Source: a virus (taxonomy: Duplodnaviria; Heunggongvirae; Uroviricota; Caudoviricetes). Taken from it: a stretch of DNA of 64,000 nt. The position numbers were made by a program, and so were the translations under genes. The notes beneath the pieces were generated by a model that was not told the origin of the DNA, ran no database searches, and worked only from the letters and a program-made list of their open reading frames with translations. Each line of letters opens with the position of its first letter. Within the stretch, counting starts at the first letter, position 1. This document shows positions 1-64,000 of this stretch, one piece after another. The stretch is taken from the IMG/VR virus record IMGVR_UViG_3300028887_000066, positions 243,550 through 307,549 of that record; one strand, written 5' to 3'.

Positions 1-669
1 TGCCATCATATCAAGGTATTTCTGTCTGAGACTAAAGAGTTTGGTATATATTCTACCCATGAATTCCCTCGGAACATGGTCATACCATGATAAATAATTT
101 GTACCGTCGTCATCGGGTATGTTTACTTCATACAAATACTGCCCCTTATCAAAATTCAAATCATTCAATAACTGTATCTTTTTCTTGATACGATCAATCT
201 GAAACTGATATTTCTTCGCCCCAATACCATAGCTACGATTCATTTTCAATGTCATTTCGGATACGCCGTTCTCCAATGCCTCGATAAGCCCTGTTACATT
301 GTTGCTGAAATACATATCAAGATCATTACGTATCTCTTCTATAATAGATTTCCATTCTTTTCCGCCATACTTGGCCTTGTCTATATAATCATATATATCA
401 TATGATGAATTTAGCTGTATGTCACCATTATTTATATCTACATTTGATGTAATGGTGGCATAACTCTTGCCTATTTCATAATCAGACGTAATATATGTAC
501 CCCATCCGAACACTTGTGAACCTGCACCCGTACCAAGAAATTTCTTATGGTTGAATTTGTCAAAATTGGCACTTGAACCGTGGTATCCCATAATCTCCCC
601 AACGGCCTCTAATACACGTCCCTTGACCATTTCCTTCAATTCTTTTCTCGTTATCCTTTTCATACCCAT
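1..669 (-). CDS. partial CDS: 5' end at ATG 669, 3' end beyond the window start; N-terminal ~220 aa with possible H-Y-E ADP-ribosyltransferase-like motifs and the shared N-terminal leader
   Basis: Reverse complement of 1-669 is one open frame with no stops (MGMKRITRKELKEMVKGRVLEAV..YHGSSANFDKF..GTGAGSQVFGWGTYITSDYEIGKSYA..). It is missing from the ORF track because it runs off the window. Motifs HGS, G-x-G-x-Y, S-x-Y resemble PARP/Alt-type ARTs. Confidence 0.45.
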   Translation of the reverse strand, partial: MGMKRITRKELKEMVKGRVLEAVGEIMGYHGSSANFDKFNHKKFLGTGAGSQVFGWGTYITSDYEIGKSYATITSNVDINNGDIQLNSSYDIYDYIDKAKYGGKEWKSIIEEIRNDLDMYFSNNVTGLIEALENGVSEMTLKMNRSYGIGAKKYQFQIDRIKKKIQLLNDLNFDKGQYLYEVNIPDDDGTNYLSWYDHVPREFMGRIYTKLFSLRQKYLDMMA

Positions 670-726
670 AAATACCTGAAATGGTATAAAAATAGGTGAT
701 TCCAATATAGAAACCACCCAGCTAAA

Positions 727-954
727 TCAGTCTTTATGCTCTTTTTTCCATTTGTAGTAAGCAATGAGGTCGTCGATAAGATTTATCCCACCTTCCATAG
801 CCTCATCCCTAATTACGGATTCCTTGCATTCTTTCAATGTCCAACTGTTTTTCCCTTTCATCGGGGACATTAAGAAAATGCTATCCTCTCCGTTTTCTGC
901 AATTTCCTTATCCAAGAATTCCAACATTGCAGACTGTGCTTCTTTTCTCGTCAT
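727..954 (-). CDS. hypothetical protein (75 aa)
   Basis: ORF with a 4-nt ATGA overlap with the upstream gene; consistent strand and codon usage. Confidence 0.5.
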   Translation of the reverse strand: MTRKEAQSAMLEFLDKEIAENGEDSIFLMSPMKGKNSWTLKECKESVIRDEAMEGGINLIDDLIAYYKWKKEHKD

Positions 955-1706
955 ACCACAAAGTATTTATCGTATTTATCAGGAGCGGCCTCCTTTATCT
1001 TATCAAGATAATACAGATAAAGTTTATTAGTAGTTCGCTCTTTTCCGAATTCATTGAAGAAATCCCTTATTTCATCTTCCGTGGCGAATCTATATAGGGA
1101 GAATGATGGTGAATAATCACCATAATAAGTACATGTTTCTGTACCATCAGAATGCTTATATGGGCTACGTCCGTAAATGGCTCTCGCTGCATGATCAGCA
1201 GGATAGTCAAAACTACGTATAATCATAAATCCCAATGTCTTACAATCCTCTTCCTTATATACTATTGCATCACCGCTTTTAAGTTTTCTTTCTTCGGGTC
1301 TATTTTTGTTACATCCAGCTGATTTAAACCATTCAACACCATCCAATGTCACTGTCGTCACATCTGTGTAATGTTCATTAATAGGTGTTAAAACGGGTGT
1401 TTCCTTTTTAGAGCTGGCGCAATCATCCTTTTTTTCAACGTTTGCGCCAGTATATGTATTTCCCGTTTCTTTATTTTCTTTGGCTTCCCCTGTATATACA
1501 GATTCATCCTCATATATTCCGACACCAAGCCTGCATAGCACTTTTATTGAGTCCCTGCCTTTTTCGACAAGGTTTGCTATCATCGTGTCAAATCCCTCTA
1601 CCTTATTAGGCATTTTGCCATATTCATCAAGAATGTCAAACAAGGTGTTTATTGTACTGAGCTTATTCCTGATATGCTCATTTATGCTTTCTCTATCCTT
1701 CGCCAT
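951..1706 (-). CDS. hypothetical protein (251 aa)
   Basis: Long ORF, operon-packed with its neighbours. Confidence 0.6.
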   Translation of the reverse strand: MAKDRESINEHIRNKLSTINTLFDILDEYGKMPNKVEGFDTMIANLVEKGRDSIKVLCRLGVGIYEDESVYTGEAKENKETGNTYTGANVEKKDDCASSKKETPVLTPINEHYTDVTTVTLDGVEWFKSAGCNKNRPEERKLKSGDAIVYKEEDCKTLGFMIIRSFDYPADHAARAIYGRSPYKHSDGTETCTYYGDYSPSFSLYRFATEDEIRDFFNEFGKERTTNKLYLYYLDKIKEAAPDKYDKYFVV

Positions 1707-2061
1707 TTTCCTTCTTTTCTAATCTTCCGAATAATAACGCACCATCATCAGTGCCTCGTGATGTATATATTTCAAATCTGTCTCCCACTTTACCGTTAGG
1801 CTCTTTCGGTGGGAAGACGAACATTATATTGTCCCCGTTATCAAGCTTTCCGTAATAGAACGGCATCCTAAAAGAACCATCAGGCTCACCAGTAATTACC
1901 CCATGAGAACCCACAGTCGGACACGTTTTTGTTGCCCTCTCATGTTCCTTTATGAGTTTTGACATTTTCATCAAACTAAAATATGAAATACATTCACCTA
2001 AAGTTTCAGAAAATTCTGGATGAAGCTCCAACAGTTTTCTTAAATCATCTAATTGCTTCAT
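1693..2061 (-). CDS. hypothetical protein (122 aa); ends in a TAG stop
   Basis: ORF; its stop codon is TAG (RC of 1693-1695). Confidence 0.55.
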   Translation of the reverse strand: MKQLDDLRKLLELHPEFSETLGECISYFSLMKMSKLIKEHERATKTCPTVGSHGVITGEPDGSFRMPFYYGKLDNGDNIMFVFPPKEPNGKVGDRFEIYTSRGTDDGALLFGRLEKKENGEG

Positions 2062-2489
2062 TATTTAAAACTATCTACAAACTTGTTTATTTTTCCTATC
2101 AACTCATCATTCGCCTTGTTTTCTATGAGGGCATTAAGAATGTCCTCTGATTCAAAATATGTGAGTTGAATGCTGCGCACGGTTTCAGTTGGTCGGTTCC
2201 CAAGAAGCTCATTTATCTGTTGCTGATCAGAAACAGGCAATTCAGTAATATCCGTCAAAAAGAGAACCCTGATATATTCACCGCCTTTAACACAATTGAA
2301 CAAATTCTCCAATACCCACAGACTGTATGACTTACTGAGTTTTACCCACTCGCCTACTTTTGGCTTCTTTTCACAAACCCCTTCATTGAACATTTGAAAC
2401 GCCGCATTTTCTGTATTAACGCAGAAACACGATTTATCAAACACAAGCACTATGGCTTCATTGAAGTCAGTATTAAATTCTGTATGCAT
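2061..2489 (-). CDS. hypothetical protein (142 aa)
   Basis: ORF lying directly downstream of the promoter at 2508-2544. Confidence 0.6.
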   Translation of the reverse strand: MHTEFNTDFNEAIVLVFDKSCFCVNTENAAFQMFNEGVCEKKPKVGEWVKLSKSYSLWVLENLFNCVKGGEYIRVLFLTDITELPVSDQQQINELLGNRPTETVRSIQLTYFESEDILNALIENKANDELIGKINKFVDSFK

Positions 2490-2507
2490 AATTTTAACTT
2501 AATTTTA

Positions 2508-2544
2508 TTGCAAATATAAGTTTTTATTCTGACATGGCAAAATA
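2508..2544 (-). promoter_or_regulatory. Bacteroidetes-type promoter (-33 TTTGCCA .. 19 nt .. -7 TATATTTG) driving 2061-2489
   Basis: On the minus strand: caaatata (2511-2518) = TAtaTTTG and tggcaaaa = TTTGCCA -33 element. Confidence 0.6.
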
Positions 2545-2547
2545 ATC

Positions 2548-2733
2548 CTACTCATTATCTTCCATCGGCTCAATCATATTAAGGAATTTCCTTAATTTTG
2601 ACTTGTTTGTATGAGCGTCTGTTTTTGCCATAGTTCCATTATACTTGGCCGCCGTTCCTTTCGGATATGACGCATTATATCCGTTTCTGAACAAACGCCT
2701 CCATAAATTACCCTTAAAACTATTTCTTTGCAT
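2548..2733 (-). CDS. hypothetical small basic protein (61 aa)
   Basis: ORF filling the gap between neighbouring genes. Confidence 0.35.
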   Translation of the reverse strand: MQRNSFKGNLWRRLFRNGYNASYPKGTAAKYNGTMAKTDAHTNKSKLRKFLNMIEPMEDNE

Positions 2734-3688
2734 CTTTCAATAATAATTTAAGCAGTTTCTGTTTCTCTTTGTCCGATAAATTGTCGGCGATTTCTGAAAC
2801 CTTACTTTTTTTCTTTGTAGGTTTTGTCTTTTTCACTACAACTGTTTTATAGCTATTATAAGCATCTACTAACTCTTTCTCTTTGCCCAATGTCTTGAAA
2901 AACATATAGTAATTTGAGTTATGGAAACCCGTTACCTCATACTCACCAATATTTTCCTCTGGCGGAATCAGCCTGTCGATTTTTTGCTTCTTGAAAAACT
3001 TCACTACTTCATCAATATATCTGTCCAAATCAATATACTTTAATGAACCGATACATGAAAATCTGAAACTACCCCCGCTATTCAACCAACGACAATTCTC
3101 ACCATTGTTAATGCGCCCACAAAAACCATCATAAATAAGACTACTGTTATCCCTCCAACAATACCACAAACCATCATCCTTCAATATGTTTTCACGTTCC
3201 ATATTGTTTTCCGAATTCACACGCTGTCTGATAGCCAATGATTTTTTATACTTTATTAGATCAAGCTTGAAAATATTCCCGCAAAAATTGCATATATTTG
3301 GTAATCCATCTTTATAGGCTCCATTTATACTTGAAATCAACGTTTCACCCAATTCATATTTGATGTCAAGCAATATCTCTTCACCTTCATATGTAACTCC
3401 GTCGATTTTCTTAAAATCGAAATACGGGCCACCCTCATCCAATTCCTTTTCATTTACAAATCTTCTTCCGCATCCAGCCGAAAACATTTCATCCCATGTC
3501 CCCCATATTTTATTTTCGACCTCCATACCGTATTTTATTTCGGGTGATTCGTCATCATCAGTAATGAGTATGGTAATTGAATTTATACGAGCCTTGTCAC
3601 CATAACATTCTCTTTTATAAGTCCATGAACCTGCCTTAAACAAGAATTGATCACCAAGTTTAAATTTTGTTTTAACCTTTCGCTCCAT
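2720..3688 (-). CDS. hypothetical protein (322 aa)
   Basis: Long ORF. Confidence 0.65.
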   Translation of the reverse strand: MERKVKTKFKLGDQFLFKAGSWTYKRECYGDKARINSITILITDDDESPEIKYGMEVENKIWGTWDEMFSAGCGRRFVNEKELDEGGPYFDFKKIDGVTYEGEEILLDIKYELGETLISSINGAYKDGLPNICNFCGNIFKLDLIKYKKSLAIRQRVNSENNMERENILKDDGLWYCWRDNSSLIYDGFCGRINNGENCRWLNSGGSFRFSCIGSLKYIDLDRYIDEVVKFFKKQKIDRLIPPEENIGEYEVTGFHNSNYYMFFKTLGKEKELVDAYNSYKTVVVKKTKPTKKKSKVSEIADNLSDKEKQKLLKLLLKDAKK

Positions 3689-4049
3689 TTCGTCTTTTTA
3701 TCATATTTTCTAACTCTTTCCTGAACTTATCAAGTGGCTGACATTTTTCCAAAAAGAAATCCTTATTCCTATTATTGACAATATCATCAACTTCCCCCAA
3801 CACCTCTTCATCCGTTATCTCTCCTTTGTCATTCATTTCTTCTAACATAACAAAATATTGATGAAGCTTATAGTAGTCATTTGAACGCAGCTTGTATATG
3901 TCATTTCCGATTTTCACAAACCACCCAATATCGGCCGTAACCATTAACGGGAAATTTAATTCACGGGCAATATTCAAATGCCATGATGAATACATCCCTG
4001 TGCTGCTTCCTGAAAATTCAATATCCAATTTATTCATATATCTTATCAC
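3672..4049 (-). CDS. hypothetical protein (125 aa)
   Basis: ORF. Confidence 0.55.
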   Translation of the reverse strand: MIRYMNKLDIEFSGSSTGMYSSWHLNIARELNFPLMVTADIGWFVKIGNDIYKLRSNDYYKLHQYFVMLEEMNDKGEITDEEVLGEVDDIVNNRNKDFFLEKCQPLDKFRKELENMIKRRNGAKG

Positions 4050-4317
4050 CTATTTTTAAGACAAAATATTTAACACCTTTCTCTGCTCCCCATTCCTCTT
4101 TTCCTTCTTGGTATTCAATACCATTAAGGGTAAATGTCATCCTGCGGCTATAATCGCCTTTTTTTGGATAGCCTAATGTGAATTGCACATGTGTGTACTC
4201 TTTGCCGATAAGACGTTTTTTCCAATAATCGTTATAGACTCTGTATTCCTCTTTTTTGACACCACTCTCTATAAGTCTATACCATTTTTCCTTGAGGCTT
4301 AAATACAATATTTTCAT
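4030..4317 (-). CDS. ASCH/DUF3850-like small beta-barrel protein (95 aa)
   Basis: MKILYLSLKEKWYRLIESGVKKEEYR.. resembles ASCH-family N-termini (M-K-x-hydrophobic..G-x-K-x-x-E-x-R). Confidence 0.4.
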   Translation of the reverse strand: MKILYLSLKEKWYRLIESGVKKEEYRVYNDYWKKRLIGKEYTHVQFTLGYPKKGDYSRRMTFTLNGIEYQEGKEEWGAEKGVKYFVLKIGDKIYE

Positions 4318-4535
4318 TCCATATAACTTTCTACATAAAAATTCTCAACAAACGTATCATTCTTCAAGTCCTCATAAGCGTCATCAATTGTGTCAAAACG
4401 GCATTTGCATACGTGATGGCTTGTAAGGTTTACGAAACAATATTTGTTGGTGCTTTCATCTAACATTATTTCACAGATTCTTACGCTACCGTCTTTCCTT
4501 CTAACGGTTATTCTCTCGACTTTCCTCTTCAACAT
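4314..4535 (-). CDS. hypothetical protein (73 aa)
   Basis: ORF, operon-packed. Confidence 0.45.
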   Translation of the reverse strand: MLKRKVERITVRRKDGSVRICEIMLDESTNKYCFVNLTSHHVCKCRFDTIDDAYEDLKNDTFVENFYVESYME

Positions 4536-5299
4536 TCACTTTCCCCTTTCCAATAGCAATATAGACATGAATTTTTACATTGGGATGGTTTCTTCCCAGT
4601 AATTAATTCTTTTTTATTCTTAGGGCAACAGCAGGAGCCTCTTTGCCCTTTCTTCCCCTCAAGTGTTATAATACCCGTGAGACCCAAAATATCAACATCC
4701 TTCTGTGATAGGCACGGAGTCGATTCATAACCATATTCTCCACACGTCTCCAATGTGGCATTAAATGTTTCACATACAGACATTAACAGATTATGTACAT
4801 CATTTATCGTCTTTTTATCTGCATTGAATGTGTCATATGGTAGTTTCAGCCCCTTATCAATAAAACGCTTTTTTACGTGATCATACATATCAAGACAAGA
4901 CCACCTGACTCTCGTGATACCTAACGGCAAAAATTTTTCGATAATCTTTATTGCCAATTTAATTCCCTTTTCGGTAGGAATCACAGGATCAACCCTCAAC
5001 ACTATATGTGAGACGGGGAAACCATTCATAATCAATTCTGACAGCTTCCTATATGTTGTTTCATAATCAGGCACAAACGGTTCGACTACAGTACCTCCGT
5101 AACCTGTGCATGTACAATGTAGGATTATCTTATCCTTATGTTCTATTAATTTTTCTGATAACTTATCAGTTATCCTTTTCGTTATGATAATGTTACCGTT
5201 ATATAATCGGTCAAACACACTAAGGTCGAAGCTTATTTCTCCCGCCTCGGTAGTGCCAAAATACTGACTTCTATCCATTCTTTCCGTGAATTTTATCAT
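4529..5299 (-). CDS. Cys-rich protein with C-terminal CX3CX2C (CKNSCLYC); DUF1848-like
   Basis: C-terminal ..GSCCCPKNKKEL..CKNSCLYCYW; a radical-SAM-like cysteine triad placed unusually at the C-terminus. Confidence 0.45.
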   Translation of the reverse strand: MIKFTERMDRSQYFGTTEAGEISFDLSVFDRLYNGNIIITKRITDKLSEKLIEHKDKIILHCTCTGYGGTVVEPFVPDYETTYRKLSELIMNGFPVSHIVLRVDPVIPTEKGIKLAIKIIEKFLPLGITRVRWSCLDMYDHVKKRFIDKGLKLPYDTFNADKKTINDVHNLLMSVCETFNATLETCGEYGYESTPCLSQKDVDILGLTGIITLEGKKGQRGSCCCPKNKKELITGKKPSQCKNSCLYCYWKGESEC

Positions 5300-5435
5300 G
5301 TTCCTTCATTGCCGCCTGAATATTCGACTTGACGCACCATATGGATTTATAGTCGCCATATTCGCTGATTATCTCATCAAGGATTTCAATCTGCCTTGCT
5401 TTTTTCTGATATTCTTCGGGTGTCATAACAATGAA

Positions 5436-5744
5436 TTAATCGTTAATGTTAAGTTTCTTCTCCAAATATACCTCAAAATCATTTGAAATTACATCGGCCA
5501 TACCGCAGTTATCATCGATACTTTCATCCAAGTCAATGCCGAATATTTCTTTCAAATAAAAATCAATGTTGTCCCCGAATAGGCAAGACAACTGAAAAAC
5601 AATGCTTTCCGCATCAAGCCGTTCATAGTATTTCTTATCCTCATCGACGAGACGCTTATAAAGTACATCAAAATCGATGTTTACCTCATCTTCAATAATA
5701 CGCTTAATAAAATACTTCATTGTTAAAATGTTAATAAACCACAC
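5436..5744 (-). CDS. hypothetical acidic protein (102 aa)
   Basis: ORF. Confidence 0.5.
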   Translation of the reverse strand: MWFINILTMKYFIKRIIEDEVNIDFDVLYKRLVDEDKKYYERLDAESIVFQLSCLFGDNIDFYLKEIFGIDLDESIDDNCGMADVISNDFEVYLEKKLNIND

Positions 5745-5826
5745 CTTAAATATACGAGAAAAAATTGTTATGATCTATTTATAGAAATGAGCGTATCAAA
5801 GTTAGTAAAAAGAAAAAATATATATT

Positions 5827-6492
5827 ATGGCGGATAAAAAATCAGACATTATTGTTGCCGTAGTCGCAGGACATGGTAAACAGGTTCAAGGAAAATGGTC
5901 TCCTAAGATAGAAAAAGGTATGGACATACCATCATTTCTCACTGAAGGCGGGCGTTTCAGGGAATGGAAATACGCGAGAGTCGTAGCTGACGATATTGTG
6001 ACAATACTCAAATCATACGGATATGACGCAAGGCTTATAGTTCCTGAAGATGATGATGTTACGTTAGGTGAAAGAGTGAGACGTGTGAATGCGCTTTGCA
6101 CGAAATACGGCGCAGGAAAAGTCCTTATGCTCGAAATTCACGCAAACGCCGTTGGATACGGCGATAAATGGGAATCTGCAAACGGTTGGGAGTGTTATAC
6201 TACTGTAGGTAAAACTAAATCCGACACATTAGCAGAATACCTCTATAAAAGGGCTGAAAAGAACTTCCCAAAAGACATAAAAATAAGAAAGGATCTTACT
6301 GATGGTGACTGTGATAAAGAAATGAATTTCTATGTGATTAGAAAAGTGAATTGTCCAGCCATCCTTAGTGAAAACTTCTTCTATACAAATAAAAAAGACC
6401 TTGAATATATGTCATCAGATGCAGGAATACACGCAGTGGTAAGGACACATGTGGAAGGTACTATCGATTACATCAATTCATTGAAAAAATAA
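5827..6492 (+). CDS. N-acetylmuramoyl-L-alanine amidase (Amidase_3 family); likely endolysin
   Basis: VVAGHGK.., LEIHANAVGYGD, ILSENFFYTN motifs typical of the Amidase_3 / CwlV-AmiC fold. Confidence 0.85.
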   Translation: MADKKSDIIVAVVAGHGKQVQGKWSPKIEKGMDIPSFLTEGGRFREWKYARVVADDIVTILKSYGYDARLIVPEDDDVTLGERVRRVNALCTKYGAGKVLMLEIHANAVGYGDKWESANGWECYTTVGKTKSDTLAEYLYKRAEKNFPKDIKIRKDLTDGDCDKEMNFYVIRKVNCPAILSENFFYTNKKDLEYMSSDAGIHAVVRTHVEGTIDYINSLKK

Positions 6493-6496
6493 AAAT

Positions 6497-6530
6497 AATG
6501 GGAGTGTTTTTTCCGCTCCCATTATTTTTT
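6497..6530 (+). terminator. Rho-independent (bidirectional) terminator after the amidase gene
   Basis: 8-bp stem aatgggag/ctcccatt, then a T-run attatttttt. Confidence 0.7.
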
Positions 6531-6857
6531 ATCTTCCGTCATATGTTCTATTTCTAACGATTCAAATGAATAGGCATTGACACCATCAAAAGCCTTTTTT
6601 AAATGCTGCATTATGATGGCCCATTTACTATCCGCACGTCCCCTTATCTCATCCTGTTTTCCAACTTTTTGCCAAATATTCATTGCAGCTTTTATATGGG
6701 CCATTGCTTTGTCACAATTGTTGTAAAGCTGATTAGGTTCTGCATTACGCATATGGTTCCCCTCATTAACTATTTTTTTAACAGACGCTTTTATTATCTC
6801 ATGTAATTCTGATTCCTTTATTTTCATTGTATTTTTCATTTTTATTTTAATCCCCAA
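6522..6857 (-). CDS. hypothetical protein carrying the shared N-terminal leader (KESELHEIIKASVKKIVNE)
   Basis: ORF; N-terminal motif shared with 15744-16358, 19880-20695 and 21265-21909. Confidence 0.55.
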   Translation of the reverse strand: MGIKIKMKNTMKIKESELHEIIKASVKKIVNEGNHMRNAEPNQLYNNCDKAMAHIKAAMNIWQKVGKQDEIRGRADSKWAIIMQHLKKAFDGVNAYSFESLEIEHMTEDKK

Positions 6858-6860
6858 ACA

Positions 6861-7145
6861 TTATTTTTCTGTACATATTTCCAAAATATCTTCAGCCATT
6901 GATTTCGCCAAATTTTTCGGTAATCTAAAATCGCTGAACTTATGTCCATACATACTGAAATATATACTTATATATTTCTCATCATTATCTAATGAATATT
7001 CTATGTTTTCATCACCATAGAAATCATTTTCCTTTAATATATTTGAACCATGCGTAAGGTTCTCTCCATCTTGGGTATGCAAGGTTTCTTTCGTTTTCAT
7101 ACGCTTCTCTCTCAAATGATATATTCCTGTAGGCTTTATGCCCAT
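6861..7145 (-). CDS. hypothetical protein (94 aa; start uncertain, overlaps 7024-7362)
   Basis: ORF. Confidence 0.35.
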   Translation of the reverse strand: MGIKPTGIYHLREKRMKTKETLHTQDGENLTHGSNILKENDFYGDENIEYSLDNDEKYISIYFSMYGHKFSDFRLPKNLAKSMAEDILEICTEK

Positions 7146-7362
7146 TTAAATATACAAAAAGTTTAATCAGCCATTCAATTCCATACCATATATAGAAAAA
7201 TATGTATAACATGTATTTCATCTGTTCCGTATGAATTGTTTCATGATTAATGTCATACTCATTCAATTCCCTTTTCGCATCGCTTCTTACAAACAGCACA
7301 CCAAAAAGGTTTATTGCCAAATAACCTTTAAATGGTATTATTTTGTTCTTAACTATTTTCAT
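7024..7362 (-). CDS. small membrane-associated protein with HExxH motif (NHETIH); putative metallopeptidase-like
   Basis: HETIH plus a hydrophobic segment; assignment speculative. Confidence 0.4.
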   Translation of the reverse strand: MKIVKNKIIPFKGYLAINLFGVLFVRSDAKRELNEYDINHETIHTEQMKYMLYIFFYIWYGIEWLIKLFVYLNGHKAYRNISFEREAYENERNLAYPRWREPYAWFKYIKGK

Positions 7363-7375
7363 CTTCTTTCTTGTC

Positions 7376-7386
7376 TTTATCTTTGT
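7376..7386 (+). promoter_or_regulatory. plus-strand -7 box TATCTTTG about 35 nt upstream of the 7420 start
   Basis: tatctttg at 7378-7385 matches the TAnnTTTG consensus. Confidence 0.45.
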
Positions 7387-7419
7387 AATAAATACTTAGG
7401 AAAAAGTATTTATAGACGT

Positions 7420-9174
7420 ATGAAAAAGATAACAATTACTGAATCACAATACAAAAAACTCAAGAAAAACATACTTGAGGGAATCGATTGGTCTAAAAAC
7501 CCAAACGGTACTATTAACATGTCAGTAAATCAGGACATGACAGATAAGGCTAATAGCGGCATGAATAGTGTAGATACCCGTGTATTCGGCAGTAAAAACA
7601 ATGTACTACATGGCGATAATACAGGACATTGGGCAACACATTCACTCTATCAGAACGCCACATCAAAACAGGCTGCAATACAATACTATACGAATGTAGT
7701 TAATTTTGTAAAAAATGGAAGGCAAGGCCAATTAGATGTGCCAGAAAACGTTGAGCCTAAGACTGTTACGGCTGTTAATAAATGGTTTTCAGAGGGTAGA
7801 TCAGACAGATGGATTATTGATGCTGCCACTAAGTCAATCGCCCGTATTCAACAAGAGGCTAACCCATATATAAGCACATTAAACAGAGTGACTTCTACAA
7901 ATTCGGATAAAGTGGCAAGATATACTACGGGTACGGTTACGGGGACTGACGTAAAATATATAGCCCTCTTTACGATGACTGACTTCAATTTTAGTGACGC
8001 TATAAAACACGGTAATGTAAGGCAAAACGGAAACATCGATTCTATCCTTGGTATTACGAAGAGTGAAAGGGAAAAAGGTGACAAGGGTACTGACTATGCC
8101 AATATAGATGTGACATACGATAATAAATATACCCCTGATATTGCCCAAAACTTCTCGCTTAAAAATGTACAGGATGGCCATTATAAACAGCAATACGGAT
8201 TAGGTGATGATAATGGTTATTCAAGTGTTTCCCAGTTCTTGGATAAATCGGTTAATTATGCCGCTTATGCCTTGAAGCAGGAAAACTACCATCCAGATTT
8301 CATTGTCGCACCGCCAAGCTCATCCAAATTCAACCAATACTATTGTACAAATCTCAGTAATAAGTTAGGCGTACCATTTAGACAGGATTTCTTTATAAGG
8401 AATTTGATCAATGTGAAATTCGATAATGGGAGAGACACGCAAGCGATGCTTGAAAAAGGCTTTTCACAGAAGGATATAATGGATTTTGAAAATCAGGTGA
8501 AAAATGTGGCTTACAAAGAGATAGCTTATTTCGTATCTGAACCTATCAGGGAATTAGTCTATTCAAACCAAGCCTTATTCTCAAATATATCATTGGCATT
8601 ACATAGCAGGGAAAAAACACCGATAAATGAGGTATTTGACTGTTTAATGATTTATGTATATAGAACAATAATAAATGCCATTCAGTCAGGCAATGATATA
8701 GTGGAAAAACATCTTGTCCATAATTTTATGGCAAAACAAAACAAGCTGTATCAGAAAAAATACGATTCAACACATATATTTACCCAAATAGTACAGCTTA
8801 TCAATTTGAAAATAGGCAAAAAAGTATTCAATGAGTATATGAAAAAGACATTACAATTAGTAAGACAATACTCAAATACATTGAAAGAGAATGGCTATGC
8901 ACTTCGTTTTGATACGAAAAGAGTCAAAGTAACACAATTCCAAAAGCAATTCCGACCATTCTTGCACAATGTATACATCATTGCTGACAATTACATGAAC
9001 AATGGTGAGCTTATGAAGCAATACAGGAATGCAAAGTTCCTTATATTTGACGAGGATATTAACAGCGGGGCCACCCTCAAACTCTGTATTGATGCCTTAG
9101 AGGAAAAAATACCAGATGCCAACGAAAAGAATATAATGTGTCTTGTAAACGCCTATTCCGCTAAAGGATGGTAA
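7420..9174 (+). CDS. large hypothetical protein (584 aa); C-terminal region has a phosphoribosyltransferase-type motif (FLIFDEDINSGATLK) and a ComF-like D-F-I-V-A-P-P-S-S-S segment
   Basis: Start refined to ATG 7420 (MKKITITESQYKKLKKNILEG). FLIFDEDINSGATL fits the type I PRTase PRPP-binding loop hhhhDDxxxTGxT. Confidence 0.65.
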   Translation: MKKITITESQYKKLKKNILEGIDWSKNPNGTINMSVNQDMTDKANSGMNSVDTRVFGSKNNVLHGDNTGHWATHSLYQNATSKQAAIQYYTNVVNFVKNGRQGQLDVPENVEPKTVTAVNKWFSEGRSDRWIIDAATKSIARIQQEANPYISTLNRVTSTNSDKVARYTTGTVTGTDVKYIALFTMTDFNFSDAIKHGNVRQNGNIDSILGITKSEREKGDKGTDYANIDVTYDNKYTPDIAQNFSLKNVQDGHYKQQYGLGDDNGYSSVSQFLDKSVNYAAYALKQENYHPDFIVAPPSSSKFNQYYCTNLSNKLGVPFRQDFFIRNLINVKFDNGRDTQAMLEKGFSQKDIMDFENQVKNVAYKEIAYFVSEPIRELVYSNQALFSNISLALHSREKTPINEVFDCLMIYVYRTIINAIQSGNDIVEKHLVHNFMAKQNKLYQKKYDSTHIFTQIVQLINLKIGKKVFNEYMKKTLQLVRQYSNTLKENGYALRFDTKRVKVTQFQKQFRPFLHNVYIIADNYMNNGELMKQYRNAKFLIFDEDINSGATLKLCIDALEEKIPDANEKNIMCLVNAYSAKGW

Positions 9175-9443
9175 AAATCATACAGTTTCTTGAAGAAAGA
9201 TGTATTACCATATATTTCAGACATTAAATCATCCTGAAAATAGGAGTAGTCGTCAATACATTCGTTTCCGAACATGTCAGTATCATAACGGTATGATTTG
9301 ACAAAATCGGAAACGATTTTTTTCGCCTCTTTACGAAAGAGCTTCAAATCTTTTCCTTCTATAGTAAATTCATCAGTAGCCTTCTCTTCGATTCCCTCAA
9401 GGCACTCTTTGATCAATTCCCTTTTATTCAATTTTTTTCCCAT
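9153..9443 (-). CDS. hypothetical protein (start refined to internal Met)
   Basis: The promoter-like caaagata box at 9459-9466 lies inside the longer ORF, so Met at 9443 is preferred. Confidence 0.45.
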   Translation of the reverse strand: MGKKLNKRELIKECLEGIEEKATDEFTIEGKDLKLFRKEAKKIVSDFVKSYRYDTDMFGNECIDDYSYFQDDLMSEIYGNTSFFKKLYDFYHPLAE

Positions 9444-9490
9444 TTGTCTCTTGTTTTGACATCGCAAAGATAGGATTTTATTTTCACATG

Positions 9491-9522
9491 AACAAAAAAA
9501 CATTCACTTTTTCAAGTGAATG
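9491..9522 (-). terminator. Rho-independent terminator closing the leftward tRNA transcription unit
   Basis: 9-bp perfect hairpin cattcactt/aagtgaatg followed (minus sense) by TTTTTTTG. Confidence 0.7.
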
Positions 9523-9534
9523 CTATGATATTAG

Positions 9535-9616
9535 ACTCCGTAGTTGGATTTGAACCAACGTGTGCAACGCAAATGGTTTTGCAGACCATCCCTATCGACC
9601 CCTCAGGCATACGGAG
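9535..9616 (-). tRNA. tRNA, type II-like (13-nt variable arm), apparent anticodon GCA (Cys)
   Basis: Manual fold: acceptor CTCCGTA/TACGGAG, anticodon stem ATGGT/ACCAT with loop CTGCAAA, variable arm TTGCGTTGCACAC, T-arm GTTGG-TTCAAAT-CCAAC. Confidence 0.55.
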
Positions 9617-10035
9617 GTAAAAATTCTAAAACATTACGTTTCATTCGGCGAAACCGTATAACGCTTGTTTTTAATGAACAAGTGATGAAACTTATCCGAC
9701 GTATCGGAAAGGACAAACCATTTGTACGTTTTCCATCAGCCGTAACGCTTTAGGAGGATTTCCTGGTAATCTTGCTCGGTTTCATTAAGCATCCTCGGGC
9801 CCAACTACATTCCCTATTCCACCTTTACCGTCTACACCGTGGTCAAATGGAAAAAACCACGATATGCTTCTCTCTTAACGTCTTTTCTAGGATAGACCTG
9901 AGTTTTTCGAACCGCTCCTCCTGCATCTGTCCTGATATGTTTGACAGCACCCATATAAAACTTCGGAGGAGGCAAACTATATAAATATACGCACTCCCTA
10001 GAACACCTACACTGATGTTGTGTAGCCCTATCGTG

Positions 10036-10107
10036 CGGCCTATGCAGGGATCGAACCCGCGACGTTTCCTTTTAGGGAGGACTGCTCTGCCACTGAGCTA
10101 ATAGACC
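10036..10107 (-). tRNA. candidate amber suppressor tRNA (anticodon CUA)
   Basis: Manual fold: acceptor GGTCTAT/ATAGGCC, D-arm GCTC-AGTGGCA-GAGC, anticodon stem GTCCT/AGGAA with loop CCCTAAA (positions 34-36 = CTA, A37), T-arm GCGGG-TTCGATC-CCTGC. C33 instead of U33 is atypical. Confidence 0.5.
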
Positions 10108-10147
10108 TTTCAATTAGGGAGCATTGTATCTCCCCGATTGTTTTTGC

Positions 10148-10185
10148 ATTGCAAAGATAAGGCATTTTATTGGAATGGCCAAATT
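10148..10185 (-). promoter_or_regulatory. Bacteroidetes-type promoter (TTTGGCCAT..20 nt..TATCTTTG) reading leftward into the suppressor tRNA
   Basis: caaagata (10151-10158) and tggccaaa (10176-10183) on plus = -7 and -33 on the minus strand. Confidence 0.65.
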
Positions 10186-10204
10186 TCTTTGCAAAAATGT
10201 TCAT

Positions 10205-10531
10205 TCAAAGAATTTCGACTACTTTTCCGTAGATGTTATTCCGACTTATTACCCCATTGGCGTGACCGTGATTGTTGCCGATCAAATACCTGTCACCAGG
10301 TTTTACCGACCATATCAAATGAAGATAATAGTGTCCGTTCACCTTACATAGTACAATATCGCGTTTCTTTAATTCAGTAGCATCATTCACGGGAATACAA
10401 ATTACAGGCTGCTTTGATTTCAGAATAGGCAACATACTATTACCTATACCAGTGATTTTAGCTACTTTCCCCTGTCTTAATGCTTCAGCGGAATACTTAT
10501 TCTCAAACCCTTCATATTCAACATTCCACAT
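10205..10531 (-). CDS. S24-family (LexA/UmuD-like) serine peptidase domain protein, no DNA-binding domain
   Basis: GNSMLP (Ser nucleophile motif) and a downstream Lys (LCKVNG); 108 aa standalone catalytic domain. Confidence 0.6.
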   Translation of the reverse strand: MWNVEYEGFENKYSAEALRQGKVAKITGIGNSMLPILKSKQPVICIPVNDATELKKRDIVLCKVNGHYYLHLIWSVKPGDRYLIGNNHGHANGVISRNNIYGKVVEIL

Positions 10532-11192
10532 AATCTAAGGTTTTAATCAAGTGCCACAATGACATTATACTTTCAACGTAGTTTTTCTTTTGTGTTTCCA
10601 TACTGTATGTATCACCCGTACCACCGTGTGTAGAGCCAAAATTGAATTTTATCTCCTCAGGCTTTCCGTAATCTGGATTTTTCGGATTTTCATTCTCATT
10701 ATGCAAGAATTCACGATACTCATTCTTAGTGCAGGTTTTATAGGCGTAACAATACTCATTATGACTTAAAAGATACAGTGTGTGTTCCGACACTTGCTTG
10801 TAGATGTCTTTTTTGTCCCTGTTTTTTCTGTCATAACAGTAGATGGATATAGGCATATCGTTATTTTCTTCATAACTTTGATATGTTCCGAAACGACCAT
10901 TACGCTCTTTTAGCACTTTCTGAAATGTGTCCCTTTTTCTTACAACAAAGTCGTCATCACTATAATTTAGAACATTCTTAAATGGCTCTAATTCTGAATA
11001 AAAAGTATTTGAGTACCCTCTGTTCTTCAGCATTTTTTCGCACTTATTAACCTGTTCTGTGATGTACTTCAATGCTTCATCCTCACTGAGGTTGTGCTTT
11101 ATACAGTAATAAACTACATGTGTGTGGTGATATACGTCCCACTTTCTCTCGGTCATCCAATTTTTCAGGAAAATATAACTATTGTTTTTCAT
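10518..11192 (-). CDS. hypothetical protein (224 aa)
   Basis: ORF. Confidence 0.6.
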   Translation of the reverse strand: MKNNSYIFLKNWMTERKWDVYHHTHVVYYCIKHNLSEDEALKYITEQVNKCEKMLKNRGYSNTFYSELEPFKNVLNYSDDDFVVRKRDTFQKVLKERNGRFGTYQSYEENNDMPISIYCYDRKNRDKKDIYKQVSEHTLYLLSHNEYCYAYKTCTKNEYREFLHNENENPKNPDYGKPEEIKFNFGSTHGGTGDTYSMETQKKNYVESIMSLWHLIKTLDYVEC

Positions 11193-11421
11193 AATTTTAA
11201 TCGTATTTGTAAAAAGTAATTATTGTTTTTAATGTGTGATCAATTTTTAACTGAAAAATCAATCGAAAAAAGCAAAATCCCATTTCAAAATACGATTATC
11301 GGATAACCACGGATTTTAGTAACCTACCATTTCTGTCTTTTCATAAATTCAGACGTTTTTTAATTAATGATTATTTTCTTTAGAATTAACATTACAAATA
11401 TACAAATCGTTTTGCATATTG

Positions 11422-11493
11422 TAGGCCGCGCAGGGGTCGAACCTGCCATCTTCTGATCCAGAGTCAGACGTGTTACCACTACACCAGCAGCCT
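11422..11493 (-). tRNA. tRNA-Gln (anticodon CUG)
   Basis: Manual fold: acceptor AGGCTGC/GCGGCCT, D-stem GTGT/ACAC, anticodon stem TCTGA/TCAGA, loop CTCTGGA, T-arm GCAGG-TTCGACC-CCTGC. Confidence 0.8.
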
Positions 11494-11503
11494 GTTTATT
11501 GAG

Positions 11504-11577
11504 TAGGGACGAAGAGGGTCAAACTCTTACCTTTTGGTTCAAAGCCAAATGTGCAGAAGTCGCTACACCACATCCCT
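11504..11577 (-). tRNA. tRNA-Gln (anticodon UUG), atypical D-loop
   Basis: Acceptor AGGGATG/CGTCCCT, anticodon stem TTTGG/CCAAA with loop CTTTGAA, T-arm AAGAG-TTTGACC-CTCTT; the D-loop lacks GG. Confidence 0.5.
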
Positions 11578-11719
11578 ATAAAATACTACGGATAAAATAT
11601 ATGACTTACCTCGGCGGGCCGCATACTCGACCACTTCACCACCTACCAGATCTGTCCTCGTTTAGTATGATAAGAGAGTATGGCAACTTATAATCAAATA
11701 TATTGATCAGTAGTATTAG

Positions 11720-11792
11720 TACGCCTAACAGGATTCGAACCCGTATAAAACACTTTAGAAGAGTGTTGCCTAATCCATTCGGCCACAGGCGC
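11720..11792 (-). tRNA. tRNA-Arg (anticodon UCU)
   Basis: Anticodon stem ACACT/AGTGT, loop CTTCTAA, T-arm ACGGG-TTCGAAT-CCTGT, acceptor GCGCCTG/TAGGCGT. Confidence 0.75.
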
Positions 11793-11798
11793 GTTTTG

Positions 11799-11870
11799 TA
11801 CCCCGACCCAGAATCGAACTGGAAACTAAATCTTAGGAGGATTTTGTTATATCCATTTAACTATCAGGGC
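11799..11870 (-). tRNA. tRNA-Arg (anticodon CCU)
   Basis: D-stem GTTA/TAAC, anticodon stem AAATC/GATTT, loop CTCCTAA, T-arm TCCAG-TTCGATT-CTGGG. Confidence 0.7.
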
Positions 11871-11885
11871 TTTAACATTGTTTAG

Positions 11886-11972
11886 TAGCGCGTATGGGAT
11901 TCGAACCCATGAGGGCGTTTTATGCCCACTACATTGAAAGTGTAGCGACCTAGACCACTAGTCCAACGCGCC
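11886..11972 (-). tRNA. tRNA with Glu anticodon UUC but an 18-nt stem-loop variable arm (type II architecture)
   Basis: Acceptor GGCGCGT/ACGCGCT, anticodon stem CTACA/TGTAG with loop CTTTCAA, variable arm TGGGCATAAAACGCCCTC (GGGC/GCCC stem), T-arm ATGGG-TTCGAAT-CCCAT. Confidence 0.55.
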
Positions 11973-11980
11973 ATATATTG

Positions 11981-12054
11981 TAGCGGTAGCGAGGCTCAAA
12001 CTCGCAATCTCCACATTGAGAGTGTGGTGACTTAATCAGTTCGTCTATACCGCC
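11981..12054 (-). tRNA. tRNA-Glu (anticodon CUC)
   Basis: Acceptor GGCGGTA/TACCGCT, anticodon stem CCACA/TGTGG with loop CTCTCAA, T-arm GCGAG-TTTGAGC-CTCGC. Confidence 0.65.
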
Positions 12055-12203
12055 ATAAATGATACCTGAACAGTTGCAACTTCTTTTCCTATGCAGACAC
12101 TTTACTATGGACTGTTGTTGTCTCTTACGTAACGCTCTACAGTCTAAACGGTCATTCTCCGCAGGCAATATGCAAGAATCAGATATTCAAGTATCGTATT
12201 TCG

Positions 12204-12240
12204 CTGCAAATATAAGATTAATTTTTCAATTGGCCAAATA
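12204..12240 (-). promoter_or_regulatory. Bacteroidetes-type promoter (TTTGGCCAA..20 nt..TATATTTG) heading the leftward tRNA operon
   Basis: caaatata 12207-12214 and ttggccaaa 12230-12238; the tRNA array and its terminator (9491-9522) lie downstream. Confidence 0.65.
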
Positions 12241-12618
12241 TTTCATCGTAAATCTTCGCCTCAAATTTATAGCGGTTCCGCTGTCTTTCCATTTATTGCA
12301 ACGTACAAACGCTATGTCAAAATCTGAAAAATCCGTCATTGCAGAATCACGTTCCTCGTCTGTTTTGAAACCACCAACTTTATTCTTGATAGCGTAATTA
12401 TAATTCATTGGCTGTTCATTCATATGGAATACTGTTGTTTTCTCTTCCATACCACATTCTACAAGATAATTCTGTGCCATTATATCAACCCCGTGATAGT
12501 CGCCGACAACAAATATTGCCTCTTTGTCATTGTCAATTACTTTATTGATCATCGGCTTGTAGAATTCATTAAATTCTTTAACAGTTACATCCCTATGTCC
12601 ACTTATGAAATATTTCAT
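12226..12618 (-). CDS. SLOG/DprA-like Rossmann protein (DUF2493/YspA-like)
   Basis: MKYFISGHRDVT .. IFVVGDYHGVD matches the xxSGsRdxt .. vvsGGArGvD pattern. Confidence 0.5.
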   Translation of the reverse strand: MKYFISGHRDVTVKEFNEFYKPMINKVIDNDKEAIFVVGDYHGVDIMAQNYLVECGMEEKTTVFHMNEQPMNYNYAIKNKVGGFKTDEERDSAMTDFSDFDIAFVRCNKWKDSGTAINLRRRFTMKYLAN

Positions 12619-12913
12619 CCTAAAATCATTTTTCGCAAATATACAAAAACCGAGAGCAAATCCATTTTTATGAATCTGTTCTCGGTCTAAATTTCTGTCA
12701 GGACGTTCTTATATTAAACACTGTACTTACAATCTACGTATTAAATAAAAGATCAAGAGACGACAGGCGACCGAGAAATTGTTCTCTCTGCTGCCTACAT
12801 TCTTGCTCTTGTTCTCTTCTATTTTTCAAAACGTAAATCATAACACGTATGTTCTATTTCTTTTTATAAATATACTACTTTTCCAAAAAATAACAATAAA
12901 AAATGAAAAAAAA

Positions 12914-13306
12914 TTATCTTCCTCCTCTTTTAATGCCGTGATTATGACCATTTGGCCTTATGTTCGGACGATGATTGAAATTACCCTGTCTATGTTGATA
13001 ATGGTTCCCGTTATAATAATGATGTCGCGGTCTTGGAGGCGGTAATGGTCTTGTATAAATCCTTGGAGACGAGTAACGCCTGATATTTGTTCGGTGATCA
13101 AACGGGACAATGTACGTGTGCCAACCGTTATTCCTCCATACCCTGTAATATGGCACATTATGTATGTAGACTATTGGTGCGCCCGTCAGATAATTATAGA
13201 ATGAATATTCAAAATATGTATCCCCAACCACTGCTTCCCCCGCTGTCACACATGACGTAAGCGTTAAAGAAAGCATTAACAATAATGAAGCAATTAATTT
13301 TCTCAT
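12914..13306 (-). CDS. lipoprotein (signal peptide + lipobox LTSC) with Pro/His/Arg-rich C-terminal tail
   Basis: MRKLIASLLLMLSLTLTSC..; tail RPLPPPRPRHHYYNGNHYQHRQG. Confidence 0.6.
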   Translation of the reverse strand: MRKLIASLLLMLSLTLTSCVTAGEAVVGDTYFEYSFYNYLTGAPIVYIHNVPYYRVWRNNGWHTYIVPFDHRTNIRRYSSPRIYTRPLPPPRPRHHYYNGNHYQHRQGNFNHRPNIRPNGHNHGIKRGGR

Positions 13307-13316
13307 AACCCTTAAC

Positions 13317-14936
13317 TTATTTTACATATAAATATCTTTTAATTTCCCCTTTTAACGTCTTGGAAAATGGTTTGCCATAAATAATAAAAGACGAAATTTG
13401 CTCATTTACTGGCAATTTACCATTTATTTTTTTCCTTTCATCATCAATAAGACGGCTCATTTCAGATAAATCTTCAAGGGTCTTGAATCTTTTAGCGGAA
13501 GGATAAACAATAGCTTTAAGCCTATTCTCATTTTTGTCAAGATATACAATGGACTCGCTTATAATGCCACTACTGTTAATGATCTCCTCTATTTCTTTGG
13601 GGTTGATGTTTTTCCCGTCATTTTTAATTATGAGATCACTTCTTCCCTCAAGAAATAGATTACCATCCTCGTCAAAATAGCCTACATCGCCTGTTCTCAT
13701 CCATCCATTGTCAAACACCTCATCCGTAGCTTGTTCATTTCCGTAATATCCGAGCATTACATTATCGCCCATCACATATATTTGGTTTCCATCCCTTACC
13801 TCTATCTGCATCCTGGGAGCCGTTTTCCCACAAGAACGAAATATATGTTCGTTTTGATCACTATATGTGATGATAGGTGAGCATTCAGTCATCCCGTATC
13901 CGACTGTAAACGGTATGTGATAGTCAATTAAAGCTCTTTCCACTTCTGCATCCAATTCAGCACCACCTATTATAATTTCATAGAAATTGCCCCCTAAAGC
14001 CGTCTTTATGACACGGCCTATGAGTTTATCCGCCAATGGTTTAAAAAGCCTGTAGAATGGCTTAAAATAAGTTTTATGGATATATTTGAATATATTATCC
14101 CTAATAAGCGTTTCGATTAATAACGGGACGACAATTACTATGCATGGTTTGGTTTTTTTGAATGTGGACAGCATATTTTTTACCGTTAAAGGTTGAGTCA
14201 TGAAATGTACATTTACCCCAAATACAATAGCCCCAAGAAAATCATACATTATACCATACATATGGGCCAACGGTAATAATGAAACTACATTATCTCCAGT
14301 TTTTAACATATGTACCACTTCTAATGCAAACGCTAAATTTGATGATAATGCCCGTGACGGTATCATTACGCCTTTTGGAGAGGACATTGTACCGCTTGTA
14401 TAGTTTATTGAAATTAGCTCGTCAGGTGAATAGTGGTGTATTTTATCACAGAATTCTTCAGCGGTACACCCCTCAAGCTTCATACTACCTATTACATATG
14501 GGAGTTTATTTTCACCTGAAAATAGGAGGCTGAAATCATCCAATGAGTAAACGGCTGACAGTTTTCCGAAACACTCAAGACTATTCTGCATTTCATCCCA
14601 AATCGCTTCTGATATGAATAGGACTTTTGAATCCGAATGCTCTATAAGATGGGTAATCTTATCTGTCGTAAATTCATGCAGAATAGGCACGGCAACAGTT
14701 CCATATGTAGTAGTAGCGAGATATGTTATCCCCCAATTTATTGAGTTCATTCCACAAATAGCCACTTTATCACCCTTTTTAATGTTCAGGCAATCAAACG
14801 CAAACCATAATTGCCGTATACCATAAGCTACATCAGAATAATTAAAAGAACGAATGGGATAATCCGTCATAGATGGAATATCCCAAAACTTTTTGAATGA
14901 TTCTGCTATGTATTGTGAATAGGTAAGGTTATTCAT
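13317..14936 (-). CDS. AMP-dependent synthetase/ligase (long-chain acyl-CoA synthetase-like)
   Basis: AMP-binding motif YTSGTMSSPKGV, GYGMTE, and hinge TGDVGYFDEDGNLFLEGRSDLIIKNDG. Confidence 0.85.
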   Translation of the reverse strand: MNNLTYSQYIAESFKKFWDIPSMTDYPIRSFNYSDVAYGIRQLWFAFDCLNIKKGDKVAICGMNSINWGITYLATTTYGTVAVPILHEFTTDKITHLIEHSDSKVLFISEAIWDEMQNSLECFGKLSAVYSLDDFSLLFSGENKLPYVIGSMKLEGCTAEEFCDKIHHYSPDELISINYTSGTMSSPKGVMIPSRALSSNLAFALEVVHMLKTGDNVVSLLPLAHMYGIMYDFLGAIVFGVNVHFMTQPLTVKNMLSTFKKTKPCIVIVVPLLIETLIRDNIFKYIHKTYFKPFYRLFKPLADKLIGRVIKTALGGNFYEIIIGGAELDAEVERALIDYHIPFTVGYGMTECSPIITYSDQNEHIFRSCGKTAPRMQIEVRDGNQIYVMGDNVMLGYYGNEQATDEVFDNGWMRTGDVGYFDEDGNLFLEGRSDLIIKNDGKNINPKEIEEIINSSGIISESIVYLDKNENRLKAIVYPSAKRFKTLEDLSEMSRLIDDERKKINGKLPVNEQISSFIIYGKPFSKTLKGEIKRYLYVK

Positions 14937-14942
14937 TTTAAT

Positions 14943-15158
14943 TTATCCAATTCGGTCAAGCATATCATTATAATTGAACCATATGGCAAAAACCACCGCC
15001 ACTATCATTACTACGTCATTTACCCCAGGGATAAACATTACGACAGTAGACAGCTTTGCAAAGCTTTCCATTTCGTGTCGTTTCAAATATGGTAACAAAC
15101 CCCTCAATACGACAAATGGGGCTAAATATAATAGACTACAAATTAAAAAGATACCCAT
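14943..15158 (-). CDS. small membrane protein; possibly the frameshifted C-terminal tail of the upstream FNT gene
   Basis: 71-aa hydrophobic ORF overlapping the end of the FNT ORF by 16 nt in another frame. Confidence 0.3.
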   Translation of the reverse strand: MGIFLICSLLYLAPFVVLRGLLPYLKRHEMESFAKLSTVVMFIPGVNDVVMIVAVVFAIWFNYNDMLDRIG

Positions 15159-15742
15159 TTCAAACCAAGTTTGTTAATCATTAAGCTTCCAATCGCGTTA
15201 CCAAATACCCACATAATTAGCTGCGGGCAGAAAAAATCACCGTTCATAGCCATATATCCATAGTTTGCTATACAGTGATCAAAGCCGCATAATATAAAAC
15301 ACATTACGGGAAGGATAATGGTTATTGGATGCTGTTTCCATTTATACCCGTCTACGGCAATATACATCATTGCGCCGCACCCAATAGACCTTATTAGTGC
15401 TTGATACCATAATTCGGAATATTTAGCGGCTAATATACTACTTGTTGTTAATGTAATTCCTGAGAAATTGGCGAATACCCAGCAAATAACCCCAATACCA
15501 ATAAAATTAAGTAAAAGCATTGGTAATAATTGGAATAATGGGTATGTCCAATTCATTTTCATGTATCCGACTTTCCCCGTATACAAGTTAGCACCCTGTA
15601 TTACGACGGTAAGAAGACCTAAACTAAACAAGAATGAGCCTAATATATGGCTTTCAACGGCAACAAATGCTATGCACCCGAATCCTATAAGCACTCCAGC
15701 CAATAGGGACTTCAATATGAATTCTAAAATCTTCTTTGGCAT
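15143..15742 (-). CDS. formate/nitrite transporter (FNT) family channel (short, 199 aa)
   Basis: Multi-TM protein with the FNT signature FILCGFDHCIANYGYMA (compare GFEHSIANM). Confidence 0.65.
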   Translation of the reverse strand: MPKKILEFILKSLLAGVLIGFGCIAFVAVESHILGSFLFSLGLLTVVIQGANLYTGKVGYMKMNWTYPLFQLLPMLLLNFIGIGVICWVFANFSGITLTTSSILAAKYSELWYQALIRSIGCGAMMYIAVDGYKWKQHPITIILPVMCFILCGFDHCIANYGYMAMNGDFFCPQLIMWVFGNAIGSLMINKLGLKWVSF

Positions 15743-15743
15743 T

Positions 15744-16358
15744 TTACTTAACTTTTACTCTTGCCCTGAAATCTTCTATACAAGCATCGATATTATAATG
15801 TACGTCATTGTAATTTCCGACACCATATTTCCTCGCATACTTATTATCTTCTTCCTCATTGTTTCCAAGGGCTTCCTTACGCTGTCTGTCAAATGTGTTT
15901 CCCTTTGTCGGGATATAGCCTCTGAATTTGCTTCCATCCCAATAGACCATGAAAATTACGGGTATTTCCCAATCACCGCCCGCACTAACAATAACGTATG
16001 GCATACCATTATAATCTCTCAAATCGCCAATGTAATCCACATTTTCTGGATCCCATTTTACTTTGGAAATATCATTGAACAAGTCTTTAAGGCTATTCTT
16101 ATGCTCTTTCTTCCAACACTGATTTCTAATGATATTTACAATATCCTTCCATTTAATCTTGCCATTTGCCTCATATTCAACCTCAATGGCGACTTTCTCA
16201 ACATGTTCAGTAAATTCAGTCGGGGTTATTTTAACCCCTGTCCTTCCGCTGCTTGGGAGTTCTACATCCATGTTAACATATTTGTTTTTATTTTCTTTCA
16301 GAACACGCTTAATGGACTCTCTCACTAAGCCTCTCAATTCAGATTCCCTTATCTTCAT
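15744..16358 (-). CDS. hypothetical protein with the shared N-terminal leader (MKIRESELRGLVRESIKRVLKE)
   Basis: ORF; leader motif. Confidence 0.6.
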   Translation of the reverse strand: MKIRESELRGLVRESIKRVLKENKNKYVNMDVELPSSGRTGVKITPTEFTEHVEKVAIEVEYEANGKIKWKDIVNIIRNQCWKKEHKNSLKDLFNDISKVKWDPENVDYIGDLRDYNGMPYVIVSAGGDWEIPVIFMVYWDGSKFRGYIPTKGNTFDRQRKEALGNNEEEDNKYARKYGVGNYNDVHYNIDACIEDFRARVKVK

Positions 16359-17116
16359 TACTCAGACATTTCTTTTTTGCTTTTCTTATACTTCTCCCTT
16401 GGTTTTGGACAAAGTTTTACCAATTTACTGTGCCACTCATTCCAAACGGGCTTGTATTTAACCTTAAAATCATCCCATTTAAAGCCATTTTCAAGGTCTG
16501 TAAAAATATCAGTATATAATGGACGTGCAACATAAAAATCTGTAATAAGCCCGTTTTCGGCAATTTGGCAGGCATACATAAGAAGCCTTATTGAATGAAA
16601 TAGGCTCTTCGCACCACATCTCATGTCCAAATCCTTCTTCACTGTCATTTTTTTCTTCGCTTTTGCAAATGAATTGTTTGACACGCTTCCAAACGACTCA
16701 CGTAGCAACCATTTATTTAACTTGAAGTATTGCCTGTAATCAGCTATTGTCTTTTTATTGTCATCCGTATTATACAACACCTCGTTAGTAAGAAGAATGG
16801 CCTCCAATGCAAAAGGCGTATGCTCATTTATCATATCGATGAAATCACTTTCTCTCACTACTTGCACGTCCGTCTTTGGTACATCCATCATTTCAATGGT
16901 AAATTGATGCAATCGAATATCACATTTTTCATTATCAAATACGCCATCCTGATCAATAAAGTCGGTATCATCAGCTACAACGATAGCCATATCACGATCC
17001 GATTCCTTTGTCATTGTGCCATAAACGGCGGAACCGCGTGAAAACATCGTAAGTCTTTCATTATCTACAAATAACTTTGCTACGCAATCCGCTACATCAT
17101 TACAATTTACTGTCAT
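16358..17116 (-). CDS. nucleotidyltransferase-fold (Pol-beta superfamily) protein
   Basis: GSAVYGTMTKESDRDMAIVV = G-S-x3-G-x5-S-D-x-D; exact subfamily (MNT, OAS/CD-NTase-like) undetermined. Confidence 0.45.
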   Translation of the reverse strand: MTVNCNDVADCVAKLFVDNERLTMFSRGSAVYGTMTKESDRDMAIVVADDTDFIDQDGVFDNEKCDIRLHQFTIEMMDVPKTDVQVVRESDFIDMINEHTPFALEAILLTNEVLYNTDDNKKTIADYRQYFKLNKWLLRESFGSVSNNSFAKAKKKMTVKKDLDMRCGAKSLFHSIRLLMYACQIAENGLITDFYVARPLYTDIFTDLENGFKWDDFKVKYKPVWNEWHSKLVKLCPKPREKYKKSKKEMSE

Positions 17117-17133
17117 ATTTATCGTTTTCTTTT

Positions 17134-17634
17134 CTACTTTTCTTCACCATTATTCAATGTACTGTACAAATCATTGTATGCCTCTGTCATTTTTTCTTTA
17201 AATGTCTTCAGGAAGGTGTCTTTATCTATTTCTTCCGCACTATCCATTATTTCCTTAATAGTTTCCTCCCCTCGATAAAACACCTTGATTTGTTCATAGT
17301 TATCATAGAAGAAATATGTTTCGTCGGCATAATCAGCGACGTTGCCATTAACGGCTATGCAAGTGATTATAATATCATATTCATCTTCACCTAAAGACCC
17401 TTTCCAAGGTCTTTTGCTAACCCAAGGATCTGGAAAATTTTCAGGTACATATATGTACTTCCCTTCCAAATCCAATGGTGTATTGTCATAGCCGAACTTA
17501 AAATATCTTCCTTTTAGAAATTTAATCAGGCCACCCATCTGAAGATTTTTAATCTTATTCCTAAGTTCGGAAACCTCATCCAACTTTTTACTTATTTCCT
17601 CTTTAAGTGTTCTGATTTCTTCTTCTGTATTCAT
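17134..17634 (-). CDS. hypothetical protein with N-terminal coiled coil (166 aa)
   Basis: ORF. Confidence 0.55.
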   Translation of the reverse strand: MNTEEEIRTLKEEISKKLDEVSELRNKIKNLQMGGLIKFLKGRYFKFGYDNTPLDLEGKYIYVPENFPDPWVSKRPWKGSLGEDEYDIIITCIAVNGNVADYADETYFFYDNYEQIKVFYRGEETIKEIMDSAEEIDKDTFLKTFKEKMTEAYNDLYSTLNNGEEK

Positions 17635-17637
17635 AAA

Positions 17638-17868
17638 CTAAAGATTTTCAATTATTTTTAACGGACACCATTTCGGTCTTTCATAGATGAATTTTTTCTT
17701 TTTCTTGTTATAAACCATAGGGGTTTCCCTTCCCTTAAAATAGCAAATCCTTATAGGCTTATCTTCCGTACCATCACTTGCGTCCTCTTTACGCTTTACA
17801 AAGGAAAACCTGCATTTGGTACATGTAACAGGCAGCTCCTTGAAATTTGTCTCGTATATGATTTTCAT
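17638..17868 (-). CDS. small Cys-containing (zinc-ribbon-like) protein
   Basis: CTKC .. WCP; 76 aa. Confidence 0.4.
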   Translation of the reverse strand: MKIIYETNFKELPVTCTKCRFSFVKRKEDASDGTEDKPIRICYFKGRETPMVYNKKKKKFIYERPKWCPLKIIENL

Positions 17869-17881
17869 TAATTACAGGAAG

Positions 17882-18355
17882 TTATTTATTTCTTTCCCTG
17901 TAATTAAATACTTGTTTTTTGATTCCTTCACGCCTCATTATGGAACATAATATCGTAAGATCTCCGAAATTATTACATTCTCTATATTCGGATTTTTTGA
18001 TCAATGAAATTTCATCCGTCTCTTCATCCCATTCCAATAACCCCCAGTTATCACCCAATTCGTCAGGTTTTATTATTCCTTTCGGGGCTAAATAATATCT
18101 ATAGTTTCCGACAGAGTATTTTTTAAACTGTTCATTACGGCTTTTTTTCTTGCTGTCTTTCTTGAAATCCGCCCTTGACGTTTTAACCTCAATAATGGTT
18201 GATTGCCATCCAGAAGTACCGTATACATCAGTACATTCCATTCCCTGCGTTATAATTTCGACGGCAACGTATTTTATAGACCAATAGTACATGCTCTGCA
18301 TGAACTCAGCCCCTTTTTTACAAAGCCTGTAATGTAATGAATTAGTTTTTGACAT
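17882..18355 (-). CDS. PD-(D/E)XK nuclease-fold protein (MmcB/DUF1052-like)
   Basis: YVAVEIITQGMECTDVYG .. STIIEVKTS gives the D .. E-V-K catalytic arrangement. Confidence 0.5.
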   Translation of the reverse strand: MSKTNSLHYRLCKKGAEFMQSMYYWSIKYVAVEIITQGMECTDVYGTSGWQSTIIEVKTSRADFKKDSKKKSRNEQFKKYSVGNYRYYLAPKGIIKPDELGDNWGLLEWDEETDEISLIKKSEYRECNNFGDLTILCSIMRREGIKKQVFNYRERNK

Positions 18356-18440
18356 TAAAATCTTGTTATCTTAGACAAATATACAATAAAAATGGAAGGC
18401 TCTTGAGAGTCTTCCATATAAAAACACCGTATTAGTGGAT

Positions 18441-18842
18441 TCAACGATTTTTTAAAACCTCGACCTTTATTAAAATAACTCCGAGCCTGTGTGCCGCAAT
18501 TTTTCCAAAGGCCCCGTATGTAAGGTCAAGCCTGTTAGGGTGCTTATTGGCAAAGCCTCCCCTGTCTGTGACTTTTACGATTACCGACTTACCGTTTTGT
18601 ATGTTAGTAACCTTTAGTCTCGTGCCAAATGGGAAATCCTTATGTGCTGCGCAAGTCATAGCATTCATATTGAATACGTCTCCATTTGCAGTATACCTAC
18701 GTCCCTTGTAAGTATTTCCGTAGTACGTGGCATCCCATTTTCCCTCTTTGACAATAATAGAATTGCTCCCCTTGTCGTTTGCCTGTGAATTAACGCTAAC
18801 TGTACCAAGCATAAACAAGAGCAAAATTAAAATTTGCTTCAT
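18441..18842 (-). CDS. secreted RlpA-like double-psi beta-barrel (lytic transglycosylase-type) protein
   Basis: Signal peptide; ATYYG..RYTANGDVF..MTCAAHKDFPFGTRLKVTNIQNGKSVIVKVTDRG matches the RlpA DPBB domain. Confidence 0.75.
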   Translation of the reverse strand: MKQILILLLFMLGTVSVNSQANDKGSNSIIVKEGKWDATYYGNTYKGRRYTANGDVFNMNAMTCAAHKDFPFGTRLKVTNIQNGKSVIVKVTDRGGFANKHPNRLDLTYGAFGKIAAHRLGVILIKVEVLKNR

Positions 18843-18987
18843 AAAACGTAAAATTTTTGGAGCTGTTATCTGCCCCCATAGTTATTATTATGCACGGCTA
18901 TCCACATGCCGTGTTTCCTTGTGGTTCAGAACAAACCAAAAACGGTACGTTTATAAATATACAAAATTTTAACTTTTTTTGATCATA

Positions 18988-19245
18988 TTAAGGTTTTTCT
19001 TTGAGTTTTTTAACTAATAAATCCTTGATATTCCCATATGTACGACATCTGACAATTTCAATATTTTTTATTTTAATACCAAGTTTATTTTCACACTCCA
19101 AAGCCGTTTCCATTACTTTTAAGGAATCCAACCCAAGATCATTAAGTAATGAAATATCATCGTTAATTTCTATTTTATTTTCTTTGATCTCCGATTTAAA
19201 TATAGTTTTCAATAAATCGTCAACCTTTTCCTCAAATTCATTCAT
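18988..19245 (-). CDS. acyl carrier protein
   Basis: DLGLDSLKVMETALECENKLGI contains the phosphopantetheine-attachment DLGxDSL motif; start set to Met19 to avoid overlap. Confidence 0.8.
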   Translation of the reverse strand: MNEFEEKVDDLLKTIFKSEIKENKIEINDDISLLNDLGLDSLKVMETALECENKLGIKIKNIEIVRCRTYGNIKDLLVKKLKEKP

Positions 19246-19258
19246 TGGATATAAAAAA

Positions 19259-19801
19259 TTATTCTGCTGTGCTAACTTCATATACTTTGTTTTTACCACC
19301 CTTTTCGGGCTTCATACAAGGAATAAACGCCATTTTCAATGCGTCATAATTCTTGATGTATGTAAAATTGTCAATATATATTGCATCAAACTTGTTTCCG
19401 ATAAAATTTTCAGGTCTTGTCATTACACTTACCTTTATAATATGCCCCTTGTACTGAAGCGTCATGTTCTTTTGGTTCATCCTGATTATTTTAATTGGCT
19501 CAGGATATTCATCTAAAACGCCTTTCAAAGCATCCATCACGGCTTTTGCGGCAGGCAATGAATGGTTCACATGGGCAATATTAAATTCATCTTTTTCATT
19601 GTTTATAATATCGTAAGCCATTTTAGCCACTAATGCCGTTGTCATTCCCGTCTGTCTACTTGAATCGAATGACATTGGGGCATTCTCCCATGCAAGCAAT
19701 AAGCATCGTTGAAGGTCTGACGGGTAGAATTTGCTTTTCTTTCGTGTCTTTTTATCAATAATAGTTACATACTTTTCAATAAATTCCAATATATTCATCA
19801 T
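19259..19801 (-). CDS. hypothetical protein with degenerate P-loop-like motif (SRQTGMTTAL)
   Basis: ORF. Confidence 0.5.
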   Translation of the reverse strand: MMNILEFIEKYVTIIDKKTRKKSKFYPSDLQRCLLLAWENAPMSFDSSRQTGMTTALVAKMAYDIINNEKDEFNIAHVNHSLPAAKAVMDALKGVLDEYPEPIKIIRMNQKNMTLQYKGHIIKVSVMTRPENFIGNKFDAIYIDNFTYIKNYDALKMAFIPCMKPEKGGKNKVYEVSTAE

Positions 19802-19879
19802 TAAACATTTTTATAAAAATACAAATAAAAAACGGCAAGGAAACAAAAAGTTATCCTTGCCGACATTTGAATTTTAGCG

Positions 19880-20695
19880 TTATCTATTAAAAGCAGTTAT
19901 CAATTGTTTCAGTAACCATTGCCCTCTTTGGTTCTGTCCTATTTCTTGTCTTAACTGGGCTATTATTGTCTCTATTTTATCATCATCAGGATTATCATAA
20001 TCACCCAAAACTGTCCTCGCAATTGCAGGTATTTTATGCTCTTGGTTATACGCCCATTTCAAATTACTTAATTTACTGAATGGTATCCAAGCAGCCACGT
20101 CTATCTCACCTACCTCACAATTCGCCGTAGATGTCGGATATTGGTCTGTTGTACCATTGACTATGGCTGTAAAACATACGTTAATATCCTTATTGTTGGA
20201 ATTGGTAGAGTATTGGTTTATCCTATTTATATCAATTTTAACGCCTGTTTCCTCATACACCTCACGTGCAATGCCCATTTCAAGTGTCTCATATTGTTTC
20301 ATACCGTTTTTCCCTATGGTATGAGCCATATCAAGGTATCCACCAGGAACGGCAAACAAACCGTTTCCTCCGTGTGCCTTCGGCCCTCTTTTAACCGCCA
20401 ACACGCACCATTCATCATTCTTATTTTTACAGAATGCATAAATGGACATACTCGTATTACGACTTACATAGAAAACCTGACCACCACGCCTTACGGCAAA
20501 ATTATTTTTAGTCTTTGCCCATTCATCACCAAATTTTGTATTAGGATCGTATTCCAATGACACTATATTATTAGGATCTCTTGGGTCATATGGCAATCTG
20601 TTTCTATGCGCTTCCTGTAATCCTTTCTTAATGGATTCTTTTATATGCTGTCTTAATTCTGTTTCCGTTAGTCTCATACAAGTAAATACCTTCAA
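19880..20695 (-). CDS. NUDIX hydrolase with ~100-aa N-terminal extension carrying the shared leader
   Basis: Nudix box GIAREVYEETGVKI (GX5EX7REUXEEXGU); N-terminus MRLTETELRQHIKESIKKGLQE. Confidence 0.8.
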   Translation of the reverse strand: MKVFTCMRLTETELRQHIKESIKKGLQEAHRNRLPYDPRDPNNIVSLEYDPNTKFGDEWAKTKNNFAVRRGGQVFYVSRNTSMSIYAFCKNKNDEWCVLAVKRGPKAHGGNGLFAVPGGYLDMAHTIGKNGMKQYETLEMGIAREVYEETGVKIDINRINQYSTNSNNKDINVCFTAIVNGTTDQYPTSTANCEVGEIDVAAWIPFSKLSNLKWAYNQEHKIPAIARTVLGDYDNPDDDKIETIIAQLRQEIGQNQRGQWLLKQLITAFNR

Positions 20696-20777
20696 AGTGC
20701 AAAAAATGCACTATAAAACGGCAATTAACCATTTATAGTGCATCAAACACAAACAATATCATGAACAACAAAAAACA

Positions 20778-21164
20778 CTATCGTGCCATTTTTACTAAGA
20801 TATTTCTCTTGACCTTTGACGGAATGTTTGCCTCATCATCAAGAATACGTTTCACAATGCTGTATGCTTCACCATACATTTCAGCGGTGGCATCTTCAAT
20901 TTTTTGCCCAGCACGAGGATCAGTACCGTTACGATACCCATACATATACAAATACCCGTCCATAAGATTAAGCTTCAAACTGTGAAGCCAAGGTGACTCG
21001 TTGTTACCATTATCATTCTTCCAACGATGGTAGTTTGCAAAATTAATACTCCGAAGACCTCGCATTTTCATCAAATCCTTCAATGATGCGCGAAGCTCAA
21101 TTTTCCGATAATCCAAAGATTTCTTCTTTCCGAACATGTTCTTAAAATTTTCTAAAAAACTCAT
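20778..21164 (-). CDS. hypothetical protein (128 aa)
   Basis: ORF. Confidence 0.55.
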   Translation of the reverse strand: MSFLENFKNMFGKKKSLDYRKIELRASLKDLMKMRGLRSINFANYHRWKNDNGNNESPWLHSLKLNLMDGYLYMYGYRNGTDPRAGQKIEDATAEMYGEAYSIVKRILDDEANIPSKVKRNILVKMAR

Positions 21165-21264
21165 ATGATTTATATTTGAAACTATATTGTCTCTCTCACC
21201 CTAAATATACAACATTTTTTCCTATTTAAAGCTATTTATTATAATAAAAAACACTTTTTCAAAA

Positions 21265-21909
21265 ATGAAATTGACAGAAAAACTATTAAGAGAATCTATA
21301 AAGAGAGTTATCAAGGAATACCTTGACTATTCGCCTGCCGACCTTGGTCTTAGTTGGGATGATGAAGAAGACCCGATGGCACAATCAGACGCAGAATATG
21401 ATGAATTCATGGATAAATATATGAAGGATAACCCAAACGAGTTTGAAAAAGAATTTGGTAGTCTTGAAAAACCATCTGAGACAAACAATGAAACTATCGA
21501 TACAAATGATATGCCATTTGAATCCAAGGAATTAAACGAGGCACAACTCAGAGCTATGGTAAGAGAGCAAGTGGAGAAGTTAATTAAGGAAAACTATCCA
21601 TTAGGCGCACAATATGACCCACGCGCACCTTGGAATCAGGCTCCTGATGTTACAAATAAGGTGACAGTCGATGGTACTGCATATTACGGCAATGATGAGA
21701 CGGAAGAAGATAAGGCAATACCATTCAGTGTCGAAGTAGAAGCATACGGAGAATATGAGGATGATTGGGATGAAGACGGACGCTCATCATATTTTGTCCC
21801 ATCTGATGATAATGACTATATAAGTCTCGTCAGACAAAGTGGTCAAGTACCTGATACAATAGATGGTGGTTTTACATTAGTGGATATTGATATTGATTCT
21901 GTAAATTGA
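21265..21909 (+). CDS. acidic hypothetical protein with the shared N-terminal leader (MKLTEKLLRESIKRVIKEYL)
   Basis: Plus-strand ORF, Asp/Glu-rich. Confidence 0.6.
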   Translation: MKLTEKLLRESIKRVIKEYLDYSPADLGLSWDDEEDPMAQSDAEYDEFMDKYMKDNPNEFEKEFGSLEKPSETNNETIDTNDMPFESKELNEAQLRAMVREQVEKLIKENYPLGAQYDPRAPWNQAPDVTNKVTVDGTAYYGNDETEEDKAIPFSVEVEAYGEYEDDWDEDGRSSYFVPSDDNDYISLVRQSGQVPDTIDGGFTLVDIDIDSVN

Positions 21910-21956
21910 TCATTATAATAGCGGTAAGGAAAAAACACCATACCGCTATTATTGTA

Positions 21957-22469
21957 CTATGCTATAAATTTTTTTACCTCGTCCGAAAGGGTCTTTCCAT
22001 CAACATTATTGAGCTTTCCCTTTACATATTTGATACAGAGTCCCATATGTTGTTTTGGCATCGCATTTGTAAACCCGTTCTCATTCATATAGTTTCCAAT
22101 TTCAAGACGCATTTCGTCAAGAGTCGCAGCCTTTGGTAAGAATCCCTGAATTATTGCAATCTCTTTTTCCTCTTTTTCAGCAAGTTCAGGACGGTTTCCT
22201 GTTTTATATGCAATTACAGACTGTTGCCTCTCTTTGATCATCTTATTAAGTATGGAAAGCTTATCTTCATCCGAAATCTCTTTCTTACCATCAATTTCTA
22301 CAAGTTTCTTAACGCCTTGCTCTGATGTTCTGAACTCAATGAATTTAGCCTTAATGAGCTTGTAAACAGCCAATTCCTCTTTCTTTCCACCGACATCAAC
22401 CGTTTTGTCATTTAATGCTTGACTTATTTCCTTTGTCTTTCCTAAAATAAGTTTATCTATATCAATCAT
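21957..22469 (-). CDS. GatB/YqeY domain protein
   Basis: LAEKEEKEIAIIQGFLPKAATLDEMRLEI .. MGLCIKYVKGKLNNVDGKTLSDEVKKFI matches the YqeY family layout. Confidence 0.7.
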   Translation of the reverse strand: MIDIDKLILGKTKEISQALNDKTVDVGGKKEELAVYKLIKAKFIEFRTSEQGVKKLVEIDGKKEISDEDKLSILNKMIKERQQSVIAYKTGNRPELAEKEEKEIAIIQGFLPKAATLDEMRLEIGNYMNENGFTNAMPKQHMGLCIKYVKGKLNNVDGKTLSDEVKKFIA

Positions 22470-22489
22470 AACTTTAACTAAAATTTATT

Positions 22490-23248
22490 TTACTTATACT
22501 TTTCTTCCGTTGTGACCATTTCATAACTGGCCGCATTTACAAAATTCTTAAACATAAACACATTGGTAAGTCTTTCCCCAAGATAACCACCTATCCTGTA
22601 TTGGTATGATTCCTCAGTTCCTGGATATACTTTTCCTTCACAATATTTGTCTTTATTGTCTTCGATTCTTTTTTTAATGTCAGTGCCTACAATTTCCACA
22701 TACTTATTCAAAACCCCGAAAACAAAATCACAATACTTGATGAAATCGTCTTTCTTCATTATAAACATGTTGCATGGGATAAATACTTGTGACTTCATTG
22801 CATTATCAAAAGCATTCAAGTAATCCTGAAAATGTTCACTTATAATGGTACGGCAAATATTCAAGTCTTCAATATTATGGCAAGCACTGTAGTTACCAAG
22901 CATATCTGTTCCAAATACTAATCTTCCTGCTGTAATCACATCAATTGTCTTAAACCATTCATCAATGTCAGGTATATTGTCCATAAACGAAAAATATTTC
23001 CTATAATGGCAGAAACCGACATAATCTTTCAGAGGAAGATTTTCATATACCCATTTGTAATGCCAAAATTCCGAATAGAATTTTTCATCCATTGGCAAAT
23101 CGACCTGATCACAAAAATAAGATTTAAGTTTATATTCATCCACCCCCCCCCTAATGGTGCTGAGTACCTTATAGGCATCATTTGTGACACTTGGTATAAA
23201 TTCTTTGTATGTACAAATGAAAATGTCTAAATTTCTATTATCCTTCAT
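22490..23248 (-). CDS. putative glycosyltransferase (DUF4422-like)
   Basis: FCHYRKYF .. RIGGYLGERL resemble DUF4422 GT-like proteins of Bacteroidales; weak. Confidence 0.35.
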   Translation of the reverse strand: MKDNRNLDIFICTYKEFIPSVTNDAYKVLSTIRGGVDEYKLKSYFCDQVDLPMDEKFYSEFWHYKWVYENLPLKDYVGFCHYRKYFSFMDNIPDIDEWFKTIDVITAGRLVFGTDMLGNYSACHNIEDLNICRTIISEHFQDYLNAFDNAMKSQVFIPCNMFIMKKDDFIKYCDFVFGVLNKYVEIVGTDIKKRIEDNKDKYCEGKVYPGTEESYQYRIGGYLGERLTNVFMFKNFVNAASYEMVTTEEKYK

Positions 23249-24359
23249 TAATCGGTATTTCGTATGTAGAAATGTTATCCTCTACAATATAATTCTCATT
23301 GATGCTTGTTACAACATGCGGGTTAGCAAGATAACTGTCAATAGGACGCTTGATTTTTTTATAGTAAAGGAAATTCTCAGGATGCATAACATCCATATAT
23401 GTGCGGTATACCATAATACCAATATCTTCTGCCGTGCGAGTCTCCTTATATTTTTCTTGCCTATCAAAACCGTAGTCATCAATATTGAATTTCTTTTCCA
23501 ATTTGAGTGCGAGTTCAACCCGTTGTTCTGGCGTATCAATCGGAACACCATTTTCCACTTCACATTTAACGGCCTTTGCTATATCCTCATAATAGACATT
23601 ATGACTATAGTCACGCACCCAAGAATCAAAATATTCAATATATTGTTCCTTACCGTCGAAATTAACCTTACACCATTTATGTGCCTTTGAGTCAAAACAG
23701 TTAGCCAGATCTTCCCAACAAAAATATGATTCGAAATCACTTGCATAATAATAACTGTTTTTGTGTGATTCCTCGCTGCTCCATTCACTTATGAATTTAA
23801 TTTCGCCATTTTCAAGAACAGGCTCTATATTTGTAAAACCACGAAGAGTCTTTATGTTAGTAACATTCCTGTCTTTCAAAAAACGCATCAGTAAATCAAT
23901 GGGGTCGAACAAATCCTGTAGATGCAAATCACAATGGAAATTCATATGCCCCCAATTTAAACGGTCAAATATTTCCCGCCTAATATCTTTGGCGATAAAA
24001 TCTTTTCTGTTCTGACTTAATCGGTTATAACCGTGTGTTGCGATTTCGCCTGAATGCATTGCAGCATATGTATGACGGCCAAGCCCATAATGGAATGACA
24101 ACCATATAAGATCATCTACCTTAGATGTCGGCAATACTTTTAATGGGGCAGACTTCTTACGACGTTTCTTCAAAAACTCCCTGAACTCAGCGACTAATTG
24201 ATGATATTCCTCAGAGTCAAAATCTACATTGAAATATTCGTCTTCTCGTTCATTTTTCAACCCTATTGCATATCGATACGACATCCATACTAAATCTTCC
24301 GCATACATGTCGTCAAAATCATTCTTTTTCTTCTTAGTCATTATTTTCTGTTTTTTCAA
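23238..24359 (-). CDS. hypothetical protein (373 aa)
   Basis: Long ORF. Confidence 0.6.
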   Translation of the reverse strand: MKKQKIMTKKKKNDFDDMYAEDLVWMSYRYAIGLKNEREDEYFNVDFDSEEYHQLVAEFREFLKKRRKKSAPLKVLPTSKVDDLIWLSFHYGLGRHTYAAMHSGEIATHGYNRLSQNRKDFIAKDIRREIFDRLNWGHMNFHCDLHLQDLFDPIDLLMRFLKDRNVTNIKTLRGFTNIEPVLENGEIKFISEWSSEESHKNSYYYASDFESYFCWEDLANCFDSKAHKWCKVNFDGKEQYIEYFDSWVRDYSHNVYYEDIAKAVKCEVENGVPIDTPEQRVELALKLEKKFNIDDYGFDRQEKYKETRTAEDIGIMVYRTYMDVMHPENFLYYKKIKRPIDSYLANPHVVTSINENYIVEDNISTYEIPINEG

Positions 24360-24822
24360 CGATGACCAATGCGTGTCTTATAATCTCCCCGTTCATCTTA
24401 TAACCCACTTTATATATGTTAGAAATGCAATTATCGGAAACATCGCCACTGTTTGAGGTGGATACGGCATTATGTATGTCAGGATTGAATTCATCGCCGA
24501 TAGAGCCATATGCTTCGACTCCACATTCTTTCAGTACATTAAATAATTTACTGTAAATCAACTTTATACCTTCACCGTCTGACCCCATTTTATGTGCCAT
24601 TTCACAATCATCGATGACAGTAATTAAAGATAAGATTATTTCTTTTCCTGCCGTATTCCGTATGGTTTCAATTTCCTTCGCCTTTCTCTTCTTGTAGTTA
24701 TCAAATTCGGCTAAAAGCCTAACATACATATCTTGGTAGTCAGGCTGCTTAACCTCTTCATCATTAACTATAACAGGCTGCTCATTTTCAACAGGCATGT
24801 TATTCAACATTGTCTTTAGCAT
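24334..24822 (-). CDS. grpE: GrpE nucleotide-exchange factor
   Basis: LLAEFDNYKKRKAKE .. DEFNPDIHNAV .. GYKMNGEIIRHALVIV align with GrpE's AEFENYRKR and FDP..HEAV..GY..R..RPA.V motifs. Confidence 0.8.
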   Translation of the reverse strand: MLKTMLNNMPVENEQPVIVNDEEVKQPDYQDMYVRLLAEFDNYKKRKAKEIETIRNTAGKEIILSLITVIDDCEMAHKMGSDGEGIKLIYSKLFNVLKECGVEAYGSIGDEFNPDIHNAVSTSNSGDVSDNCISNIYKVGYKMNGEIIRHALVIVEKTENND

Positions 24823-25132
24823 CGGTCTTATTTTCTTTCTCCTCTTCGTAATCGTAAACTTTCTTTAAAAAGTTGGCGACTTCTTGCATTTTCGTATAAT
24901 CACTTGGTTTTAATATTACCTCGCCAAAATCACCATATTTCGACCTATAGCCAAATATATACTTGATACCAAGCCATAGTCTCTTGAAAAATGGCAATGT
25001 ATTCAAATGAAACGATGCATATACACAAGGATAACTATCGTTTTCGTAGTCAGTCCAATAATTCATTAATATCTGATCAGCTACGTCTCCACAAGAGCAT
25101 AAAAACAAAATATTTCTTTCGTCGTCTCTCAT
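24800..25132 (-). CDS. hypothetical protein (110 aa)
   Basis: ORF. Confidence 0.5.
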   Translation of the reverse strand: MRDDERNILFLCSCGDVADQILMNYWTDYENDSYPCVYASFHLNTLPFFKRLWLGIKYIFGYRSKYGDFGEVILKPSDYTKMQEVANFLKKVYDYEEEKENKTDAKDNVE

Positions 25133-25138
25133 ATTTTT

Positions 25139-25444
25139 TTAATTTGGAATGCCAATTGTTACATAAAATACATCATCAACTACATCATTGTCTATTTTTA
25201 CGACAAATGCGTTAGGAAAACGAAGCTCAATTTGGAACATCATTTTGGCTAATGCCTCAAAATAATTACTCCAAATACCACGCCCGTTCAAACCTCCTGC
25301 AATGACAAAGCTGTCATAGCCATTATCCGTGGTCGTAAAACTATCCTCAAGTACAGTTAGTGTACCTCCATCGTGACACACCTTTGTGCAATCAATCTTA
25401 GAGATAGCTTTTTGAATAATCTCAATAATCTTGTTACCTTCCAT
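25139..25444 (-). CDS. hypothetical protein (101 aa)
   Basis: ORF. Confidence 0.5.
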   Translation of the reverse strand: MEGNKIIEIIQKAISKIDCTKVCHDGGTLTVLEDSFTTTDNGYDSFVIAGGLNGRGIWSNYFEALAKMMFQIELRFPNAFVVKIDNDVVDDVFYVTIGIPN

Positions 25445-25449
25445 ATTTC

Positions 25450-25776
25450 TTATTTAGTTTTTAATCCTAACTGATAATTTAATATTTTTTTAATATCATT
25501 TACATCTTCAATATATCCTTCAAACATTGATTCCCATTCGTAGACAGACATAAAAAACATTTCCACCTTAATTTGCATCCCATATTTGTCTGGTATAAAC
25601 ACCCATAAACGATATTTTGCCGTCCACCAACTACTGCCAATAGGCTTTTCCATATCTTGAAAATCTTTTGTTTCCCAAATGCCAATATTTACCCCATGTC
25701 CAGTATAAGTGAAAATACCAAAATTATCATCAAGTATTTTTATAATTGTATTTCTTATTTCATCGTATTTTCCCAT
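25450..25776 (-). CDS. hypothetical protein (108 aa)
   Basis: ORF. Confidence 0.5.
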   Translation of the reverse strand: MGKYDEIRNTIIKILDDNFGIFTYTGHGVNIGIWETKDFQDMEKPIGSSWWTAKYRLWVFIPDKYGMQIKVEMFFMSVYEWESMFEGYIEDVNDIKKILNYQLGLKTK

Positions 25777-26143
25777 AATTATCTATTTTATAAGCTGTAG
25801 GATCCCAATAGTCAATATCAGGCATTTGTGGTCTGTATTTTTCTTTGAATTTCTCGAATTCTTCGATAAAGACCTGTTCACTTATTTCATATCTTCTGAA
25901 AAACGAATCATATTGTATTGTTTGGTAAAGTATGAAAAAAGTGCCTCCCGATACTTTATAGTCATAGAATCTTGCATATTTCTTATGTCCTAAACCGTTA
26001 GTGTTGGCCTTAATATAGAACTTCTTATTACAAAAATCCTGAAACTCTAACACCTTCTTATTCATCTTGTTTTTTTGATATGAAATACAACTCACAACTA
26101 TGACAACAACACATAAGATTCCTAAAATTAAAGCCAAACACAT
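25760..26143 (-). CDS. hypothetical protein with N-terminal TM helix (127 aa)
   Basis: ORF. Confidence 0.5.
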   Translation of the reverse strand: MCLALILGILCVVVIVVSCISYQKNKMNKKVLEFQDFCNKKFYIKANTNGLGHKKYARFYDYKVSGGTFFILYQTIQYDSFFRRYEISEQVFIEEFEKFKEKYRPQMPDIDYWDPTAYKIDNYGKIR

Positions 26144-26172
26144 AACGTTACCTCCTTTTCTTCTATAGTGAA

Positions 26173-26514
26173 CTATTCACGCTGATTATAATTCTTTTCT
26201 ACGTATTCCCACAATTTTTCATCTGTTGAAAGGTCTATGGGTGTACCGTCCTTTTCCCAAGCAAAATATTCCTTTTCTTCATTTCCGCTTTTCTTGCTCT
26301 TCTCCAACAGACGAGGAGCATCATACAACGCCCACGAAATCCAATCCCATCCATCTTCTCCGTAGGCTTCTGTAAATGCCAATGCCTGCAACGCCCAATA
26401 TGACTTGCACAATTCAGTGTCAATAATGTCAATTCCGAGCTTTCTCAATGTTTCAATATCATTATCCGTTTTGCGGATAGTATCAAGCACCTCTTTGAAT
26501 TTCTCTAATTTCAT
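26173..26514 (-). CDS. hypothetical protein (113 aa)
   Basis: ORF. Confidence 0.5.
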   Translation of the reverse strand: MKLEKFKEVLDTIRKTDNDIETLRKLGIDIIDTELCKSYWALQALAFTEAYGEDGWDWISWALYDAPRLLEKSKKSGNEEKEYFAWEKDGTPIDLSTDEKLWEYVEKNYNQRE

Positions 26515-27026
26515 GCCTTAATATATTTAGTATCTACAAACTTAGTGAGCCAAACTCCATTGTTACTCAAATAAAACTTGTTTCCGTCGTTATGCATCGT
26601 TTTTGCGTCAATTACCAATACAATTGGCTTACCGTGCCTCTTTCCTACATTAATGGCAGTATCCGCATCAGCGGACAAATGTACATGCAGCCTTGTTCCG
26701 CTGTTTATTCCGCTTTTCATAATGGAATCCAAAAAACGTGTAGCCGTACCGTGATATAATGTATCAGGAGGTGTCATTTCCTTCAATTCCACATTAACTT
26801 CCACACTATGCCCTTGTCTTGCACGGATATATTTTCTGTCTTCAGAATACTCAAATCGTTTTTTGTTGTTAGTTTCAACGATTTCATCAAGTATTTCAGG
26901 TGTATAGCCGTGATTTCTTAACAAATCATCAACCTCACGCCAACCATGCTCGTCAAATTTATACTCTTTATCGTGTCTGAGAAGAAAAGCTAATTCCTTA
27001 CCTTTTTCAATTACTATATTTTTCAT
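26511..27026 (-). CDS. kptA: RNA 2'-phosphotransferase (Tpt1/KptA family)
   Basis: LRHDKEYKFDEHGW..KKRFEYS..IRARQGHSVEV..LYHGTATRFLDSI..RLHVHLSADADTAINVGKRHGKPIVLVIDA..GVWLT match Tpt1 conserved blocks. Confidence 0.85.
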   Translation of the reverse strand: MKNIVIEKGKELAFLLRHDKEYKFDEHGWREVDDLLRNHGYTPEILDEIVETNNKKRFEYSEDRKYIRARQGHSVEVNVELKEMTPPDTLYHGTATRFLDSIMKSGINSGTRLHVHLSADADTAINVGKRHGKPIVLVIDAKTMHNDGNKFYLSNNGVWLTKFVDTKYIKA

Positions 27027-27750
27027 TTTTGCCCAAATTTTTTACGGCATTTTCGCCATTTAACACAAATTCATATTCCGTTTTTTTAATTTCCGAAAAC
27101 CCCATACTTTTAGCCTTGGAAAGAAAATCATCTTTATCTTTCTCATTGATGTGGATTGTCGTACCTGTAACTTCAGAAAATATTTGGCCTACTTCCTCTG
27201 CATCACAGACTATTTTGACATTTCTATTTTTATCCATAGACGAGAATAACGATACAAACATTGCATTTTCATAACGTCCATTTTCATCTTTTGTGATATT
27301 TGTAGTCAATATTTTCTTCTCAATATCAGACAACTCACCAAAACCCAAATATGTATGGTACTCATTCACCTTTTCAAAAGTATCGGCATTGTATATGAAA
27401 TTCCTACATATCTTCTGACCGCTATTCAGGAAATTGATCAATATTTCTGTTCCATTCTTTGTCGCTTCGTCTTTATTCCTTGCCCAAAGTACGACATTAG
27501 CCTCAAATGGTGAATTCACTATTAGTGTGGGGTATGGGTAGTCATAGGAACCCATCAGTCTTGTCTCCTGTTCAATCTTATCAAAAATGACAACAAACAA
27601 AAACTCATCATTCACCTTGTCTTTAACCTCATATTCTTGTATATAGCCAACGCCAACACGTTTCACCATTTCTTCGGCTAACTCCATTGTGCTGAATGCT
27701 TCATTCACATCATAGTGAAATCCCTCATATCTTACAGTATAAACTTTCAT
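27007..27750 (-). CDS. hypothetical protein (start at MKVYTV)
   Basis: ORF. Confidence 0.55.
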   Translation of the reverse strand: MKVYTVRYEGFHYDVNEAFSTMELAEEMVKRVGVGYIQEYEVKDKVNDEFLFVVIFDKIEQETRLMGSYDYPYPTLIVNSPFEANVVLWARNKDEATKNGTEILINFLNSGQKICRNFIYNADTFEKVNEYHTYLGFGELSDIEKKILTTNITKDENGRYENAMFVSLFSSMDKNRNVKIVCDAEEVGQIFSEVTGTTIHINEKDKDDFLSKAKSMGFSEIKKTEYEFVLNGENAVKNLGKNEKYSN

Positions 27751-27771
27751 AAGACAAATATACAAAACTTT

Positions 27772-28452
27772 TTATTCGGAATAGCAATATACCAATGTCA
27801 AATGATTCATGTGAACCACTTTCTTAGCTTTTTCAATATCTAAGCCCATCTCATCTATCTTTTTATCATACTCCCATCTGTTAAATGGTTTCGTAATTAG
27901 ATGAATTCCTGTTCTTGTTTTAAAATGTGTAAGTACATTTTCATTATACGATGGTGAACATTGGCAAATAACAGACTTGTATCTTTCAATCTTATCCATA
28001 TCGATGATTTCTCCGTCTTTTACACAATCATCAATGTCGATTACCCATTTTTTATCATCCCTCTCAAGATATTTTCCAGAACAACTGTTGAATATCTTCC
28101 ACGGACGACGAAAATCTGAGCATCCTACACGCCTTATGAGTTCCTGCGCCGTATTTATCATTACTTGCTTACCGTCTTTTATATTAACAGAGCCATATGC
28201 CCTCATTCTCATTACGTCACATAACAGAATAATCTCAGGCATAGCCTTACGCAATTCCTCAATACTTTGAATGTAGTAGTTTTTAAAATGAACGTTAACG
28301 GCTGAAAGATTCGGGTTATCCTTTCCTCTTCTCATTACCTCTATCACATAGTATTTCGGGGTAAAATTCCTGTTATAATTTATTGTTTCTGGAATTCCAT
28401 TATCTCTTAAAAAATCCTCGTATGCCTTAAAATTATCAACTTTCATAAACAA
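27772..28452 (-). CDS. hypothetical protein (226 aa)
   Basis: ORF. Confidence 0.55.
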   Translation of the reverse strand: MFMKVDNFKAYEDFLRDNGIPETINYNRNFTPKYYVIEVMRRGKDNPNLSAVNVHFKNYYIQSIEELRKAMPEIILLCDVMRMRAYGSVNIKDGKQVMINTAQELIRRVGCSDFRRPWKIFNSCSGKYLERDDKKWVIDIDDCVKDGEIIDMDKIERYKSVICQCSPSYNENVLTHFKTRTGIHLITKPFNRWEYDKKIDEMGLDIEKAKKVVHMNHLTLVYCYSE

Positions 28453-28502
28453 ATTTTATTTTATGCAAAGATACAGAAAAAAATTGGACTGACAAAATAT
28501 TA

Positions 28503-30635
28503 TCAATCCAATTTCTCCAAAACAGTTCCTATAACAGTCCTAACCCCTAAGTCAAATTTTACAGTATATGACTTATTTTTTTCATTATAATGTATTATTT
28601 CACCAGTTCCAAAAAACTTATGCTTTACCATATCACCAACAGACAATTCATCATTCGCCTCAGAAAAACTGATTTTCCCAAACCTGTTTTTACCAAATTT
28701 ATCCTTTGGTTGGTTTAATTTTGTGATTAATTCATCATCTATCTCTTCAAGAAAACGCGACGGCTCTTTGTCTCTTTTAGTTATGAAATTAAATCCTCCC
28801 GACTCACTTAAATACAGTTTATCCATTGCGCGAGTTACAGCTACATAGAATATACGTCGTTCCTCTTCCAAGCCATCTGCCTGCATTTCTCTCATGGCTC
28901 TCGAATTTGGGAAAATACCTTCATTAAGCCCACAGACGAATACCACAGGAAATTCAAGCCCCTTACTTTGATGAATTGTCATCAGTTTTATTGCATCCGT
29001 ATCTGAGGTTTTGTCCATGTTAGTAAACAATGACATATCCTGCAAATACCTGTCAAGCCCTAAATCTTCCTCATGTTCATTTGATTTCTCATAATCTTTT
29101 ACCGATGAAATCAATTCGCCTATATTCTCAATACGTTCTTCATCTGAATCATTGGAATACAGTTTCTTCAAACCACTTTTATCCAGGACTTCAGAAAGTA
29201 TATCAGAAATATGCTTTTTGTCTTTATACGCTCTACCCCATTCAATAAGTTCAACGAATTTGACAATCTGCTCCTTGTTAAACTCCTTGTCTTTAATATG
29301 TTTCTTCAAAGATTCATACATTGTTGTTTTTTCTTTTTGGGAAAGTATTTTTAGTTTTTCCAACGAAACTTTGCCAAACTTCCTTGACGGTACATTAATA
29401 ATACGGCTAAACGCTATATCATCACCATTTGCGATAACACGCAAATATGACATCACATCCTTAATTTCCTTTCTATCATAAAACCTTACTCCACCCCATA
29501 TAATATATGGTATATTGGATTTTAACAGTTCCTGTTCTATTGGCCTTGACAAATATGATGCCCTGTACAACACCGCAAAATCAGTATTTTTCCTTTTATC
29601 TGATTTTTTTAACTTGTTTATTTCTTTCAGAATCCATGATGCCTCGTCCTGATCAGTATAGGCATGATAGTAAACAGGTAGTTCACCATCCTTTCTTTCC
29701 GTAACCAAATTTTTCTTTAATTGCCTCTCATTATTTTTGATTACACAATTCGCAACATCAAGAATCGGTTTTGTTGAGCGATAATTCTGATTTAATACAA
29801 CGTCTTTTTTACTTTTGAAATCTACGAACATCTGAGGCTTACTACCCCTGAACCCATATATGCTCTGACAATCGTCACCGACACAGAATATATTTCCACT
29901 TGCTTTTCCTAACAAATTTATAAGTTTCCAATCGACGGCATTGCAATCCTGCGTCTCATCTACCATTATGTATTGGAAAAACGACCATCTGTCATATGCA
30001 TCTTTATATTTCTGCAAAACATAGAGTCCGAAAAATATTAGATCATCAAAATCAAGATAATATGACTTACGTTGCTCTATAATATATTTTATAACAGGGT
30101 CGTTACTGTTCATTGTGTCCTTATCCATTACAATGTCGCCTATATAAGATGATTTTGACTTATATTCAGCCACTTTTTCCAATAACTGATATTCTGTCAT
30201 GTCGTCTTTGTCAATATGCAACTCATCCATCACCTTTTTAGCCATATCCTTTGAATCTATCTCATCTAGGATAATGAAATTTTTAGGATACCCTAAATGA
30301 TATATTTCGTTTCTTAGAATTTTGACACAGAGGCTATGAATGGTACATATAAAATCCGTGGCAACATCAGAATCAATGAGTTTTGAAACTCTATTCTTCA
30401 TTTCTTGTGCGGCTTTATTCGTAAAAGTTATGCACAATACATTAGCGGGTGATACCCCAAGGTTCTGTATTATATGGGCATATCTTGAAACAAGGGTCTT
30501 GGTTTTCCCTGCTCCAGCCCCTGCAATTGCCCGAACCTTACCTTCTGTGGCGTTTACGGCCTCTTTTTGCCTGTTATTGAGACCATTAAAAATGCCATCT
30601 GATTTGTTATTGCTATTCCGTTTCATTTTTCCCAA
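28503..30635 (-). CDS. UvrD/PcrA/Rep-family superfamily 1 DNA helicase
   Basis: LNNRQKEAV..AGAGAGKTKTLVSRYAHII (Walker A), later Q/III/IV/V/VI helicase motifs, 710 aa. Confidence 0.9.
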   Translation of the reverse strand: MGKMKRNSNNKSDGIFNGLNNRQKEAVNATEGKVRAIAGAGAGKTKTLVSRYAHIIQNLGVSPANVLCITFTNKAAQEMKNRVSKLIDSDVATDFICTIHSLCVKILRNEIYHLGYPKNFIILDEIDSKDMAKKVMDELHIDKDDMTEYQLLEKVAEYKSKSSYIGDIVMDKDTMNSNDPVIKYIIEQRKSYYLDFDDLIFFGLYVLQKYKDAYDRWSFFQYIMVDETQDCNAVDWKLINLLGKASGNIFCVGDDCQSIYGFRGSKPQMFVDFKSKKDVVLNQNYRSTKPILDVANCVIKNNERQLKKNLVTERKDGELPVYYHAYTDQDEASWILKEINKLKKSDKRKNTDFAVLYRASYLSRPIEQELLKSNIPYIIWGGVRFYDRKEIKDVMSYLRVIANGDDIAFSRIINVPSRKFGKVSLEKLKILSQKEKTTMYESLKKHIKDKEFNKEQIVKFVELIEWGRAYKDKKHISDILSEVLDKSGLKKLYSNDSDEERIENIGELISSVKDYEKSNEHEEDLGLDRYLQDMSLFTNMDKTSDTDAIKLMTIHQSKGLEFPVVFVCGLNEGIFPNSRAMREMQADGLEEERRIFYVAVTRAMDKLYLSESGGFNFITKRDKEPSRFLEEIDDELITKLNQPKDKFGKNRFGKISFSEANDELSVGDMVKHKFFGTGEIIHYNEKNKSYTVKFDLGVRTVIGTVLEKLD

Positions 30636-31479
30636 GTAACTTATCCTCTATTATCTTATATTCATTCGTCAGATGTTTGATCAATCTTGGCTTTCCTAAA
30701 TTATCATAGTATTCCTTAACCATCTCACAACCAATAAAATTCCTATTCGTTTTGATACAGGCTACGCCAGTAGTAAAGCCGCCGCCAAACGGGTCAAAAA
30801 CCAAGTCGCCATCAACGCTCCAACTGAGTATATGGTCAATTGCCAATTGTAATGGAAATGCCGCATTATGTCTAAATTCTTTATCACCGTCCTTAGATAC
30901 GTTATTCTGCTTCCATATATTATTCCTTACGCTGAATTCAGGTACTGGATTAATGAACTTTTTCTTTGAATTAACCAAATCACCTTTTTGATTCCTTTGG
31001 CTCTGCTGTCCAAAATTAGTATGCCCAAACCATTTATTAGGTTTATCTTTAATTAATGTGTAATCAGTCCTTGGTTTACCCTTACAAAAGACAAACATAT
31101 ATTCAAATATTTGGCTGTATCGTCGGCTATTCGGTTTTACGGGAAATGAACTTGTATCTTTTTCCCATATCATTGTGTCTAAAATCTTAAAGCCTATCTC
31201 TTTGAAATATAACGCCTGTTTAAATGATGTTCCTGTTTCAGAGCCGTCTATAACCGCATCATTGCATATCCAAACAATACAGCATCCATCATTCATTACC
31301 TTATACAAATGATCAGCAACATCTTTGAAAATTTCAAAATTCCATTCATCACCAACACCTTGATATGATCTTAAATTGTCATATGGAGGGGATGTTACGA
31401 CTAAATCTGCCTTGATGCCTCTTTCTATCATTTCATCCATTACATCAATGCAGTTCCTGTTAAAAATATTAATAACCAC
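30613..31479 (-). CDS. DNA methyltransferase (N6-adenine/N4-cytosine, beta class), orphan
   Basis: VVTSPPYDNLRSYQ (S/DPPY motif); no adjacent restriction endonuclease recognised. Confidence 0.85.
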   Translation of the reverse strand: MVINIFNRNCIDVMDEMIERGIKADLVVTSPPYDNLRSYQGVGDEWNFEIFKDVADHLYKVMNDGCCIVWICNDAVIDGSETGTSFKQALYFKEIGFKILDTMIWEKDTSSFPVKPNSRRYSQIFEYMFVFCKGKPRTDYTLIKDKPNKWFGHTNFGQQSQRNQKGDLVNSKKKFINPVPEFSVRNNIWKQNNVSKDGDKEFRHNAAFPLQLAIDHILSWSVDGDLVFDPFGGGFTTGVACIKTNRNFIGCEMVKEYYDNLGKPRLIKHLTNEYKIIEDKLLGKNETE

Positions 31480-31579
31480 TAACCATATAGTTTTTGCTTC
31501 AAAATTATTTTACCTTACAAATATACAAAAAAGGTCAGGAAAGAAAAATCCCGACCTTAATTAGAAATATCTATTCAAA

Positions 31580-32404
31580 TTAGTTTCTCTTGATGTTCCA
31601 CATCTTATCCGCTGACGCATCGAACAATACATCGATATTAGCACCGTTTTTCTTTTCGATAATATCCCAGGCACGCAATTGGATGTATTGTGATGGGTTC
31701 AAGTTCATTTCAGCCATATACGTCTTATCCGCGATAGCACGTTGTCTTTCGGCTTCTGCACGGGCCTTCTCGGACAAGATACGTTGCTCCTGTGTCTTCT
31801 TGGCCTGAATGACTGCCGCCGTCTTATCCATTTCTTTCTTCATATCATCATTAGGCTTTGCCTTACCAATAATGACGCTGTTTACATTTACAGGGAACGG
31901 CTTCTTTTCCGACAGTTTCGCAATGTAATTTTGCATATGCTGCTCCATCAACACTTGTACGCTGTCCGTAACACTACGATTACTCATAAGGTCAAACGGG
32001 GAATAATTGCCGACAAGATTATAGAAATGGCTCACAAACTCCTTATGGATGTTGTTCTTATACCAATCAGTACCATAGTTCTGAATCAATACGGGGGATT
32101 TTCCCTTTTCCACTTGTAAGATAATCTGAATGTCAAAGTCAAGCTGCGTATTGTCATTACTGTAAGCGTCCTCAATATGCTCGTCATGGGCAATAGGAGT
32201 GATCTTCACATATACAACATCAGTTGTCCACGCACACCAAGTTAAACCTGATTGCACAGGTGTCTCATCAACTCCGCCATGTCCAAAGAACCACGGCTTC
32301 ATAATCAGTACACCTTCTTCATCGGCATCAGGACTTGCACCTGTACATCCAGTAAACACCATCATAGATGCAAACAGCATCATTAAACACAAAAATTTCT
32401 TCAT
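31580..32404 (-). CDS. SPFH/band-7 (HflK/C-like) domain lipoprotein
   Basis: Lipobox MMVFTGC; C-terminal AEAERQRAIADKTYMAEMN .. coiled-coil typical of the SPFH family. Confidence 0.55.
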   Translation of the reverse strand: MKKFLCLMMLFASMMVFTGCTGASPDADEEGVLIMKPWFFGHGGVDETPVQSGLTWCAWTTDVVYVKITPIAHDEHIEDAYSNDNTQLDFDIQIILQVEKGKSPVLIQNYGTDWYKNNIHKEFVSHFYNLVGNYSPFDLMSNRSVTDSVQVLMEQHMQNYIAKLSEKKPFPVNVNSVIIGKAKPNDDMKKEMDKTAAVIQAKKTQEQRILSEKARAEAERQRAIADKTYMAEMNLNPSQYIQLRAWDIIEKKNGANIDVLFDASADKMWNIKRN

Positions 32405-32419
32405 TTCTTTATTTTTTTT

Positions 32420-32785
32420 TTAGTCGTTTAAATATCTGTGAATAATATCGTCATCAATATTGGCCAATATATCGTTAGCCCCATAATACTCTATTGCTTC
32501 ATCAACATCAACGTGTTCAAGCCAATCGCTTATTATCCAAGTGTCCTCTATATAGTCTTCAATATCATCCTTATCTATTGTGTTAAGTAATTCCTTTGCC
32601 CCAATACGCTCAACGCATTCTTCAGCATCAGGGAATTCGGTTTCATAAGGATAGACAAAGCCATTTCCTCTTGCTAATTTTTCGATTAGCCTTTCCTTGT
32701 CAGGCAATATGAGGTTATCTATCAATTCTTCTACATATTCTGGGCGCATTGCCCCGCATGGATAGTATTTTTCTGTTTCTTTCAT
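32420..32785 (-). CDS. acidic hypothetical protein (121 aa)
   Basis: ORF. Confidence 0.5.
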   Translation of the reverse strand: MKETEKYYPCGAMRPEYVEELIDNLILPDKERLIEKLARGNGFVYPYETEFPDAEECVERIGAKELLNTIDKDDIEDYIEDTWIISDWLEHVDVDEAIEYYGANDILANIDDDIIHRYLND

Positions 32786-33756
32786 TTCAAATCGATAATC
32801 TTAATTGGGTTCAAATCATATGAACTTGGGGTAATGACTACTTGGTCATCCTTTAGCAAGACATTTTTCGAATACGATTCAGCAGGATAGAGATACGTCT
32901 TAACCTTGTCTGATTTCTCAAGATACTTGATAAAATGTGCGCCGAATGCAACGTCCTTGATATTATTTTCCTCAATTACCTTTTCAAGGTATTCAAATAC
33001 ACCATCTTCTATACCTTTTTCGCTTCTTCCGTGTGCCATTAATGGAAGCAATACATAGTTATGAATCTTACTTCCGTACTTTTTACGGATTTCAAGGAAA
33101 TCGTCAACGCTTTCTTTATCCGAAATAAGATGATGCGTCATAACGTGACAATTACCCTTTTCAAAAAGCCCATCAATGGCATCGAATGCATATTTACGCA
33201 AAGCCTTATTACCAAGTGACACAGCAACACCTCCTACATACTTTGATGTCGCGGTTAGAATCTCATTTGCCTTTTCATAGTATATTGAGTCGGGCTTATT
33301 CCATGAAGCAAGGATAACACCATTAGTAGTATAATTTGGCACTACGTTTGTCTCATATACAGTTTTAAGGAATTCGCATATCATCATATGTTCCAAAGGT
33401 TCTCCTTCACTTCCTATCGCAATTTGGAATGGCTTAGATGTTAGGCATATTCCGTCTTCTGTTAAAGTGTCGGTATAAGTATCCATCCACTTTCTCCACG
33501 TTTCACAAACGTTTTCGTAATGTTTTGCATCAGGATTCGCGGAGACGTAGCAAAAACTACAACGTCCAGTGCGGCAAACGGGCCCTAAAGAAACGTCATA
33601 GAACTCGCTGTACCCTAATGGAAGCTCCATAACGTCGCCTTCATCGAAACGATAAGTCTTCAAATTATGCCACAACGCCCTGTAATTATACTCTTTGTTT
33701 ACACGAAGCTTTAGACCTACCCATTTGTCTTTACTAAGTTTTTTAATGTATTGCAT
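32782..33756 (-). CDS. radical-SAM-like protein with non-canonical CX4CX2C cluster motif
   Basis: CRTGRCSFC plus a GSEGEP (GGEP-like SAM motif) region. Confidence 0.45.
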   Translation of the reverse strand: MQYIKKLSKDKWVGLKLRVNKEYNYRALWHNLKTYRFDEGDVMELPLGYSEFYDVSLGPVCRTGRCSFCYVSANPDAKHYENVCETWRKWMDTYTDTLTEDGICLTSKPFQIAIGSEGEPLEHMMICEFLKTVYETNVVPNYTTNGVILASWNKPDSIYYEKANEILTATSKYVGGVAVSLGNKALRKYAFDAIDGLFEKGNCHVMTHHLISDKESVDDFLEIRKKYGSKIHNYVLLPLMAHGRSEKGIEDGVFEYLEKVIEENNIKDVAFGAHFIKYLEKSDKVKTYLYPAESYSKNVLLKDDQVVITPSSYDLNPIKIIDLK

Positions 33757-33784
33757 TTCAAATTTTATTTAATAGTTCCAAATC

Positions 33785-34219
33785 TTAATGTCTGTAATCA
33801 TTCCATTTAGAATCGTCTCTTGCCTCCTCTGAAACATCACATGCGTCAGCAAAATGATCTTCAATGTCAACCCAATAAAGACCTATGAGTCTCTTTTCAA
33901 TGGTCTCTTTGTTCATATTACAGAACTCTTCCCAATCTTCCTGTGACGGGTCTGAATAATAGCCTCCTCCCCAAGAATATGTATGGTACTCACCGCGAAT
34001 AAGTGCCTCGTCAAGTCCGCAGACATCACACACCATTTCCCATTCCCAACGGCCACGCTCAGAATACACCCAATCCCAATTGATTTCCTCGATGTTAATA
34101 CAATCTCCAGTATCCTTGAGATTATCGTAGTATTCCGCATTGCTCTTTTCCATTACAAACACCTCAGATGAACTATTCGTAATGACATCTGAAAAACTTT
34201 TAATCCCTTTAACTACCAT
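33785..34219 (-). CDS. acidic hypothetical protein; paralog of 34560-35039 (shared SDVITNSSSEVF N-terminus)
   Basis: FSDVITNSSSEVFV versus KTDVITNSSTEVFC. Confidence 0.55.
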   Translation of the reverse strand: MVVKGIKSFSDVITNSSSEVFVMEKSNAEYYDNLKDTGDCINIEEINWDWVYSERGRWEWEMVCDVCGLDEALIRGEYHTYSWGGGYYSDPSQEDWEEFCNMNKETIEKRLIGLYWVDIEDHFADACDVSEEARDDSKWNDYRH

Positions 34220-34227
34220 TTTTTCAA

Positions 34228-34587
34228 TTATCTTAAAACAAATTCAACTTTAAAGTCTTCGGTGCTATTACACTGAGCCTGATCTTTCAAATAATTATCA
34301 AGCCCTATTATCTGCATTCTGTATGTCATGAAATCATAGTCAAAATCCCTCATGTATACCTCGACAGTAAGCCCGTTTTGCTTTTCTACAAATACAATAT
34401 ACTTTGGCTCTTCTATTCCTATAAGGGAACGCCCTGTCTTTATACTACCGACTATCTGATAATACATCAGGGTATCCCTTGATAGTGTAATTTCTTCGTA
34501 TATAGAATTAAGACATTTAATGTTATTGTCTAAAGTCATTAACCAAACATTTATCTTATTTAACCGTAACAATAGCCCATATCCCAA
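34228..34587 (-). CDS. hypothetical protein (119 aa)
   Basis: ORF. Confidence 0.5.
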   Translation of the reverse strand: MGYGLLLRLNKINVWLMTLDNNIKCLNSIYEEITLSRDTLMYYQIVGSIKTGRSLIGIEEPKYIVFVEKQNGLTVEVYMRDFDYDFMTYRMQIIGLDNYLKDQAQCNSTEDFKVEFVLR

Positions 34588-35039
34588 ATAGATGACATCT
34601 TTTGTATCTTTTTAGCTGCATTAATAACCTTTGGGTCATTCTTGTATTCGTCCTTGACAATCACATCAACACCAGTTATCGATGGTGTATATTCGGTGTA
34701 TTCATCATGTGAACGTGCAATGGAGAGGATTTCATCATACGGAATATGCTCCAGCAAATAATTCTCTTGCTCATGATATGAAAGGTTTTCATAGTCACTT
34801 GTATCAACACTGACATTATTCCTTAACCACTCAAGGCAATCATCCTCTATCATATCCGTTTCAATACGATACTTGAAATCGAACACATCGTCTGCTGTAA
34901 GATTACTGCCACCCAGTTCAAAAATCGCGTTAATGATGTCTTTGATAGTGCTTATTCCATCATCATTATAGATGCAAAAGACTTCCGTAGAAGAATTAGT
35001 TATTACATCTGTCTTACTTTTCAAAAACTTAATAAACAT
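34560..35039 (-). CDS. acidic hypothetical protein; paralog of 33785-34219
   Basis: Shared N-terminal motif. Confidence 0.55.
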   Translation of the reverse strand: MFIKFLKSKTDVITNSSTEVFCIYNDDGISTIKDIINAIFELGGSNLTADDVFDFKYRIETDMIEDDCLEWLRNNVSVDTSDYENLSYHEQENYLLEHIPYDEILSIARSHDEYTEYTPSITGVDVIVKDEYKNDPKVINAAKKIQKMSSIWDMGYCYG

Positions 35040-35066
35040 CGGTACTTAAAAATTTAAAAACGTTAT

Positions 35067-35891
35067 TTAACCACAGAAATATACAATTCTTATTTTACTT
35101 GTATCAGTATATCCATATATTTCATCAACAATGTGATAAACACTATTGATCTCATGTTGCACACAGAGTATATCCCAAAAGTCCTCCTCAAAAAGATAAT
35201 CCAATGACGGAACATAACCTTCATCTTCATCGTCCTTCTTTTTCCTCTTTCTTTTCGGAGGTTCTAATGACGGATTTTTCTGTAACTTCATTATAAAGTC
35301 AAGCTTATCGTTCAAATCCTTGAAATTCGTGTGGTTTATGGATTCAACAAGACTTGCTCTGAATTTTTCGACAAGTTTATCCCTTGCGCCTTGCCATTCA
35401 CTGAGCAATACACTTGTATGCCCCCATGTATACTCTCCATCACCTAATTCCTTCCGCAGTTCGTCCGATATATCATCAGGATAGCCTCTATTGGCAAAGC
35501 CATAGTCATTTCCCCACGTATCATTTAAGAATGTGTCACGAATAACTCCACCATTATCAGCAAACATGACGTGTTTTTTCAACTTCAGCTCCTCTTTGGT
35601 TTCATCATCCTTGTATATGCCGCTCTTGTCATTCTCATAGGAATATCCGTAACGTATATCACTATACCACTTTACCAATTCCCATCTACATGGAACATCT
35701 TTTTCATTAACCTCCTCATATACGGGATTATGGTTTTCATTAGAAATAACCTTAATATATTTATGATAACCTTTTTCCCATCCTGAATAATAACAGCCTG
35801 GCTTTAAATCTTTGGAAATGTTACTGAAATCAACTCTTCCCTCTAAGGTTTTTCTGTTTATCTCAATATATCTGTGAACATAAACACTCAT
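35067..35891 (-). CDS. hypothetical protein (274 aa)
   Basis: ORF. Confidence 0.55.
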   Translation of the reverse strand: MSVYVHRYIEINRKTLEGRVDFSNISKDLKPGCYYSGWEKGYHKYIKVISNENHNPVYEEVNEKDVPCRWELVKWYSDIRYGYSYENDKSGIYKDDETKEELKLKKHVMFADNGGVIRDTFLNDTWGNDYGFANRGYPDDISDELRKELGDGEYTWGHTSVLLSEWQGARDKLVEKFRASLVESINHTNFKDLNDKLDFIMKLQKNPSLEPPKRKRKKKDDEDEGYVPSLDYLFEEDFWDILCVQHEINSVYHIVDEIYGYTDTSKIRIVYFCG

Positions 35892-35899
35892 ATTTCCAT

Positions 35900-36895
35900 C
35901 TATTTTTTATTTTCATTATTTTCTTCATCAAATGGATCAGGCATTTCTCTCCATTCACCGTTTTCATCTTTATAACGGTCTATTACCTGATTTTTATGAT
36001 TATTTTCGTAACATTCATTACAATATGGACACATCCATCCATATGGGCTTGTTATTACATCGGCATCCTTTCCGCAGTCAATGCAAATATGTTCACTCAT
36101 TCCCTCATATTTCCCTATCAACTGATACATTTCCCTTGATGCTGATCCGCAATATAGGCAAAAACGCCCCCACTTTTCCTTGATTTGCATTATTCTGAAC
36201 GAATAGAGCATCTTGTCTTTTTTTAACTGTTTCCTCATATCGACAAGTAGTTGTTTTCCAAATCTCTTATACCATCCAGGACATTCTCCTTTCATTGCAT
36301 CAATTTCTGTATAAGTTGGAATACAATGGAACAGTTGCAAAACATAATCATTCAAAAAGTCGGCAAATCTTATCTTAAATCTTAACCACTTGTTTACTGT
36401 GTGGTTAAATATATAAAACTTTTGCTCACCTATTATTGTATCGTCAATGAATACAATATTAAAATTGACATTGCCATTATTCTCATAAAAACCAATCTTA
36501 TGAAGCCCTGTATACTGTTCTGTTATTTCATACAGATTTATTTTTTTGATTACTTTATCCTTATAATATAGACTGACTACTCCATTGTTCATTACATAGC
36601 CATAAAGTAATACACCGTCTTTTTTAATATCGGCAGATAAGTTCTTATATGTATATTCTGATTCTTTCCATTCTTTTTTATTATACAGATGGCAACAGAC
36701 ACAACCTATTGCCTTTTTGTAATTGTCTGTATGATATTGATGCAGTTTCCAATTATTATAGTGTTTTCCCGTCCACCTGTTTCTTGGATAGAGAAACGGG
36801 TATTTCAAACAAAGATAAGTGGATTCAACAGGTTTCCAAATCTTACGCTTTAGCCACTTTTCAACCCTATTGATCAAATTATTTTTATTTTCCAT
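35900..36895 (-). CDS. hypothetical protein with C-terminal Cys4 zinc-ribbon (CIDCG..CPYCNEC)
   Basis: ORF; Cys motifs. Confidence 0.55.
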   Translation of the reverse strand: MENKNNLINRVEKWLKRKIWKPVESTYLCLKYPFLYPRNRWTGKHYNNWKLHQYHTDNYKKAIGCVCCHLYNKKEWKESEYTYKNLSADIKKDGVLLYGYVMNNGVVSLYYKDKVIKKINLYEITEQYTGLHKIGFYENNGNVNFNIVFIDDTIIGEQKFYIFNHTVNKWLRFKIRFADFLNDYVLQLFHCIPTYTEIDAMKGECPGWYKRFGKQLLVDMRKQLKKDKMLYSFRIMQIKEKWGRFCLYCGSASREMYQLIGKYEGMSEHICIDCGKDADVITSPYGWMCPYCNECYENNHKNQVIDRYKDENGEWREMPDPFDEENNENKK

Positions 36896-37013
36896 TAAAG
36901 CTAAAATTATTCATTACAAATATACAAAAAAATGTGGTGATCGTTTAAGATAACCACATTTAATTTTCCATATTATACCCGTTCTGATATAATTTAATAT
37001 TTTTTGCAACAGT

Positions 37014-37847
37014 TTATATTCGATCGGGTATAAATTTGACAATCTTACCGTTTTCTATTGTAAATAATTGTTTACAGTCAAGACAGGCAAAATACTTATC
37101 GATTATTGGCTCCGCAAGTTTATCCGTATACCCATTTGCATATATTTCTTTTTCCATTTCGTATGAAATACGCTGTGAATGCCCGAAAACTTGATACCAC
37201 CCTCTGAATTCATAACTATAGGGTGTTAGCTCATCCCAATGCGCCCAAATAAACGAGCCATACGGATAACGCCCGCCGCGTGATCTCGATACTGTACCAA
37301 GTGGGGCGATAATACTGTCAATATTATCTGACAATGCCTTATTTAGTGTATCGGCAATATCAGGAATATTAGCAGGCTTTTTGAATATTTTTGGGAGTTT
37401 GTCGTACTTTTGCCGTGTATTAACGTATTCTATCCATTTTTTCAATAAACAACTGTGAGAAAATAAGAATTTCTGCCCATCCTGTTCAGTGTACCATATT
37501 AGACTAAACTTCGACATGTTTTCATGAAACATTGCCCTGATGTCGTCAAGATGTTTATAATCAGTACGACAAGCAGGCATATCGTCGCTTATATAGGGGC
37601 CGAAATCGTGATTTCCTAACAATAATAGCACATTATCAGGAAATTTGTCCTTAAAATCAAGTATTTCTTCAAAATTGGCTATAGCATCTTCTTTTGTTAT
37701 ACCTTCCCAAGGATATGGATCCAAATAATCCCCAAGAAAAACCACAAACGCATTAGAATGTTCTTTAACATATTCTACCACAGGTTTCCAAAATGTGCGG
37801 CCATGTACATCAGGGACTATAATTATCTTTCTTTCTTTACTGTTCAT
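37014..37847 (-). CDS. calcineurin-like metallophosphoesterase (PPP/ApaH-lambda phosphatase-like)
   Basis: VPDVHG, FLGDYLD and GNHD motifs. Confidence 0.85.
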   Translation of the reverse strand: MNSKERKIIIVPDVHGRTFWKPVVEYVKEHSNAFVVFLGDYLDPYPWEGITKEDAIANFEEILDFKDKFPDNVLLLLGNHDFGPYISDDMPACRTDYKHLDDIRAMFHENMSKFSLIWYTEQDGQKFLFSHSCLLKKWIEYVNTRQKYDKLPKIFKKPANIPDIADTLNKALSDNIDSIIAPLGTVSRSRGGRYPYGSFIWAHWDELTPYSYEFRGWYQVFGHSQRISYEMEKEIYANGYTDKLAEPIIDKYFACLDCKQLFTIENGKIVKFIPDRI

Positions 37848-38676
37848 TATTTAAATTATATTTTTTCTTCAATATTTCCAAAGCCTTCAAAGCTTCATCT
37901 GTTTTTTCGTTTACCCTCCAATAATAATCAAGGTTATATGGTCTATTATTCCCATTATCGGCGCATACTCCACGGAATTTTCTATAGATAAATTCTTCCA
38001 ATGATTTAGTAACGTAATGCTTCAGTTTTACGTTATTGTATGAATAAACCCTGTTAAATGGTGATTGAGGGCTTATTTCCTGAAAATCTGCATTATAGGT
38101 TTTTCCCCTCGTAAGGCAATTATGTGGATTACCAATATAAAATCCTTCCCCTTTAACAAAGGATTTAATATGTACGTTTTCATCATCACCCGCCCAAAAC
38201 CTTATCTTCTTTTTCACAGGTTCAGGAAACCTTTCAATTACAGGTGCTTTCTCATAATAGTATTTTCCGTTATCCCCATATGTCTCCCAATTGACAAATA
38301 CGGCAGTGGCATCCGTACAATTCTTTTCTACAGCTTCAAAATAGTCAGAAACATTAGAATATTTTTCATGATTAAAATCAAAATACTCATCACAATCTAT
38401 CACACCTATCCAATCGTATTCATTTTTTTTAGCGAATGCATTGAGAAACATATTATATGCCGTCAATTGAAACGTCTTGGCCCCTTTGAAATTCGGGAGA
38501 ACTGATACTTTACCTTCAGTAATCCTACTTTTCAATGGTTCAATTATGGAAATGTCTTCTTTATCGTTATTATCAAATATCCAAATTTTATGAAACCCGA
38601 TATTCAAATGATAATCGACCCAATCTCGTATTGTCAAATTCTCATTTTTCGCCACACATAATAAATCTACCTTCAT
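37837..38676 (-). CDS. putative GT-A fold glycosyltransferase
   Basis: N-terminal DWVDYHLNIGFHKIWIFDNN plus a DxD-like IDCDEY; family uncertain. Confidence 0.5.
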   Translation of the reverse strand: MKVDLLCVAKNENLTIRDWVDYHLNIGFHKIWIFDNNDKEDISIIEPLKSRITEGKVSVLPNFKGAKTFQLTAYNMFLNAFAKKNEYDWIGVIDCDEYFDFNHEKYSNVSDYFEAVEKNCTDATAVFVNWETYGDNGKYYYEKAPVIERFPEPVKKKIRFWAGDDENVHIKSFVKGEGFYIGNPHNCLTRGKTYNADFQEISPQSPFNRVYSYNNVKLKHYVTKSLEEFIYRKFRGVCADNGNNRPYNLDYYWRVNEKTDEALKALEILKKKYNLNNEQ

Positions 38677-38681
38677 AATCG

Positions 38682-39479
38682 TCAGTCATATTGTTTGTAA
38701 TCATCGGCTTTAAGCCCGTATTTTTCATATAGCGGCCAATGATAATTATCGGCATTTTTCGCCTGAATAGCTAAATTCTTTTTTACATAGGCGCGTCTTA
38801 TTCCTAATATACTGCCTTCCGTATAATGCCTTACTAAGCTTTCATCAGTCGGCCCAAAGTCATTTTCCTGAAATGATGTTAAAAATGTCAATGCATTCTG
38901 ATCAAGGCTATACATCCCAGCACTCCAATTAGCGTCTAACGTTTCATCATATGAATAATAATATTCATTTATCTTTTTTGTCACGTTAGCTTCTATAATT
39001 TTATGCTTTTCTATCGTAGGGCATATCTTGTCAAAAAGAACGATGTTGTAACCAACAGGAAAATTAAGCAATGCACCTTTTATGTAATCCAATGAATACA
39101 AAAAACGCATATCATCCTCAAAACAGATTATCCTTTTGTATTCGAATAATTTTGCGTCTTGATGTATCATATAGTGGTTAAATGCTGCGTCCATTGCGTA
39201 TGCCAATTTCGGGGCCTCCCTATTCCAAAATATCGGCATAACCGTCATTAGCATATTATGTTTTAAAGGGGCATCTACAGTTTTTACAATTTCAACCTTA
39301 CCTGTTTGATAAATTCCTACACGCTTGAATTCATTTAATATCTTCGTAAGTCTTTCAGGTCTTTTAGTATACCATAGAACGTAAAACCTATCAAATAAGC
39401 CATCCCATAATTTAGTAAGTTCCTCCACTTTCGTACCCATACGCAGGATAGTTTCTATATTCTGATGGCTTCGCATCAA
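38682..39479 (-). CDS. hypothetical protein (possibly GT25-like glycosyltransferase)
   Basis: ICFEDDMRF resembles the GT25 ILEDDV motif; weak. Confidence 0.3.
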   Translation of the reverse strand: MMRSHQNIETILRMGTKVEELTKLWDGLFDRFYVLWYTKRPERLTKILNEFKRVGIYQTGKVEIVKTVDAPLKHNMLMTVMPIFWNREAPKLAYAMDAAFNHYMIHQDAKLFEYKRIICFEDDMRFLYSLDYIKGALLNFPVGYNIVLFDKICPTIEKHKIIEANVTKKINEYYYSYDETLDANWSAGMYSLDQNALTFLTSFQENDFGPTDESLVRHYTEGSILGIRRAYVKKNLAIQAKNADNYHWPLYEKYGLKADDYKQYD

Positions 39480-39873
39480 TTATCTGAATATTTGCTCCGC
39501 AACGAGGACATGACACGGAACTTGCAAGACTATCGTCTTCATCATTGTCAACATCCCCTATTACCTCTGAACGCATAAAATCCGCACCCCATATGATATG
39601 ACTATTACATTGCGGGCATAAGCCATGATAACCATGTTCAGTTTTCCCTAATTCGTCATCTATGGACTCATTGTAAAATGCATAATTTTCTTTCTCTTCA
39701 TCATCACAAAGAGTAACTATTTCAATTGTCCCACAATTAGGACATCTGAATACTATGCAGTCATCATCTTCAAACGAATTATCCCTTTCTAAAATTGAAT
39801 CGCACCTCATACAACGAGGGCTATTAAATGACTTGTTTTTTACCATTACCAAAAAATAACCTATAAAATACAA
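39412..39873 (-). CDS. multi zinc-ribbon protein
   Basis: Four CxxC pairs (CMRC, CPNC, CPQC, CPRC). Confidence 0.5.
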   Translation of the reverse strand: MYFIGYFLVMVKNKSFNSPRCMRCDSILERDNSFEDDDCIVFRCPNCGTIEIVTLCDDEEKENYAFYNESIDDELGKTEHGYHGLCPQCNSHIIWGADFMRSEVIGDVDNDEDDSLASSVSCPRCGANIQIIDAKPSEYRNYPAYGYESGGTY

Positions 39874-40063
39874 AAAATAATATTGAAAAGACCATTATCA
39901 ATAATGCAGCGGCATAAGGTAATACCAATATACCAAATACCCACCACCAAGATAAGGCTATAAGCCCGCTTGTTTTCAATAACACCATAAAAACAAATAT
40001 AATGCAAGATAAAACCAATGATACTACTGCTATATTTGTTATTTTCTCATTAGCTCCGATCAT
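39824..40063 (-). CDS. small membrane protein (79 aa)
   Basis: Two hydrophobic helices. Confidence 0.4.
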   Translation of the reverse strand: MIGANEKITNIAVVSLVLSCIIFVFMVLLKTSGLIALSWWWVFGILVLPYAAALLIMVFSILFFVFYRLFFGNGKKQVI

Positions 40064-40344
40064 TTCCTAAACAATTCAATTATGAAACCACATAACGACT
40101 TACTATGGTTAATATTTTTAACAAACATTCCATCAATAACTTCTGAACCTATTGATAAACACGGGCCACCTGGCGGATCAACCGCAACTATCTCGTCTTT
40201 ATTTGTCGGGGAATACGTTAATCCCATTGTAGGTAAATCCGTGATTAGCAAATACTTATTGTCTACTATATACTTTAATTTTGCATTGATACCATCCCTG
40301 TTGTACAGTATAATATCATTACCATCCAAATATCCCAATACCAT
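40060..40344 (-). CDS. hypothetical protein (94 aa)
   Basis: ORF. Confidence 0.45.
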   Translation of the reverse strand: MVLGYLDGNDIILYNRDGINAKLKYIVDNKYLLITDLPTMGLTYSPTNKDEIVAVDPPGGPCLSIGSEVIDGMFVKNINHSKSLCGFIIELFRK

Positions 40345-40347
40345 AAA

Positions 40348-41100
40348 CTATTCCATTCTTATACACTCATATATCGAAATTCTCTCGTTTTCCTTCAATG
40401 GTAAAATAAACCTGTCGTAAAATTCCATTACCCATTCAAATTGGTTTATTGTATCTTCAAGTTCTACCCATCCAGTTTTTTCGCTAAGAAATGCATATCC
40501 CCAAAACGAAGTATTACTAAGAACATAATTCTCTCTACTACCATACGTCGAAAAATATGCCTTTCTATTTTTCATATTTTCATATATGATTTTTTCCTCC
40601 TCCGTATTTGCCTTCTTACCTTCCATTACAGAATCCCAAGCAAACTCATACGTTTCCTTATTAGCTAAATGTATCTTATCCCACGCAATTTCATTTTTTG
40701 TACAGGAAAATACCTCTTCTCCGTTTTTATTGATCAATGGAACGGCAAAATTTTTTCCTAAACGACACGAATCATATTTTCCATTAGGATTCTTATCTGA
40801 TACGGCATCACCTGTTTCCTCGTCAATGTCATACCCTTCCGTTATATCAACAAAAAAATCGACATCACTCTGTTCCTTATATATTTTCAATTGCTCTTCA
40901 GCTAATGGGTAATTAGGATCCGTAGGCTCAAGTTTCAAAAGCATCTCTTCATAGAATTTAATATATTTCTGCCTAAGTTTACCTGCATTCTTGAATTGCA
41001 ATACGGTATATTGTTCTACTTTTTTATTGGAATCATATTCCTTTATCAGTTCATCAGGATTCTCACCGACTACCACTAATGTAAAATGTCTGTTATTCAC
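40348..41100 (-). CDS. hypothetical protein (250 aa)
   Basis: ORF. Confidence 0.55.
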   Translation of the reverse strand: MNNRHFTLVVVGENPDELIKEYDSNKKVEQYTVLQFKNAGKLRQKYIKFYEEMLLKLEPTDPNYPLAEEQLKIYKEQSDVDFFVDITEGYDIDEETGDAVSDKNPNGKYDSCRLGKNFAVPLINKNGEEVFSCTKNEIAWDKIHLANKETYEFAWDSVMEGKKANTEEEKIIYENMKNRKAYFSTYGSRENYVLSNTSFWGYAFLSEKTGWVELEDTINQFEWVMEFYDRFILPLKENERISIYECIRME

Positions 41101-41130
41101 TTATTCATATTCTTTTTCAATCTATTATTT

Positions 41131-41325
41131 TTAACCCCATTGGAACACGGCCGCCCAAAACAATGCCATAATTATAACAAGGATATTCTTGATTCTTGCC
41201 TTATCCTTATCCACAGTATCCAAGCCATTTCCGTATGGGTTAATTTTTGAACTTATATATTCGGCAAACATAATATTCACCCAAAAAAATGTTGCGGCTA
41301 ATGCCACTACTAAACAAAAATACAT
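41131..41325 (-). CDS. small membrane protein (64 aa)
   Basis: Hydrophobic ORF just downstream of a promoter-like caaatata box at 41346. Confidence 0.4.
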   Translation of the reverse strand: MYFCLVVALAATFFWVNIMFAEYISSKINPYGNGLDTVDKDKARIKNILVIIMALFWAAVFQWG

Positions 41326-41396
41326 ACTTTATTTTCTTTTACTACAAATATACATTTTTTCAACCAAAAAACTATATTTCTTAAAAGAAACAGACA

Positions 41397-42227
41397 TTGA
41401 CAATGGCTAACAGCAAACATATAAAATATAAGGCAGACGGTACGCCATATTACAGCTACTATAAAAAAAAATTAGGCAGACCGAAAAAACGTGGGCCGAA
41501 ATCGAAAAAGTATATACCAGTAAAGAAGAGGAACTATCAAAAATGGGACTTCAAGATATTAAGATTCGATTTCAAGAAACAAGTGGAATATATCGGGCAG
41601 TATCATGATTATGGGGAGGTGACAGAAAAAATGAATTCCCTGCTTGAAGAAAATAAAAAAATAGAAATCCCTGTAAAATTCATAAACAATAAAAGAAAAA
41701 ATCCATCACATTATGAATATGAAGGGGAATATGTTGTCTTAAAAAGAATAAGGGATAAAAACACGCAGACAAACGAATCAATGCTCAGAGACGAATACGG
41801 GAGATTTGTAAAGCATATCACAACATCTGAAAATTGGTTTATATATGAGAAATTCCCGTATTACAAGGAAGAAACGTTTTGGGTATACGGTTATAACCCG
41901 AAAACCGACAGAAAAACAATAAAATGGATATACTCCAATTTTATTTCAAACTTCATTGAAAACACATATGATATTGTTCAAGTATATCTTTACAATAATA
42001 AAGTAATATTCAGATACCCTGAGAACAAATTAAATTTTATTATCACAAAAAATATATCGGATGGGATACGTGTCTATAACTTTTTGCAGGATAAATACAA
42101 AAAAAATAAACAAGTTATATTCACAGGTTTTATCACGAAACATTCTGACAGGACGATGGAAACAATATCCCTGCTTAAAGAAAAAACAGGATGGGACATT
42201 ACGAAAATATACAGAAGGCATACATGA
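41397..42227 (+). CDS. AT-hook (GRPKKRGPK) DNA-binding protein on the opposite strand
   Basis: Lys/Tyr-rich, with the AT-hook GRPKKRGPKSKK near the N-terminus. Confidence 0.55.
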   Translation: MTMANSKHIKYKADGTPYYSYYKKKLGRPKKRGPKSKKYIPVKKRNYQKWDFKILRFDFKKQVEYIGQYHDYGEVTEKMNSLLEENKKIEIPVKFINNKRKNPSHYEYEGEYVVLKRIRDKNTQTNESMLRDEYGRFVKHITTSENWFIYEKFPYYKEETFWVYGYNPKTDRKTIKWIYSNFISNFIENTYDIVQVYLYNNKVIFRYPENKLNFIITKNISDGIRVYNFLQDKYKKNKQVIFTGFITKHSDRTMETISLLKEKTGWDITKIYRRHT

Positions 42228-42266
42228 AATAGGCAACCGTTTTAAATACGACTGCCTATTTTCTTA
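42227..42266. terminator. bidirectional hairpin between convergent genes
   Basis: aaataggca .. tgcctattt 9-bp stem followed by a T-rich run. Confidence 0.55.
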
Positions 42267-42532
42267 TAGTTTTCCTTGTTAGAGGTTTTTATCCCGCGTA
42301 ACATCCAATCAGTAGAATAATCAAGCCTATTAGAAATCAATAGTATTATTTCACAACTTGGTAATGGAAAGCCGCCAGTTCTCTTGTCCTTATTGAAAAG
42401 CCTGTTTATTTTTGAACTGTCAGGCAAACCAAGAGATAATGAGAAACGTCGAACATTCCCCCCAAAATTTTCATCTATTATAGTCTTAATACGCCTGTTA
42501 ATATCAGGCAATTCATTCAATGCATATTTCAT
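42242..42532 (-). CDS. XRE-family helix-turn-helix transcriptional regulator
   Basis: IKTIIDENFGGNVRRFSLSLGLPDSSKINRLFN .. DWMLRG is the typical Bacteroidales HTH_XRE layout. Confidence 0.6.
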   Translation of the reverse strand: MKYALNELPDINRRIKTIIDENFGGNVRRFSLSLGLPDSSKINRLFNKDKRTGGFPLPSCEIILLISNRLDYSTDWMLRGIKTSNKENYKKIGSRI

Positions 42533-42603
42533 ATATCTTAAAAAACCTTTCCTGTTTTCTTATAATAAATAAAACATTTTTCAAAATTTTCAAGATTTGT
42601 TAA

Positions 42604-42650
42604 TAAAAAAATTGAGGCTATCAGGAAAATTCCCAATAGCCTCAAAAAAA
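42604..42650. terminator. bidirectional rho-independent terminator downstream of 42651-44006
   Basis: 10-bp stem ttgaggctat/atagcctcaa flanked by A/T runs. Confidence 0.7.
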
Positions 42651-44006
42651 TCACTCAATGGTTATACCTATCTTTTTCACGTACTCAGCAACAAGCTTTT
42701 TCATGAACTGTTCACCATTGAATCCCGCTTCAAGGAACTTGAGCAAGTATGGGCTGTATCCTGACATAAAGACGTTACCATCCTTATCCACCTCAGGACA
42801 GGTCTTATTCCTTGAATTCAGATTCCACCAAACAATTTTCGTCTTAAAGCCGTTTTGTTGGAAGATGCGCATTGTCTCGTCCTTTGACTGTTTTGAACCA
42901 CAGTCAAATTCCATGTCACTGAGGACGACCAACCACTCAGGGGCGTTTTTAGCATCAAGACCCTTCAACAGACGCATTACAGCCGCAAAATCTGTATTAC
43001 TGCAATCACCCGTGTACATCGAGGCAATTTCGCGCTCATATTGGTTCTTGCAATGGCTAAGATTCTGACGATGCGTCCTTACACCCCATCCATAAGAAGT
43101 AACCTCATTTTCGACACCAAGCTCAAGCAATTGAGGATTGGACGAGAAAGAGACCACCTTGTTAGGTGCATATGTAGAACACTTTGAAAGGTAATGCCCG
43201 ATAGCAATAGCCTTTCCATAGGAATCATTACCATCCTGCATAGAGCCTGACGAGTCGATAACAGGAATCCAACTTCCACTGATTTTCTCTATCTTGTCGA
43301 AGAAAAGATCTGGATCAATCTTAGTACGATTCTTATAGATGTCATACACGGTCGTAGTGGAAATCTTCATTTCCTTCTTGCCATCCTTGACATCGGCAAG
43401 GTACTTCTCAAAACGGGCCTTTGTATCCTCCTTTTTGAGGAAACGCTGATAATATTTGATCAACGCAAGCGAAGGAACATGCTCGAACTCAATTTCCTCT
43501 GTGTTCTTACGGGATAATTTGTTTTCCACGGTATCACACTTGATGAACTTGCCATACTGCTGCTTATTCATACCCCAATACTTTGCAATCTCACGGGCGA
43601 CCATCAGATTCTTTGAGGAATAACGTGGCATCCACTTCTTAGCAAGCTCATTACCCTTCTTGATTTCATCCTTCAAGTAATCAAGTGCCTCATTAAAAGC
43701 TGCCGTACCATGAAACATAGTCCAAACATCATCAAAACGTCCTGCCAACACCATATCAGTAATGGAGACATGCGCCTGCTTCATCAATTCACGTCCAAGG
43801 TCACGCTTTCCAAGACCGTATCGTGGGTCACGGACAAACATTGCGAATGCCTTTTCAAAAGCTGACGTACCTATACGTACCTCATCAACATGCTTCTGAA
43901 AATACTCTGTCATAAACAGCAAGTCCAACAGTGGATTCAATGTAGACTTGTAGGAAACATCACCGTTTTCTGTCAACTTCTGGTTGAAAATTTCTTCTAA
44001 ATTCAT
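42651..44006 (-). CDS. von Willebrand factor A (MIDAS) domain protein, DUF2828-like
   Basis: MIDAS motif VIDSSGSM (DxSxS) around residue 250. Confidence 0.65.
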   Translation of the reverse strand: MNLEEIFNQKLTENGDVSYKSTLNPLLDLLFMTEYFQKHVDEVRIGTSAFEKAFAMFVRDPRYGLGKRDLGRELMKQAHVSITDMVLAGRFDDVWTMFHGTAAFNEALDYLKDEIKKGNELAKKWMPRYSSKNLMVAREIAKYWGMNKQQYGKFIKCDTVENKLSRKNTEEIEFEHVPSLALIKYYQRFLKKEDTKARFEKYLADVKDGKKEMKISTTTVYDIYKNRTKIDPDLFFDKIEKISGSWIPVIDSSGSMQDGNDSYGKAIAIGHYLSKCSTYAPNKVVSFSSNPQLLELGVENEVTSYGWGVRTHRQNLSHCKNQYEREIASMYTGDCSNTDFAAVMRLLKGLDAKNAPEWLVVLSDMEFDCGSKQSKDETMRIFQQNGFKTKIVWWNLNSRNKTCPEVDKDGNVFMSGYSPYLLKFLEAGFNGEQFMKKLVAEYVKKIGITIE

Positions 44007-44047
44007 ATTCTCTGACTTTTTAGCAAGGTTATTATTTCAAATTAACA

Positions 44048-44085
44048 CTGCAAAGATACGACTATTTTTTGAATTGGCCAAATAA
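44048..44085 (-). promoter_or_regulatory. Bacteroidetes-type promoter (TTTGGCCAA..20 nt..TATCTTTG) for 42651-44006
   Basis: caaagata 44051-44058 and ttggccaaa 44075-44082. Confidence 0.65.
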
Positions 44086-44101
44086 AACGATAAAAATATT
44101 A

Positions 44102-44725
44102 TCAATCCCACCAATAATCAGTATATCGCTCCCTCACTTTGTAATATATATGTCGTGCTTTTGCCATATAATATTCATGATCATAGTTTCCGCTTTTGAA
44201 AATATTAGACTCTAACAGGGCTTTATTTAAGAAACGCTTTGCATTCCTCTTATTCACATATGGGCCGTCATAGCGATAAATTAATTTATCTGTCTTTATT
44301 TCAGAAAGACCCATATTTGAATCACCTACCTGTTTCACAGGCCCATACTCAACGTTCCCGTCATAATGGAAATAATCTGTTTCATTATTGAGTACATGAA
44401 TGCAATGTTTCGCCCATTTCAAGGAACGCATAATTTCATTATATTGCTCATCAACCATTAGCTGATGATGCTTAAACCAATGCAATTGTTTATCTATTTG
44501 CCTCTCTTCAAGCTCAAGAATGAAACCCCCATCCCAAGGATATGTCACAAACGCTTGTTTGATCAATCTCCAATGATACTTATTGAAATTACAATAGAAC
44601 CAATGATACATTGTTCTGTATGCCGACTTTGGTTTATCCCAAATGTACCATAGTATATTGTCGTCTATCCAATCACATACCTTGTTGGACTTACATTTTT
44701 TGTACCACCAATCGCTTATTTTCAT
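44102..44725 (-). CDS. Trp-rich hypothetical protein (207 aa)
   Basis: ORF. Confidence 0.55.
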   Translation of the reverse strand: MKISDWWYKKCKSNKVCDWIDDNILWYIWDKPKSAYRTMYHWFYCNFNKYHWRLIKQAFVTYPWDGGFILELEERQIDKQLHWFKHHQLMVDEQYNEIMRSLKWAKHCIHVLNNETDYFHYDGNVEYGPVKQVGDSNMGLSEIKTDKLIYRYDGPYVNKRNAKRFLNKALLESNIFKSGNYDHEYYMAKARHIYYKVRERYTDYWWD

Positions 44726-44844
44726 AAAATTTAATCTTTTTTAGTGTATGTAACGACTTTACGGCTTAATGCCACACAAACAATCACCAATCCGAGCCAA
44801 TGCCAAAAATCAGTGAAGAAAAATTCGCATAAATATTTTGCTAT
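44710..44844 (-). CDS. small hydrophobic ORF (about 44 aa) missed by the 60-aa track
   Basis: MEIAKYLCEFFFTDFWHWLGLVIVCVALSRKV..; its stop overlaps the downstream start. Confidence 0.3.
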
Positions 44845-44853
44845 TTCCATAAT

Positions 44854-45651
44854 TTATCTTTTTGGTATAATGTTCAATTGATCAAAATATTCGTTAGTAA
44901 ACAATTCAGCATAATGGGCTTTCCATATGCTCCTTTCATATGAAACAGGTTCACCTTTTATTGTCGTGTTAAATGTTTCTGTTTCCTTGTATACGATACG
45001 CCCGTACTTCTTTCCATTATCCAACGCATTCCAATCGACATCCTTCTCATTGTTCAACAATTCAATTTGTTCATCGGCTTTCAAACCCACAAGTCTTTTA
45101 TGCGGAAGATATGTCTGTGCAGTCTGTTGTTTTGAATTACGCAGACAATCGTTCTGTCGATAAAGCAACCACGCAAATACGTCATTATATGTCGGTACTG
45201 TCCATACTTTGCAATCAAATTGTACAATAGGTTCAGATGCTATGATTTGTTTCAAATCATTATTTGAACATGGGACATTACATACTCTAAGTATGTTTAA
45301 TTGATTAAACTTAGCCGTTGCCAATGACGCTATTATCGACTGCATCTTACATAGTCTGAAACCGAAAAATGAATCACTTTCAGGTGTGTCAAAATCGGTA
45401 ATTACAAGACTAATCTCATCAGACTGTACATACGCTGTCTTACAGCCCTGTATTTCCTTACAAAGATATTCAGCCGTCTCATTCATCATACGGATAAATT
45501 CATCGTCAAACGGACGTTCAAAACGCTTTTTGACAAGTTTTGAAAATGAGCGTCCATCAATATGTGCCAGTACATACGAATTTGGCGTAAGTCTATAATC
45601 ATAGATGGATTTATAATACTCCATCCTTTCCTTTAGATTATTAAATTGCAT
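44854..45651 (-). CDS. Thg1-like protein (tRNA-His guanylyltransferase family, 3'-5' nucleotide addition)
   Basis: YVLAHIDGRSFSKLVKKRFERPFDDEFIRMM .. AYVQSDEISLV .. LATAKFN match Thg1 catalytic blocks (RIDGRxF, SDE); start refined to Met at 45651. Confidence 0.8.
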   Translation of the reverse strand: MQFNNLKERMEYYKSIYDYRLTPNSYVLAHIDGRSFSKLVKKRFERPFDDEFIRMMNETAEYLCKEIQGCKTAYVQSDEISLVITDFDTPESDSFFGFRLCKMQSIIASLATAKFNQLNILRVCNVPCSNNDLKQIIASEPIVQFDCKVWTVPTYNDVFAWLLYRQNDCLRNSKQQTAQTYLPHKRLVGLKADEQIELLNNEKDVDWNALDNGKKYGRIVYKETETFNTTIKGEPVSYERSIWKAHYAELFTNEYFDQLNIIPKR

Positions 45652-45753
45652 ATGTTTTTTAATTAATACATTGCAAATATACGGCAAAAAAATAGAACCA
45701 CCAAAATATTTCATTGATGGTTCTATCCATGATTATGAAAAAAGTAAAAAACA

Positions 45754-47628
45754 TTAAACCTCTTCTGCTTTCTGAGTACCCCCTGTAAATCCTGAGAAAA
45801 TATCATTCAGGGGATTTCCATCACCTTGTGGATTACTTCCTTGATACATCTTCTGGGTAATCGGATACCAAGTTTGCTCAAGCTCTTTCTGACAAGTTTC
45901 TACAAGACTGACATCTTTTGCCTCAATCGCCTTCTTTAAAGCCTCAATCTTTGGTGTAAGAGTGTTCTTATCATCATCGGTAAGTTTATCACCCATTTCC
46001 TCCATAGATTTTTCAATAGCAAAAATCAAACCGTCAGCATTGTTTAGTTTATCGGCGTTTTCCTTCTTTTTTCTGTCAGCCTCCGCATTTGCCTCTGCTT
46101 CAGCTTTCATACGCTCGATTTCTTCATCGGTAATACTGCTTTTTGATTCAATAGTGATATGCTGTTCCTTATTAGTCGCTTTATCAACAGCAGTTACACT
46201 CAAAACCCCATTAACATCCATATCAAAAGTGACTTCAATCTGAGGCACACCTTTTCTTGCGGGAGCAATCCCATCAAGATTAAAAATACCTATTGTTTTG
46301 TTGTCTACGGCCATTGGACGATTGCCTTGTAGTACCTTTATTTGTACACCTGGCTGATTATCCTGTGCTGTACTGAAAGTTTGTGATTTTTTGGTAGGTA
46401 TCGTTGTATTAGCCTCAATGATGTTCGTCATAACACCCCCTATTGTCTCGATGCCTAAATTCAATGGTGTCACATCAAGTAACAAAACATCCTTATTATC
46501 ACCAGCGATAATTGAACCTTGAACCGCAGCACCAAGAGCTACAATCTCATCAGGATTGACATTTTTAATAAGCTGAACCCCAAATTCCTTCGTGAGCATT
46601 TCCTGAACATAAGGAATTCGTGTAGAACCACCTACGAGAATAATACCAGTAAGTTCATTCGCCATAATGCCTGAATTTGATAAAGCTGTTTTACCACAAC
46701 CTATAACCTTTTTGATTTCATTTGAAATGAGTTTTTCAAATTTGGCACGTGTAACACTGATATTCAAATGCTGTGGAACCCCGTCTTTAGCGGTAATGTA
46801 TGGAATATTAATATCTGTTGTGGTACTATTTGAAAGCTCCATTTTAGCTTTTTCAGCGGCCTCCACGACACGTGTCATTGCCATAGGATCAACAGAAAGG
46901 TCGATACCTGTATCACTTTTAAATGAATTAACAATGTCGTCACACAAAAGCTTAGTAAGGTCTGAACCTCCACAATACACATCACCATACGAACTCAATA
47001 TCTCAACAACACCATCAGAAATGTCGGCAATGGAGAAATCCAATGTTGAGCCACCGTAATCGGCAACCATATATTTACCACCTTTAGCCATATCAATGCC
47101 AGAAGCAAGAATTGCCGCTGTAGGTTCTGCGACGATACGACGTACATTTAGTCCAGCAATTTGACCAGCTTTAATGGTGGCTTCACGTGCTTCATTATCG
47201 AACATAGCAGGTACGGTAATAACAGCCTCTGTAACCTCCTCCCCAAGATAATCTTCTGCTGTCTTCTTTAATTTTTGAAGTATCATTGCGGAAATTTCTT
47301 CAGGGGAATACTCCCTATCACCAATTGCAATTCTTGGGTAGCCATTAACGTTTTTCACATCATACTCAATATGAGCGAAATTGTCTTTTACATTCTCATA
47401 AGTACCACCCATGAAACGTTTAATAAGAACTACTGTATTCTTGGGGTTGGTGATTGCTTGACGTTGTGCCGAAGCCCCGACCTTGCGTGTTCCGTCTTTA
47501 TCAAAAAATACTACAGACGGAGTTGTCCTATTTCCTTCATCATTGACAATAATCACTGGGCTATTACCCTCCATTACAGAGACTTCGCTAAGGGTACTAC
47601 CCAAATCAATTCCAATAATCTTTCCCAT
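45754..47628 (-). CDS. dnaK: Hsp70 chaperone DnaK
   Basis: [18 protein letters not shown] .. [11 protein letters not shown] .. full-length 624 aa with a C-terminal EEV-like tail. Confidence 0.95.
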
Positions 47629-47654
47629 TTTTACTTTTATTGTTTTTGATAAAA

Positions 47655-48056
47655 TTAGTTGAACAAATTTTTGACTTTTTCAAACTTATTCTTTAACTCA
47701 TTATTCTCGTTCTGATACTTCTTCAAGATATTCTCAAGCTCCTTGATCTTTGCATCCTTTTCATCAATTAACAACTGCAATTTAGTCACATCTACATCAT
47801 TGGTCTTGTTATTCTCCTTTCCTATTTGAGGTGTTGCTTTTTCATCTTTCAGAACCTTACCGTCTTTCACCTCTTTTTCCTCATGTTCAACCAATTTGCC
47901 ATTCTTATACGTGTTATTCACATAATGGTAATATGATTTGCCGTTGTCATTTTCATTTTTCTTTACTTCTTTCTCAGTCTTTTCAAAGCTATTGTCAAGC
48001 TCTTTCATCAATTCATCGGCTTCCTCAAAGAAAGTCTTAAAAAACTCATTAAACAT
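47655..48056 (-). CDS. coiled-coil Lys/Glu-rich hypothetical protein
   Basis: Start refined to MFNEFFK to abut the upstream gene. Confidence 0.5.
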
Positions 48057-48060
48057 ATTA

Positions 48061-48597
48061 TTAATTATTTTTTTCTTCTTTGTTATTTTCACTATTGTTA
48101 TTAACAACTTCCGTGCCAGATAGTTTTTCAACAATAATTTTACTACCTTCAAATGCCATAATGACAAATTTGTCAGAATTTACTAACATTTTGTCAGAAT
48201 ATACCATTATTTGCTGCTCCTTGCCGTCAAGTTCAATAGTTCCGAGATAGTAGTTTCCATTTACTCTCGTTTCGATAATCCCGATTTTGTTCTTGAATAC
48301 AGAATCAACATCCGTAAACCGATTTTCAACGGTCTCTATCTTTTTTTTTAGCCTGTAATGATATAATAATGATTGTAAGCCTAAAAGTAATACTGCGATA
48401 ACCGCTAATATCAAATAAAAATTCATATTAAACAAACTATTAATACCCAATGCCGCCCATGATGAAAAAACAAGCCCGAATAAAACATCTATCTTTACAA
48501 AACGCATATAAACATCACTATACATTCTATAGTTAATAAACAGCATACTATAGAACAATGTGGTCAGCAATGTGAACAATACTTCATTAGGCATCAT
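48061..48597 (-). CDS. membrane-anchored hypothetical protein (178 aa)
   Basis: Three N-terminal TM helices. Confidence 0.5.
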   Translation of the reverse strand: MMPNEVLFTLLTTLFYSMLFINYRMYSDVYMRFVKIDVLFGLVFSSWAALGINSLFNMNFYLILAVIAVLLLGLQSLLYHYRLKKKIETVENRFTDVDSVFKNKIGIIETRVNGNYYLGTIELDGKEQQIMVYSDKMLVNSDKFVIMAFEGSKIIVEKLSGTEVVNNNSENNKEEKNN

Positions 48598-49327
48598 TTT
48601 CTCCGATTATCAATTCTTTCGCATATGGCAAACTTTCAACCCACTTACAGAATTCACCCCAATCTTCCTTCAGCTTATGATGCTTTCTTTGATGGTACAT
48701 TGTCTGCAACTGTTTATAGTTCGTCGATACCCGCACAAACAATTCAGCACCCATAGGGCAATTGGAAATAATGAGCATGAATGCCGTATATACAGTATCC
48801 TCGTATCCGATGGTCTTAATAGAATTCTCGCCATTCTTGAACTCCCAACTTGAAGGTCTGAATTCGACTATATGGTTATATTGATTTACAAGCGTCTGCA
48901 TCGTCTGTATGTTACTGTTCAAGACATACTTATTGCAACACTTGCTGAAATTCATCTTCGTAATCCTATGCATCATTGATGATGACGACACATAATCAAA
49001 CCAATGATAACGCTGCATCTGCTTTGTGATATATTGGCTGTATTTCATATCAACAGATACTCTGATTCCTGTCAGATAGTTATCATGACACTTAACATTC
49101 TTGCTATTATTACTTGCCTCTACAAGTTTTTTTGCCCTGTCAAGACTTTTTTCAAACTCTTCATCAGTATATTCTACAGGTTCAAGTCTCATCGCATTCC
49201 TACATGCGATTACAGATTCCTTGAGATCATATACTTTTGTATTTCTAAACTCTAACATGTAAACATTTGTTTTTCTATTTTTTATAAACATTAGCCCCGA
49301 CTCCGCCAAGAATAACAAATTCAGCAT
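48587..49327 (-). CDS. hypothetical protein (246 aa)
   Basis: ORF. Confidence 0.55.
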   Translation of the reverse strand: MLNLLFLAESGLMFIKNRKTNVYMLEFRNTKVYDLKESVIACRNAMRLEPVEYTDEEFEKSLDRAKKLVEASNNSKNVKCHDNYLTGIRVSVDMKYSQYITKQMQRYHWFDYVSSSSMMHRITKMNFSKCCNKYVLNSNIQTMQTLVNQYNHIVEFRPSSWEFKNGENSIKTIGYEDTVYTAFMLIISNCPMGAELFVRVSTNYKQLQTMYHQRKHHKLKEDWGEFCKWVESLPYAKELIIGENDA

Positions 49328-50384
49328 TTTTGAAATCGGACAATGTTTTACTATTGGTATAGCTCATCGAACTCCTTAAATAGGAGTCCATATTCTCAAT
49401 CCAATGTGACACAGGATACTTAACCTCAACGGGTTTGCAAATACCTTCAGACACTTTTGATCCGTCACCTCCCGTAATCATTTGCATTGAGCGGTGCGAC
49501 ATACCAGAATACATCCTATAAGGCGTAAGTGTATCCTTTATTGATACATCAAGATTGTATAATTCATCAGGGAAATATCCGATGTCTAAAGTAAAATCTT
49601 CTTCTGACATACAATATAGGACTTTGCCACAAGCTTCTTCACACTCAGCAAATAATTTCCCTATCATTACGGCATCAGCACCTAATGCAAGAGCTTTATT
49701 GATGTCATCATACCATTCAATTCCGCCGTCCAATATAATTTTAGTATACTCGCAATGGCAATCCTTGTCAAACTTAATGTATTTTTTCTTTTCTTCTATT
49801 AACTCATCCACCAACGATGCGGCAGGAAAATGAATACCTAACGCACAACTACTTGTGCATCTACTACCGCCACCGATAGAAACACGTATCCAATCCACAC
49901 AAGCTTCACATAATTCACTGTAAATGTGAGGATTAGCAATATTACCCGTCATAACCTCCACTCTTTCGCCATATGAATTCTTAATACGTTTACACACATT
50001 AAGAAGTTTCCTCATATGCCCATTTGCAAGATCAATACAGATGTATTTCTTTTCAAAACCCGTATCCTCATATTCTGAGAATTCTTCTGCTTCAGATAAT
50101 GACAAAGATACAAATGTTTCATCGGCAAGGTTAATTCTCTCTTCCAAGCTAAGTCTCTGTTGAACTGAACGTGGGATAACGGGTGTTAATTTGTTCTCTA
50201 TCCATTTAGTATAATTGAATTCGTCAGTAACAGCCGCCATCGGAGCCACAAAAATAGGATAGCTTTCTCTCCCACAAATTTTCGTGAATGGGTTTACGTC
50301 TTTTCTGCTATCGATTTCTGTAATACTCGCAGGGATAATAGCCACATCTTTCAGGCTATAGCAAATTTTGTTCAATTTACTCAT
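49275..50384 (-). CDS. IMP dehydrogenase/GMP reductase family protein (GuaC-like, no CBS domains)
   Basis: ICIDLANGH, GNIANPHIYSELCEACVDWIRVSIGGGSRCTSS (catalytic Cys loop), ILDGGIEWYDDINKALALGADAVMIG. Confidence 0.75.
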   Translation of the reverse strand: MSKLNKICYSLKDVAIIPASITEIDSRKDVNPFTKICGRESYPIFVAPMAAVTDEFNYTKWIENKLTPVIPRSVQQRLSLEERINLADETFVSLSLSEAEEFSEYEDTGFEKKYICIDLANGHMRKLLNVCKRIKNSYGERVEVMTGNIANPHIYSELCEACVDWIRVSIGGGSRCTSSCALGIHFPAASLVDELIEEKKKYIKFDKDCHCEYTKIILDGGIEWYDDINKALALGADAVMIGKLFAECEEACGKVLYCMSEEDFTLDIGYFPDELYNLDVSIKDTLTPYRMYSGMSHRSMQMITGGDGSKVSEGICKPVEVKYPVSHWIENMDSYLRSSMSYTNSKTLSDFKNAEFVILGGVGANVYKK

Positions 50385-50475
50385 TTCTGTATAAATTTCA
50401 ATCAAAATAAATATACAAAAAATTAGGGATACACAATACTGCATACCCCTTTAATGACTTTCTCTGATCAATGAT

Positions 50476-50811
50476 TTACTTCTTATCTTTGTCATCATCA
50501 AGCTCAACTTCAACTTCGTCATCAAGCATCTTCTTTGCCTTCTCAAGATACTCTTTTGACTTTTCATAACCATCTGCGTCCTGCATGTATGTGATATACT
50601 CATTCAGCTTCTGTGCAATCTTGGACTTATCGTCAGCCACATCCTTGATGCTGTTGATTGTTTCATCGGCCTTACGCCTTGATTCATATGCCATTTCCTC
50701 CGCATTGTCAATAGCATCATCCAAGGTACGACGTACACGCTTCTCACGGAATGAGAACGTTTCTGCCAATACACCCTTTACTCCTTTTACAATAAAATCA
50801 ATTCTTTTCAT
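50476..50811 (-). CDS. acidic coiled-coil hypothetical protein
   Basis: ORF. Confidence 0.5.
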   Translation of the reverse strand: MKRIDFIVKGVKGVLAETFSFREKRVRRTLDDAIDNAEEMAYESRRKADETINSIKDVADDKSKIAQKLNEYITYMQDADGYEKSKEYLEKAKKMLDDEVEVELDDDKDKK

Positions 50812-50824
50812 TTTTATTAAACGT

Positions 50825-51304
50825 TTAATTAATCTTTATCCAATATTTTTGTTTGAAATTTACTTTTCTCACTTTTACACAACAATAATCGGTTTTGATT
50901 AAATATCTTCTACCGATATTTACCGTACCTTGGTCTGAAATAGTGAAAGATGAAACACTGGTAGATGGGATATATCTCTGTCCATATGGATAATGATACC
51001 ACCAATTTTTTGCTGTTGTTCCCTGTGTCCAAATAGTACCAAAACTCTCCTCTATTGCCTTTTTAACACCATTATCAATATAATCGGTAATTGTCATAGA
51101 TACTTGGTCAGCACAGATGGATGAGTTGGCATCACTTCTTGTTGTAGTAATACATGTAGCATCACCGCCATAATAAGAAGTTACTCCTACAGCAAGGTCA
51201 GATGCTTTTATGGTACAGCAATAGCTATCGACATAATCATCGTGTGACGCATTACACGTAGCAGAAATTCTTTCTTTTAACTCTTCCTCATTTTTGTATA
51301 ACAT
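50825..51304 (-). CDS. Cys/Tyr-rich hypothetical protein
   Basis: ORF. Confidence 0.5.
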   Translation of the reverse strand: MLYKNEEELKERISATCNASHDDYVDSYCCTIKASDLAVGVTSYYGGDATCITTTRSDANSSICADQVSMTITDYIDNGVKKAIEESFGTIWTQGTTAKNWWYHYPYGQRYIPSTSVSSFTISDQGTVNIGRRYLIKTDYCCVKVRKVNFKQKYWIKIN

Positions 51305-51308
51305 TATA

Positions 51309-52010
51309 TTAACTTTTTTTCATATCGAATATGATAGGACTATAAGCAACTTCGTATTTTTCATTAAGTATCGATGCATTAGCTATTTTAATTCCTTCAT
51401 ATTCTGTTATTTTTTTAAGAGGCGAAGAATGAATATGCCCAAAAAACACGTATTTTGGTTTCCTGTCCAACACGTATTTAGCAAGTACCTCATTTCCAAA
51501 ATTCCTACCATTTACGTCGCCTTCAGTAGCCATTCCACCATTTAAAATATCAGGGGCATCGTGTGTAACAAGAATGTCAAGCCCATATGGTATGAAATCA
51601 TAGTATCTCTCCAAATTATCCCGTGTAAACGGCCATCTTGGTAAAGGTTTACAATATGGGCAACCAAAAATCTTATATACTACGCCATCATTCTTGAAAT
51701 CAAATTCCTCATTATCAAGATATATGAGACGGTTATCCTTAATATTTGAAAGCCATTCGTTTTTCTGTTTGTTGCTAATTCCTTCCAAGAAAAACGAATG
51801 ATTTCCCGCTATCATTACTACCTTAGATTCAGAATTCCTATATGGCAATTTATTTATCCAATCAGAGAATGTGGTATTTAGCCATTCTTTATGAAACTGT
51901 CTGCTCTGATTCCATACAGGTTCGCCATCACCACACATGATCAAAAGATCAAATTCTTCTTTAATTGGTATCAAATTTCCATGTAAATCACTTATTACAA
52001 TAACTTTCAT
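51309..52010 (-). CDS. calcineurin-like metallophosphoesterase
   Basis: VISDLHGN, MCGDGE, AGNHSF, GHIH motifs. Confidence 0.85.
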   Translation of the reverse strand: MKVIVISDLHGNLIPIKEEFDLLIMCGDGEPVWNQSRQFHKEWLNTTFSDWINKLPYRNSESKVVMIAGNHSFFLEGISNKQKNEWLSNIKDNRLIYLDNEEFDFKNDGVVYKIFGCPYCKPLPRWPFTRDNLERYYDFIPYGLDILVTHDAPDILNGGMATEGDVNGRNFGNEVLAKYVLDRKPKYVFFGHIHSSPLKKITEYEGIKIANASILNEKYEVAYSPIIFDMKKS

Positions 52011-52035
52011 ATCCTAAATATACAGAAAATACGTT

Positions 52036-52329
52036 TTAGTATTCAATAGTGTAAAGTATGTCACCGAATGAGGTCTCTCCTCTCCTGATATACTTTCCAT
52101 CAATATTAAACATTATCATCCCATAAGGAGATTCACCAAAACGTATATACTTGTTAGAATCGATATTACCGACTATTCTTCCATAGCCTGACTCACCTTC
52201 CCTAATACGGTTAGAGGAATCGATGTTGTATAATATTTGACCATACGGTGAAAACCCTCTTCTGATGTATTTTCCATCAAAATTATAGGAAATGTTTCCG
52301 TAGCCTCCTTGTCCTTCTCTGATAATCAT
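52036..52329 (-). CDS. tandem-repeat protein (4 x ~24-aa G-x-S/G-x-Y-G-x-I-x-x-N-I-D-x-x-x-Y-I-R-x-G-E repeats)
   Basis: Repeats visible directly in the translation. Confidence 0.55.
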   Translation of the reverse strand: MIIREGQGGYGNISYNFDGKYIRRGFSPYGQILYNIDSSNRIREGESGYGRIVGNIDSNKYIRFGESPYGMIMFNIDGKYIRRGETSFGDILYTIEY

Positions 52330-52349
52330 ATTTTTTACTTTTAATTACA

Positions 52350-52387
52350 ATGCAAAGATAAGACAATTATTTCAAACGGCCAAATCA
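52350..52387 (-). promoter_or_regulatory. Bacteroidetes-type promoter (TTTGGCCGT..20 nt..TATCTTTG) for 52036-52329
   Basis: caaagata 52353-52360 and cggccaaa 52377-52384. Confidence 0.6.
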
Positions 52388-52855
52388 CCAACAGTCAAAA
52401 TCGGTAATATCGGCGGTTTCTCCGCATATATTACATTTACAATGCACAACATTTCCAAGACCTGTACCCATAAACGAAACAACAGTTCCACCACCTATCG
52501 CACCACGATTTACACCTTCATGACGATGGTTTTCACAGAACTTCAAATAACGGGCATATTCGACCCTAGAAAGCTTATATCCGTATTTGCAGTGTGATTC
52601 ATAATGCTTCTCGAAATTCTCTATGCCATTAGTATCTTCCTCTGTTATCTTTTCGTAGTCAAACGGATCCTTCAAAACCTCATTAGGTTCTTTTCTTACA
52701 AGTTTCTCTTTAATGTAACTCTCATCGACTATGGCAACACCATAACCTCCATTATACATTGCCAATTTATTCTCATCGATCCATATAGCCTTATCACCAT
52801 TATGACAAAGATATACATCACCAAACTGAGCATTTTCAAAAATGTCTTTTTCCAT
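52385..52855 (-). CDS. hypothetical protein with C-terminal Cys cluster
   Basis: ORF. Confidence 0.5.
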   Translation of the reverse strand: MEKDIFENAQFGDVYLCHNGDKAIWIDENKLAMYNGGYGVAIVDESYIKEKLVRKEPNEVLKDPFDYEKITEEDTNGIENFEKHYESHCKYGYKLSRVEYARYLKFCENHRHEGVNRGAIGGGTVVSFMGTGLGNVVHCKCNICGETADITDFDCW

Positions 52856-52861
52856 ATTTTC

Positions 52862-53353
52862 CTAACTATTAAAATTCTGAGTCCATTCCTGACTAAACCA
52901 AACATTATCTGGTATGCCGCCGAAACGTTTTCCCGCCTCCTTGAACATATTTATCAATTCGCGCCCTGTGTAACCGCACAATGTCTTTTCATTCGGCTGA
53001 TTACGGTATGCCACCTTGAATTTCATATTCGGATTTTCTTTGGCACATACATACATGTCAACGATGTTTCTTACAATTGTTTCCTGATCAATGCTTGGGC
53101 GGTAGTTTTTGGTGAGGTCTGTTGTCGGTAGAGCGTATGAATTACCGACTAAACCCTTTCCAACGCCATACTTTGCTCCAAAATACTTATGCGCCGCTGC
53201 TGCTGAACCAGCACCATGACGACCTTCAGGATTACTACCGAACACGAAAATCGTATCGGCGGATGGGCTTATATTGCCTGTATATGTATTCATTTTCAAT
53301 ATTTTTTTAAAGTTACAAAAATTATTCCAATTGTTTAGCGGTTTCAGGGTCAT
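52862..53353 (-). CDS. hypothetical protein with Gly-rich Rossmann-like N-terminus (FVFGSNPEGRHGAGSAAAA)
   Basis: ORF; family not recognised. Confidence 0.5.
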   Translation of the reverse strand: MTLKPLNNWNNFCNFKKILKMNTYTGNISPSADTIFVFGSNPEGRHGAGSAAAAHKYFGAKYGVGKGLVGNSYALPTTDLTKNYRPSIDQETIVRNIVDMYVCAKENPNMKFKVAYRNQPNEKTLCGYTGRELINMFKEAGKRFGGIPDNVWFSQEWTQNFNS

Positions 53354-54002
53354 ATTTTTTATACAACTCTGTCATCCACCACTTAGTTTTGAACTTTACT
53401 TTCGGAAGTCTTTGCCCTTTCATCAACGTTGTGCGTCGGCAAACGACCCCTTCTTTTACATTAGGGTATTGGCAACCTTCCTGAGTCCAGTCATTGTCCT
53501 GAATCGACTTTATAAAGTCTTTTGTTAATTTTCCTCTGTATATCAGTTCTGGTTGTATTATTTCCTTATGTGAATAAAACAGCTCAATTAGGGGTTTAAA
53601 CTCGATATATCCTTTCTTTTTCAAAAATACATCTATCAATGCCAGCCTAAGTTCATCACCGTCTTCATGAAAACCTGCAAAGGAATGGTCTCCATACCAC
53701 TCAAAATAGAATGTGACTTCATCAATGCCATTAAACAGACCCTTCTTTCCTGAATTTTCGGTGACTATTCTTGAAAGCAGGTCAGGGTAGCATGAATTAT
53801 TAAACCATTTAACGGCATCACCAAATTGTTCATCATTTTCATCAAATACTCGCTTACGCGACCCAAACTGTTCAAACGCTTTCCTTTTCGGAGAATATTT
53901 TATGCACACGTTCTGTCCGTCAAGCTTATTGAATGCAGCTATTTCTTCTCCAAGTAATGTTCCATCGTCTTGTATTCTGTTTATACTATCGTAATGCTTC
54001 AT
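53322..54002 (-). CDS. ATP-dependent RNA ligase, Rnl2-like nucleotidyltransferase domain only
   Basis: Motif I FNKLDGQNVCIKY (KxDGxN), motif III-like FYFEWYG, motif IV EGVVCR, motif V KVKFKTK. Confidence 0.7.
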   Translation of the reverse strand: MKHYDSINRIQDDGTLLGEEIAAFNKLDGQNVCIKYSPKRKAFEQFGSRKRVFDENDEQFGDAVKWFNNSCYPDLLSRIVTENSGKKGLFNGIDEVTFYFEWYGDHSFAGFHEDGDELRLALIDVFLKKKGYIEFKPLIELFYSHKEIIQPELIYRGKLTKDFIKSIQDNDWTQEGCQYPNVKEGVVCRRTTLMKGQRLPKVKFKTKWWMTELYKKYDPETAKQLE

Positions 54003-54945
54003 TTTTAAAAGTCCCCTCAATTCTTTTATAGTATTCTGCGTATTTTTCAGATTTGACTATATCTCTAGTCCGCCTTGCAACCCCATAGTCAATATCTATT
54101 ACATCACTAAATGTATGTGTTTCATCCATAATGTAAATTCTTTGGGACAAAAATAACGCCTCAGAAATATCATGCGTTATCATTATAAATGTCCTGTCTA
54201 TTTTTTGATCATAGAATATCTTGAGGAGAATGTCCTGCATTGCAGCCTTTGATGCGATGTCCAATCCTGAAGAATATTCGTCAAGCACAAGAATTTGTGA
54301 ATCGGATGCCAAAGACCTTGCCAATGCGACGCGCTGTAATTGACCTCCTGACAATGGTGGCATTTTTGCCCATTTATCTTCGTGTCCCTTCAACCCCACC
54401 AGATCAATAAGCTCTAATGCTTTCTCTTTTGCCACCTTTTTGTCAATGCCTTTCATCTTCATAGGAAGCATTACATTTTCTAACACACTCATCCATTCAA
54501 AAGACGAATACTGCTGAAATACCGTAGGCACAAACGTTTTGTCAGTATATGGCTTACCATACATCAATACCTCCCCTTCATTTGGCTTTGTCAAACCTGA
54601 TATAATACGACTTAACTGTGTCTTTCCTGAGCCTGATTTACCCATAATGGTAATAAACTGTCCCATACCCTTAAAATCAGGTATCCTAAAATTAAGTTTA
54701 TCAAAAAGTGTGAAATTACCAAACTTTAAAGTAATGTCTTTCAGATTAATGACATCCAACGGCTCACACTCATAAATTCCGTCCATGACAGCTTTTTCAT
54801 TGTTTTCCTCGACAGTTGTAGGCTCAGTATTATTTTGCGCCTCAGAAGGCTTTAAAATGGCTCCTGCGATACTTTCAGATGTGTTATCAACCGTGGATAC
54901 CTTCGTATTTTCAGGTTCCTTGAACAATGTATCAAATTTTCCCAT
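53986..54945 (-). CDS. ABC transporter ATP-binding protein (NitT/TauT-like)
   Basis: Walker A GKSGSGKT, signature LSGGQLQRVALARSL, Walker B ILVLDE. Confidence 0.9.
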   Translation of the reverse strand: MGKFDTLFKEPENTKVSTVDNTSESIAGAILKPSEAQNNTEPTTVEENNEKAVMDGIYECEPLDVINLKDITLKFGNFTLFDKLNFRIPDFKGMGQFITIMGKSGSGKTQLSRIISGLTKPNEGEVLMYGKPYTDKTFVPTVFQQYSSFEWMSVLENVMLPMKMKGIDKKVAKEKALELIDLVGLKGHEDKWAKMPPLSGGQLQRVALARSLASDSQILVLDEYSSGLDIASKAAMQDILLKIFYDQKIDRTFIMITHDISEALFLSQRIYIMDETHTFSDVIDIDYGVARRTRDIVKSEKYAEYYKRIEGTFKNEALR

Positions 54946-54951
54946 AAATTA

Positions 54952-55785
54952 TTATTTATTATACTTGAATGGAAACAGTTTTTTTGAGAAATAAGTAAAC
55001 GCCATATCTTGTAGCGTACCAATTATGATGATTATAAACAAAAGAGCGAATGCTTCTGCCATGTACGATTGCCGTATCATCGTGTTTATCAATGCGCCGA
55101 TTCCGCTAATCGAACCATCTTTATATATCATTTCAGCGATAACCACATATGTATAACTGATCGCCGTCAAATTTATAATATCATTTACTATCCCGCTTGT
55201 TACATATGGAAAATATACATAGCGGAATTTTTGCCACTTATTAGCCCCTAATGTTTGTATTGTTTGTAGATAAACATTATCCTTAACATTACTTGGGTTT
55301 TGTAGGTCGTTAATTTTATTTACCACAGTAGGTATAATATAAATCATAATGGCCACGGTAAGAAACCACGTCTTCATTTCAAATGTCAGTCCCCAAATAA
55401 CGATAAAAATACTTGAAACCGCAGGTAATGGCAAAAATCTTACGCTGTTTATACTTTTTCCAAATAAGATATTGTTAATTGGGTATAATGCCAAGAAAAA
55501 GCCTATCGGTAAAGACAATAGGATGGCATAAACATAACACATAAGGTTAAGTTTTACCGTAAACCAAATATTAGCAAATAAATGATTATCAGTGATAAGA
55601 CCACCAATCGATGTAATTACATTAAACGGGTCTGGAAGCACCTTAGGTGAAACCAATTCAAATGCTGCAATAAAATGCCATAGCATAATGATGATGGTGA
55701 AACCGATAACAGTAATAATGCTGTTATTCAATACACCAAAATCACTATCCCCACCAAATTTGAAGAGTTTTTTGAACAAATTCAT
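54952..55785 (-). CDS. ABC transporter permease
   Basis: Six TM helices, binding-protein-dependent permease topology. Confidence 0.8.
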   Translation of the reverse strand: MNLFKKLFKFGGDSDFGVLNNSIITVIGFTIIIMLWHFIAAFELVSPKVLPDPFNVITSIGGLITDNHLFANIWFTVKLNLMCYVYAILLSLPIGFFLALYPINNILFGKSINSVRFLPLPAVSSIFIVIWGLTFEMKTWFLTVAIMIYIIPTVVNKINDLQNPSNVKDNVYLQTIQTLGANKWQKFRYVYFPYVTSGIVNDIINLTAISYTYVVIAEMIYKDGSISGIGALINTMIRQSYMAEAFALLFIIIIIGTLQDMAFTYFSKKLFPFKYNK

Positions 55786-55982
55786 TATTTATTTCTATTG
55801 ATTAAAATTGTTTCGCCACAATTAGGGCAGTTTATCGAATCTTTGACAACCGTTTCTCTTGCTATTCTGTTAACAAGTTCTTGATCATGTTCATTTATTA
55901 ACGACGACCATAATACAACGGTTATAAATGCCATTACTAAAACTAATAGGATACCTCCTATAACCTGAAACACTGTTTTCAT
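55785..55982 (-). CDS. small membrane protein with CxxC zinc-ribbon
   Basis: TM helix + CPNCGE. Confidence 0.4.
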   Translation of the reverse strand: MKTVFQVIGGILLVLVMAFITVVLWSSLINEHDQELVNRIARETVVKDSINCPNCGETILINRNK

Positions 55983-56054
55983 ATTTTGGAAAATTTGAGG
56001 GAGATGCTTACAATACCCTGAAAAACACCTCCCTCTTTATTATTTATGGAAAAC

Positions 56055-57584
56055 CTATTCGCTCACTAACTGGAAGTCTGTTGTACGATAGTTTTGGTTA
56101 TCACCTACTACACCATCTTCGATAGCTTTCTTCGGGCCGTTTCCTATGATGATAAAACGATTTGCATCAAACCCGTATTCTCTGATGAGGTAATTAGCTA
56201 CTGCCTGCGCACGGCGTTTTGAAAGCTCTACGTTATAGGCTTGATTGCCCGTATTGTCAGTATTTCCAACAATTTTAACACGAGAACCTGCAAACTGCTT
56301 CGCTATGCCAACGAACTCTCTGTCAATAAGTGTTTTCGCATCGTTACTAAGCAAGTCACTATTAACACCAAACTCGATGGTAAGCTTCTTATCGGAAATA
56401 ACCTCCTTATTCACTATTTCCTCTGTAACGGCTGTAAACTTAACACTTGTTTCCGCATCCTGATTACCCTGCACCAATTCAGTATCGCCATCTAATGCCT
56501 CAATAATAGCTGAATTAGACACCTTGCGCCAAGACAAAGGCTTTTTACACAGCCCAAGACCTTCATATGTACGTGCCATTTTAGAATATAGTTCATCGCC
56601 CTTAATACCCGTGTATGAACTATTCAAACCGAAGAAATTAAGTTCATCACCCAATGTGGCATAACGGATATTTTTACTTCCCTCTACGGCAAACTCTGTA
56701 TCAGTACCATATGCCTTTGCAAAAGCGTCTGCTGCAAAATTCACCGCATTTTCATCTGTATTCATCAAATTATTGGCATAAAGCAATGCAGCAACAAGCT
56801 TCTTCAACTTATCCGAATTGTTATCGATGTATGTTTGTTTTGCAATAAGACAGTCACAAATAATATTTGAAGCTTGCTTTGTCGATACAAGTACCTTTGC
56901 TCCAGCAATAGATGCTACGATGTCTTGATCATCGGGAGAAAACACCACTGCCGCATCACATTGTCCAGACTTAAACACTTGTGCCGCATCAAGTCCGCTT
57001 GCTACAACCTTAATATTCACTTTGTCGTTCTTAACACCTTCTCCTGTATTTACCTTGTCATACCCAATACCATTTGTCTCCAAGGTATTCAAGAGCAATG
57101 TATGGGAGGCGGTTCCTTCAGAGCAAGCCACAACCTTACCGATCAAATCACCTACTGTAGAAATATTCTTATTTACTACGATGGCATCCGCTCCACGAGA
57201 CCAATTTGACAGATTAAACAAACGCGCATCAGCCATATCAGAACCCTCACTCATTTCTACAGGTAAGGCATCCGCCGTACAATACAGGACATCAATGTCT
57301 CCATTTCTAAATGCGGCTCGACCTGCCTGAAAATCATCCTGTACAAGAATCTTCAACTTGATTCCGTAGTTCTTGTAGATATAAGAATCCTCATTCGGCT
57401 CAAGTCCGTTGTTTAGATACATGAACGGCATAAAGCCTGCATACGTATTAGTTCCAACGACAATCACGTCCTTATCAGAACTACCACCAAAACCTGTGTA
57501 CTTGGAAATGCCGAAAACGGCTCCTGCAACAATGATAACAATAAGGGCAATCTTTACCCAAGGTCTAACAATCATCTTTGCCAT
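56055..57584 (-). CDS. fusion protein: N-terminal TM anchor, NMT1/TauA-like ABC substrate-binding domain, C-terminal OmpA/MotB peptidoglycan-binding domain
   Basis: C-terminal NTDNTGNQAYNVELSKRRAQAVANYLI is the OmpA-like motif; the central region resembles periplasmic sulfonate/nitrate binding proteins. Confidence 0.7.
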   Translation of the reverse strand: MAKMIVRPWVKIALIVIIVAGAVFGISKYTGFGGSSDKDVIVVGTNTYAGFMPFMYLNNGLEPNEDSYIYKNYGIKLKILVQDDFQAGRAAFRNGDIDVLYCTADALPVEMSEGSDMADARLFNLSNWSRGADAIVVNKNISTVGDLIGKVVACSEGTASHTLLLNTLETNGIGYDKVNTGEGVKNDKVNIKVVASGLDAAQVFKSGQCDAAVVFSPDDQDIVASIAGAKVLVSTKQASNIICDCLIAKQTYIDNNSDKLKKLVAALLYANNLMNTDENAVNFAADAFAKAYGTDTEFAVEGSKNIRYATLGDELNFFGLNSSYTGIKGDELYSKMARTYEGLGLCKKPLSWRKVSNSAIIEALDGDTELVQGNQDAETSVKFTAVTEEIVNKEVISDKKLTIEFGVNSDLLSNDAKTLIDREFVGIAKQFAGSRVKIVGNTDNTGNQAYNVELSKRRAQAVANYLIREYGFDANRFIIIGNGPKKAIEDGVVGDNQNYRTTDFQLVSE

Positions 57585-57632
57585 AAATCTTTAAATTTTT
57601 TTTAATTAATATTAAACTTTTTAACTCTTTTT

Positions 57633-58643
57633 TCAATCAAACCAATTTTCTTTAATTTTCGGTACAGTATTTACAACTTCGGCTTTCTGCATATTTGCCA
57701 TAACATATTCAGGTTTCTTGCTACCAAAATTTGTAAGAATACCGTCAATACCGAACTGATCATACTTTTCAAGTAATGCTGTAGCCTTTTCCGAAACAAT
57801 TTCGTTGTCAAGGTCAATCTCACTCATAATACTACCTGTCTCATTAATAATATCCTCCATTTCTCCAAGTTTTTGAGTAATGTCATAGGACATATTATCC
57901 ATAGCCATAGTAAATGTGTTCAGTTTGTCATCCTGTTTGAGGATACCCATAACACTTGTGAATACCTTGTGCTGCTTCTTAATCATTTCCCATTCCTCAA
58001 CACGCTCATTCACTTCATTCTCGGTGTCTTTGACAGTAAGTTCTGCCGCATACTTCAAATCACCAAGTATCTTGTACCATTTACGTGCATCAGTAAGACG
58101 TTTCTCTTGACGTTTAATAACCCCATCAAGTCTTACTACGGAATGTTCATATACGGCTGCTTCTTGCGCCTTACCCTTTTCTTTGCATAACTGTAAGGCA
58201 AGAGCATCATGCTCCAATTTTTCTTTTTTCTCTTTTAGCCGCCTCTCAGAATCTTTAATAAGTCCATTTAATGAACCCATGTTCCTTTGTATCTCTTTAA
58301 TTTTCTCGTTCATCTTAATAAGATGATGCTTCACAATAGAAATGGGATCCATATCTACTACAATACCCATAATTTTCCTTACGAGCATAAAGTATAATTC
58401 ACTTACAATCTTCCTGATTTTTGGATCAAGAATGCAATACACTATTGCGGCAAGAGCAATACATAAACCAACAAATGTGATGGTATTTGCAAGTAACGAA
58501 TTGAGGAAAATAAGAATTGGGTTCAGGTGCATTATGAGAAAAATACCACCTAATGCCAATAATACCGTTCCTGTAACACTACCAGGCTTTTTAAAGAACG
58601 GAATTTTTGACTCACCTCCGTTATACTGAATAATATCATTCAT
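57633..58643 (-). CDS. membrane-anchored coiled-coil protein
   Basis: Two N-terminal TM helices followed by a long coiled coil. Confidence 0.55.
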   Translation of the reverse strand: MNDIIQYNGGESKIPFFKKPGSVTGTVLLALGGIFLIMHLNPILIFLNSLLANTITFVGLCIALAAIVYCILDPKIRKIVSELYFMLVRKIMGIVVDMDPISIVKHHLIKMNEKIKEIQRNMGSLNGLIKDSERRLKEKKEKLEHDALALQLCKEKGKAQEAAVYEHSVVRLDGVIKRQEKRLTDARKWYKILGDLKYAAELTVKDTENEVNERVEEWEMIKKQHKVFTSVMGILKQDDKLNTFTMAMDNMSYDITQKLGEMEDIINETGSIMSEIDLDNEIVSEKATALLEKYDQFGIDGILTNFGSKKPEYVMANMQKAEVVNTVPKIKENWFD

Positions 58644-58648
58644 AATGT

Positions 58649-59275
58649 TTAATCTTTAAGCGTTTTCTCAATTTTTTCTTTGTCTTCATTAAGTTTTCCA
58701 ACTAAGAATGAAACCGCTAGCTTCATATCCATTTCATTCTTGCTACATTTTGTTTCAGTCTCATCAACATCCTTTCTAAGGACATCGATTTTTGCTGTTA
58801 ACTGTGCGATTTGCTGAGTTATAGATTCGATTTCCTTCTTCTTGTCAACAACTGTAGCACGCACTTTTTCAACATCAGCTAACGCATCCTTTTCCCAATT
58901 TGTTAAACAGGAAATATAATGGTTAATGCTTTCAACCACATGACTCTTTGTTAACTGTGGCGCACCAGCCTTTAGTGACGTAAACGCTGCAAGAAAACGC
59001 ATACTTTCATCAGGAATAATGCTTGTCATATTTACATCATTCACTGCTTGCTTCAGTTCCATGTAGTCAGGGCCAGGAATGTTTTCCTGATCCAAACGCT
59101 CACACAACTTGTCTAACAACACTTGATTTAGTTGTCCTGTTGGTTGCTGAACAGTTGGCTGCTGCACTGTTTGTACGACTGTCGATTGTGGCACGGCTAT
59201 AGTTGAGGTCTCCTGTTTTCCTTCTTCCTCTACAACGAATGCCGATGCCACGGCTTTAAAAAACTTATTTGCCAT
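58649..59275 (-). CDS. hypothetical Gln/Val-rich coiled-coil protein
   Basis: ORF. Confidence 0.5.
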   Translation of the reverse strand: MANKFFKAVASAFVVEEEGKQETSTIAVPQSTVVQTVQQPTVQQPTGQLNQVLLDKLCERLDQENIPGPDYMELKQAVNDVNMTSIIPDESMRFLAAFTSLKAGAPQLTKSHVVESINHYISCLTNWEKDALADVEKVRATVVDKKKEIESITQQIAQLTAKIDVLRKDVDETETKCSKNEMDMKLAVSFLVGKLNEDKEKIEKTLKD

Positions 59276-59322
59276 TATATCTAAAATTTTATTGTTTTTC
59301 TTCTCAAATATACATTTAATTT

Positions 59323-59970
59323 CTAATTGTCAAACCAAAATACGGCGCGTACTTCATACTCTCCTGAAATTTCATAGCCTTTCATAGCACCAACAAGGGC
59401 AACCCATTCCTCATAGTCACCATGCCATCCTTGATCTTCATTATAGAATGTCTCGTTCACAGCTTTTTCCATTTCCTGCGTTGTACACCAATTAGGAGAA
59501 TGCCAATCTGGCCCTGTTACTAATTTCATATCTTTATTATCAGGGTTCGAAATCCATTTTGAATAGCCTTTCTCCACCCACTCATTAGCACTGCTTTCAG
59601 ATGTATAATACAAACTGCTATAGCCATACCTGTCTTCATTCTTATCATAATCTTCATCACTCACCACAATATAAGAATAAGAAAGAATTGTATCACCTGT
59701 AGCATCATCAGGAAAACCCCTATCCTCCAACGGCTCAATATCCCAATTATTCCTTACATCGTTAAGCCTTGCAAACATCCCGTAAACACGGTCAGACCAT
59801 ACAGAATGATAGCCAAACAAATAACATTGCTTCCACTTGTCAGCCTTTTCAATCCAATACTTTTCAGGGGAAATTTCATTCCCTTTATCATCATACTTCG
59901 CCTTGAAAATAATGTGTTTCTTGTCTTTCTTCAGACGACGTTCAAGTTTCAAATGAATATCACATCCCAT
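59323..59970 (-). CDS. hypothetical protein (215 aa)
   Basis: ORF. Confidence 0.55.
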   Translation of the reverse strand: MGCDIHLKLERRLKKDKKHIIFKAKYDDKGNEISPEKYWIEKADKWKQCYLFGYHSVWSDRVYGMFARLNDVRNNWDIEPLEDRGFPDDATGDTILSYSYIVVSDEDYDKNEDRYGYSSLYYTSESSANEWVEKGYSKWISNPDNKDMKLVTGPDWHSPNWCTTQEMEKAVNETFYNEDQGWHGDYEEWVALVGAMKGYEISGEYEVRAVFWFDN

Positions 59971-59983
59971 ATTCTATCTTTAT

Positions 59984-60181
59984 TTAATTTTGTTTATTGT
60001 TAAATTTTTCACATATCTCTCCAAAAGGTAAATTCCATATATCAGTGTTACTTAATAGCCATTCACATATTTCGTGGGAGTATTTTGAATCACCAAATGT
60101 ATGAATAATATCATAGCACAAATCAAAGTTTATACCATATTTGACACAATATTGCACTGTGATTTCATTATAGCCATTCAT
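59984..60181 (-). CDS. hypothetical small protein (65 aa)
   Basis: ORF. Confidence 0.4.
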   Translation of the reverse strand: MNGYNEITVQYCVKYGINFDLCYDIIHTFGDSKYSHEICEWLLSNTDIWNLPFGEICEKFNNKQN

Positions 60182-61044
60182 AGTTTTTTCTGTATTTCAC
60201 GCACATAATCAATGTGTTCCTGAGACATTGGGACACCTGTGAAATTCACATGCAAGAATGCCTCAATTACGTCCTCATCGGTAGTTCCCTCTTCCATTTC
60301 ACCATAAGTAAGCACCTGACTGTTTCTGAAAAGATGCTGTGCGCGATCGGATAAATCAGAATAGTAGTTTCCGTGCATATCCTGGAATTTATCATTAACA
60401 AAGTCAATTATACACCCAAGACGCTGTTTTCCATCGACCACATCAAAGAAACCAACCTCTGAATTTCCATTCTTACACTGTTCCTCCACATACTTAAATG
60501 AACGTTTACGAAGAAGTACCATTCCACAATTTATGGATTGATAAACACTTTCAATGAATAACTGCTTATCTTTCAGTGTCCAACAGAAATCACGCTGATA
60601 GTATAGCTTCTCACCGTTTTTCAAAACATATGGGTTAAAATTACATTCACATGGGCAAATTCCGTTAATTTCGTACTTTTCAGCCTTTCTTCCGACACGG
60701 CCTGATGCCCCAATAAAAAGCATAATACCCTCAAGGTCATAATTGGTGGTGCGAATACGTCTATTCCAAGCCCTATCAGGAAACGGATTAGCCCCAACAT
60801 TAAACAATGAACGTTCAATCTGTGTCTTATCAAGAATAATATCATTAACTTTCCAATAGTCATGAGTTTTCCAATTCACGACAAATTTCCCATCAGGTAA
60901 TATCTTCTTAATGGTGATGTATTCTTTACGGTCAGGATCTCTCGCCAAATCGTCAAGAAAACCACACTTTGTAGTGGCTTCATCACCGACTTTCCATTCT
61001 TTTTCAAGAAATGCCTTAACCATTTCATCTTTCTTCTTTGCCAT
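60178..61044 (-). CDS. DUF262/ParB-like nuclease domain protein (DGQQR-type motif VVDGKQRLG)
   Basis: VVDGKQRLGCIIDF in the C-terminal half; start refined to Met at 61044 because the promoter lies at 61075-61112. Confidence 0.5.
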   Translation of the reverse strand: MAKKKDEMVKAFLEKEWKVGDEATTKCGFLDDLARDPDRKEYITIKKILPDGKFVVNWKTHDYWKVNDIILDKTQIERSLFNVGANPFPDRAWNRRIRTTNYDLEGIMLFIGASGRVGRKAEKYEINGICPCECNFNPYVLKNGEKLYYQRDFCWTLKDKQLFIESVYQSINCGMVLLRKRSFKYVEEQCKNGNSEVGFFDVVDGKQRLGCIIDFVNDKFQDMHGNYYSDLSDRAQHLFRNSQVLTYGEMEEGTTDEDVIEAFLHVNFTGVPMSQEHIDYVREIQKKL

Positions 61045-61074
61045 AACGCTGAACTTGTTTTTCTTTTGATTACA

Positions 61075-61112
61075 ATGCAAAGATAAGGCTTTTTCCCCAA
61101 TTAGCCAAATAA
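61075..61112 (-). promoter_or_regulatory. Bacteroidetes-type promoter (TTTGGCTAA..20 nt..TATCTTTG)
   Basis: caaagata 61078-61085 and tagccaaa 61102-61109. Confidence 0.6.
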
Positions 61113-61113
61113 T

Positions 61114-61626
61114 TCACTTTTTTTCATATGTTGTCTCGTTATAGGCTTTAATAGCCCTATCCACATCGTACCATTGTGGATGTTCTTTAACTTCTTGAAT
61201 AATGTTTTCAAAAATTTTACCATCAACATCAAGCCTACCTCCCTGCCACCATGATTGGATGTCCATAGAAAACCATCCACCATCGTTTTTAGTTCTAACA
61301 AACCAAAGATTATTGTCATCATATACTGGACAAGAACATTCTACAAAATAATCCGTTTCGGTCTCATAAAGCCAATCATGGTTTGGCATTTCGTCATTAT
61401 GCCAATGATCATATAATGATACAAGATTATATATCGGATTATCCTGTGTACATTCATCGTCAGGTACTGTAACCATTATAGATTTTGCTTCTTCGGGTGT
61501 TACAATTCTTTCACACTTGCAAATATAATGCCTTGACGGGCTTGTTTTGCCATCATCAAAGAAATGATAAAATTCACCTACTTTTGGGGTTGGTTTTAGC
61601 TCAATATTCTTATTTTCCATATACAC
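61114..61626 (-). CDS. hypothetical protein (170 aa)
   Basis: ORF. Confidence 0.55.
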   Translation of the reverse strand: MYMENKNIELKPTPKVGEFYHFFDDGKTSPSRHYICKCERIVTPEEAKSIMVTVPDDECTQDNPIYNLVSLYDHWHNDEMPNHDWLYETETDYFVECSCPVYDDNNLWFVRTKNDGGWFSMDIQSWWQGGRLDVDGKIFENIIQEVKEHPQWYDVDRAIKAYNETTYEKK

Positions 61627-61631
61627 TAATT

Positions 61632-62075
61632 TTATTTTAGCAATTCAGGATTATCGTACATGTTTCCCTCTACAACGGCATCCATTTCATCAAGCCACTT
61701 TTGATCAATAGTCTGCCAAATATCCCAAGACTCATCCAACTCAAAAACATTAGCCATCTTGAAACCTCCCTTATTGGGAAGATATTTTACGATTTTCAAC
61801 AACTTTTGCCCGTCGCTTAATACAACGGAAATAATATCCCCGTCATATATCTTAACGAAATTTTTATCAGTTAGCTCCGATAGCATTCCAACTGTGTCAC
61901 TTAACACTTCATATTTTAACCCTGTATTGGTAATAATTACGCCCTTGCCGTCAACTCCCACAATTGGCTGATAATAGCCATAACAAAATGAAAACGAACC
62001 ATCATTATTAGCATAGACGAATTTGCCTCTTACGGTGGGTATGAATTTTTTAAATATATCTGTACTTTTCATCAC
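61632..62075 (-). CDS. hypothetical protein (147 aa)
   Basis: ORF. Confidence 0.5.
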   Translation of the reverse strand: MMKSTDIFKKFIPTVRGKFVYANNDGSFSFCYGYYQPIVGVDGKGVIITNTGLKYEVLSDTVGMLSELTDKNFVKIYDGDIISVVLSDGQKLLKIVKYLPNKGGFKMANVFELDESWDIWQTIDQKWLDEMDAVVEGNMYDNPELLK

Positions 62076-62674
62076 CTGTACAATTTTTCTTCCTTGATCA
62101 AATTATCTATTTCTTTGCAAGTATAAACAGACACATCTTCACCGCTCTTTGCCATTTCCCTTATCTTGGTGGAATGTATTGTGACGGGTTCCTCTATCTT
62201 CAATGTTCCGTAATAATAATTAGAGTATCTTACGGCTTCACATATGTCGTTTCCGTCAAATAAAATTAAGAATTTATTAGACCTCAGCAACTCTTTTGAT
62301 TTAAACCACTTATCATCCAAAAGTTCCAAAAATGTCTCTTCAGTTATTATCCACCAAAATTTATGACCTATCATTTTATCCTCGCCACGAAGAAAATGAG
62401 TAATAAGGTCATAAGTATATTTTGGTCGGATAGTCGCTTCAATATCGTCAACCAACACATTCTCGGAAAGCCCAGAAAACATGTATCGGCACATCTGATA
62501 CCTTTTCCAAAAATCCAAACTTTCAGATTTATTAGGATTCTGATATGCAGGTATGATATGAATATGGTCTATCCCACAAAAATCCATCATGCCACTATTC
62601 AAAACCGCTTCAATACACTTTCTATGTCCTATATGAGGCGGATTAAAACTACCTAAGAATATTGCCCTGCTCAT
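62072..62674 (-). CDS. nicotinate/nicotinamide mononucleotide adenylyltransferase (NadD/NMNAT-like)
   Basis: LGSFNPPHIGH (HxGH nucleotidyltransferase motif) and TIHSTKIRE (ISSTxIR motif). Confidence 0.8.
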   Translation of the reverse strand: MSRAIFLGSFNPPHIGHRKCIEAVLNSGMMDFCGIDHIHIIPAYQNPNKSESLDFWKRYQMCRYMFSGLSENVLVDDIEATIRPKYTYDLITHFLRGEDKMIGHKFWWIITEETFLELLDDKWFKSKELLRSNKFLILFDGNDICEAVRYSNYYYGTLKIEEPVTIHSTKIREMAKSGEDVSVYTCKEIDNLIKEEKLYR

Positions 62675-62997
62675 CCTTCCAACATTTTATTAAGTTCATC
62701 GGCATTTCCGCACCATCCCAGCCCATTCAAACCAAGATAATACGCGCCAAGGTAAAAATCAAATGAATCCAGGTCAAACTTGTTAAGCTGTGGATGGAAT
62801 CTGTATTTAGTGTGGCATACAGGACATTCAAAAATAGCCATAAAGCCGTTATATGTTTCACACCATCCAACAAGCAACGGTTTCTCACCGTGTTTTACTC
62901 CACTGCCATTGCACTCAGGACATACGAACTCAGGGGCATATTCAATATCCTCCCACTGGCTTATCTTCGGTATAATGTCAATAACCTTCTTTTCCAT
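62671..62997 (-). CDS. small zinc-binding protein (CPEC .. CPVC)
   Basis: ORF downstream of the promoter at 63020-63057. Confidence 0.5.
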   Translation of the reverse strand: MEKKVIDIIPKISQWEDIEYAPEFVCPECNGSGVKHGEKPLLVGWCETYNGFMAIFECPVCHTKYRFHPQLNKFDLDSFDFYLGAYYLGLNGLGWCGNADELNKMLEG

Positions 62998-63019
62998 AAT
63001 TTATTTCTTTTTAATTACA

Positions 63020-63057
63020 TTGCAAATATAAGATTAATTTTTCATTTGGCCAAACTA
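63020..63057 (-). promoter_or_regulatory. Bacteroidetes-type promoter (TTTGGCCAA..20 nt..TATATTTG)
   Basis: caaatata 63023-63030 and ttggccaaa 63046-63054. Confidence 0.65.
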
Positions 63058-63106
63058 ATATACATAAAAATGAGCATTCATCCATGCGACAAATGCCCAT
63101 TTAGCC

Positions 63107-63736
63107 TTAGAAAACCGTGTACCAAATTTCAAGCAATTTTTGTTTCCATTTCGGATATGCATATTTCAATATACTCTTTTCATGTCCGAATGCCCATTCA
63201 TACTTTTTAACTTGATTTACAGGTATCCATTTAATATCCTGTACTTCATTTTTCTCTCCGCCTCTTCCATCATCCCAATCATCGAGATTAGGCCCAAGTA
63301 CATATTGGTGTTTTTTACCAAGAAATACCGTATGATGAATAGTCACATTACCGTTATTGCATTCAGAAGGTTCTGTTTGAACAAATACTGCCTTAAATCT
63401 TTCAGGTGGAATAACTTCGACGCATTCCTCCATTGTCTCGCGGGCGATCCCTTGACGTGAATTTTCATTTCTTTCAAGAAAACCACACGGACAGTTCCAA
63501 TAACCTTGAAAATCTGGAGTTCCGCTGCCACGACGATTAGCAAGGACACAATATTTACCGTTTACAACGGCATAAATAAACCCTGCCACAGCACAATACC
63601 TGCCATCATATAATGTTATTGTTTTATCCTTAGGCACGATAAAACTATCATCGTGACATTCAACGGCATTAATGTCGAATGCCTTATATGGTTTATTTCT
63701 CTCCATCATCCAATCTGTTTTAATAGATATGCACAT
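63107..63736 (-). CDS. NUDIX hydrolase
   Basis: Nudix box GFLERNENSRQGIARETMEECVEV. Confidence 0.8.
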   Translation of the reverse strand: MCISIKTDWMMERNKPYKAFDINAVECHDDSFIVPKDKTITLYDGRYCAVAGFIYAVVNGKYCVLANRRGSGTPDFQGYWNCPCGFLERNENSRQGIARETMEECVEVIPPERFKAVFVQTEPSECNNGNVTIHHTVFLGKKHQYVLGPNLDDWDDGRGGEKNEVQDIKWIPVNQVKKYEWAFGHEKSILKYAYPKWKQKLLEIWYTVF

Positions 63737-64000
63737 TTCTCCTGATTACCAAGTGTCTTGCCCCTGTCACAGGAAAGCTTTACACAGTCATGCCACTCAC
63801 GATTTTCGGTAATACGCATACCTGTAAGTTTTACCACGATATTGCTATATGGAAATTTCTCATTCGTTTCCTTATTAGTTACGTCAGCACAAAGATGTGT
63901 TCCAATGCCATAACTATCCTTCATCCGTCCACCAAGCCAATTATGAAGGTCGATAGCCTTATCGATGGTCAATGCATTACTGTACACAATAGACTTAGTA
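63706..64000 (-). CDS. partial CDS (5' end beyond window): C-terminal ~98 aa of a nicotinate/nicotinamide phosphoribosyltransferase (PF04095, Nampt/PncB family)
   Basis: SYGIGTHL .. NIVVKLTGM .. VKLSCDRGKTLGN match the family's C-terminal GIGT .. VVKL .. KLS..GK blocks. The frame is open to the window edge; the track's 63987 start is only a GTG inside the frame. Confidence 0.55.
   Translation of the reverse strand, partial: TKSIVYSNALTIDKAIDLHNWLGGRMKDSYGIGTHLCADVTNKETNEKFPYSNIVVKLTGMRITENREWHDCVKLSCDRGKTLGNQEKCAYLLKQIG

Follow-up and report, generated by a model that had tools for sequence, protein, structure and literature searches.

The 64,000-nt stretch of phage DNA analysed here (referred to below as the window) encodes a protein of the Thg1/TLP family with the palm-domain fold. 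To our knowledge, the members of this family are the only polymerases that work in the 3'-5' direction. The protein probably belongs to an RNA-repair toolkit of megaphages, in which it would repair tRNA 5' ends in a templated manner. It belongs to a clade that appears to be restricted to megaphages and in which several residues described as conserved in the family are replaced, a change that we interpret as compensated rewiring of the nucleotide pocket with activity kept, possibly with altered nucleotide handling.

The gene and its family

The features that define the gene of the Thg1-like protein (TLP) are as follows.
44854..45651, minus strand: coding sequence of the TLP, 265 aa, stop codon TAA, supported by Pfam, Bacillus thuringiensis TLP (BtTLP), the starts of homologues, and AF2/Foldseek
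45652..45714, minus strand: 21-codon in-frame upstream extension of the mechanical open reading frame (ORF), containing a promoter-like box
45674..45681, minus strand: TATATTTG, promoter-like box of the Bacteroidota -7 type, 23 nt upstream of the ATG at 45651

The mechanical ORF extends over 44854..45714 on the minus strand and comprises 286 aa, in which the ATG at 45651 is the internal Met22. All homologues inspected have an N-terminus of the form MxFxxL(E/K)(D/E)(K/R), which aligns with MQFNNLKER of the TLP, and the 120 closest database relatives are mostly 258–275 aa long and cover ~93% of the 286-aa query; because the homologues begin there and have matching sizes, we take Met22 as the real start. 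None of the close homologues compared aligns to the 21-codon extension, which most likely is not translated. The octamer TATATTTG within it fits what we take to be the -7 promoter consensus of Bacteroidota, TAnnTTTG, and precedes at least eight further ORF starts on the minus strand of the window by 18–39 nt (the starts listed are those at 2489, 12618, 18355, 31479, 36895, 59275 and 62997). We regard the promoter as putative because the loose pattern TAnnTTTG is only weakly enriched in the window, with 100 matches compared to 84 expected. Recoding of TAG is not needed for the TLP or for any other ORF of the window.

The first-pass annotation had called the ORF a Thg1-like enzyme with clear HIDGRSF and SDEIS blocks, and Pfam, PHROG, BtTLP and the structural comparison agree with this call. 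The Pfam family PF04446 (Thg1) is matched over profile positions 2–130 of 130 with 92 bits (cut-off 29.2, E=3.8e-26), and phrog_4717, 'tRNA-His guanylyltransferase', is matched with E=7.4e-60. The top match in a sequence search of the PDB is BtTLP (4KGK; E=1.4e-31, 34–35% identity), followed by the Candida (8e-9), human (1e-6) and yeast Thg1 and the Methanosarcina TLP; a profile search gives the same order. The AF2 model, built with 65 homologues, has a mean pLDDT of 93.4 and a pTM of 0.90. When this model is compared with the PDB by Foldseek, the top 32 matches are all Thg1 or TLP structures (E=3e-21 to 2e-11, the next match having E=0.02), with BtTLP at rank 1 (E=3e-21, TM 0.85 on the target). 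A chance match to the motifs is ruled out by the conservation and the fold.

Within the family, the protein is assigned by alignment to the bacterial/archaeal TLP type and not to eukaryotic Thg1. The HINNLYN motif is specific to eukaryotes, makes contact with the GUG anticodon, and is required solely when G-1 is added opposite A73 without a template (PMC6471195; preprint 10.1101/2025.10.12.681950). The phage protein has CLRNSKQQT at the position of HINNLYN and RPFD at the position of KPND of eukaryotic Thg1. For a TLP that lacks HINNLYN, Watson-Crick templated additions alone are therefore expected. BtTLP and MaTLP prefer 5'-truncated tRNAs 5- to 160-fold over G-1 addition and also act on non-His tRNAs (PMC3061083). 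The earlier placement of the protein with the bacterial and archaeal TLPs, in a phage with its own tRNAs, is borne out by BtTLP as the closest match and by eight tRNA genes in the window.

Genomic context and candidate tRNA substrates

The following genes of the window are relevant to the function of the TLP.
45754-47628: Hsp70/DnaK, immediate upstream neighbour of the TLP
44102-44725: 207-aa Trp/Tyr/His-rich protein, downstream neighbour of the TLP
42651-44006: DUF2828/DUF7788 protein, phrog_850 'RNA-binding protein'
53322..54020, minus strand (same strand as the TLP): RNA ligase, PF09414, phrog_548, 7.7 kb upstream of the TLP
26511..27026, minus strand: Tpt1/KptA RNA 2'-phosphotransferase, PF01885 (E=6e-44), phrog_5470, 18 kb from the TLP
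9534..12054, minus strand: array of 8 phage tRNA genes (Cys, suppressor-CUA, two Gln, two Arg and two Glu) found with ARAGORN and Rfam, candidate substrates

A Pol-beta nucleotidyltransferase and two metallophosphoesterases are also encoded in the window. Sequence searches of the PDB with the DUF2828 protein and with the RNA ligase gave no matches. The closest phage records are those of the Prevotella Lak megaphages (540–552 kb), in which the TLP is 51–53% identical over the whole protein, and the DUF2828 protein, which is encoded two genes from the TLP, is 64% identical to its counterpart in Lak-A1. The eight tRNA genes with their CUA suppressor fit a Lak-like megaphage, and, as judged from these comparisons, the window phage is a distinct and fairly distant lineage of Lak-like Prevotella megaphages of the gut.

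Genes for RNA repair recur in the vicinity of the TLP in related genomes. Homologues of the RNA ligase, 55–61% identical, are located beside or near the TLP in six loci (L003, L004, L140, L143, L146 and L147), and a Tpt1 homologue is located 0.7 kb from it in L147. The contigs of L140 (388 kb) and L143 (364 kb) carry a row of genes that consists of an HD+AAA_33 kinase, a CCA-adding enzyme, a tRNA-ligase-type CPD, RlaP, the RNA ligase, the TLP and RNase T. At least one RNA-repair gene is present within the examined flank in 10 of the 15 loci of the megaphage clade (class II), i.e., the window and 14 related loci. Consequently, the first-pass suggestion of 5'-end repair is the reading best supported by the context, through the recurrent linkage of clade members to an RNA ligase, RlaP, HD-kinase, CCA-adding enzyme, CPD, RNase T or Tpt1. 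Because the repair genes are scattered over ~200 kb in Lak-A1 and lie 7.7 and 18 kb away in the window, the link between the TLP and RNA repair is a loose functional association and not an operon. A conserved operon with the adjoining genes was rejected: the genes for Hsp70, the 207-aa ORF and the DUF2828 protein do not adjoin the TLP in relatives, and the 207-aa protein recurs near it once, in L145. The immediate neighbours in the window are not RNA-repair enzymes and the local synteny is not conserved, which is a point against the repair reading.

Under the repair reading, the TLP would be a catalytically competent enzyme of the palm-domain kind, elongating RNA 3'-5' by a mechanism modelled on BtTLP and MaTLP. 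The enzyme would 1) bind a tRNA that is short of at least one 5' nucleotide, 2) activate the 5'-monophosphate with ATP or GTP, or use a 5'-triphosphate directly, and 3) add nucleotides singly, with the 3' strand of the acceptor stem as the Watson-Crick template, until the whole stem is restored. It would belong to a phage toolkit with the RNA ligase and Tpt1, which in related genomes would include the HD-kinase, the CCA-adding enzyme, CPD, RlaP and RNase T, and this toolkit could preserve the function of both phage and host tRNAs when infection is prolonged or when host nucleases attack the tRNAs. We infer that the protein is an active enzyme and that it acts on tRNA; its biological trigger is likewise inferred. 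No Prevotella nuclease that trims the 5' ends of tRNAs is known to us, and the damage to be repaired is therefore hypothetical.

The other role proposed in the first-pass annotation was addition of G-1 to a phage tRNA-His. In bacterial tRNA-His, G-1 is encoded and paired with C73. None of the eight tRNAs found in the window with ARAGORN and Rfam is a tRNA-His, as had been stated before, and no tRNA gene is present within the 3–10 kb flanks of the TLP in the 14 related loci. For a tRNA scan of Lak-A1, the genome was put together from eleven 50-kb pieces; 32 tRNAs were found in it, among them a single tRNA-His(GUG) at 108271-108344. This tRNA-His gene is conserved among Lak A, B and C, whose copies show a compensatory anticodon-stem change, and also in another five contigs from metagenomes. 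A scan of viral sequences with the anticodon-arm pattern of this tRNA was too unspecific. The acceptor stem of the tRNA-His pairs 5'-GGUCCGUC with ACGUGACC-3' by seven Watson-Crick pairs and contains one bulged U, and this irregular stem is invariant in 12 copies. In the Infernal alignment U8 is located nine bases past the first G of the Lak tRNA-His, which places the first G at -1; the base on the 3' side of the pairing C is C or A depending on the copy, and the sequence beyond it is unrelated, resembling a 3' trailer. Because of the U8 position and the variable 3' base, we assign the pairing C to C73 and read G-1:C73 as encoded. The tRNA-His of Lak A, B and C and of the five metagenomic relatives thus most likely already encodes G-1, in a register that is based on these two observations and not on covariation (the acceptor stem is invariant in the 7 metagenome copies). 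If the helix is instead counted by length, the first G could be position +1 with the C as discriminator, leaving no G-1.

We consider it unlikely that the TLP is dedicated to tRNA-His, adding or restoring G-1 opposite C73 of a phage or host tRNA for charging by HisRS. BtTLP does add G-1 opposite C73 efficiently, with a kcat/KM of 5500 M-1 s-1 (PMC3061083), and Dictyostelium TLP2 (DdiTLP2), which likewise deviates at conserved residues, is dedicated to adding G-1 to mitochondrial tRNA-His (preprint 10.1101/2025.10.12.681950). A conserved tRNA-His(GUG) with an irregular stem, which in the register counted by length would need the added G-1, is compatible with the same role, but the U8 placement and the variable base after C73 point to an encoded G-1, the TLP has no tRNA gene within 3–10 kb in the 14 relatives and no tRNA-His in its window, and the genes to which it is linked are general RNA-repair genes. 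With G-1 encoded, its addition is not obligatory. Since G-1 is likely encoded, general 5'-end repair is likelier than obligatory G-1 addition, and the earlier proposal of G-1 addition to a phage tRNA-His is weakened accordingly, also by the lack of tRNA genes near the TLP.

The nucleotide pocket of the megaphage clade

The catalytic positions of the TLP are encoded as follows.
45610..45612, minus strand: K14 codon, at the position of E12 (BtTLP) and E13 (yeast); R/K/Q in the megaphage clade
45544..45564, minus strand: HIDGRSF block, residues 30–36, with the metal ligand D32 at 45556-45558 and H30 at the canonical Arg position (R27 of Thg1, R28 of BtTLP)
45409..45423, minus strand: SDEIS block, residues 77–81, with S77 (activation), D78 (metal ligand) and E79 (third carboxylate), invariant in all proteins compared
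45346..45357, minus strand: R99-L-C-K102, in which K102 corresponds to K99 (BtTLP) and K96 (yeast) and is invariant, and R99 is a clade-specific invariant Arg
45208..45210, minus strand: K148 codon, at the position of R131 (BtTLP) and R133 (yeast)

The metal-binding carboxylates of BtTLP are D30, D75 and E76, equivalent to D29, D76 and E77 of hTHG1 (PMC3701042). The corresponding residues of the phage protein are D32, D78 and E79, which are invariant in 121 close homologues and in ~130 representatives of 50%-identity clusters; the three carboxylates, whose possible loss had been singled out for a check in the first-pass annotation, are intact. In the same two sets S77, K102, D146, R165, D168 and N172 are, like these carboxylates, invariant or nearly so, and R165, D168 and N172, which correspond to the NTP-facing helix residues R147, D150 and N154, are invariant. 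Among the positions that serve the activation step, S77, P47 and D49 are present, and the equivalent of K44 is R46 in the query and K, L or R across the clade.

The positions that serve nucleotidyl transfer are different. In BtTLP, the incoming GTP is held through its alpha and gamma phosphates by R28 and R131, E12 bridges both Arg residues, K99 touches the triphosphate from the adjacent subunit and R16 is a further gamma-phosphate ligand; in the yeast enzyme, Ala variants of R27 and R133 are severely impaired in nucleotidyl transfer, and E13 is important too (PMC3701042). The residues conserved across the enzymes compared in a recent preprint include R27, K95, D128, R130 and R147 (preprint 10.1101/2025.10.12.681950). 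The phage protein keeps K102 and has H30 in place of R27, K148 in place of R130, K14 in place of E13, and D18 at the position of R16 of BtTLP. These replacements are typical of the close homologues: among the 121, position 14 is R in 103 and K in 18, position 30 is M in 96, H in 16, F in 6 and never R, and position 148 is K in 119, compared to R in all canonical relatives. The ~130 cluster representatives split cleanly into those with less than ~42% identity to the query, which together with BtTLP and Candida Thg1 have E/R/R, and the closer ones, which have (R/K/Q)/(M/H/F)/K. Two further columns were singled out when the alignment was searched for positions that discriminate between the classes: position 18, with D at the place of R16 of BtTLP, and position 99, which is R throughout class II (100%) and in class I mostly N. 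R99 is located three residues before K102.

As read from the alignment, the nonmatching nucleotidyl-transfer residues weaken the label of a canonical TLP and leave the superfamily membership untouched. When the charges are tallied, canonical R28, R131, K99', R16' and E12 have the same net charge as K/R14, K148, K102', R99' and D18' of the clade; because the net charge of the pocket is preserved, we read the changes as compensated rewiring and not as decay. Lacking an equivalent of R27/R28 and varying at the activation Lys, the clade may differ from BtTLP in activity or specificity. It also has its own helical insertion of ~20 residues at roughly positions 118–140.

The clade does not depend on the signature residues for its recognition: in a neighbour-joining tree with the six signature columns masked, 59 of the 63 clade members form one pure clade that includes the query. 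More than 1500 relatives of the TLP were found, and the clade keeps every metal ligand and ~30 invariant positions at 52–69% pairwise identity to the query; the TLP is under purifying selection across the clade. Metagenomic contigs that carry close homologues reach 216–388 kb. When one genome of each GTDB species was scanned, proteins resembling the clade (at least 51% identity) were found on five contigs only, and the next matches were ordinary bacterial or archaeal TLPs with at most 38% identity. The five contigs come from metagenome-assembled genomes (MAGs) of gut or rumen, are 44–360 kb long and have an inconsistent taxonomy (Paludibacteraceae, 'Mycoplasmatota', Clostridia, Bacilli), and are presumably mis-binned phage.

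The novelty implied in the first-pass annotation is reduced by earlier work and existing records. Thg1 homologues are found in 152 of 50,697 phage records (Bacillus, Mycobacterium, Caulobacter, Erwinia and other phages), often annotated as 'tRNA-His guanylyltransferase', and have a PHROG of their own. A caudovirus Thg1 was noted in 2010 by Anantharaman et al. (PMC2904730), and Thg1 of jumbo phages is discussed by Iyer et al. 2021 among RNA-repair enzymes, as restoring nucleotides at tRNA 5' ends (PMC7824862). Neither an assay of a phage TLP nor a description of the megaphage proteins turned up in a literature search. A phage TLP as such is therefore already known, and what is undescribed, as far as the searchable literature shows, is the megaphage clade in which family-conserved residues are replaced.

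The rewired pocket can be interpreted beyond ordinary repair. One such interpretation, quite unlikely in our estimate, is that Lak-like megaphages possess their own monophyletic class of 3'-5' polymerases with a rebuilt nucleotide pocket, in which the equivalents of R27 and E13 have been lost and positions 14 and 99 have become basic, maybe with a specificity for nucleotide, activation or substrate unlike that of every characterised Thg1 or TLP. One possibility under this interpretation is a counter-defence enzyme that would restore tRNA 5' ends cut by a yet-undescribed host anti-phage nuclease.

A related interpretation, decidedly unlikely, is that the reaction itself has changed, so that the enzyme would use another RNA, a different or non-canonical nucleotide, or only 5'-triphosphate ends without activation. 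A role on non-tRNA ends has reportedly been suggested for DdiTLP4. The correlated clade-wide replacement of E12, R28, R131 and R16 of BtTLP by R/K/Q, M/H, K and D, the invariant R99 and the clade-specific insertion would fit such a change, but K102, D146, R165, D168, N172 and the whole C-terminal domain are kept and the preserved net charge of the pocket resembles compensation. The activation Lys (K43/K44), which in BtTLP (K43) is needed for ATP-dependent and not for GTP-dependent activation (PMC3701042), is dispensable in the clade, its position being L in 36 of the 121 close homologues (~30%), and this too would fit a changed reaction; the RNA-repair context, however, suits ordinary tRNA repair.

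Two further explanations carry still less weight. Editing of tRNA 5' ends occurs in amoeboid mitochondria, and a comparable programmed editing of phage tRNAs, in which a nuclease would first take off 5' nucleotides that pair poorly and the TLP would then replace them by copying the 3' strand (for example, G1·U72 to A1-U72), could make use of the G1·U72 wobble seen in 4 of the 8 window tRNAs and 5 of the 32 Lak-A1 tRNAs and of the few 1:72 mismatches in Lak-A1. It is highly improbable: G·U pairs are legitimate, true mismatches are rare within pairs 1–3 (3 of 40 phage tRNAs, one of them initiator-like), unlike in edited mitochondrial sets, and no candidate editing nuclease was found beside the TLP. 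A captured cellular gene that survives as an inactive or decaying remnant is scarcely credible as an explanation: residues that are reportedly essential in yeast Thg1 (the equivalents of R27 and E13) are absent, but this is set against the number of relatives and the conservation described above, an intact ORF with its own promoter-like box, and a confident AF2 model.

If the protein is an ordinary repair TLP, the finding amounts to a correct annotation only. At the same time, a large phage-restricted TLP clade amid genes for RNA ligase, kinase, CCA-adding enzyme, RlaP and Tpt1 offers a natural setting for studying tRNA 5'-end damage during infection, and the exchange of conserved residues at constant net charge is a natural experiment on how the incoming NTP is held in reverse polymerisation. 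The rewired clade could also help in engineering TLPs as 5'-labelling tools.

Comparison with known systems

Among the characterised enzymes, BtTLP (PDB 4KGK/4KGM) is the best match in both sequence and structure, belongs to the same length class and has the same carboxylates. It shares with the phage protein the KPFD-type loop (RPFD in the latter), the helix with R147, D150 and N154 (R165, D168 and N172), and the lack of HINNLYN. The two proteins differ at six positions of interest, with E12, R28, R131, R16, N96 and K43 of BtTLP corresponding to K14, H30, K148, D18, R99 and R46, and the phage TLP has in addition the helical insertion of ~20 residues, located before the FDCK strand, and a longer C-terminal tail. 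BtTLP is cellular, whereas the TLP described here is borne by a phage.

The phage TLPs of phrog_4717, such as Bacillus phage BCP78 gp146, Rhodococcus phage Weasels2 gp231 and Bacillus phage G gp378, are 33–39% identical to the query. In Weasels2 an RNA ligase and a phosphoesterase are also found near the TLP. The proteins of BCP78 and Weasels2 keep the canonical E/R/R triad, in contrast to the megaphage clade, which forms a separate branch. The unannotated orthologues in Lak-A1, A2, B1-B9 and C1 (GenBank MK250015-29) belong to the same clade, with the same signature and 51–53% identity over the full length, but are located in another genomic neighbourhood.

Eukaryotic Thg1 (human 3OTB/7CV1, Candida 3WBZ, yeast 5XOX) has the same fold and metal ligands at 18–22% identity. 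The phage protein differs from it in lacking HINNLYN and the Asn of KPND, so non-templated addition of G-1 opposite A73 and reading of the GUG anticodon are not expected. A further parallel is provided by DdiTLP2, a TLP that deviates from family-conserved residues and has a specialised job (preprint 10.1101/2025.10.12.681950). The deviations are located differently in the two cases: DdiTLP2 deviates in the KPXD loop and at D150, whereas the megaphage clade keeps P47, D49 and D168 and deviates at R27, E13 and R130.

Genes around the TLP and dispersed RNA-related functions

The gene for the Thg1-like protein (TLP) is preceded directly by a full-length Hsp70/DnaK, to which the Hsp70 of the Prevotella megaphage Lak-A1 is 51% identical, and a GrpE nucleotide-exchange factor is found 21 kb away. 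Two genes downstream of the TLP lies a 451-aa DUF2828/DUF7788 protein, annotated as 'RNA-binding protein' in phrog_850, which has a 64% identical counterpart in Lak-A1 and no sequence match in PDB; it could conceivably be an RNA quality-control factor of the Ro60/TROVE-like kind. The protein immediately downstream, 207 aa long and rich in Trp, Tyr and His, has no match in Pfam or PHROG; one MAG contig has a remote homologue of it (23% identity, E=1e-9) that likewise comes next after the TLP (L145 4191-4679).

45754-47628, minus strand, Hsp70/DnaK (E=1.5e-202)
24334-24822, minus strand, GrpE (E=5e-32)
42651-44006, minus strand, DUF2828/DUF7788 protein
44102-44725, minus strand, Trp/Tyr/His-rich protein

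A compact RNA-repair cluster occurs in two huge-phage contigs of 388 and 364 kb (L140 284-14442 and L143 3975-13267, respectively), comprising an HD+AAA_33 kinase, a CCA-adding enzyme, a tRNA-ligase-type CPD, RlaP, an RNA ligase, the TLP and RNase T. More RNA- or tRNA-related functions are dispersed across the window:

26511-27026, minus strand, Tpt1/KptA RNA 2'-phosphotransferase (E=6e-44)
21957-22469, minus strand, YqeY/GatB-like protein (E=5e-23)
16358-17116, minus strand, Pol-beta-type nucleotidyltransferase

Structure of the phage tRNAs

The top of the acceptor stem was examined in the window tRNAs alongside those of Lak-A1. Of the eight in the window, Arg-UCU, Arg-CCU, Glu-UUC and Glu-CUC (11719-12054, minus strand) have a G1·U72 wobble there, as do 5 of 32 Lak-A1 tRNAs, and both window tRNA-Gln have A1-U72. 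At the 3' end, six of the eight window genes have A73 followed by C, and none of the eight encodes CCA.

The Lak-type tRNA-His(GUG), present in Lak-A1 and in further related sequences (L017, L018, L019, L068 and L184-L190), has an irregular, invariant acceptor stem made of seven Watson-Crick pairs, with one U bulging from its 3' strand; the T stem carries C49·A65. Although its Rfam score is only 31.7 bits, this tRNA is conserved, and its anticodon stem shows compensatory change.

L008 8471-8544 (Lak-A1 108271-108344), Lak-type tRNA-His(GUG)

Two window tRNAs have forms that are atypical for their isoacceptors, with good Rfam tRNA scores of 58 bits for Glu and 52 bits for Cys:

11885-11972, minus strand, tRNA-Glu(UUC), 88 nt, long base-paired variable arm
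9534-9616, minus strand, tRNA-Cys(GCA), 83 nt, 12-nt variable region

Metabolic genes and a promoter-like octamer

The window also encodes a set of nucleotide-metabolism genes, an ABC transporter whose members are an ATPase (PF00005), a permease (BPD_transp_1) and an NMT1/THI5-like substrate-binding protein of 509 aa that includes a fused OmpA domain, and proteins with possible DNA-modification or anti-restriction functions (the last three lines below). The Metallophos-IMPDH pair is also present just upstream of the TLP in the related locus L144.

49275-50444, minus strand, IMPDH/GMP-reductase-like
51309-52010 and 37014-37847, minus strand, calcineurin-like metallophosphoesterases
19880-20695 and 63107-63736, minus strand, NUDIX hydrolases
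62072-62674, minus strand, cytidylyltransferase-like (NMNAT-like)
53986-57584, minus strand, ABC transporter set
60178-61080, minus strand, GmrSD_N (DUF262-type) domain protein
30613-31479, minus strand, N6/N4 DNA methylase
28503-30635, UvrD-type helicase, adjoining the methylase

Of the octamer TATATTTG there are 18 copies on the minus (coding) strand, among them those starting at 2511, 12636, 18376, 31518, 36917, 45674, 59305 and 63023, and 8 copies on the plus strand. At least eight minus-strand copies are followed by an ORF start 18-39 nt downstream, and several further copies flank the tRNA array; the octamer is probably the -7 promoter element of the phage.

Amber suppressor tRNA

The tRNA with anticodon CUA, labelled 'Pyl' by ARAGORN, is an amber suppressor:

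10035-10107, minus strand, tRNA(CUA)

None of the ORFs of at least 150 aa within the window requires TAG read-through, because TAG extensions add only a few codons. In Lak phages TAG is recoded and an amber suppressor tRNA is present, and the window likewise carries a CUA suppressor.

Follow-up and report, generated by a model that had tools for sequence, protein, structure and literature searches.

A predicted RNA ligase consisting of the catalytic domain alone in a Lak-like megaphage, and its candidate partners in RNA repair

In the characterized RNA ligases of the Rnl1 to Rnl6 families, the catalytic domain is accompanied by a flanking module that is specific to the clade and required for ligase or RNA adenylylation (PMC7261155). 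We analyzed a 64,000-nt stretch of phage DNA (positions 243,550 to 307,549 of IMG/VR record IMGVR_UViG_3300028887_000066; hereafter the window) that encodes a ligase-type protein and, on the same strand, a calcineurin-type phosphoesterase. An earlier note on this DNA had read the two as part of a tRNA-repair toolkit, raising the question of whether so short a protein is a functional RNA ligase and whether the phosphoesterase is its partner. Protein searches assign the window to a Lak-like Prevotella megaphage, a giant gut phage; megablast of window positions 48–58 kb against phage records gave no match. A look-up of the window gene at 951–1706 puts the phage genome at 356 kb or more, with no further repair genes gained there. 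TAG recoding within the window was rejected because TAG terminates 14 of the 77 minus-strand ORFs of at least 90 aa.

The ligase gene (53322..54002, minus strand) is a 681-nt ORF encoding 226 aa plus a stop codon, with the features of an ATP-dependent RNA-ligase-type nucleotidyltransferase (NTase) that has the NTase domain only. The ORF is real, but the length of 232 aa given previously would require a start at an upstream TTG (54020). We rejected this start because the homologs are almost all 224–228 aa long among the 120 matches listed and because all 30 homologs in alignment A1 open with M at the ATG; Y4 is also common to all. Motifs I, III, IV and V, as claimed before, were each located in the sequence, and motifs Ia and IIIa were found too: K26-L-D-G-Q-N (I, with K26 the predicted adenylylated lysine), S48-R49 (Ia), F-E101-W-Y-G104 (III), L-I-D124-V (IIIa), E184-G-V-V-C-R (IV) and K201-V-K203-F-K205 (V). 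They lie in order on an NTase fold, as in the covalent nucleotidyltransferase superfamily. Conservation was read from a divergent 68-sequence alignment whose members are 27–39% identical to the query, in which K26, D28, G29, E101, G104, H112, E184, G185, K203 and K205 are invariant. Invariant residues specific to the family also lie outside the classic motifs (H112, an SFAG segment and a WW...LE tail). As divergent alignment A2 was too variable, sub-alignment A3 was used for the locus scan. Pfam RNA_ligase (PF09414) matches residues 20–198 (E = 1.1e-7; 32.6 bits against a gathering cutoff of 27), and phrog_548, "RNA ligase", matches with E = 1.5e-13; no NCBIfam model matches. In Lak phage Sonny, the ortholog is already annotated as an RNA ligase.

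That the protein has no C-terminal domain, as the note stated, was borne out. It ends only 21 residues past motif V, it aligns to positions 3–229 of the 341 in phrog_548, leaving 230–341 unmatched, and its AF2 model (pLDDT 93) is one compact domain. A capping-enzyme or DNA-ligase fold had been named as the alternative; in two structure searches with this model, RNA ligases came out on top, above both, although likeness of fold cannot establish specificity for RNA over DNA. A PDB search with the single sequence found no match, and a profile of close homologs matched only the RSV fusion protein, which we judged spurious; the divergent profile gave weak matches to Rnl3 and REL1 only. At 50% identity the family falls into about 457 clusters, with lengths of 195–228 aa in nearly all of them, and the catalytic-domain-only form is therefore its norm. 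Members occur in giant gut phages and in other huge phages, and also in scattered bacteria and archaea. These sequence comparisons indicate that the protein represents the Lak megaphages in a large Pfam RNA_ligase branch with members of 195–228 aa, and that it is probably a catalytically intact, genuine RNA ligase that consists of nothing but the catalytic domain. We found no biochemistry in the literature for any member of this branch, and a search for a characterized single-domain RNA ligase returned nothing relevant.

The protein fails the architectural definitions of Rnl2, Rnl5 and Rnl3. Its description as Rnl2-like holds for the NTase domain, which is closely similar to those of T4 RNA ligase 2 (Rnl2) and trypanosome REL1, with sequence similarity too low for a direct PDB match; it does not hold for the signature C-terminal domain, which those enzymes have after the NTase domain and which is part of the family definition (PMC7261155). 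Rnl5 enzymes (Naegleria gruberi NgrRnl and Deinococcus DraRnl) carry an N-terminal OB module that is required in NgrRnl for ligase adenylylation, and NgrRnl without it keeps 4% of its nick-sealing activity and fails in step 1 (PMC7261155). The phage ligase has no such module, its motif I lysine standing already at position 26, and it does not match PF21189, unlike a 583-aa ligase that neighbors it in relatives. Among solved structures, the best profile-to-sequence matches are to Rnl3 (Pyrococcus abyssi Pab1020 and Palaeococcus pacificus RNA ligase; 8uce, E = 9.5e-4; 2vug, E = 6.6e-3). Motifs I, III, IIIa and IV align, with similar wording (KxDGxNxR, GE..GP.S and EG[IV]V.K). However, the Rnl3 structures are chains of 389–402 aa with N-terminal, dimerization and C-terminal domains, of which only the NTase motifs align to the 226-aa phage ligase.

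To place the gene in context, we compared 40 related IMG/VR viral loci (25 ligase clusters at 85% identity), counting neighbors up to 8 kb away. The commonest neighbor families are HD-Pnk and an Rnl5-like ligase, each at 12 of the 40 loci, and RlaP, CCA-adding enzyme, CPD, Thg1 and Tpt1 are found near the ligase as well. At least one further RNA-repair gene lies within 8 kb of the ligase at 25 of the 40 loci and in 18 of the 25 clusters, as read from tables. Loci L007 and L008 hold HD+AAA_33, a tRNA_lig_CPD-like gene, CCA-adding enzyme, RlaP and the ligase together, and L013 holds HD+AAA_33 and an Rnl5-like ligase. These neighbors support an RNA-repair role for the ligase. Both the gene content and the gene order of the island are highly fluid: the shuffled island of Lak-type megaphages can hold as many as three RNA ligases together with HD-Pnk, RlaP, CCA-adding enzyme, Thg1, Tpt1, macro, NADAR and NAD-salvage genes. 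Lak-A, Lak-B and Lak-C retain the ligase with no detected homologs of HD-Pnk, Tpt1 or the phosphoesterase.

Several of these components are present in the window; those given here with coordinates are all on the minus strand. The Tpt1, Thg1-like enzyme and tRNA array listed by the note as further members of the toolkit are all real. Tpt1/KptA RNA 2′-phosphotransferase, a distal member (26511..27026), matches PF01885 with E = 6.2e-44, and in L073 a homolog is located 1.8 kb away from the ligase. The Thg1-like 3′-5′ nucleotidyltransferase (44854..45714; PF04446, E = 3.8e-26) has homologs at three loci, L050, L052 and L073, in each case close to the ligase. ARAGORN finds eight tRNA genes at 9534..12054, one with a CTA anticodon. 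A DUF2828/DUF7788 protein (42651..44006; PF25043, E = 3e-14; PF11443, E = 5e-14), which we take to be TROVE/vWA-like, has homologs both upstream of the ligase (L015, L044 and L045) and downstream of it (L065). A 252-aa Pol-beta-type nucleotidyltransferase (16358..17116; PF18765, PF01909, phrog_388) is possibly related to RlaP, whose query matched it weakly (E = 0.009); in the closest relatives (L036–L040), its homologs follow the ligase at a distance of 3.5–4.5 kb downstream. YqeY, NadD-like and Nudix genes are also encoded. A search for a P-loop 5′-kinase partner, as had been suggested, found none in the 64-kb window, where Walker A motifs occur only in a UvrD-like helicase and an ABC ATPase, and HD-Pnk queries gave no match there. 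A 5′-OH kinase for a heal-and-seal pathway is thus not encoded with the ligase in the window but is in relatives (HD+AAA_33, 12 of 40 loci).

Taking these data together, we consider it probable (roughly 0.6) that the protein is a functional NTase-only ATP-dependent ligase that reseals broken RNA during infection, within an island for RNA repair and NAD/ADP-ribose counter-defense. By analogy with all classic ligases, Lys26 would attack ATP to form ligase-AMP, the AMP would be passed to a 5′-phosphate RNA end, and a 3′-OH would attack the adenylylated end to seal the break. We infer that the most probable targets are the anticodon loops of tRNAs or nicks in structured RNA. Breaks with 3′-OH and 5′-phosphate ends could be sealed directly by the ligase, whereas 2′,3′-cyclic-phosphate/5′-OH breaks would require healing first. 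The best healing candidate in the clade would be HD-Pnk, in which an HD phosphoesterase and a P-loop kinase are fused; it is absent from the window but is encoded near the ligase in many relatives.

The system-level idea is already published, and the neighborhood data add detail. We presume that a ligase homolog present in XacN1 is one of the "three Rnl2 paralogs" of the survey concerned. That survey described jumbo-phage RNA-repair kits in 2021 (Iyer, Anantharaman, Krishnan, Burroughs and Aravind; Viruses 13:63; PMC7824862). It lists the same components as here: ATP-dependent RNA ligases, polynucleotide kinases, HD, HAD and calcineurin phosphatases, 2H CPDases, KptA, RlaP, CCA-adding enzyme, Thg1, TROVE proteins, tRNA arrays and Macro domains; in its accessible text, the NTase-only ligase architecture is not singled out. 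By gene content, the phage set also resembles the Tpt1/MTase-HIT/ligase/HD-Pnk cluster of Runella slithyformis (Munir and Shuman; PMC6097658), where HD-Pnk, an ATP-dependent ligase-like protein and Tpt1 likewise co-occur. However, Tpt1 and the ligase are 26 kb apart in our phage, and the window has no HD-Pnk.

The immediate neighbors of the ligase in the window are an ABC transporter and a macrodomain gene, not classic repair genes. As described before, the phosphoesterase lies about 1.3 kb away on the same strand, with 1,311 nt from the ligase stop to the phosphoesterase start. Three minus-strand ORFs, absent from the earlier note, fill this interval. The first (52862..53293; 143 aa) encodes a protein with the macro fold, of the A1S_2505 family, and starts 28 nt past the ligase stop. 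A longer version reaching up to 53353 was rejected, as was translational coupling to the ligase by overlap, because homologs place the start at the second ATG, 53293. The second (52385..52855; 156 aa) has a Cys-rich C-terminus (HCKCNICGE...DCW) and no assigned function; it has no significant Pfam, PHROG or NCBIfam match and one homolog, in L072, 8 kb from the ligase of that locus. The third (52036..52329; 97 aa) is a "6-fold beta-flower" repeat protein (PF21786, E = 6.8e-19). From the ligase to a 111-aa ORF, the genes form a tightly packed co-directional string with gaps of 28, 6, 55, 25, 4 and 13 nt. The string is closed by a terminator-like hairpin at 50425..50450 (minus strand), a pattern match only and the first on this strand downstream of the ligase; a consensus terminator scan of the minus strand from 55017 to 50450 found no other site. 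A sigma-70 promoter scan was uninformative, giving 30 sites where 27 are expected by chance, with a consensus unsuited to a Bacteroidota host.

The phosphoesterase (51309..52010, minus strand; 233 aa) is, as described, a real calcineurin-type binuclear metallophosphoesterase, MPPED2-like by similarity (PF00149, E = 1e-12, 49.3 bits against a threshold of 21.5; phrog_1649). Its metal-binding motifs (SDLHG, CGD, AGNH, THD and GHIH) are kept in orthologs, across which the metal-ligand pattern D-x-H, GD, GNH, H, GHxH is conserved, and we predict that it is catalytically intact. A PDB search retrieved MPPED2 alone (3rl4, E = 5.9e-8, residues 47–231) and no Pnkp sequence. All binuclear-metal motifs are common to the phage protein and the class III metallophosphodiesterases MPPED1 and MPPED2, although similarity is low and MPPED2 is longer (296 aa). 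The PPP signature is GDxHG, GDxxDRG, GNHE. Where PPP and Pnkp proteins carry it, the phage protein reads SDLHG, GDGEP and GNHS, so that the comparison to bacterial Pnkp drawn in the note does not stand. The Pnkp phosphatase module of Clostridium thermocellum and lambda phosphatase belong to the same calcineurin-like superfamily (PF00149), but the phage protein is neither fused nor adjacent to a kinase or a Hen1.

The link between phosphoesterase and ligase is only positional, both belonging to the same gene string. Orthologs lie 1.6–5.3 kb downstream of the ligase at 8 of the 40 loci, which are 6 of the 25 clusters and form one synteny block, and also in L010 and L014. Because the two occur together at only 8 of 40 loci, their partnership is unproven, and because Metallophos genes are dense (two in the 64-kb window), their proximity is not clearly above chance. 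Nor does the phyletic pattern of the phosphoesterase follow that of the ligase, which Lak-A/B/C keep without it. It was not found within 8 kb in the window's closest relatives, whose ligase is 84% identical. Its best phage homologs, at 38% identity, come from crAss-like phages, where they are accompanied by helicase, primase, resolvase and exonuclease genes and no ligase is near. We therefore weighed two readings of this protein. Tentatively, it may act independently of the ligase, as suggested by its MPPED2-type similarity, since the MPPED family hydrolyzes cAMP and cGMP (PMC10547211). Consistent with this are the macrodomain gene two genes upstream, the L046-type loci, in which the phosphoesterase is accompanied by NADAR and NAPRTase, the NadD-like and Nudix genes of the window, and the prediction by Iyer et al. 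of calcineurin-like phosphodiesterases that counter nucleotide signals. On the other hand, the MPPED2 similarity is modest, and the crAss-like homologs sit in a DNA-replication context.

We regard as doubtful the second reading, in which the phosphoesterase is a dedicated, Pnkp-like partner that heals 2′,3′-cyclic-phosphate or 3′-phosphate ends and the pair repairs tRNA cut by anticodon nucleases. Activity as a 2′,3′-cyclic phosphodiesterase or 3′-phosphatase is possible, and the terminator-free string and the orthologs downstream of the ligase agree with a partnership. So do non-orthologous Metallophos genes near the ligase in relatives (the F14 family in L036–L040 and L055, MPE2-like genes in L043, L045 and L074, and in L013 a gene for a protein of 220 aa) and the calcineurin-like phosphatases that Iyer et al. 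report in some jumbo-phage RNA-repair sets. Against it stand the MPPED2 rather than Pnkp or lambda phosphatase affinity with GDGEP in place of GDxxDRG, the absence from Lak-A/B/C and from the 8 kb around the 84%-identical ligase of the closest relatives, the ligase-free crAss-like modules, the density of Metallophos genes, and the missing 5′-kinase in the window. The end-healing enzyme most often near the ligase in relatives is HD-Pnk, not the MPPED2-like phosphoesterase. Of the toolkit reading, then, the related-phage neighborhoods back RNA repair but not the phosphoesterase as a Pnkp-like partner.

Because engineered NTase-only truncations of characterized ligases are defective, a protein that naturally has the NTase domain only may require a partner or may be unable to seal at all. 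It might depend on a protein acting in trans, or perform a partial reaction, either 5′-adenylylation of RNA or sealing of pre-adenylylated ends. All six characterized families use their flanking module in step 1 or 2, OB deletion cripples adenylylation by NgrRnl (PMC7261155), and the Runella ligase-like protein self-adenylylates but seals no tested 3′-OH/5′-phosphate substrate (PMC6097658). The invariant H112, SFAG segment and WW...LE tail also hint at extra functions or contacts. Yet no neighbor is conserved over the whole ligase family, and in a second sample of 19 bacterial and archaeal loci, no neighbor is common to three or more. We also rejected a "split Rnl5" arrangement, in which the 583-aa Rnl5-like neighbor would supply its PHA02142 OB domain in trans, because that neighbor is a full ligase itself (phrog_968 over residues 170–561) and has no specific profile relationship to the ligase family (hhalign probability 1%). 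Given also the size of the family and its strong constraint as a single-domain protein, we think non-autonomy unlikely.

Quite improbably, the ligase could do the sealing in a phage-borne split pathway of the yeast/plant type. HD-Pnk kinase and a cyclic phosphodiesterase would generate 5′-phosphate and 3′-OH,2′-phosphate ends; the ligase would seal these, possibly needing the 2′-phosphate; Tpt1 would take off the junction 2′-phosphate with NAD+; and the macrodomain protein encoded right after the ligase would take off the remaining phosphate. If true, this would tie the ligase, macrodomain, phosphoesterase, Tpt1 and NAD-salvage genes together and turn the domain-less branch into a seventh class of RNA ligases with a distinct function. 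Action on DNA or RNA–DNA junctions in replication or recombination is highly improbable, as RNA ligases outrank every DNA ligase in both structure searches, the dominant neighbors are RNA-repair genes, and the protein lacks the OB domain that all DNA ligases have (PMC7261155).

The phage gene belongs to a large natural family that lacks the flanking module present in every characterized Rnl1 to Rnl6 family. If these proteins cannot seal RNA alone, they would point to an unknown partner or a partial reaction. If they can, no smaller RNA ligases would be known, which would be of mechanistic interest and possibly of use as a reagent.

The ligase ORF (53322-54002, − strand) spans 681 nt and comprises 226 codons plus a stop. 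An earlier note on this DNA had recognized the ORF but given its product 232 aa, which corresponds to a start at an upstream TTG (54020). This start is unsupported, as the 120 homologues listed are nearly all 224-228 aa long and all 30 close homologues in an alignment begin with M at the ligase ATG and share Y4. Motifs I (K26-LDGQN, including the predicted adenylylated lysine), III (F-E101-WYG), IV (E184-GVVCR) and V (K201-V-K203-F-K205), all named in that note, were located in the protein, together with motifs Ia (S48-R49) and IIIa (LID124V). The sequence passes the Pfam threshold for PF09414 RNA_ligase (32.6 bits vs 27) and matches phrog_548 "RNA ligase", the match being limited to positions 3-229 of a 341-position profile; no NCBIfam model matches it.

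An exhaustive HMMER search (E ≤ 1e-3) yielded 457 clusters at 50% identity, nearly all 195-228 aa long, indicating that the domain-less form is the rule in this branch of ligases and not a truncation. Across 68 aligned sequences with just 27-39% identity to the query, K26, D28, G29, E101, G104, H112, E184, G185, K203 and K205 are invariant and R49, the SFAG segment and D124 nearly so, the pattern that would be expected of an active enzyme. The profile built from this alignment reaches Rnl3 enzymes among PDB sequences (8uce, E 9.5e-4; 2vug, E 6.6e-3) as well as REL1 (E 8e-3), and these matches align motifs I, III, IIIa and IV. The single ligase sequence found no match in the PDB, and the sole match of a close-homologue profile was spurious (E 0.46).

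The AlphaFold2 model is confident (pLDDT 93, pTM 0.88) and consists of one domain. Foldseek places T4 Rnl2 and REL1 at the top (E about 1e-8), with Rnl1, Rnl3 and Rnl5 next; RNA ligases thus head the ranking, and not the capping-enzyme or DNA-ligase fold that the earlier note had held would speak against its reading. Its term "Rnl2-like" fits the catalytic core in this comparison but does not extend to Rnl2 membership. In the accepted classification, each of Rnl1-Rnl6 is defined by a module fused to the nucleotidyltransferase (NTase) domain (PMC7261155), and the ligase, having no such module, lies outside these definitions.

To characterize the genomic setting, we counted genes within 8 kb on each side of the ligase in 40 Lak-like IMG/VR loci, supplemented by 11 loci from exact-protein look-ups; all denominators are the 40 IMG/VR loci. 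The most recurrent neighbours are a fusion of an HD phosphohydrolase with an AAA_33 P-loop kinase (HD-Pnk architecture) and a 583-aa Rnl5-like ligase with a PHA02142 OB domain and phrog_968, each in 12/40. These are followed by NADAR (9/40), orthologues of the phosphoesterase encoded at 51309-52010 (8/40), NAPRTase (7/40), RlaP, CCA-adding enzyme and a second PF09414 ligase (282-301 aa in L010 and L014; 4/40 each), a tRNA_lig_CPD-like protein, Thg1 and DUF2828 (3/40 each), and Tpt1 (1/40). At least one other RNA-repair gene lies near the ligase in 25 of the 40 loci, which, as read from the tables, represent 18 of 25 ligase clusters at 85% identity. Two loci (L007 and L008) hold a textbook cluster of HD-Pnk, CPD, CCA-adding enzyme, RlaP and ligase. 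In the closest relatives (L036-L040, ligase 84% identical), the genes are HD-Pnk, radical SAM, a different Metallophos protein, ligase, Rnl5-like ligase and a Pol-beta NTase; a homologue of the last is kept in the window at 16358-17116, and neither HD-Pnk nor the Rnl5-like ligase was found within its 64 kb. No neighbour recurs in 19 bacterial and archaeal loci from CPR (WWE3, Paceibacterota), Alphaproteobacteria, Planctomycetes, Chloroflexota, Leptospiraceae and Woesearchaeota.

These neighbourhoods are good guilt-by-association evidence for a role in RNA repair. We favor, with a probability of roughly 0.6, an ATP-dependent ligase that would form a Lys26-AMP adduct and seal RNA breaks bearing 3′-OH and 5′-phosphate ends. 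Breaks made by metal-dependent nucleases would be sealed without further processing, and those with 2′,3′-cyclic phosphate/5′-OH ends after healing by HD-Pnk-type enzymes. The gene itself, its fold, its conserved active site, the size of its family and its neighbourhoods are shown by the analysis; RNA as the substrate, autonomous action and any partnership are inferences. What the earlier note observed is confirmed, and its interpretation holds in part: an RNA ligase in an RNA-repair context is retained, and Rnl2 membership and a Pnkp-like phosphoesterase partner are not.

In this part of the window, every gene lies on the − strand. The proposed partner, a 233-aa calcineurin-type phosphoesterase (51309-52010, −; PF00149, E 1e-12), is indeed nearby on the same strand, starting 1,311 nt past the ligase stop, with three intervening ORFs that had gone unmentioned: a 143-aa A1S_2505-family macrodomain protein (52862-53293, −), a 156-aa Cys-rich protein with no function assigned (52385-52855, −) and a 97-aa beta-flower repeat protein (PF21786; 52036-52329, −). 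From the ligase to a 111-aa ORF at 50476, gaps are just 4-55 nt and the first terminator-like − strand hairpin, a pattern match, is at 50450-50425, an arrangement compatible with co-transcription. Immediately upstream is a phage-encoded ABC transporter cassette (53986-57584, −) comprising an NMT1-like substrate-binding protein fused to an OmpA domain (56055-57584, −), a permease (54952-55785, −) and an ATPase (53986-54945, −) that overlaps the ligase start by 17 nt.

Macrodomains act on derivatives of ADP-ribose, among them those in the product line of Tpt1. NAPRTase and NADAR adjoin the ligase in related loci, and 62072-63736 (−) and 49275-50444 (−) encode a NadD-like cytidylyltransferase-fold protein, a Nudix hydrolase and an IMPDH/GMP-reductase-like protein. 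The macrodomain, the NADAR and NAPRTase genes, and the NadD-like and Nudix proteins together place the ligase in a neighbourhood that joins RNA-repair with NAD/ADP-ribose genes. Iyer et al. explicitly assign KptA, 2H and Macro domains to a single pathway (PMC7824862).

The phosphoesterase is catalytically intact, its motifs SDLHG, GD, GNH, HD and GHxH being kept in orthologues. It lacks the GDxxDRG signature of PPP/Pnkp enzymes, and its sole solved sequence relative is MPPED2 (E 5.9e-8), so the Pnkp-like label does not hold. MPPED2 proteins are class III metallophosphodiesterases that hydrolyse cAMP and cGMP (PMC10547211). The phosphoesterase might degrade nucleotide or ADP-ribose signals independently of the ligase, a reading we hold only tentatively. 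Its homologues among phage records occur in crAss-like phages, Flavobacterium phages and a few huge phages, and in crAss-like phage cr1_1 the gene lies among those for a helicase, primase, Holliday-junction resolvase and exonuclease; none was found in the Lak-A/B/C genomes, which keep the ligase.

That the phosphoesterase heals ends for the ligase is more doubtful. In the 8/40 loci and in L010 and L014, the ligase is followed at 1.6-5.3 kb by an orthologue (31-35% identity) on the same strand, and other lineages have non-orthologous Metallophos genes near the ligase. However, the eight loci form one conserved synteny block (6/25 ligase clusters at 85% identity), and the window's sister group (L036-L040) lacks this particular phosphoesterase gene nearby. 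Metallophos genes are also frequent, with two in the 64-kb window, making chance proximity plausible; the partnership is possible but unproven. The second, unrelated calcineurin-like enzyme (277 aa; 37014-37847, −) adjoins a family-2 glycosyltransferase (37837-38676); in L043, L045 and L074, weak homologues of it precede the ligase by 1.8-3.9 kb. In one locus (L071:11944-13762), the phosphoesterase orthologue is divided between two ORFs that lie about 1.1 kb from each other, suggesting that the gene is disrupted or carries an insertion (mobile element or intron).

We found no characterized natural RNA ligase consisting of an NTase domain alone in the searchable literature. When its OB domain is removed, NgrRnl fails in the adenylylation step and retains 4% of its nick sealing (PMC7261155), so the absent flanking module matters mechanistically. 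The Runella ligase self-adenylylates and seals no standard substrates (PMC6097658). We consider it unlikely that the ligase is not autonomous. The Runella Tpt1, ligase and HD-Pnk cluster is a suggestive parallel to the phage gene set; by this analogy, a 2′-phosphate-dependent, yeast-like pathway might be split over separate phage genes, which seems improbable. A DNA-directed role is less probable still for a protein with RNA ligases as its top structural matches.

Elsewhere in the window, a tRNA array (9534-12054, −) holds eight genes: Cys, two Gln, two Arg, two Glu and a CTA-anticodon amber suppressor (10035-10107; labelled "Pyl" by ARAGORN). TAG still terminates 14 of the window's 77 − strand ORFs of at least 90 aa, so recoding, if any, would have to concern other parts of the genome. 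A co-directional run (42651-47628, −) encodes a DUF2828/DUF7788 protein (42651-44006, −), a 207-aa ORF, a Thg1-like enzyme (44854-45714, −) and a full-length Hsp70/DnaK (45754-47628, −; PF00012, E 1.5e-202). A 539-aa AMP-binding (acyl/aryl-adenylating) enzyme (13317-14936, −) and a 97-aa phosphopantetheine-attachment carrier protein (18988-19281, −) make an unusual pairing for a phage. Also present are a protein resembling the GmrSD N-terminal domain (60178-61044, −) and a UvrD-type helicase followed by an N6/N4 DNA methyltransferase (28503-31440, −).

A nucleotide search with 48-58 kb of the window against phage records gave no match. At the protein level, ORFs with 60% identity to the ligase occur in 15/15 Prevotella phage Lak-A/B/C genomes, and ORFs with 25-35% identity in Xanthomonas phage XacN1 and four other huge phages from metagenomes. 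One homologue cluster (P0119) corresponds to the NCBI protein "RNA ligase [Wendovervirus sonii]" of Lak megaphage Sonny, and the gene at the window's other end (951-1706) is found on two 356-kb contigs (L076 and L077). These matches identify the window as a piece of a Lak-like megaphage. Just past its low-coordinate end, the two contigs encode a thymidine kinase, an RVT_1 reverse transcriptase, an HD_4 protein and a NADAR protein.

The system-level idea of a phage RNA-repair kit is already published, and NCBI already lists the Lak orthologue as an RNA ligase. Jumbo phages carry Rnl1/Rnl2-type ligases, kinases and HAD/HD/calcineurin phosphatases, with 2H enzymes, KptA, RlaP, CCA-adding enzyme, Thg1, TROVE proteins and tRNAs in the same sets (PMC7824862). 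The 583-aa Rnl5-like ligase (L013:7485-9236; homologues in L036-L040, L043, L055, L062, L067-L069 and L074) often directly adjoins the small ligase in Lak-like phages, and in some of them a third PF09414 ligase (282-301 aa) lies beside NAPRTase. A single phage may thus carry up to three ATP-dependent RNA ligases, within an RNA-repair island that is heavily shuffled between lineages.

Follow-up and report, generated by a model that had tools for sequence, protein, structure and literature searches.

A compact phage gene cassette that probably encodes the deamidating salvage of nicotinamide to NAD+

At the right end of the window (the whole stretch of DNA analysed, 64,000 nucleotides) the following features were located:

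61632-62072, minus strand: YopX-family ORF of 146 aa (Pfam YopX, 3.8e-10), the start of which overlaps the NadD stop codon
62072-62674, minus strand: predicted NadD-type nicotinate-mononucleotide adenylyltransferase of 200 aa (Pfam CTP_transf_like, 6.5e-10)
62671-62997, minus strand: zinc-ribbon-like ORF of 108 aa with a CxxC...CxxC pattern, lying between Nudix and NadD and overlapping the NadD start by 4 nt
63021-63033, minus strand: promoter-like motif TCTTATATTTGCA, located upstream of the 108-aa ORF and containing the -7 element of Bacteroidota (TAnnTTTG)
63107-63706, minus strand: Nudix hydrolase of 199 aa (Pfam NUDIX, 4e-11), a predicted ADP-ribose pyrophosphatase
63706-64000, minus strand: C-terminal part of PncB, a predicted nicotinate phosphoribosyltransferase (PRTase), with the last 97 codons and the stop codon (residues 311-407 of 407)

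The first-pass annotation had described a PRTase, a Nudix hydrolase and an adenylyltransferase as three consecutive leftward genes, the PRTase gene being cut by the window edge. All three were found on the minus strand at the positions listed, and the truncation was confirmed, the 97 C-terminal codons being those inside the window. The leftward orientation was also correct, but the genes are not strictly consecutive, as the 108-aa ORF between Nudix and NadD had been missed. The window was determined to be the reverse complement of sequence from the metagenomic JGI contig Ga0310696_10000012 (355,767 bp), with 0 mismatches in the 11,929 nt compared. On this parent contig, PncA, a 56-aa ORF, NadE, PncB, Nudix, the 108-aa ORF and NadD lie within 4.7 kb, all encoded by one strand.

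The 97-aa PRTase fragment alone was ambiguous at the Pfam level, since the matched family NAPRTase (PF04095, 1.6e-7) covers Nampt too. With the NCBIfam model TIGR01514 the fragment gave 59.6 bits (2.7e-16) over model positions 308-395 of 399. The remainder of pncB was found past the window edge, at positions 7746-8674 of the parent-contig sequence L001, and the gene resulted to be an intact ORF of 407 aa and not a pseudogene. The full-length protein scored 312.4 bits with TIGR01514, which exceeds the trusted cutoff of this equivalog model (269.55), and contained the NAPRTase_N (PF17767, 6e-30) and PF04095 (3e-41) domains. All 9 of its NCBIfam matches were nicotinate PRTase models and all 6 of its PDB matches were nicotinate PRTases, the best solved relative being Porphyromonas gingivalis PncB (PDB 2im5, 1e-66). 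None of the Nampt models matched the full-length PRTase at E<=0.01. His225, located in GTMSH, aligned with the 2im5 histidine in GTHPHE; in Salmonella PncB the conserved histidine phosphorylated for ATP coupling is His219. By these family matches the PRTase is PncB, a member of the nicotinate-specific family, and the Nampt option of the first-pass annotation was dropped after the rightward extension and the HMM classification.

The adenylyltransferase matched TIGR00482 over its full length (6e-20), with a score of 72 bits that remained below the equivalog cutoff of 112.45. The motifs H14-I-G-H17, S168-T-K-I-R172 (ISSTxxR type) and YTYD (residues 86-89) were present, whereas the NadM model TIGR01527 covered residues 3-26 only. 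A profile of the family matched in full length only NadD structures (1kam, 1.6e-18, positions 2-205); in contrast, NadM proteins matched the N-terminal motif only, as 2qjt at profile positions 3-67. The AF2 model had a pLDDT of 94.1, and its top 34 Foldseek matches were NadD-type NaMN adenylyltransferases (33 bacterial, 1 from Plasmodium), with query-normalised TM values of 0.68-0.81 over the 34 and 0.76-0.79 for the five best. The earlier description of a NadD-like enzyme with an HxGH motif is borne out by motifs, family profile and predicted fold alike. On these scores the protein is a divergent, phage-specific subfamily of NadD. Its preference for NaMN over NMN is predicted solely on the grounds that PncB and NadE are encoded alongside.

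The start of the Nudix gene was placed at 63706 (199 aa) and not at 63736 (209-aa form), and the resulting N-terminus, MERNKPY, is shared by 32 homologues. One base is common to the ATG and the stop codon of PncB, which suggests translational coupling from PncB to Nudix. The Nudix box G75-E97 (GFLERNENSRQGIARETMEECVE) was compared with GX5EX7REUXEEXGU: R89, E90, E93 and E94 are invariant in the 32 homologues, and the penultimate G of the box is replaced by V in the window protein. Both the Nudix and NadD, the latter with its HIGH and STKIR motifs, retain their catalytic residues. P113, located 16 residues past the box, is likewise invariant in the 32 homologues; an X-loop proline some 16-17 residues beyond the Nudix box was used as the marker of ADP-ribose pyrophosphatases (ADPRases). 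The NADH-pyrophosphatase motif SQPWPFPxS was absent from the protein. With the AF2 model (pLDDT 88.8), the top Foldseek matches were 2fml and the ADP-ribose-bound NrtR 3gz8, and the NadM-Nudix structures 2qjt and 2r5w were listed too. Ap4A, RppH and MutT-type enzymes also appeared, with scores only slightly weaker than those of the ADP-ribose-binding matches, and Nudt12 was among the matches as well. The motifs LYDGRYCAV, WNCPCGFLE and CNNGNVT, specific to this Nudix clade, are almost phage-only, the clade having 114 matches in IMG/VR versus 3 in 185,579 species genomes. In sequence and predicted structure the protein most resembles the ADP-ribose-binding Nudix domains of NrtR and NadM-Nudix. 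The substrate of a Nudix enzyme is not readable from sequence, and here it is most likely ADP-ribose, with AMP and ribose-5-phosphate as products.

Directly past the window edge, the parent contig encodes an NH3-dependent NadE and a PncA nicotinamidase. NadE (285 aa) scored 142 bits with TIGR00552, exceeding the cutoff of 63.65. It carries the ATP-pyrophosphatase loop S35-GGLDS-40 (SGGxDS) and lacks a glutaminase domain. The best matches among solved structures are NH3-dependent (4xfd, 2e-23), and Francisella NadE 3fiu is among the matches (2e-15). PncA was aligned over its full length with PRK11609 (8e-15) and yeast Pnc1 2h0r (3e-20), although its scores were below the curated cutoffs (55.1 versus 174 for PRK11609 and 26.3 versus 27 for Pfam Isochorismatase). 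Residues D8, K99 and C153 of PncA were aligned with D8, K122 and C167 of Pnc1, the Asp-Lys-Cys catalytic triad, and D50, H52 and H69 with D51, H53 and H94, the metal ligands. A GC-rich 174-nt spacer upstream of NadE was considered as a riboswitch or sRNA but found unsupported, with no Rfam match and a fold z-score of -1.1.

The 108-aa ORF gave zinc-ribbon matches below threshold only. It was rejected as a pathway component, having no homologue at the equivalent place in distant modules. Its family comprises 8 clusters, and the homologues on other contigs stand in unrelated contexts with no NAD genes nearby, so that it is judged to be a bystander on comparative grounds. The YopX ORF appears to be co-transcribed, and it was not found beside the module in other phages; it is not a conserved member. 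The 109-bp gap between Nudix and the 108-aa ORF (62998-63106) holds the promoter-like motif. Motifs of this type were counted 8 times in the window versus 1.3 expected, 7 of the copies being on the gene strand, and on the parent contig another one, TATCTTTG, is located upstream of PncB. The TCTTATATTTGCA-type motif is a putative promoter.

The phage character of the parent contig was judged on 76 kb of its sequence, with no virion genes in view. The window has a coding density of 93% and is rich in ORFans, and 86 of its 100 ORFs share a strand. An 8-tRNA array, an endolysin, Hsp70/GrpE, RNA-repair genes and many PHROG matches were found in it. The RNA-repair genes include Tpt1/KptA, an RNA 2'-phosphotransferase which consumes NAD+. 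The neighbours of the cassette are YopX, a GmrSD_N/DUF262-like protein and ORFans. The GC content of the cassette was indistinguishable from that of the flanks, and recently acquired host DNA was rejected as its origin on this ground. A megablast search of GenBank phages with window positions 60000-64000 gave no match. Relatives were detected in IMG/VR contigs of 295-412 kb. The PncB and Nudix-alignment scans of IMG/VR were productive, and the peptide-pattern scan with NadD yielded no confirmed relative.

Among 80 IMG/VR loci with this Nudix clade, 52 contained PncA, PncB, NadE, NadD and Nudix, all encoded in one orientation and spanning a median of 5.1 kb. After dereplication of the 80 loci at 90% identity, the co-linear five-gene module was found in 14 of 30 lineages. 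It was common in phages of 95-190 kb as well as in jumbo phages. Metallophos, AAA, YqeY and dNMP kinase genes inside the module of other phages were rejected as core members, since their presence varies among phages. In the closest relatives of PncB (71-77% identity, L006-L009), NadE, Nudix and NadD were not within 6 kb of PncB, indicating that the tight clustering is not universal. Near-identical phages also exist with parts of the module deleted, and the module is thus dispensable in some settings.

The cassette probably constitutes a complete deamidating salvage route from nicotinamide to NAD+ (through nicotinate, NaMN and NaAD), of which the right end of the window would hold the downstream half. 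Nicotinamide would be deamidated to nicotinate by PncA, encoded just outside the window, and PncB would convert nicotinate and PRPP to NaMN in an ATP-coupled reaction. The NadD-type enzyme would then adenylate NaMN to NaAD, which NadE, also encoded just outside the window, would amidate to NAD+ with NH3. The Nudix, with its gene between those of PncB and NadD, would cleave ADP-ribose to AMP and ribose-5-phosphate; this step would clear the other product of NADases and return ribose-phosphate to the PRPP synthesis of the host. The cassette likely serves to maintain NAD+ while the infection lasts, which would both feed the NAD+ consumers of the phage and offset NAD+-depleting abortive-infection defences. 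Gene presence, family, catalytic residues, predicted folds and linkage were observed at the locus, and the substrate specificities are predicted from them. The general reading of the first-pass annotation, a phage cassette for NAD+ synthesis or salvage, was right. Its more specific assignment to NadV/NatV-type or NARP2 pathways did not hold: PncB, an unfused NadD-type enzyme and the adjacent PncA and NadE indicate a four-step route of the Preiss-Handler type.

In a NadV/NatV or NARP2 pathway, NAD+ is made in two steps, Nampt converting nicotinamide to NMN and an NMN adenylyltransferase, accompanied by Nudix, finishing the synthesis. Such a pathway would agree with PF04095, which includes Nampt, and with the co-occurrence of a Nudix and an HxGH adenylyltransferase as in NatV. 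However, the full PRTase passes TIGR01514, has the N-terminal domain of PncB and has only nicotinate PRTases as best solved relatives; the adenylyltransferase is of the NadD type, with TIGR01527 confined to its N-terminal residues, and is separate from the Nudix gene, and only the deamidated route requires the PncA and NadE encoded alongside. At the level of protein families the two-step alternative is refuted, and it is extremely improbable. An order of reactions as in Francisella, in which NadE would serve as NMN synthetase, turning NaMN into NMN, and NMN would then be adenylated by the NadD-like enzyme, is documented by Sorci et al. 2009, as cited in PMC7824862. The divergence of both enzymes and the presence of 3fiu among the NadE matches (2e-15) would be in line with this order, but NadE was nearer to the standard NaAD-amidating enzymes (4xfd, 2e-23) and the Francisella route uses NadM, not a NadD-type adenylyltransferase as found here, which makes this order quite improbable. 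The four pathway enzymes all belong to standard bacterial families, as ordinary housekeeping genes of a bacterial chromosome or of wrongly assembled host DNA would, and relatives of the Nudix have been deposited in MAGs labelled Bacilli or Firmicutes. Those MAG contigs, however, are 376 and 410 kb long, and one of them is also recorded in IMG/VR as a viral genome. With the dense one-strand coding, the ORFans, tRNA array, endolysin and PHROG matches of the window, the fitting GC content and the prevalence of the Nudix clade in IMG/VR, a host origin is barely credible.

The deamidating salvage route remains the preferred reading, and within it the Nudix might serve another reaction than ADP-ribose cleavage, such as hydrolysis of NAD(H) or NaAD for control of the pool, removal of NAD caps from RNA or degradation of ADP-ribose-derived immune signals (cADPR isomers). 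The specificity of Nudix enzymes is difficult to predict, the Foldseek matches included Nudt12 (NAD-cap/NADH), RppH and Ap4A hydrolases, and a 2021 survey proposed that NadM-fused Nudix domains of phages may hydrolyse NAD+ and thereby regulate its level (PMC7824862). Against this, the best sequence and structure matches were ADP-ribose-bound NrtR, an NrtR-like protein and the NadM-Nudix ADPRase; the invariant proline 16 residues past the box is an ADPRase signature and SQPWPFPxS is absent, so that another substrate is considered unlikely. As to the purpose, the cassette could be an auxiliary metabolic module which raises NAD+ for phage consumers and host metabolism during the long infection by a jumbo phage, and not an anti-NADase device. 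The Tpt1/KptA encoded in the window agrees with such a supply role, and so does the higher ATP cost of the four-step route compared with NARP1 or NARP2. The region had earlier been called rich in counter-defence, which was not supported by its YopX, GmrSD_N/DUF262-like and ORFan neighbours, and the flanks are without a recognised anti-defence gene. In contrast, nicotinamide entry through PncA and the ADP-ribose-type Nudix fit exactly the two products of NADase effectors. A purely metabolic role is a serious possibility, rated somewhat below an even chance. Metabolic supply and the main explanation are not exclusive of each other.

A counter-defence role of the cassette is plausible, though inferred, here as in the literature. 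Three other phage NAD+ pathways were shown to counter NAD+ depletion (10.1101/2024.02.11.579819; PMC13464706), and for Preiss-Handler clusters such a role has already been put forward, as a proposal only, by Li et al. 2024 (PMC11662467). It is tentatively suggested that the module may be a fourth phage pathway of NAD+ reconstitution, a deamidating one in which both NADase products are consumed, guarding large gut phages, not only jumbo phages, from depletion of the Thoeris/SIR2/DSR type. Nicotinamide would enter via PncA, and ADP-ribose would be converted to ribose-5-phosphate and AMP by the phage-restricted Nudix clade. The literature search found no published "NARP4" and no experiments on a counter-defence function of the deamidated route. 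If the module proves counter-defensive, metabolite-level counter-defence would be extended to Bacteroidota-type gut phages and the Nudix would gain a role; if it serves metabolic supply only, it would be an ordinary auxiliary metabolic cassette.

Compared with known systems, the cassette shares phage-encoded restoration of NAD+ with NARP1 (Adps and Namat) and NARP3 (PnuC and NadR). In NARP1, ADP-ribose is pyrophosphorylated and then joined to nicotinamide, and NARP3 imports nicotinamide riboside; neither the NARP1 domains (PRPS-like ADP-ribose pyrophosphokinase and nicotinamide ADP-ribose-transferase) nor PnuC and NadR were found among the cassette ORFs. With NARP2 and the NadV-NatV of Vibrio phage KVP40 it has in common the start from nicotinamide, a PRPP-dependent type II PRTase, an HxGH adenylyltransferase, an ADP-ribose-type Nudix and NAD+ as the output. 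NARP2, however, follows a two-step amidated route via NMN with Nampt in the place of PncB, for which PncA and NadE are unneeded, and its second enzyme is of the NadM type fused to Nudix, whereas here a stand-alone NadD-type enzyme is separated from the Nudix by an ORF. The NrtR and NadM-Nudix domains, the nearest relatives of the cassette Nudix in sequence and structure, bind ADP-ribose and are connected with NAD metabolism; the cassette protein differs in being a stand-alone enzyme of 199 aa with an intact catalytic box and without an NMNAT or winged-helix domain. The same four enzyme families (PncA, PncB, NadD, NadE) and the same predicted chemistry are found in the pyridine nucleotide cycle of bacteria, or Preiss-Handler salvage, and the PncB here is nearest to a Bacteroidota enzyme (P. 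gingivalis, 2im5). The bacterial genes are usually dispersed, whereas those of the cassette are phage-encoded within about 4.7 kb, accompanied by a Nudix, and divergent, NadD and PncA being below the NCBIfam cutoffs.

The closest known systems are the pncB-nadD-nadE clusters of ruminant-gut "NAD-jumbo phages" such as Kuafu_71, reported by Li et al. 2024 (Microbiome, PMC11662467). The parent contig resembles these phages in exceeding 200 kb (355,767 bp) and in carrying pncB, nadD and nadE clustered in 3.8 kb, and promoter motifs of the Bacteroidota type agree with the prediction of Bacteroidota hosts for the Kuafu clade. In contrast to those clusters, PncA is added here, which would move the entry point to nicotinamide and not to nicotinate alone, and a dedicated phage-restricted Nudix clade is present; the word "Nudix" occurs 0 times in PMC11662467. 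NARP1, NARP2 and NARP3 have been demonstrated experimentally, whereas the deamidating route has so far been noted by annotation only, in gut jumbo phages. The deamidating cluster type is thus already described, and the locus, as judged from its genes, is a compact complete example, with five genes in about 4.7 kb and intact catalytic residues. What is added here is that PncA and an almost phage-only Nudix clade travel with pncB-nadD-nadE, and that the module is common in phages of 95-190 kb besides jumbo phages.

At the right end of the window, the ORF listing and a reading of the strand resulted in four closely packed minus-strand genes between 62072 and 64000:

63706-64000, minus: 3' end of PncB, running off the window (C-terminal 88 positions of TIGR01514, 2.7e-16)
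start 63706, minus: Nudix hydrolase, 199 aa (PF00293, 4e-11)
62671-62997, minus: 108-aa ORF with two CxxC pairs (ORF listing)
62072-62674, minus: NadD-like adenylyltransferase, 200 aa (TIGR00482 over its full length, 6e-20, under the trusted cutoff)

The three genes named in the first-pass annotation (phosphoribosyltransferase, Nudix and adenylyltransferase) were present, and their family assignments were upheld by Pfam, NCBIfam and PHROGs; the 108-aa ORF had gone unmentioned. The start of the Nudix gene was corrected to 63706 because the resulting N-terminus, MERNKPY, is kept across 32 homologues. Its ATG has one base in common with the PncB stop. The 108-aa ORF overlaps the start of NadD by 4 nt, and the start of a YopX-family ORF likewise overlaps NadD.

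The exact-protein look-up with NadD led to the JGI metagenome contig Ga0310696_10000012 (355,767 bp), to which the reverse complement of the window was identical across all 11,929 shared bases. Position x of the locus taken from this contig (L001) corresponds to window position 72675 - x. The phosphoribosyltransferase gene is, as had been stated, cut by the window edge, and the rightward extension recovered its remainder and three further genes:

upstream across the window edge: PncB, intact, 407 aa (TIGR01514; NAPRTase_N 6e-30)
upstream of the window edge: NadE, NH3-dependent NAD+ synthetase, 285 aa (TIGR00552 142 bits, cutoff 63.65; SGGLDS motif)
upstream of the window edge: 56-aa ORF
upstream of the window edge: PncA, nicotinamidase-like, 200 aa (PRK11609 over its full length, 8e-15; yeast Pnc1, 3e-20)

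The phosphoribosyltransferase is not a pseudogene, and the choice between Nampt and PncB was clearly in favour of PncB (312 bits with TIGR01514, cutoff 269.55); its best solved relative was Porphyromonas gingivalis PncB (2im5, 1e-66). NAD+ salvage was correctly recognised at first, and its assignment to the NadV/NatV or NARP2 type was wrong, the phosphoribosyltransferase being PncB. The 285-aa NadE has no glutaminase domain. PncA scored under the curated cutoffs and retains both the catalytic triad (Asp-Lys-Cys) and the metal site (Asp/His/His). The locally GC-rich 174-nt spacer between the 56-aa ORF and NadE (L001 6645-6818) contains a strong hairpin, ACGCCCGUAGAGGUGCGGGUGU, immediately after the stop codon and may be a terminator. 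No riboswitch was recognisable in this spacer, which had no Rfam match and folded no better than shuffles (z = -1.1).

The catalytic residues of the adenylyltransferase and the Nudix protein, whose loss would have spoken against the cassette, were in place. NadD carries the motifs H14-I-G-H17, Y86-T-Y-D and S168-T-K-I-R172. The full-length matches of its family profile were NadD structures only (B. subtilis 1kam, 1.6e-18), and NadM was matched across the N-terminal motif only. The 34 best Foldseek matches of the AlphaFold model (pLDDT 94.1) were all NadD-type NaMN adenylyltransferases, 33 bacterial and one from Plasmodium, with query-normalised TM values of 0.68-0.81. Relatives of NadD were also found on a contig carrying T4-type capsid genes.

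In the Nudix protein the box G75-E97 is intact, with R89, E90, E93 and E94 invariant in the family. A proline 16 residues past the box is likewise invariant; according to Dunn et al. 1999 (reviewed in PMC5389931), this position marks ADP-ribose pyrophosphatases. The NADH-pyrophosphatase motif was absent. By sequence, family profile and predicted structure (pLDDT 88.8), the best solved relatives were the NrtR-like 2fml and the NrtR Nudix domain with ADP-ribose (3gz8, rmsd 2.5 Å), and the Nudix domain of NadM-Nudix (2qjt, 2r5w) also ranked high. Since other Nudix classes scored just slightly lower, ADP-ribose is the best guess for the substrate and not a demonstration.

The best-supported reading is the production of NAD+ from nicotinamide via PncA, PncB, NadD and NadE, with Nudix acting on ADP-ribose (ADPR). 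PncA would convert nicotinamide to nicotinate (NA) with the release of NH3, PncB would form NaMN from NA and PRPP (+ ATP), NadD would produce NaAD from NaMN and ATP, and NadE would complete NAD+ from NaAD, NH3 and ATP. Nudix would cleave ADPR to AMP and ribose-5-phosphate, which the host could turn into PRPP. For these enzymes the analysis shows the families to which they belong, their catalytic residues, their predicted folds and their conserved linkage, and we infer their substrate specificities and physiological role.

The IMG/VR scan with the Nudix alignment resulted in 114 viral matches, and 80 loci (contigs of 14 to 435 kb, mostly 95-190 kb) were retained. The cassette proteins were run by tblastn against these loci, and lineages were dereplicated at 90% Nudix identity. 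In 52 of the 80 loci, PncA, PncB, NadE, NadD and Nudix share a strand and come in precisely this order (median span 5.1 kb). Among the 30 dereplicated lineages, 14 had the full five-gene set, 6 had partial sets (e.g. NadE-Nudix-NadD) and 10 had Nudix alone within 7 kb. On two distant jumbo contigs (468 and 474 kb) Nudix adjoins NadD, and one retains NadE. In 185,579 bacterial and archaeal species (one genome each), the Nudix patterns occurred in just 3 places, two of them contigs (376 kb and 410 kb) assigned to rumen MAGs. This rarity, together with the linkage in 52 of 80 loci, makes Nudix an integral, essentially phage-restricted partner in a recurrent five-gene module, which the cassette shows in rearranged form as PncA-x-NadE-PncB-Nudix-x-NadD. 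Conservation does not extend to the 108-aa zinc-ribbon ORF, the 56-aa ORF or YopX. The two MAG contigs, both of jumbo-phage size, are likely phage genomes: JAGAYY010000025.1 (376 kb), in a MAG labelled 'Bacilli bacterium', and ONIZ01000001.1 (410 kb), in one labelled 'uncultured Firmicutes bacterium RUG343', a contig that is also present in IMG/VR as a viral genome (L016).

Clustering is frequent and not obligatory, since in the phages whose PncB is closest (71-77% identity) PncA lies 3-4 kb upstream, and NadE, Nudix and NadD were not found within 6 kb. In one 90% Nudix cluster from IMG/VR, a comparison of L061, L064 and L066 with L060, L062 and L065 showed near-identical phages that differ by the loss of PncA-PncB and sometimes NadE, with NadD-Nudix retained, so that the module's upstream half must come and go within short times. 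In the closest-PncB phages (75-77% identity), an RNA ligase and a CCA-adding/poly(A)-polymerase-like enzyme are interspersed with PncA and PncB, and one such phage has a NADAR domain protein (7.5e-47), another ADP-ribose-processing family. The genes concerned in these loci (L007, L008) lie at:

L007 3957-4862 and L008 3508-4455
L007 22-1311 and L008 435-1829
L008 8670-9176

Coding sequence takes up 93% of the window (36% GC), and the minus strand carries 86 of the 100 ORFs. The window also encodes an endolysin, DNA methyltransferases, Thg1, an RNA ligase, an AMP-binding enzyme with a PP-binding carrier domain, an IMPDH/GMP-reductase-like protein, an ABC ATPase and the following:

9534-12054, minus: eight-tRNA array (Cys, Gln x2, Arg x2, Glu x2 and a CTA-anticodon tRNA)
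24334-24822, minus: GrpE
26511-27026, minus: Tpt1/KptA, RNA 2'-phosphotransferase (phmmer 7.6e-44 with E. coli KptA; Pfam PTS_2-RNA 6e-44)
28503-30635, minus: UvrD-like helicase
45754-47628, minus: Hsp70/DnaK (2e-109 with E. coli DnaK)
60178-61080, minus: GmrSD_N/DUF262 protein, 300 aa (5.7e-12; PHROG 1583, 3e-28)

Together with Thg1 and the RNA ligase, Tpt1/KptA suggests that the phage has a set of RNA-repair genes; nicotinamide is released when Tpt1 consumes NAD+. The CTA-anticodon (suppressor) tRNA at 10035-10107 is a predicted reader of the amber codon UAG. TAG ends 20 of the 100 called ORFs, so any reassignment would be incomplete or confined to other (late?) genes. The motif TCTTATNTTTGCA (one mismatch allowed) occurred 8 times against 1.3 expected (starts at 2509, 10150, 12205, 20419, 44049, 52351, 61076 and 63021), with 7 copies on the gene strand, upstream of ORFs. 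One copy precedes the 108-aa ORF, and a related motif precedes PncB. It probably represents a class of phage promoters based on TAnnTTTG, the Bacteroidota -7 element; a Bacteroidota host fits this motif, which is not proof of it.

The cassette could feed phage NAD+ consumers over a long infection or offset NADase abortive-infection systems, and these purposes are not exclusive. The defence-related role is modestly favoured, as entry at nicotinamide and a predicted ADPR-type hydrolase fit both NADase products. The description of the region as counter-defence rich was unsupported, because none of the genes flanking the cassette is a recognised anti-defence gene. The GmrSD_N/DUF262 protein, with a domain better known in type IV restriction enzymes, lies two genes downstream of NadD.

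Osterman et al. described NARP1 (Adps + Namat) and NARP2 (Nampt + Nmnat), and PncB, NadE and nicotinate go unmentioned in their preprint; NARP3 consists of PnuC and NadR. For phage NAD+ systems, the surveys from the Aravind lab list NadV, NadM and NadR only. The 174 'NAD-jumbo phages' that Li et al. 2024 reported from the guts of ruminants and other sources of gut samples include a clade, for which Bacteroidota hosts are predicted, with pncB-nadD-nadE clusters; the authors explicitly suggested a counter-defence role, pending experiments. Annotated pncB is also found in the isolated phages Atu_ph07, Phosso and Xanthomonas phage X1. The literature search found no experimental test of the deamidating route and no 'NARP4'. 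The cassette thus belongs to a kind already described computationally, and the additions are modest: all steps from nicotinamide onwards are encoded, a phage-restricted Nudix of predicted ADPR type is a constant partner, and the five-gene module is widespread outside jumbo phages. If shown to defeat NADase immunity, the module would be a fourth NAD+ reconstitution pathway.
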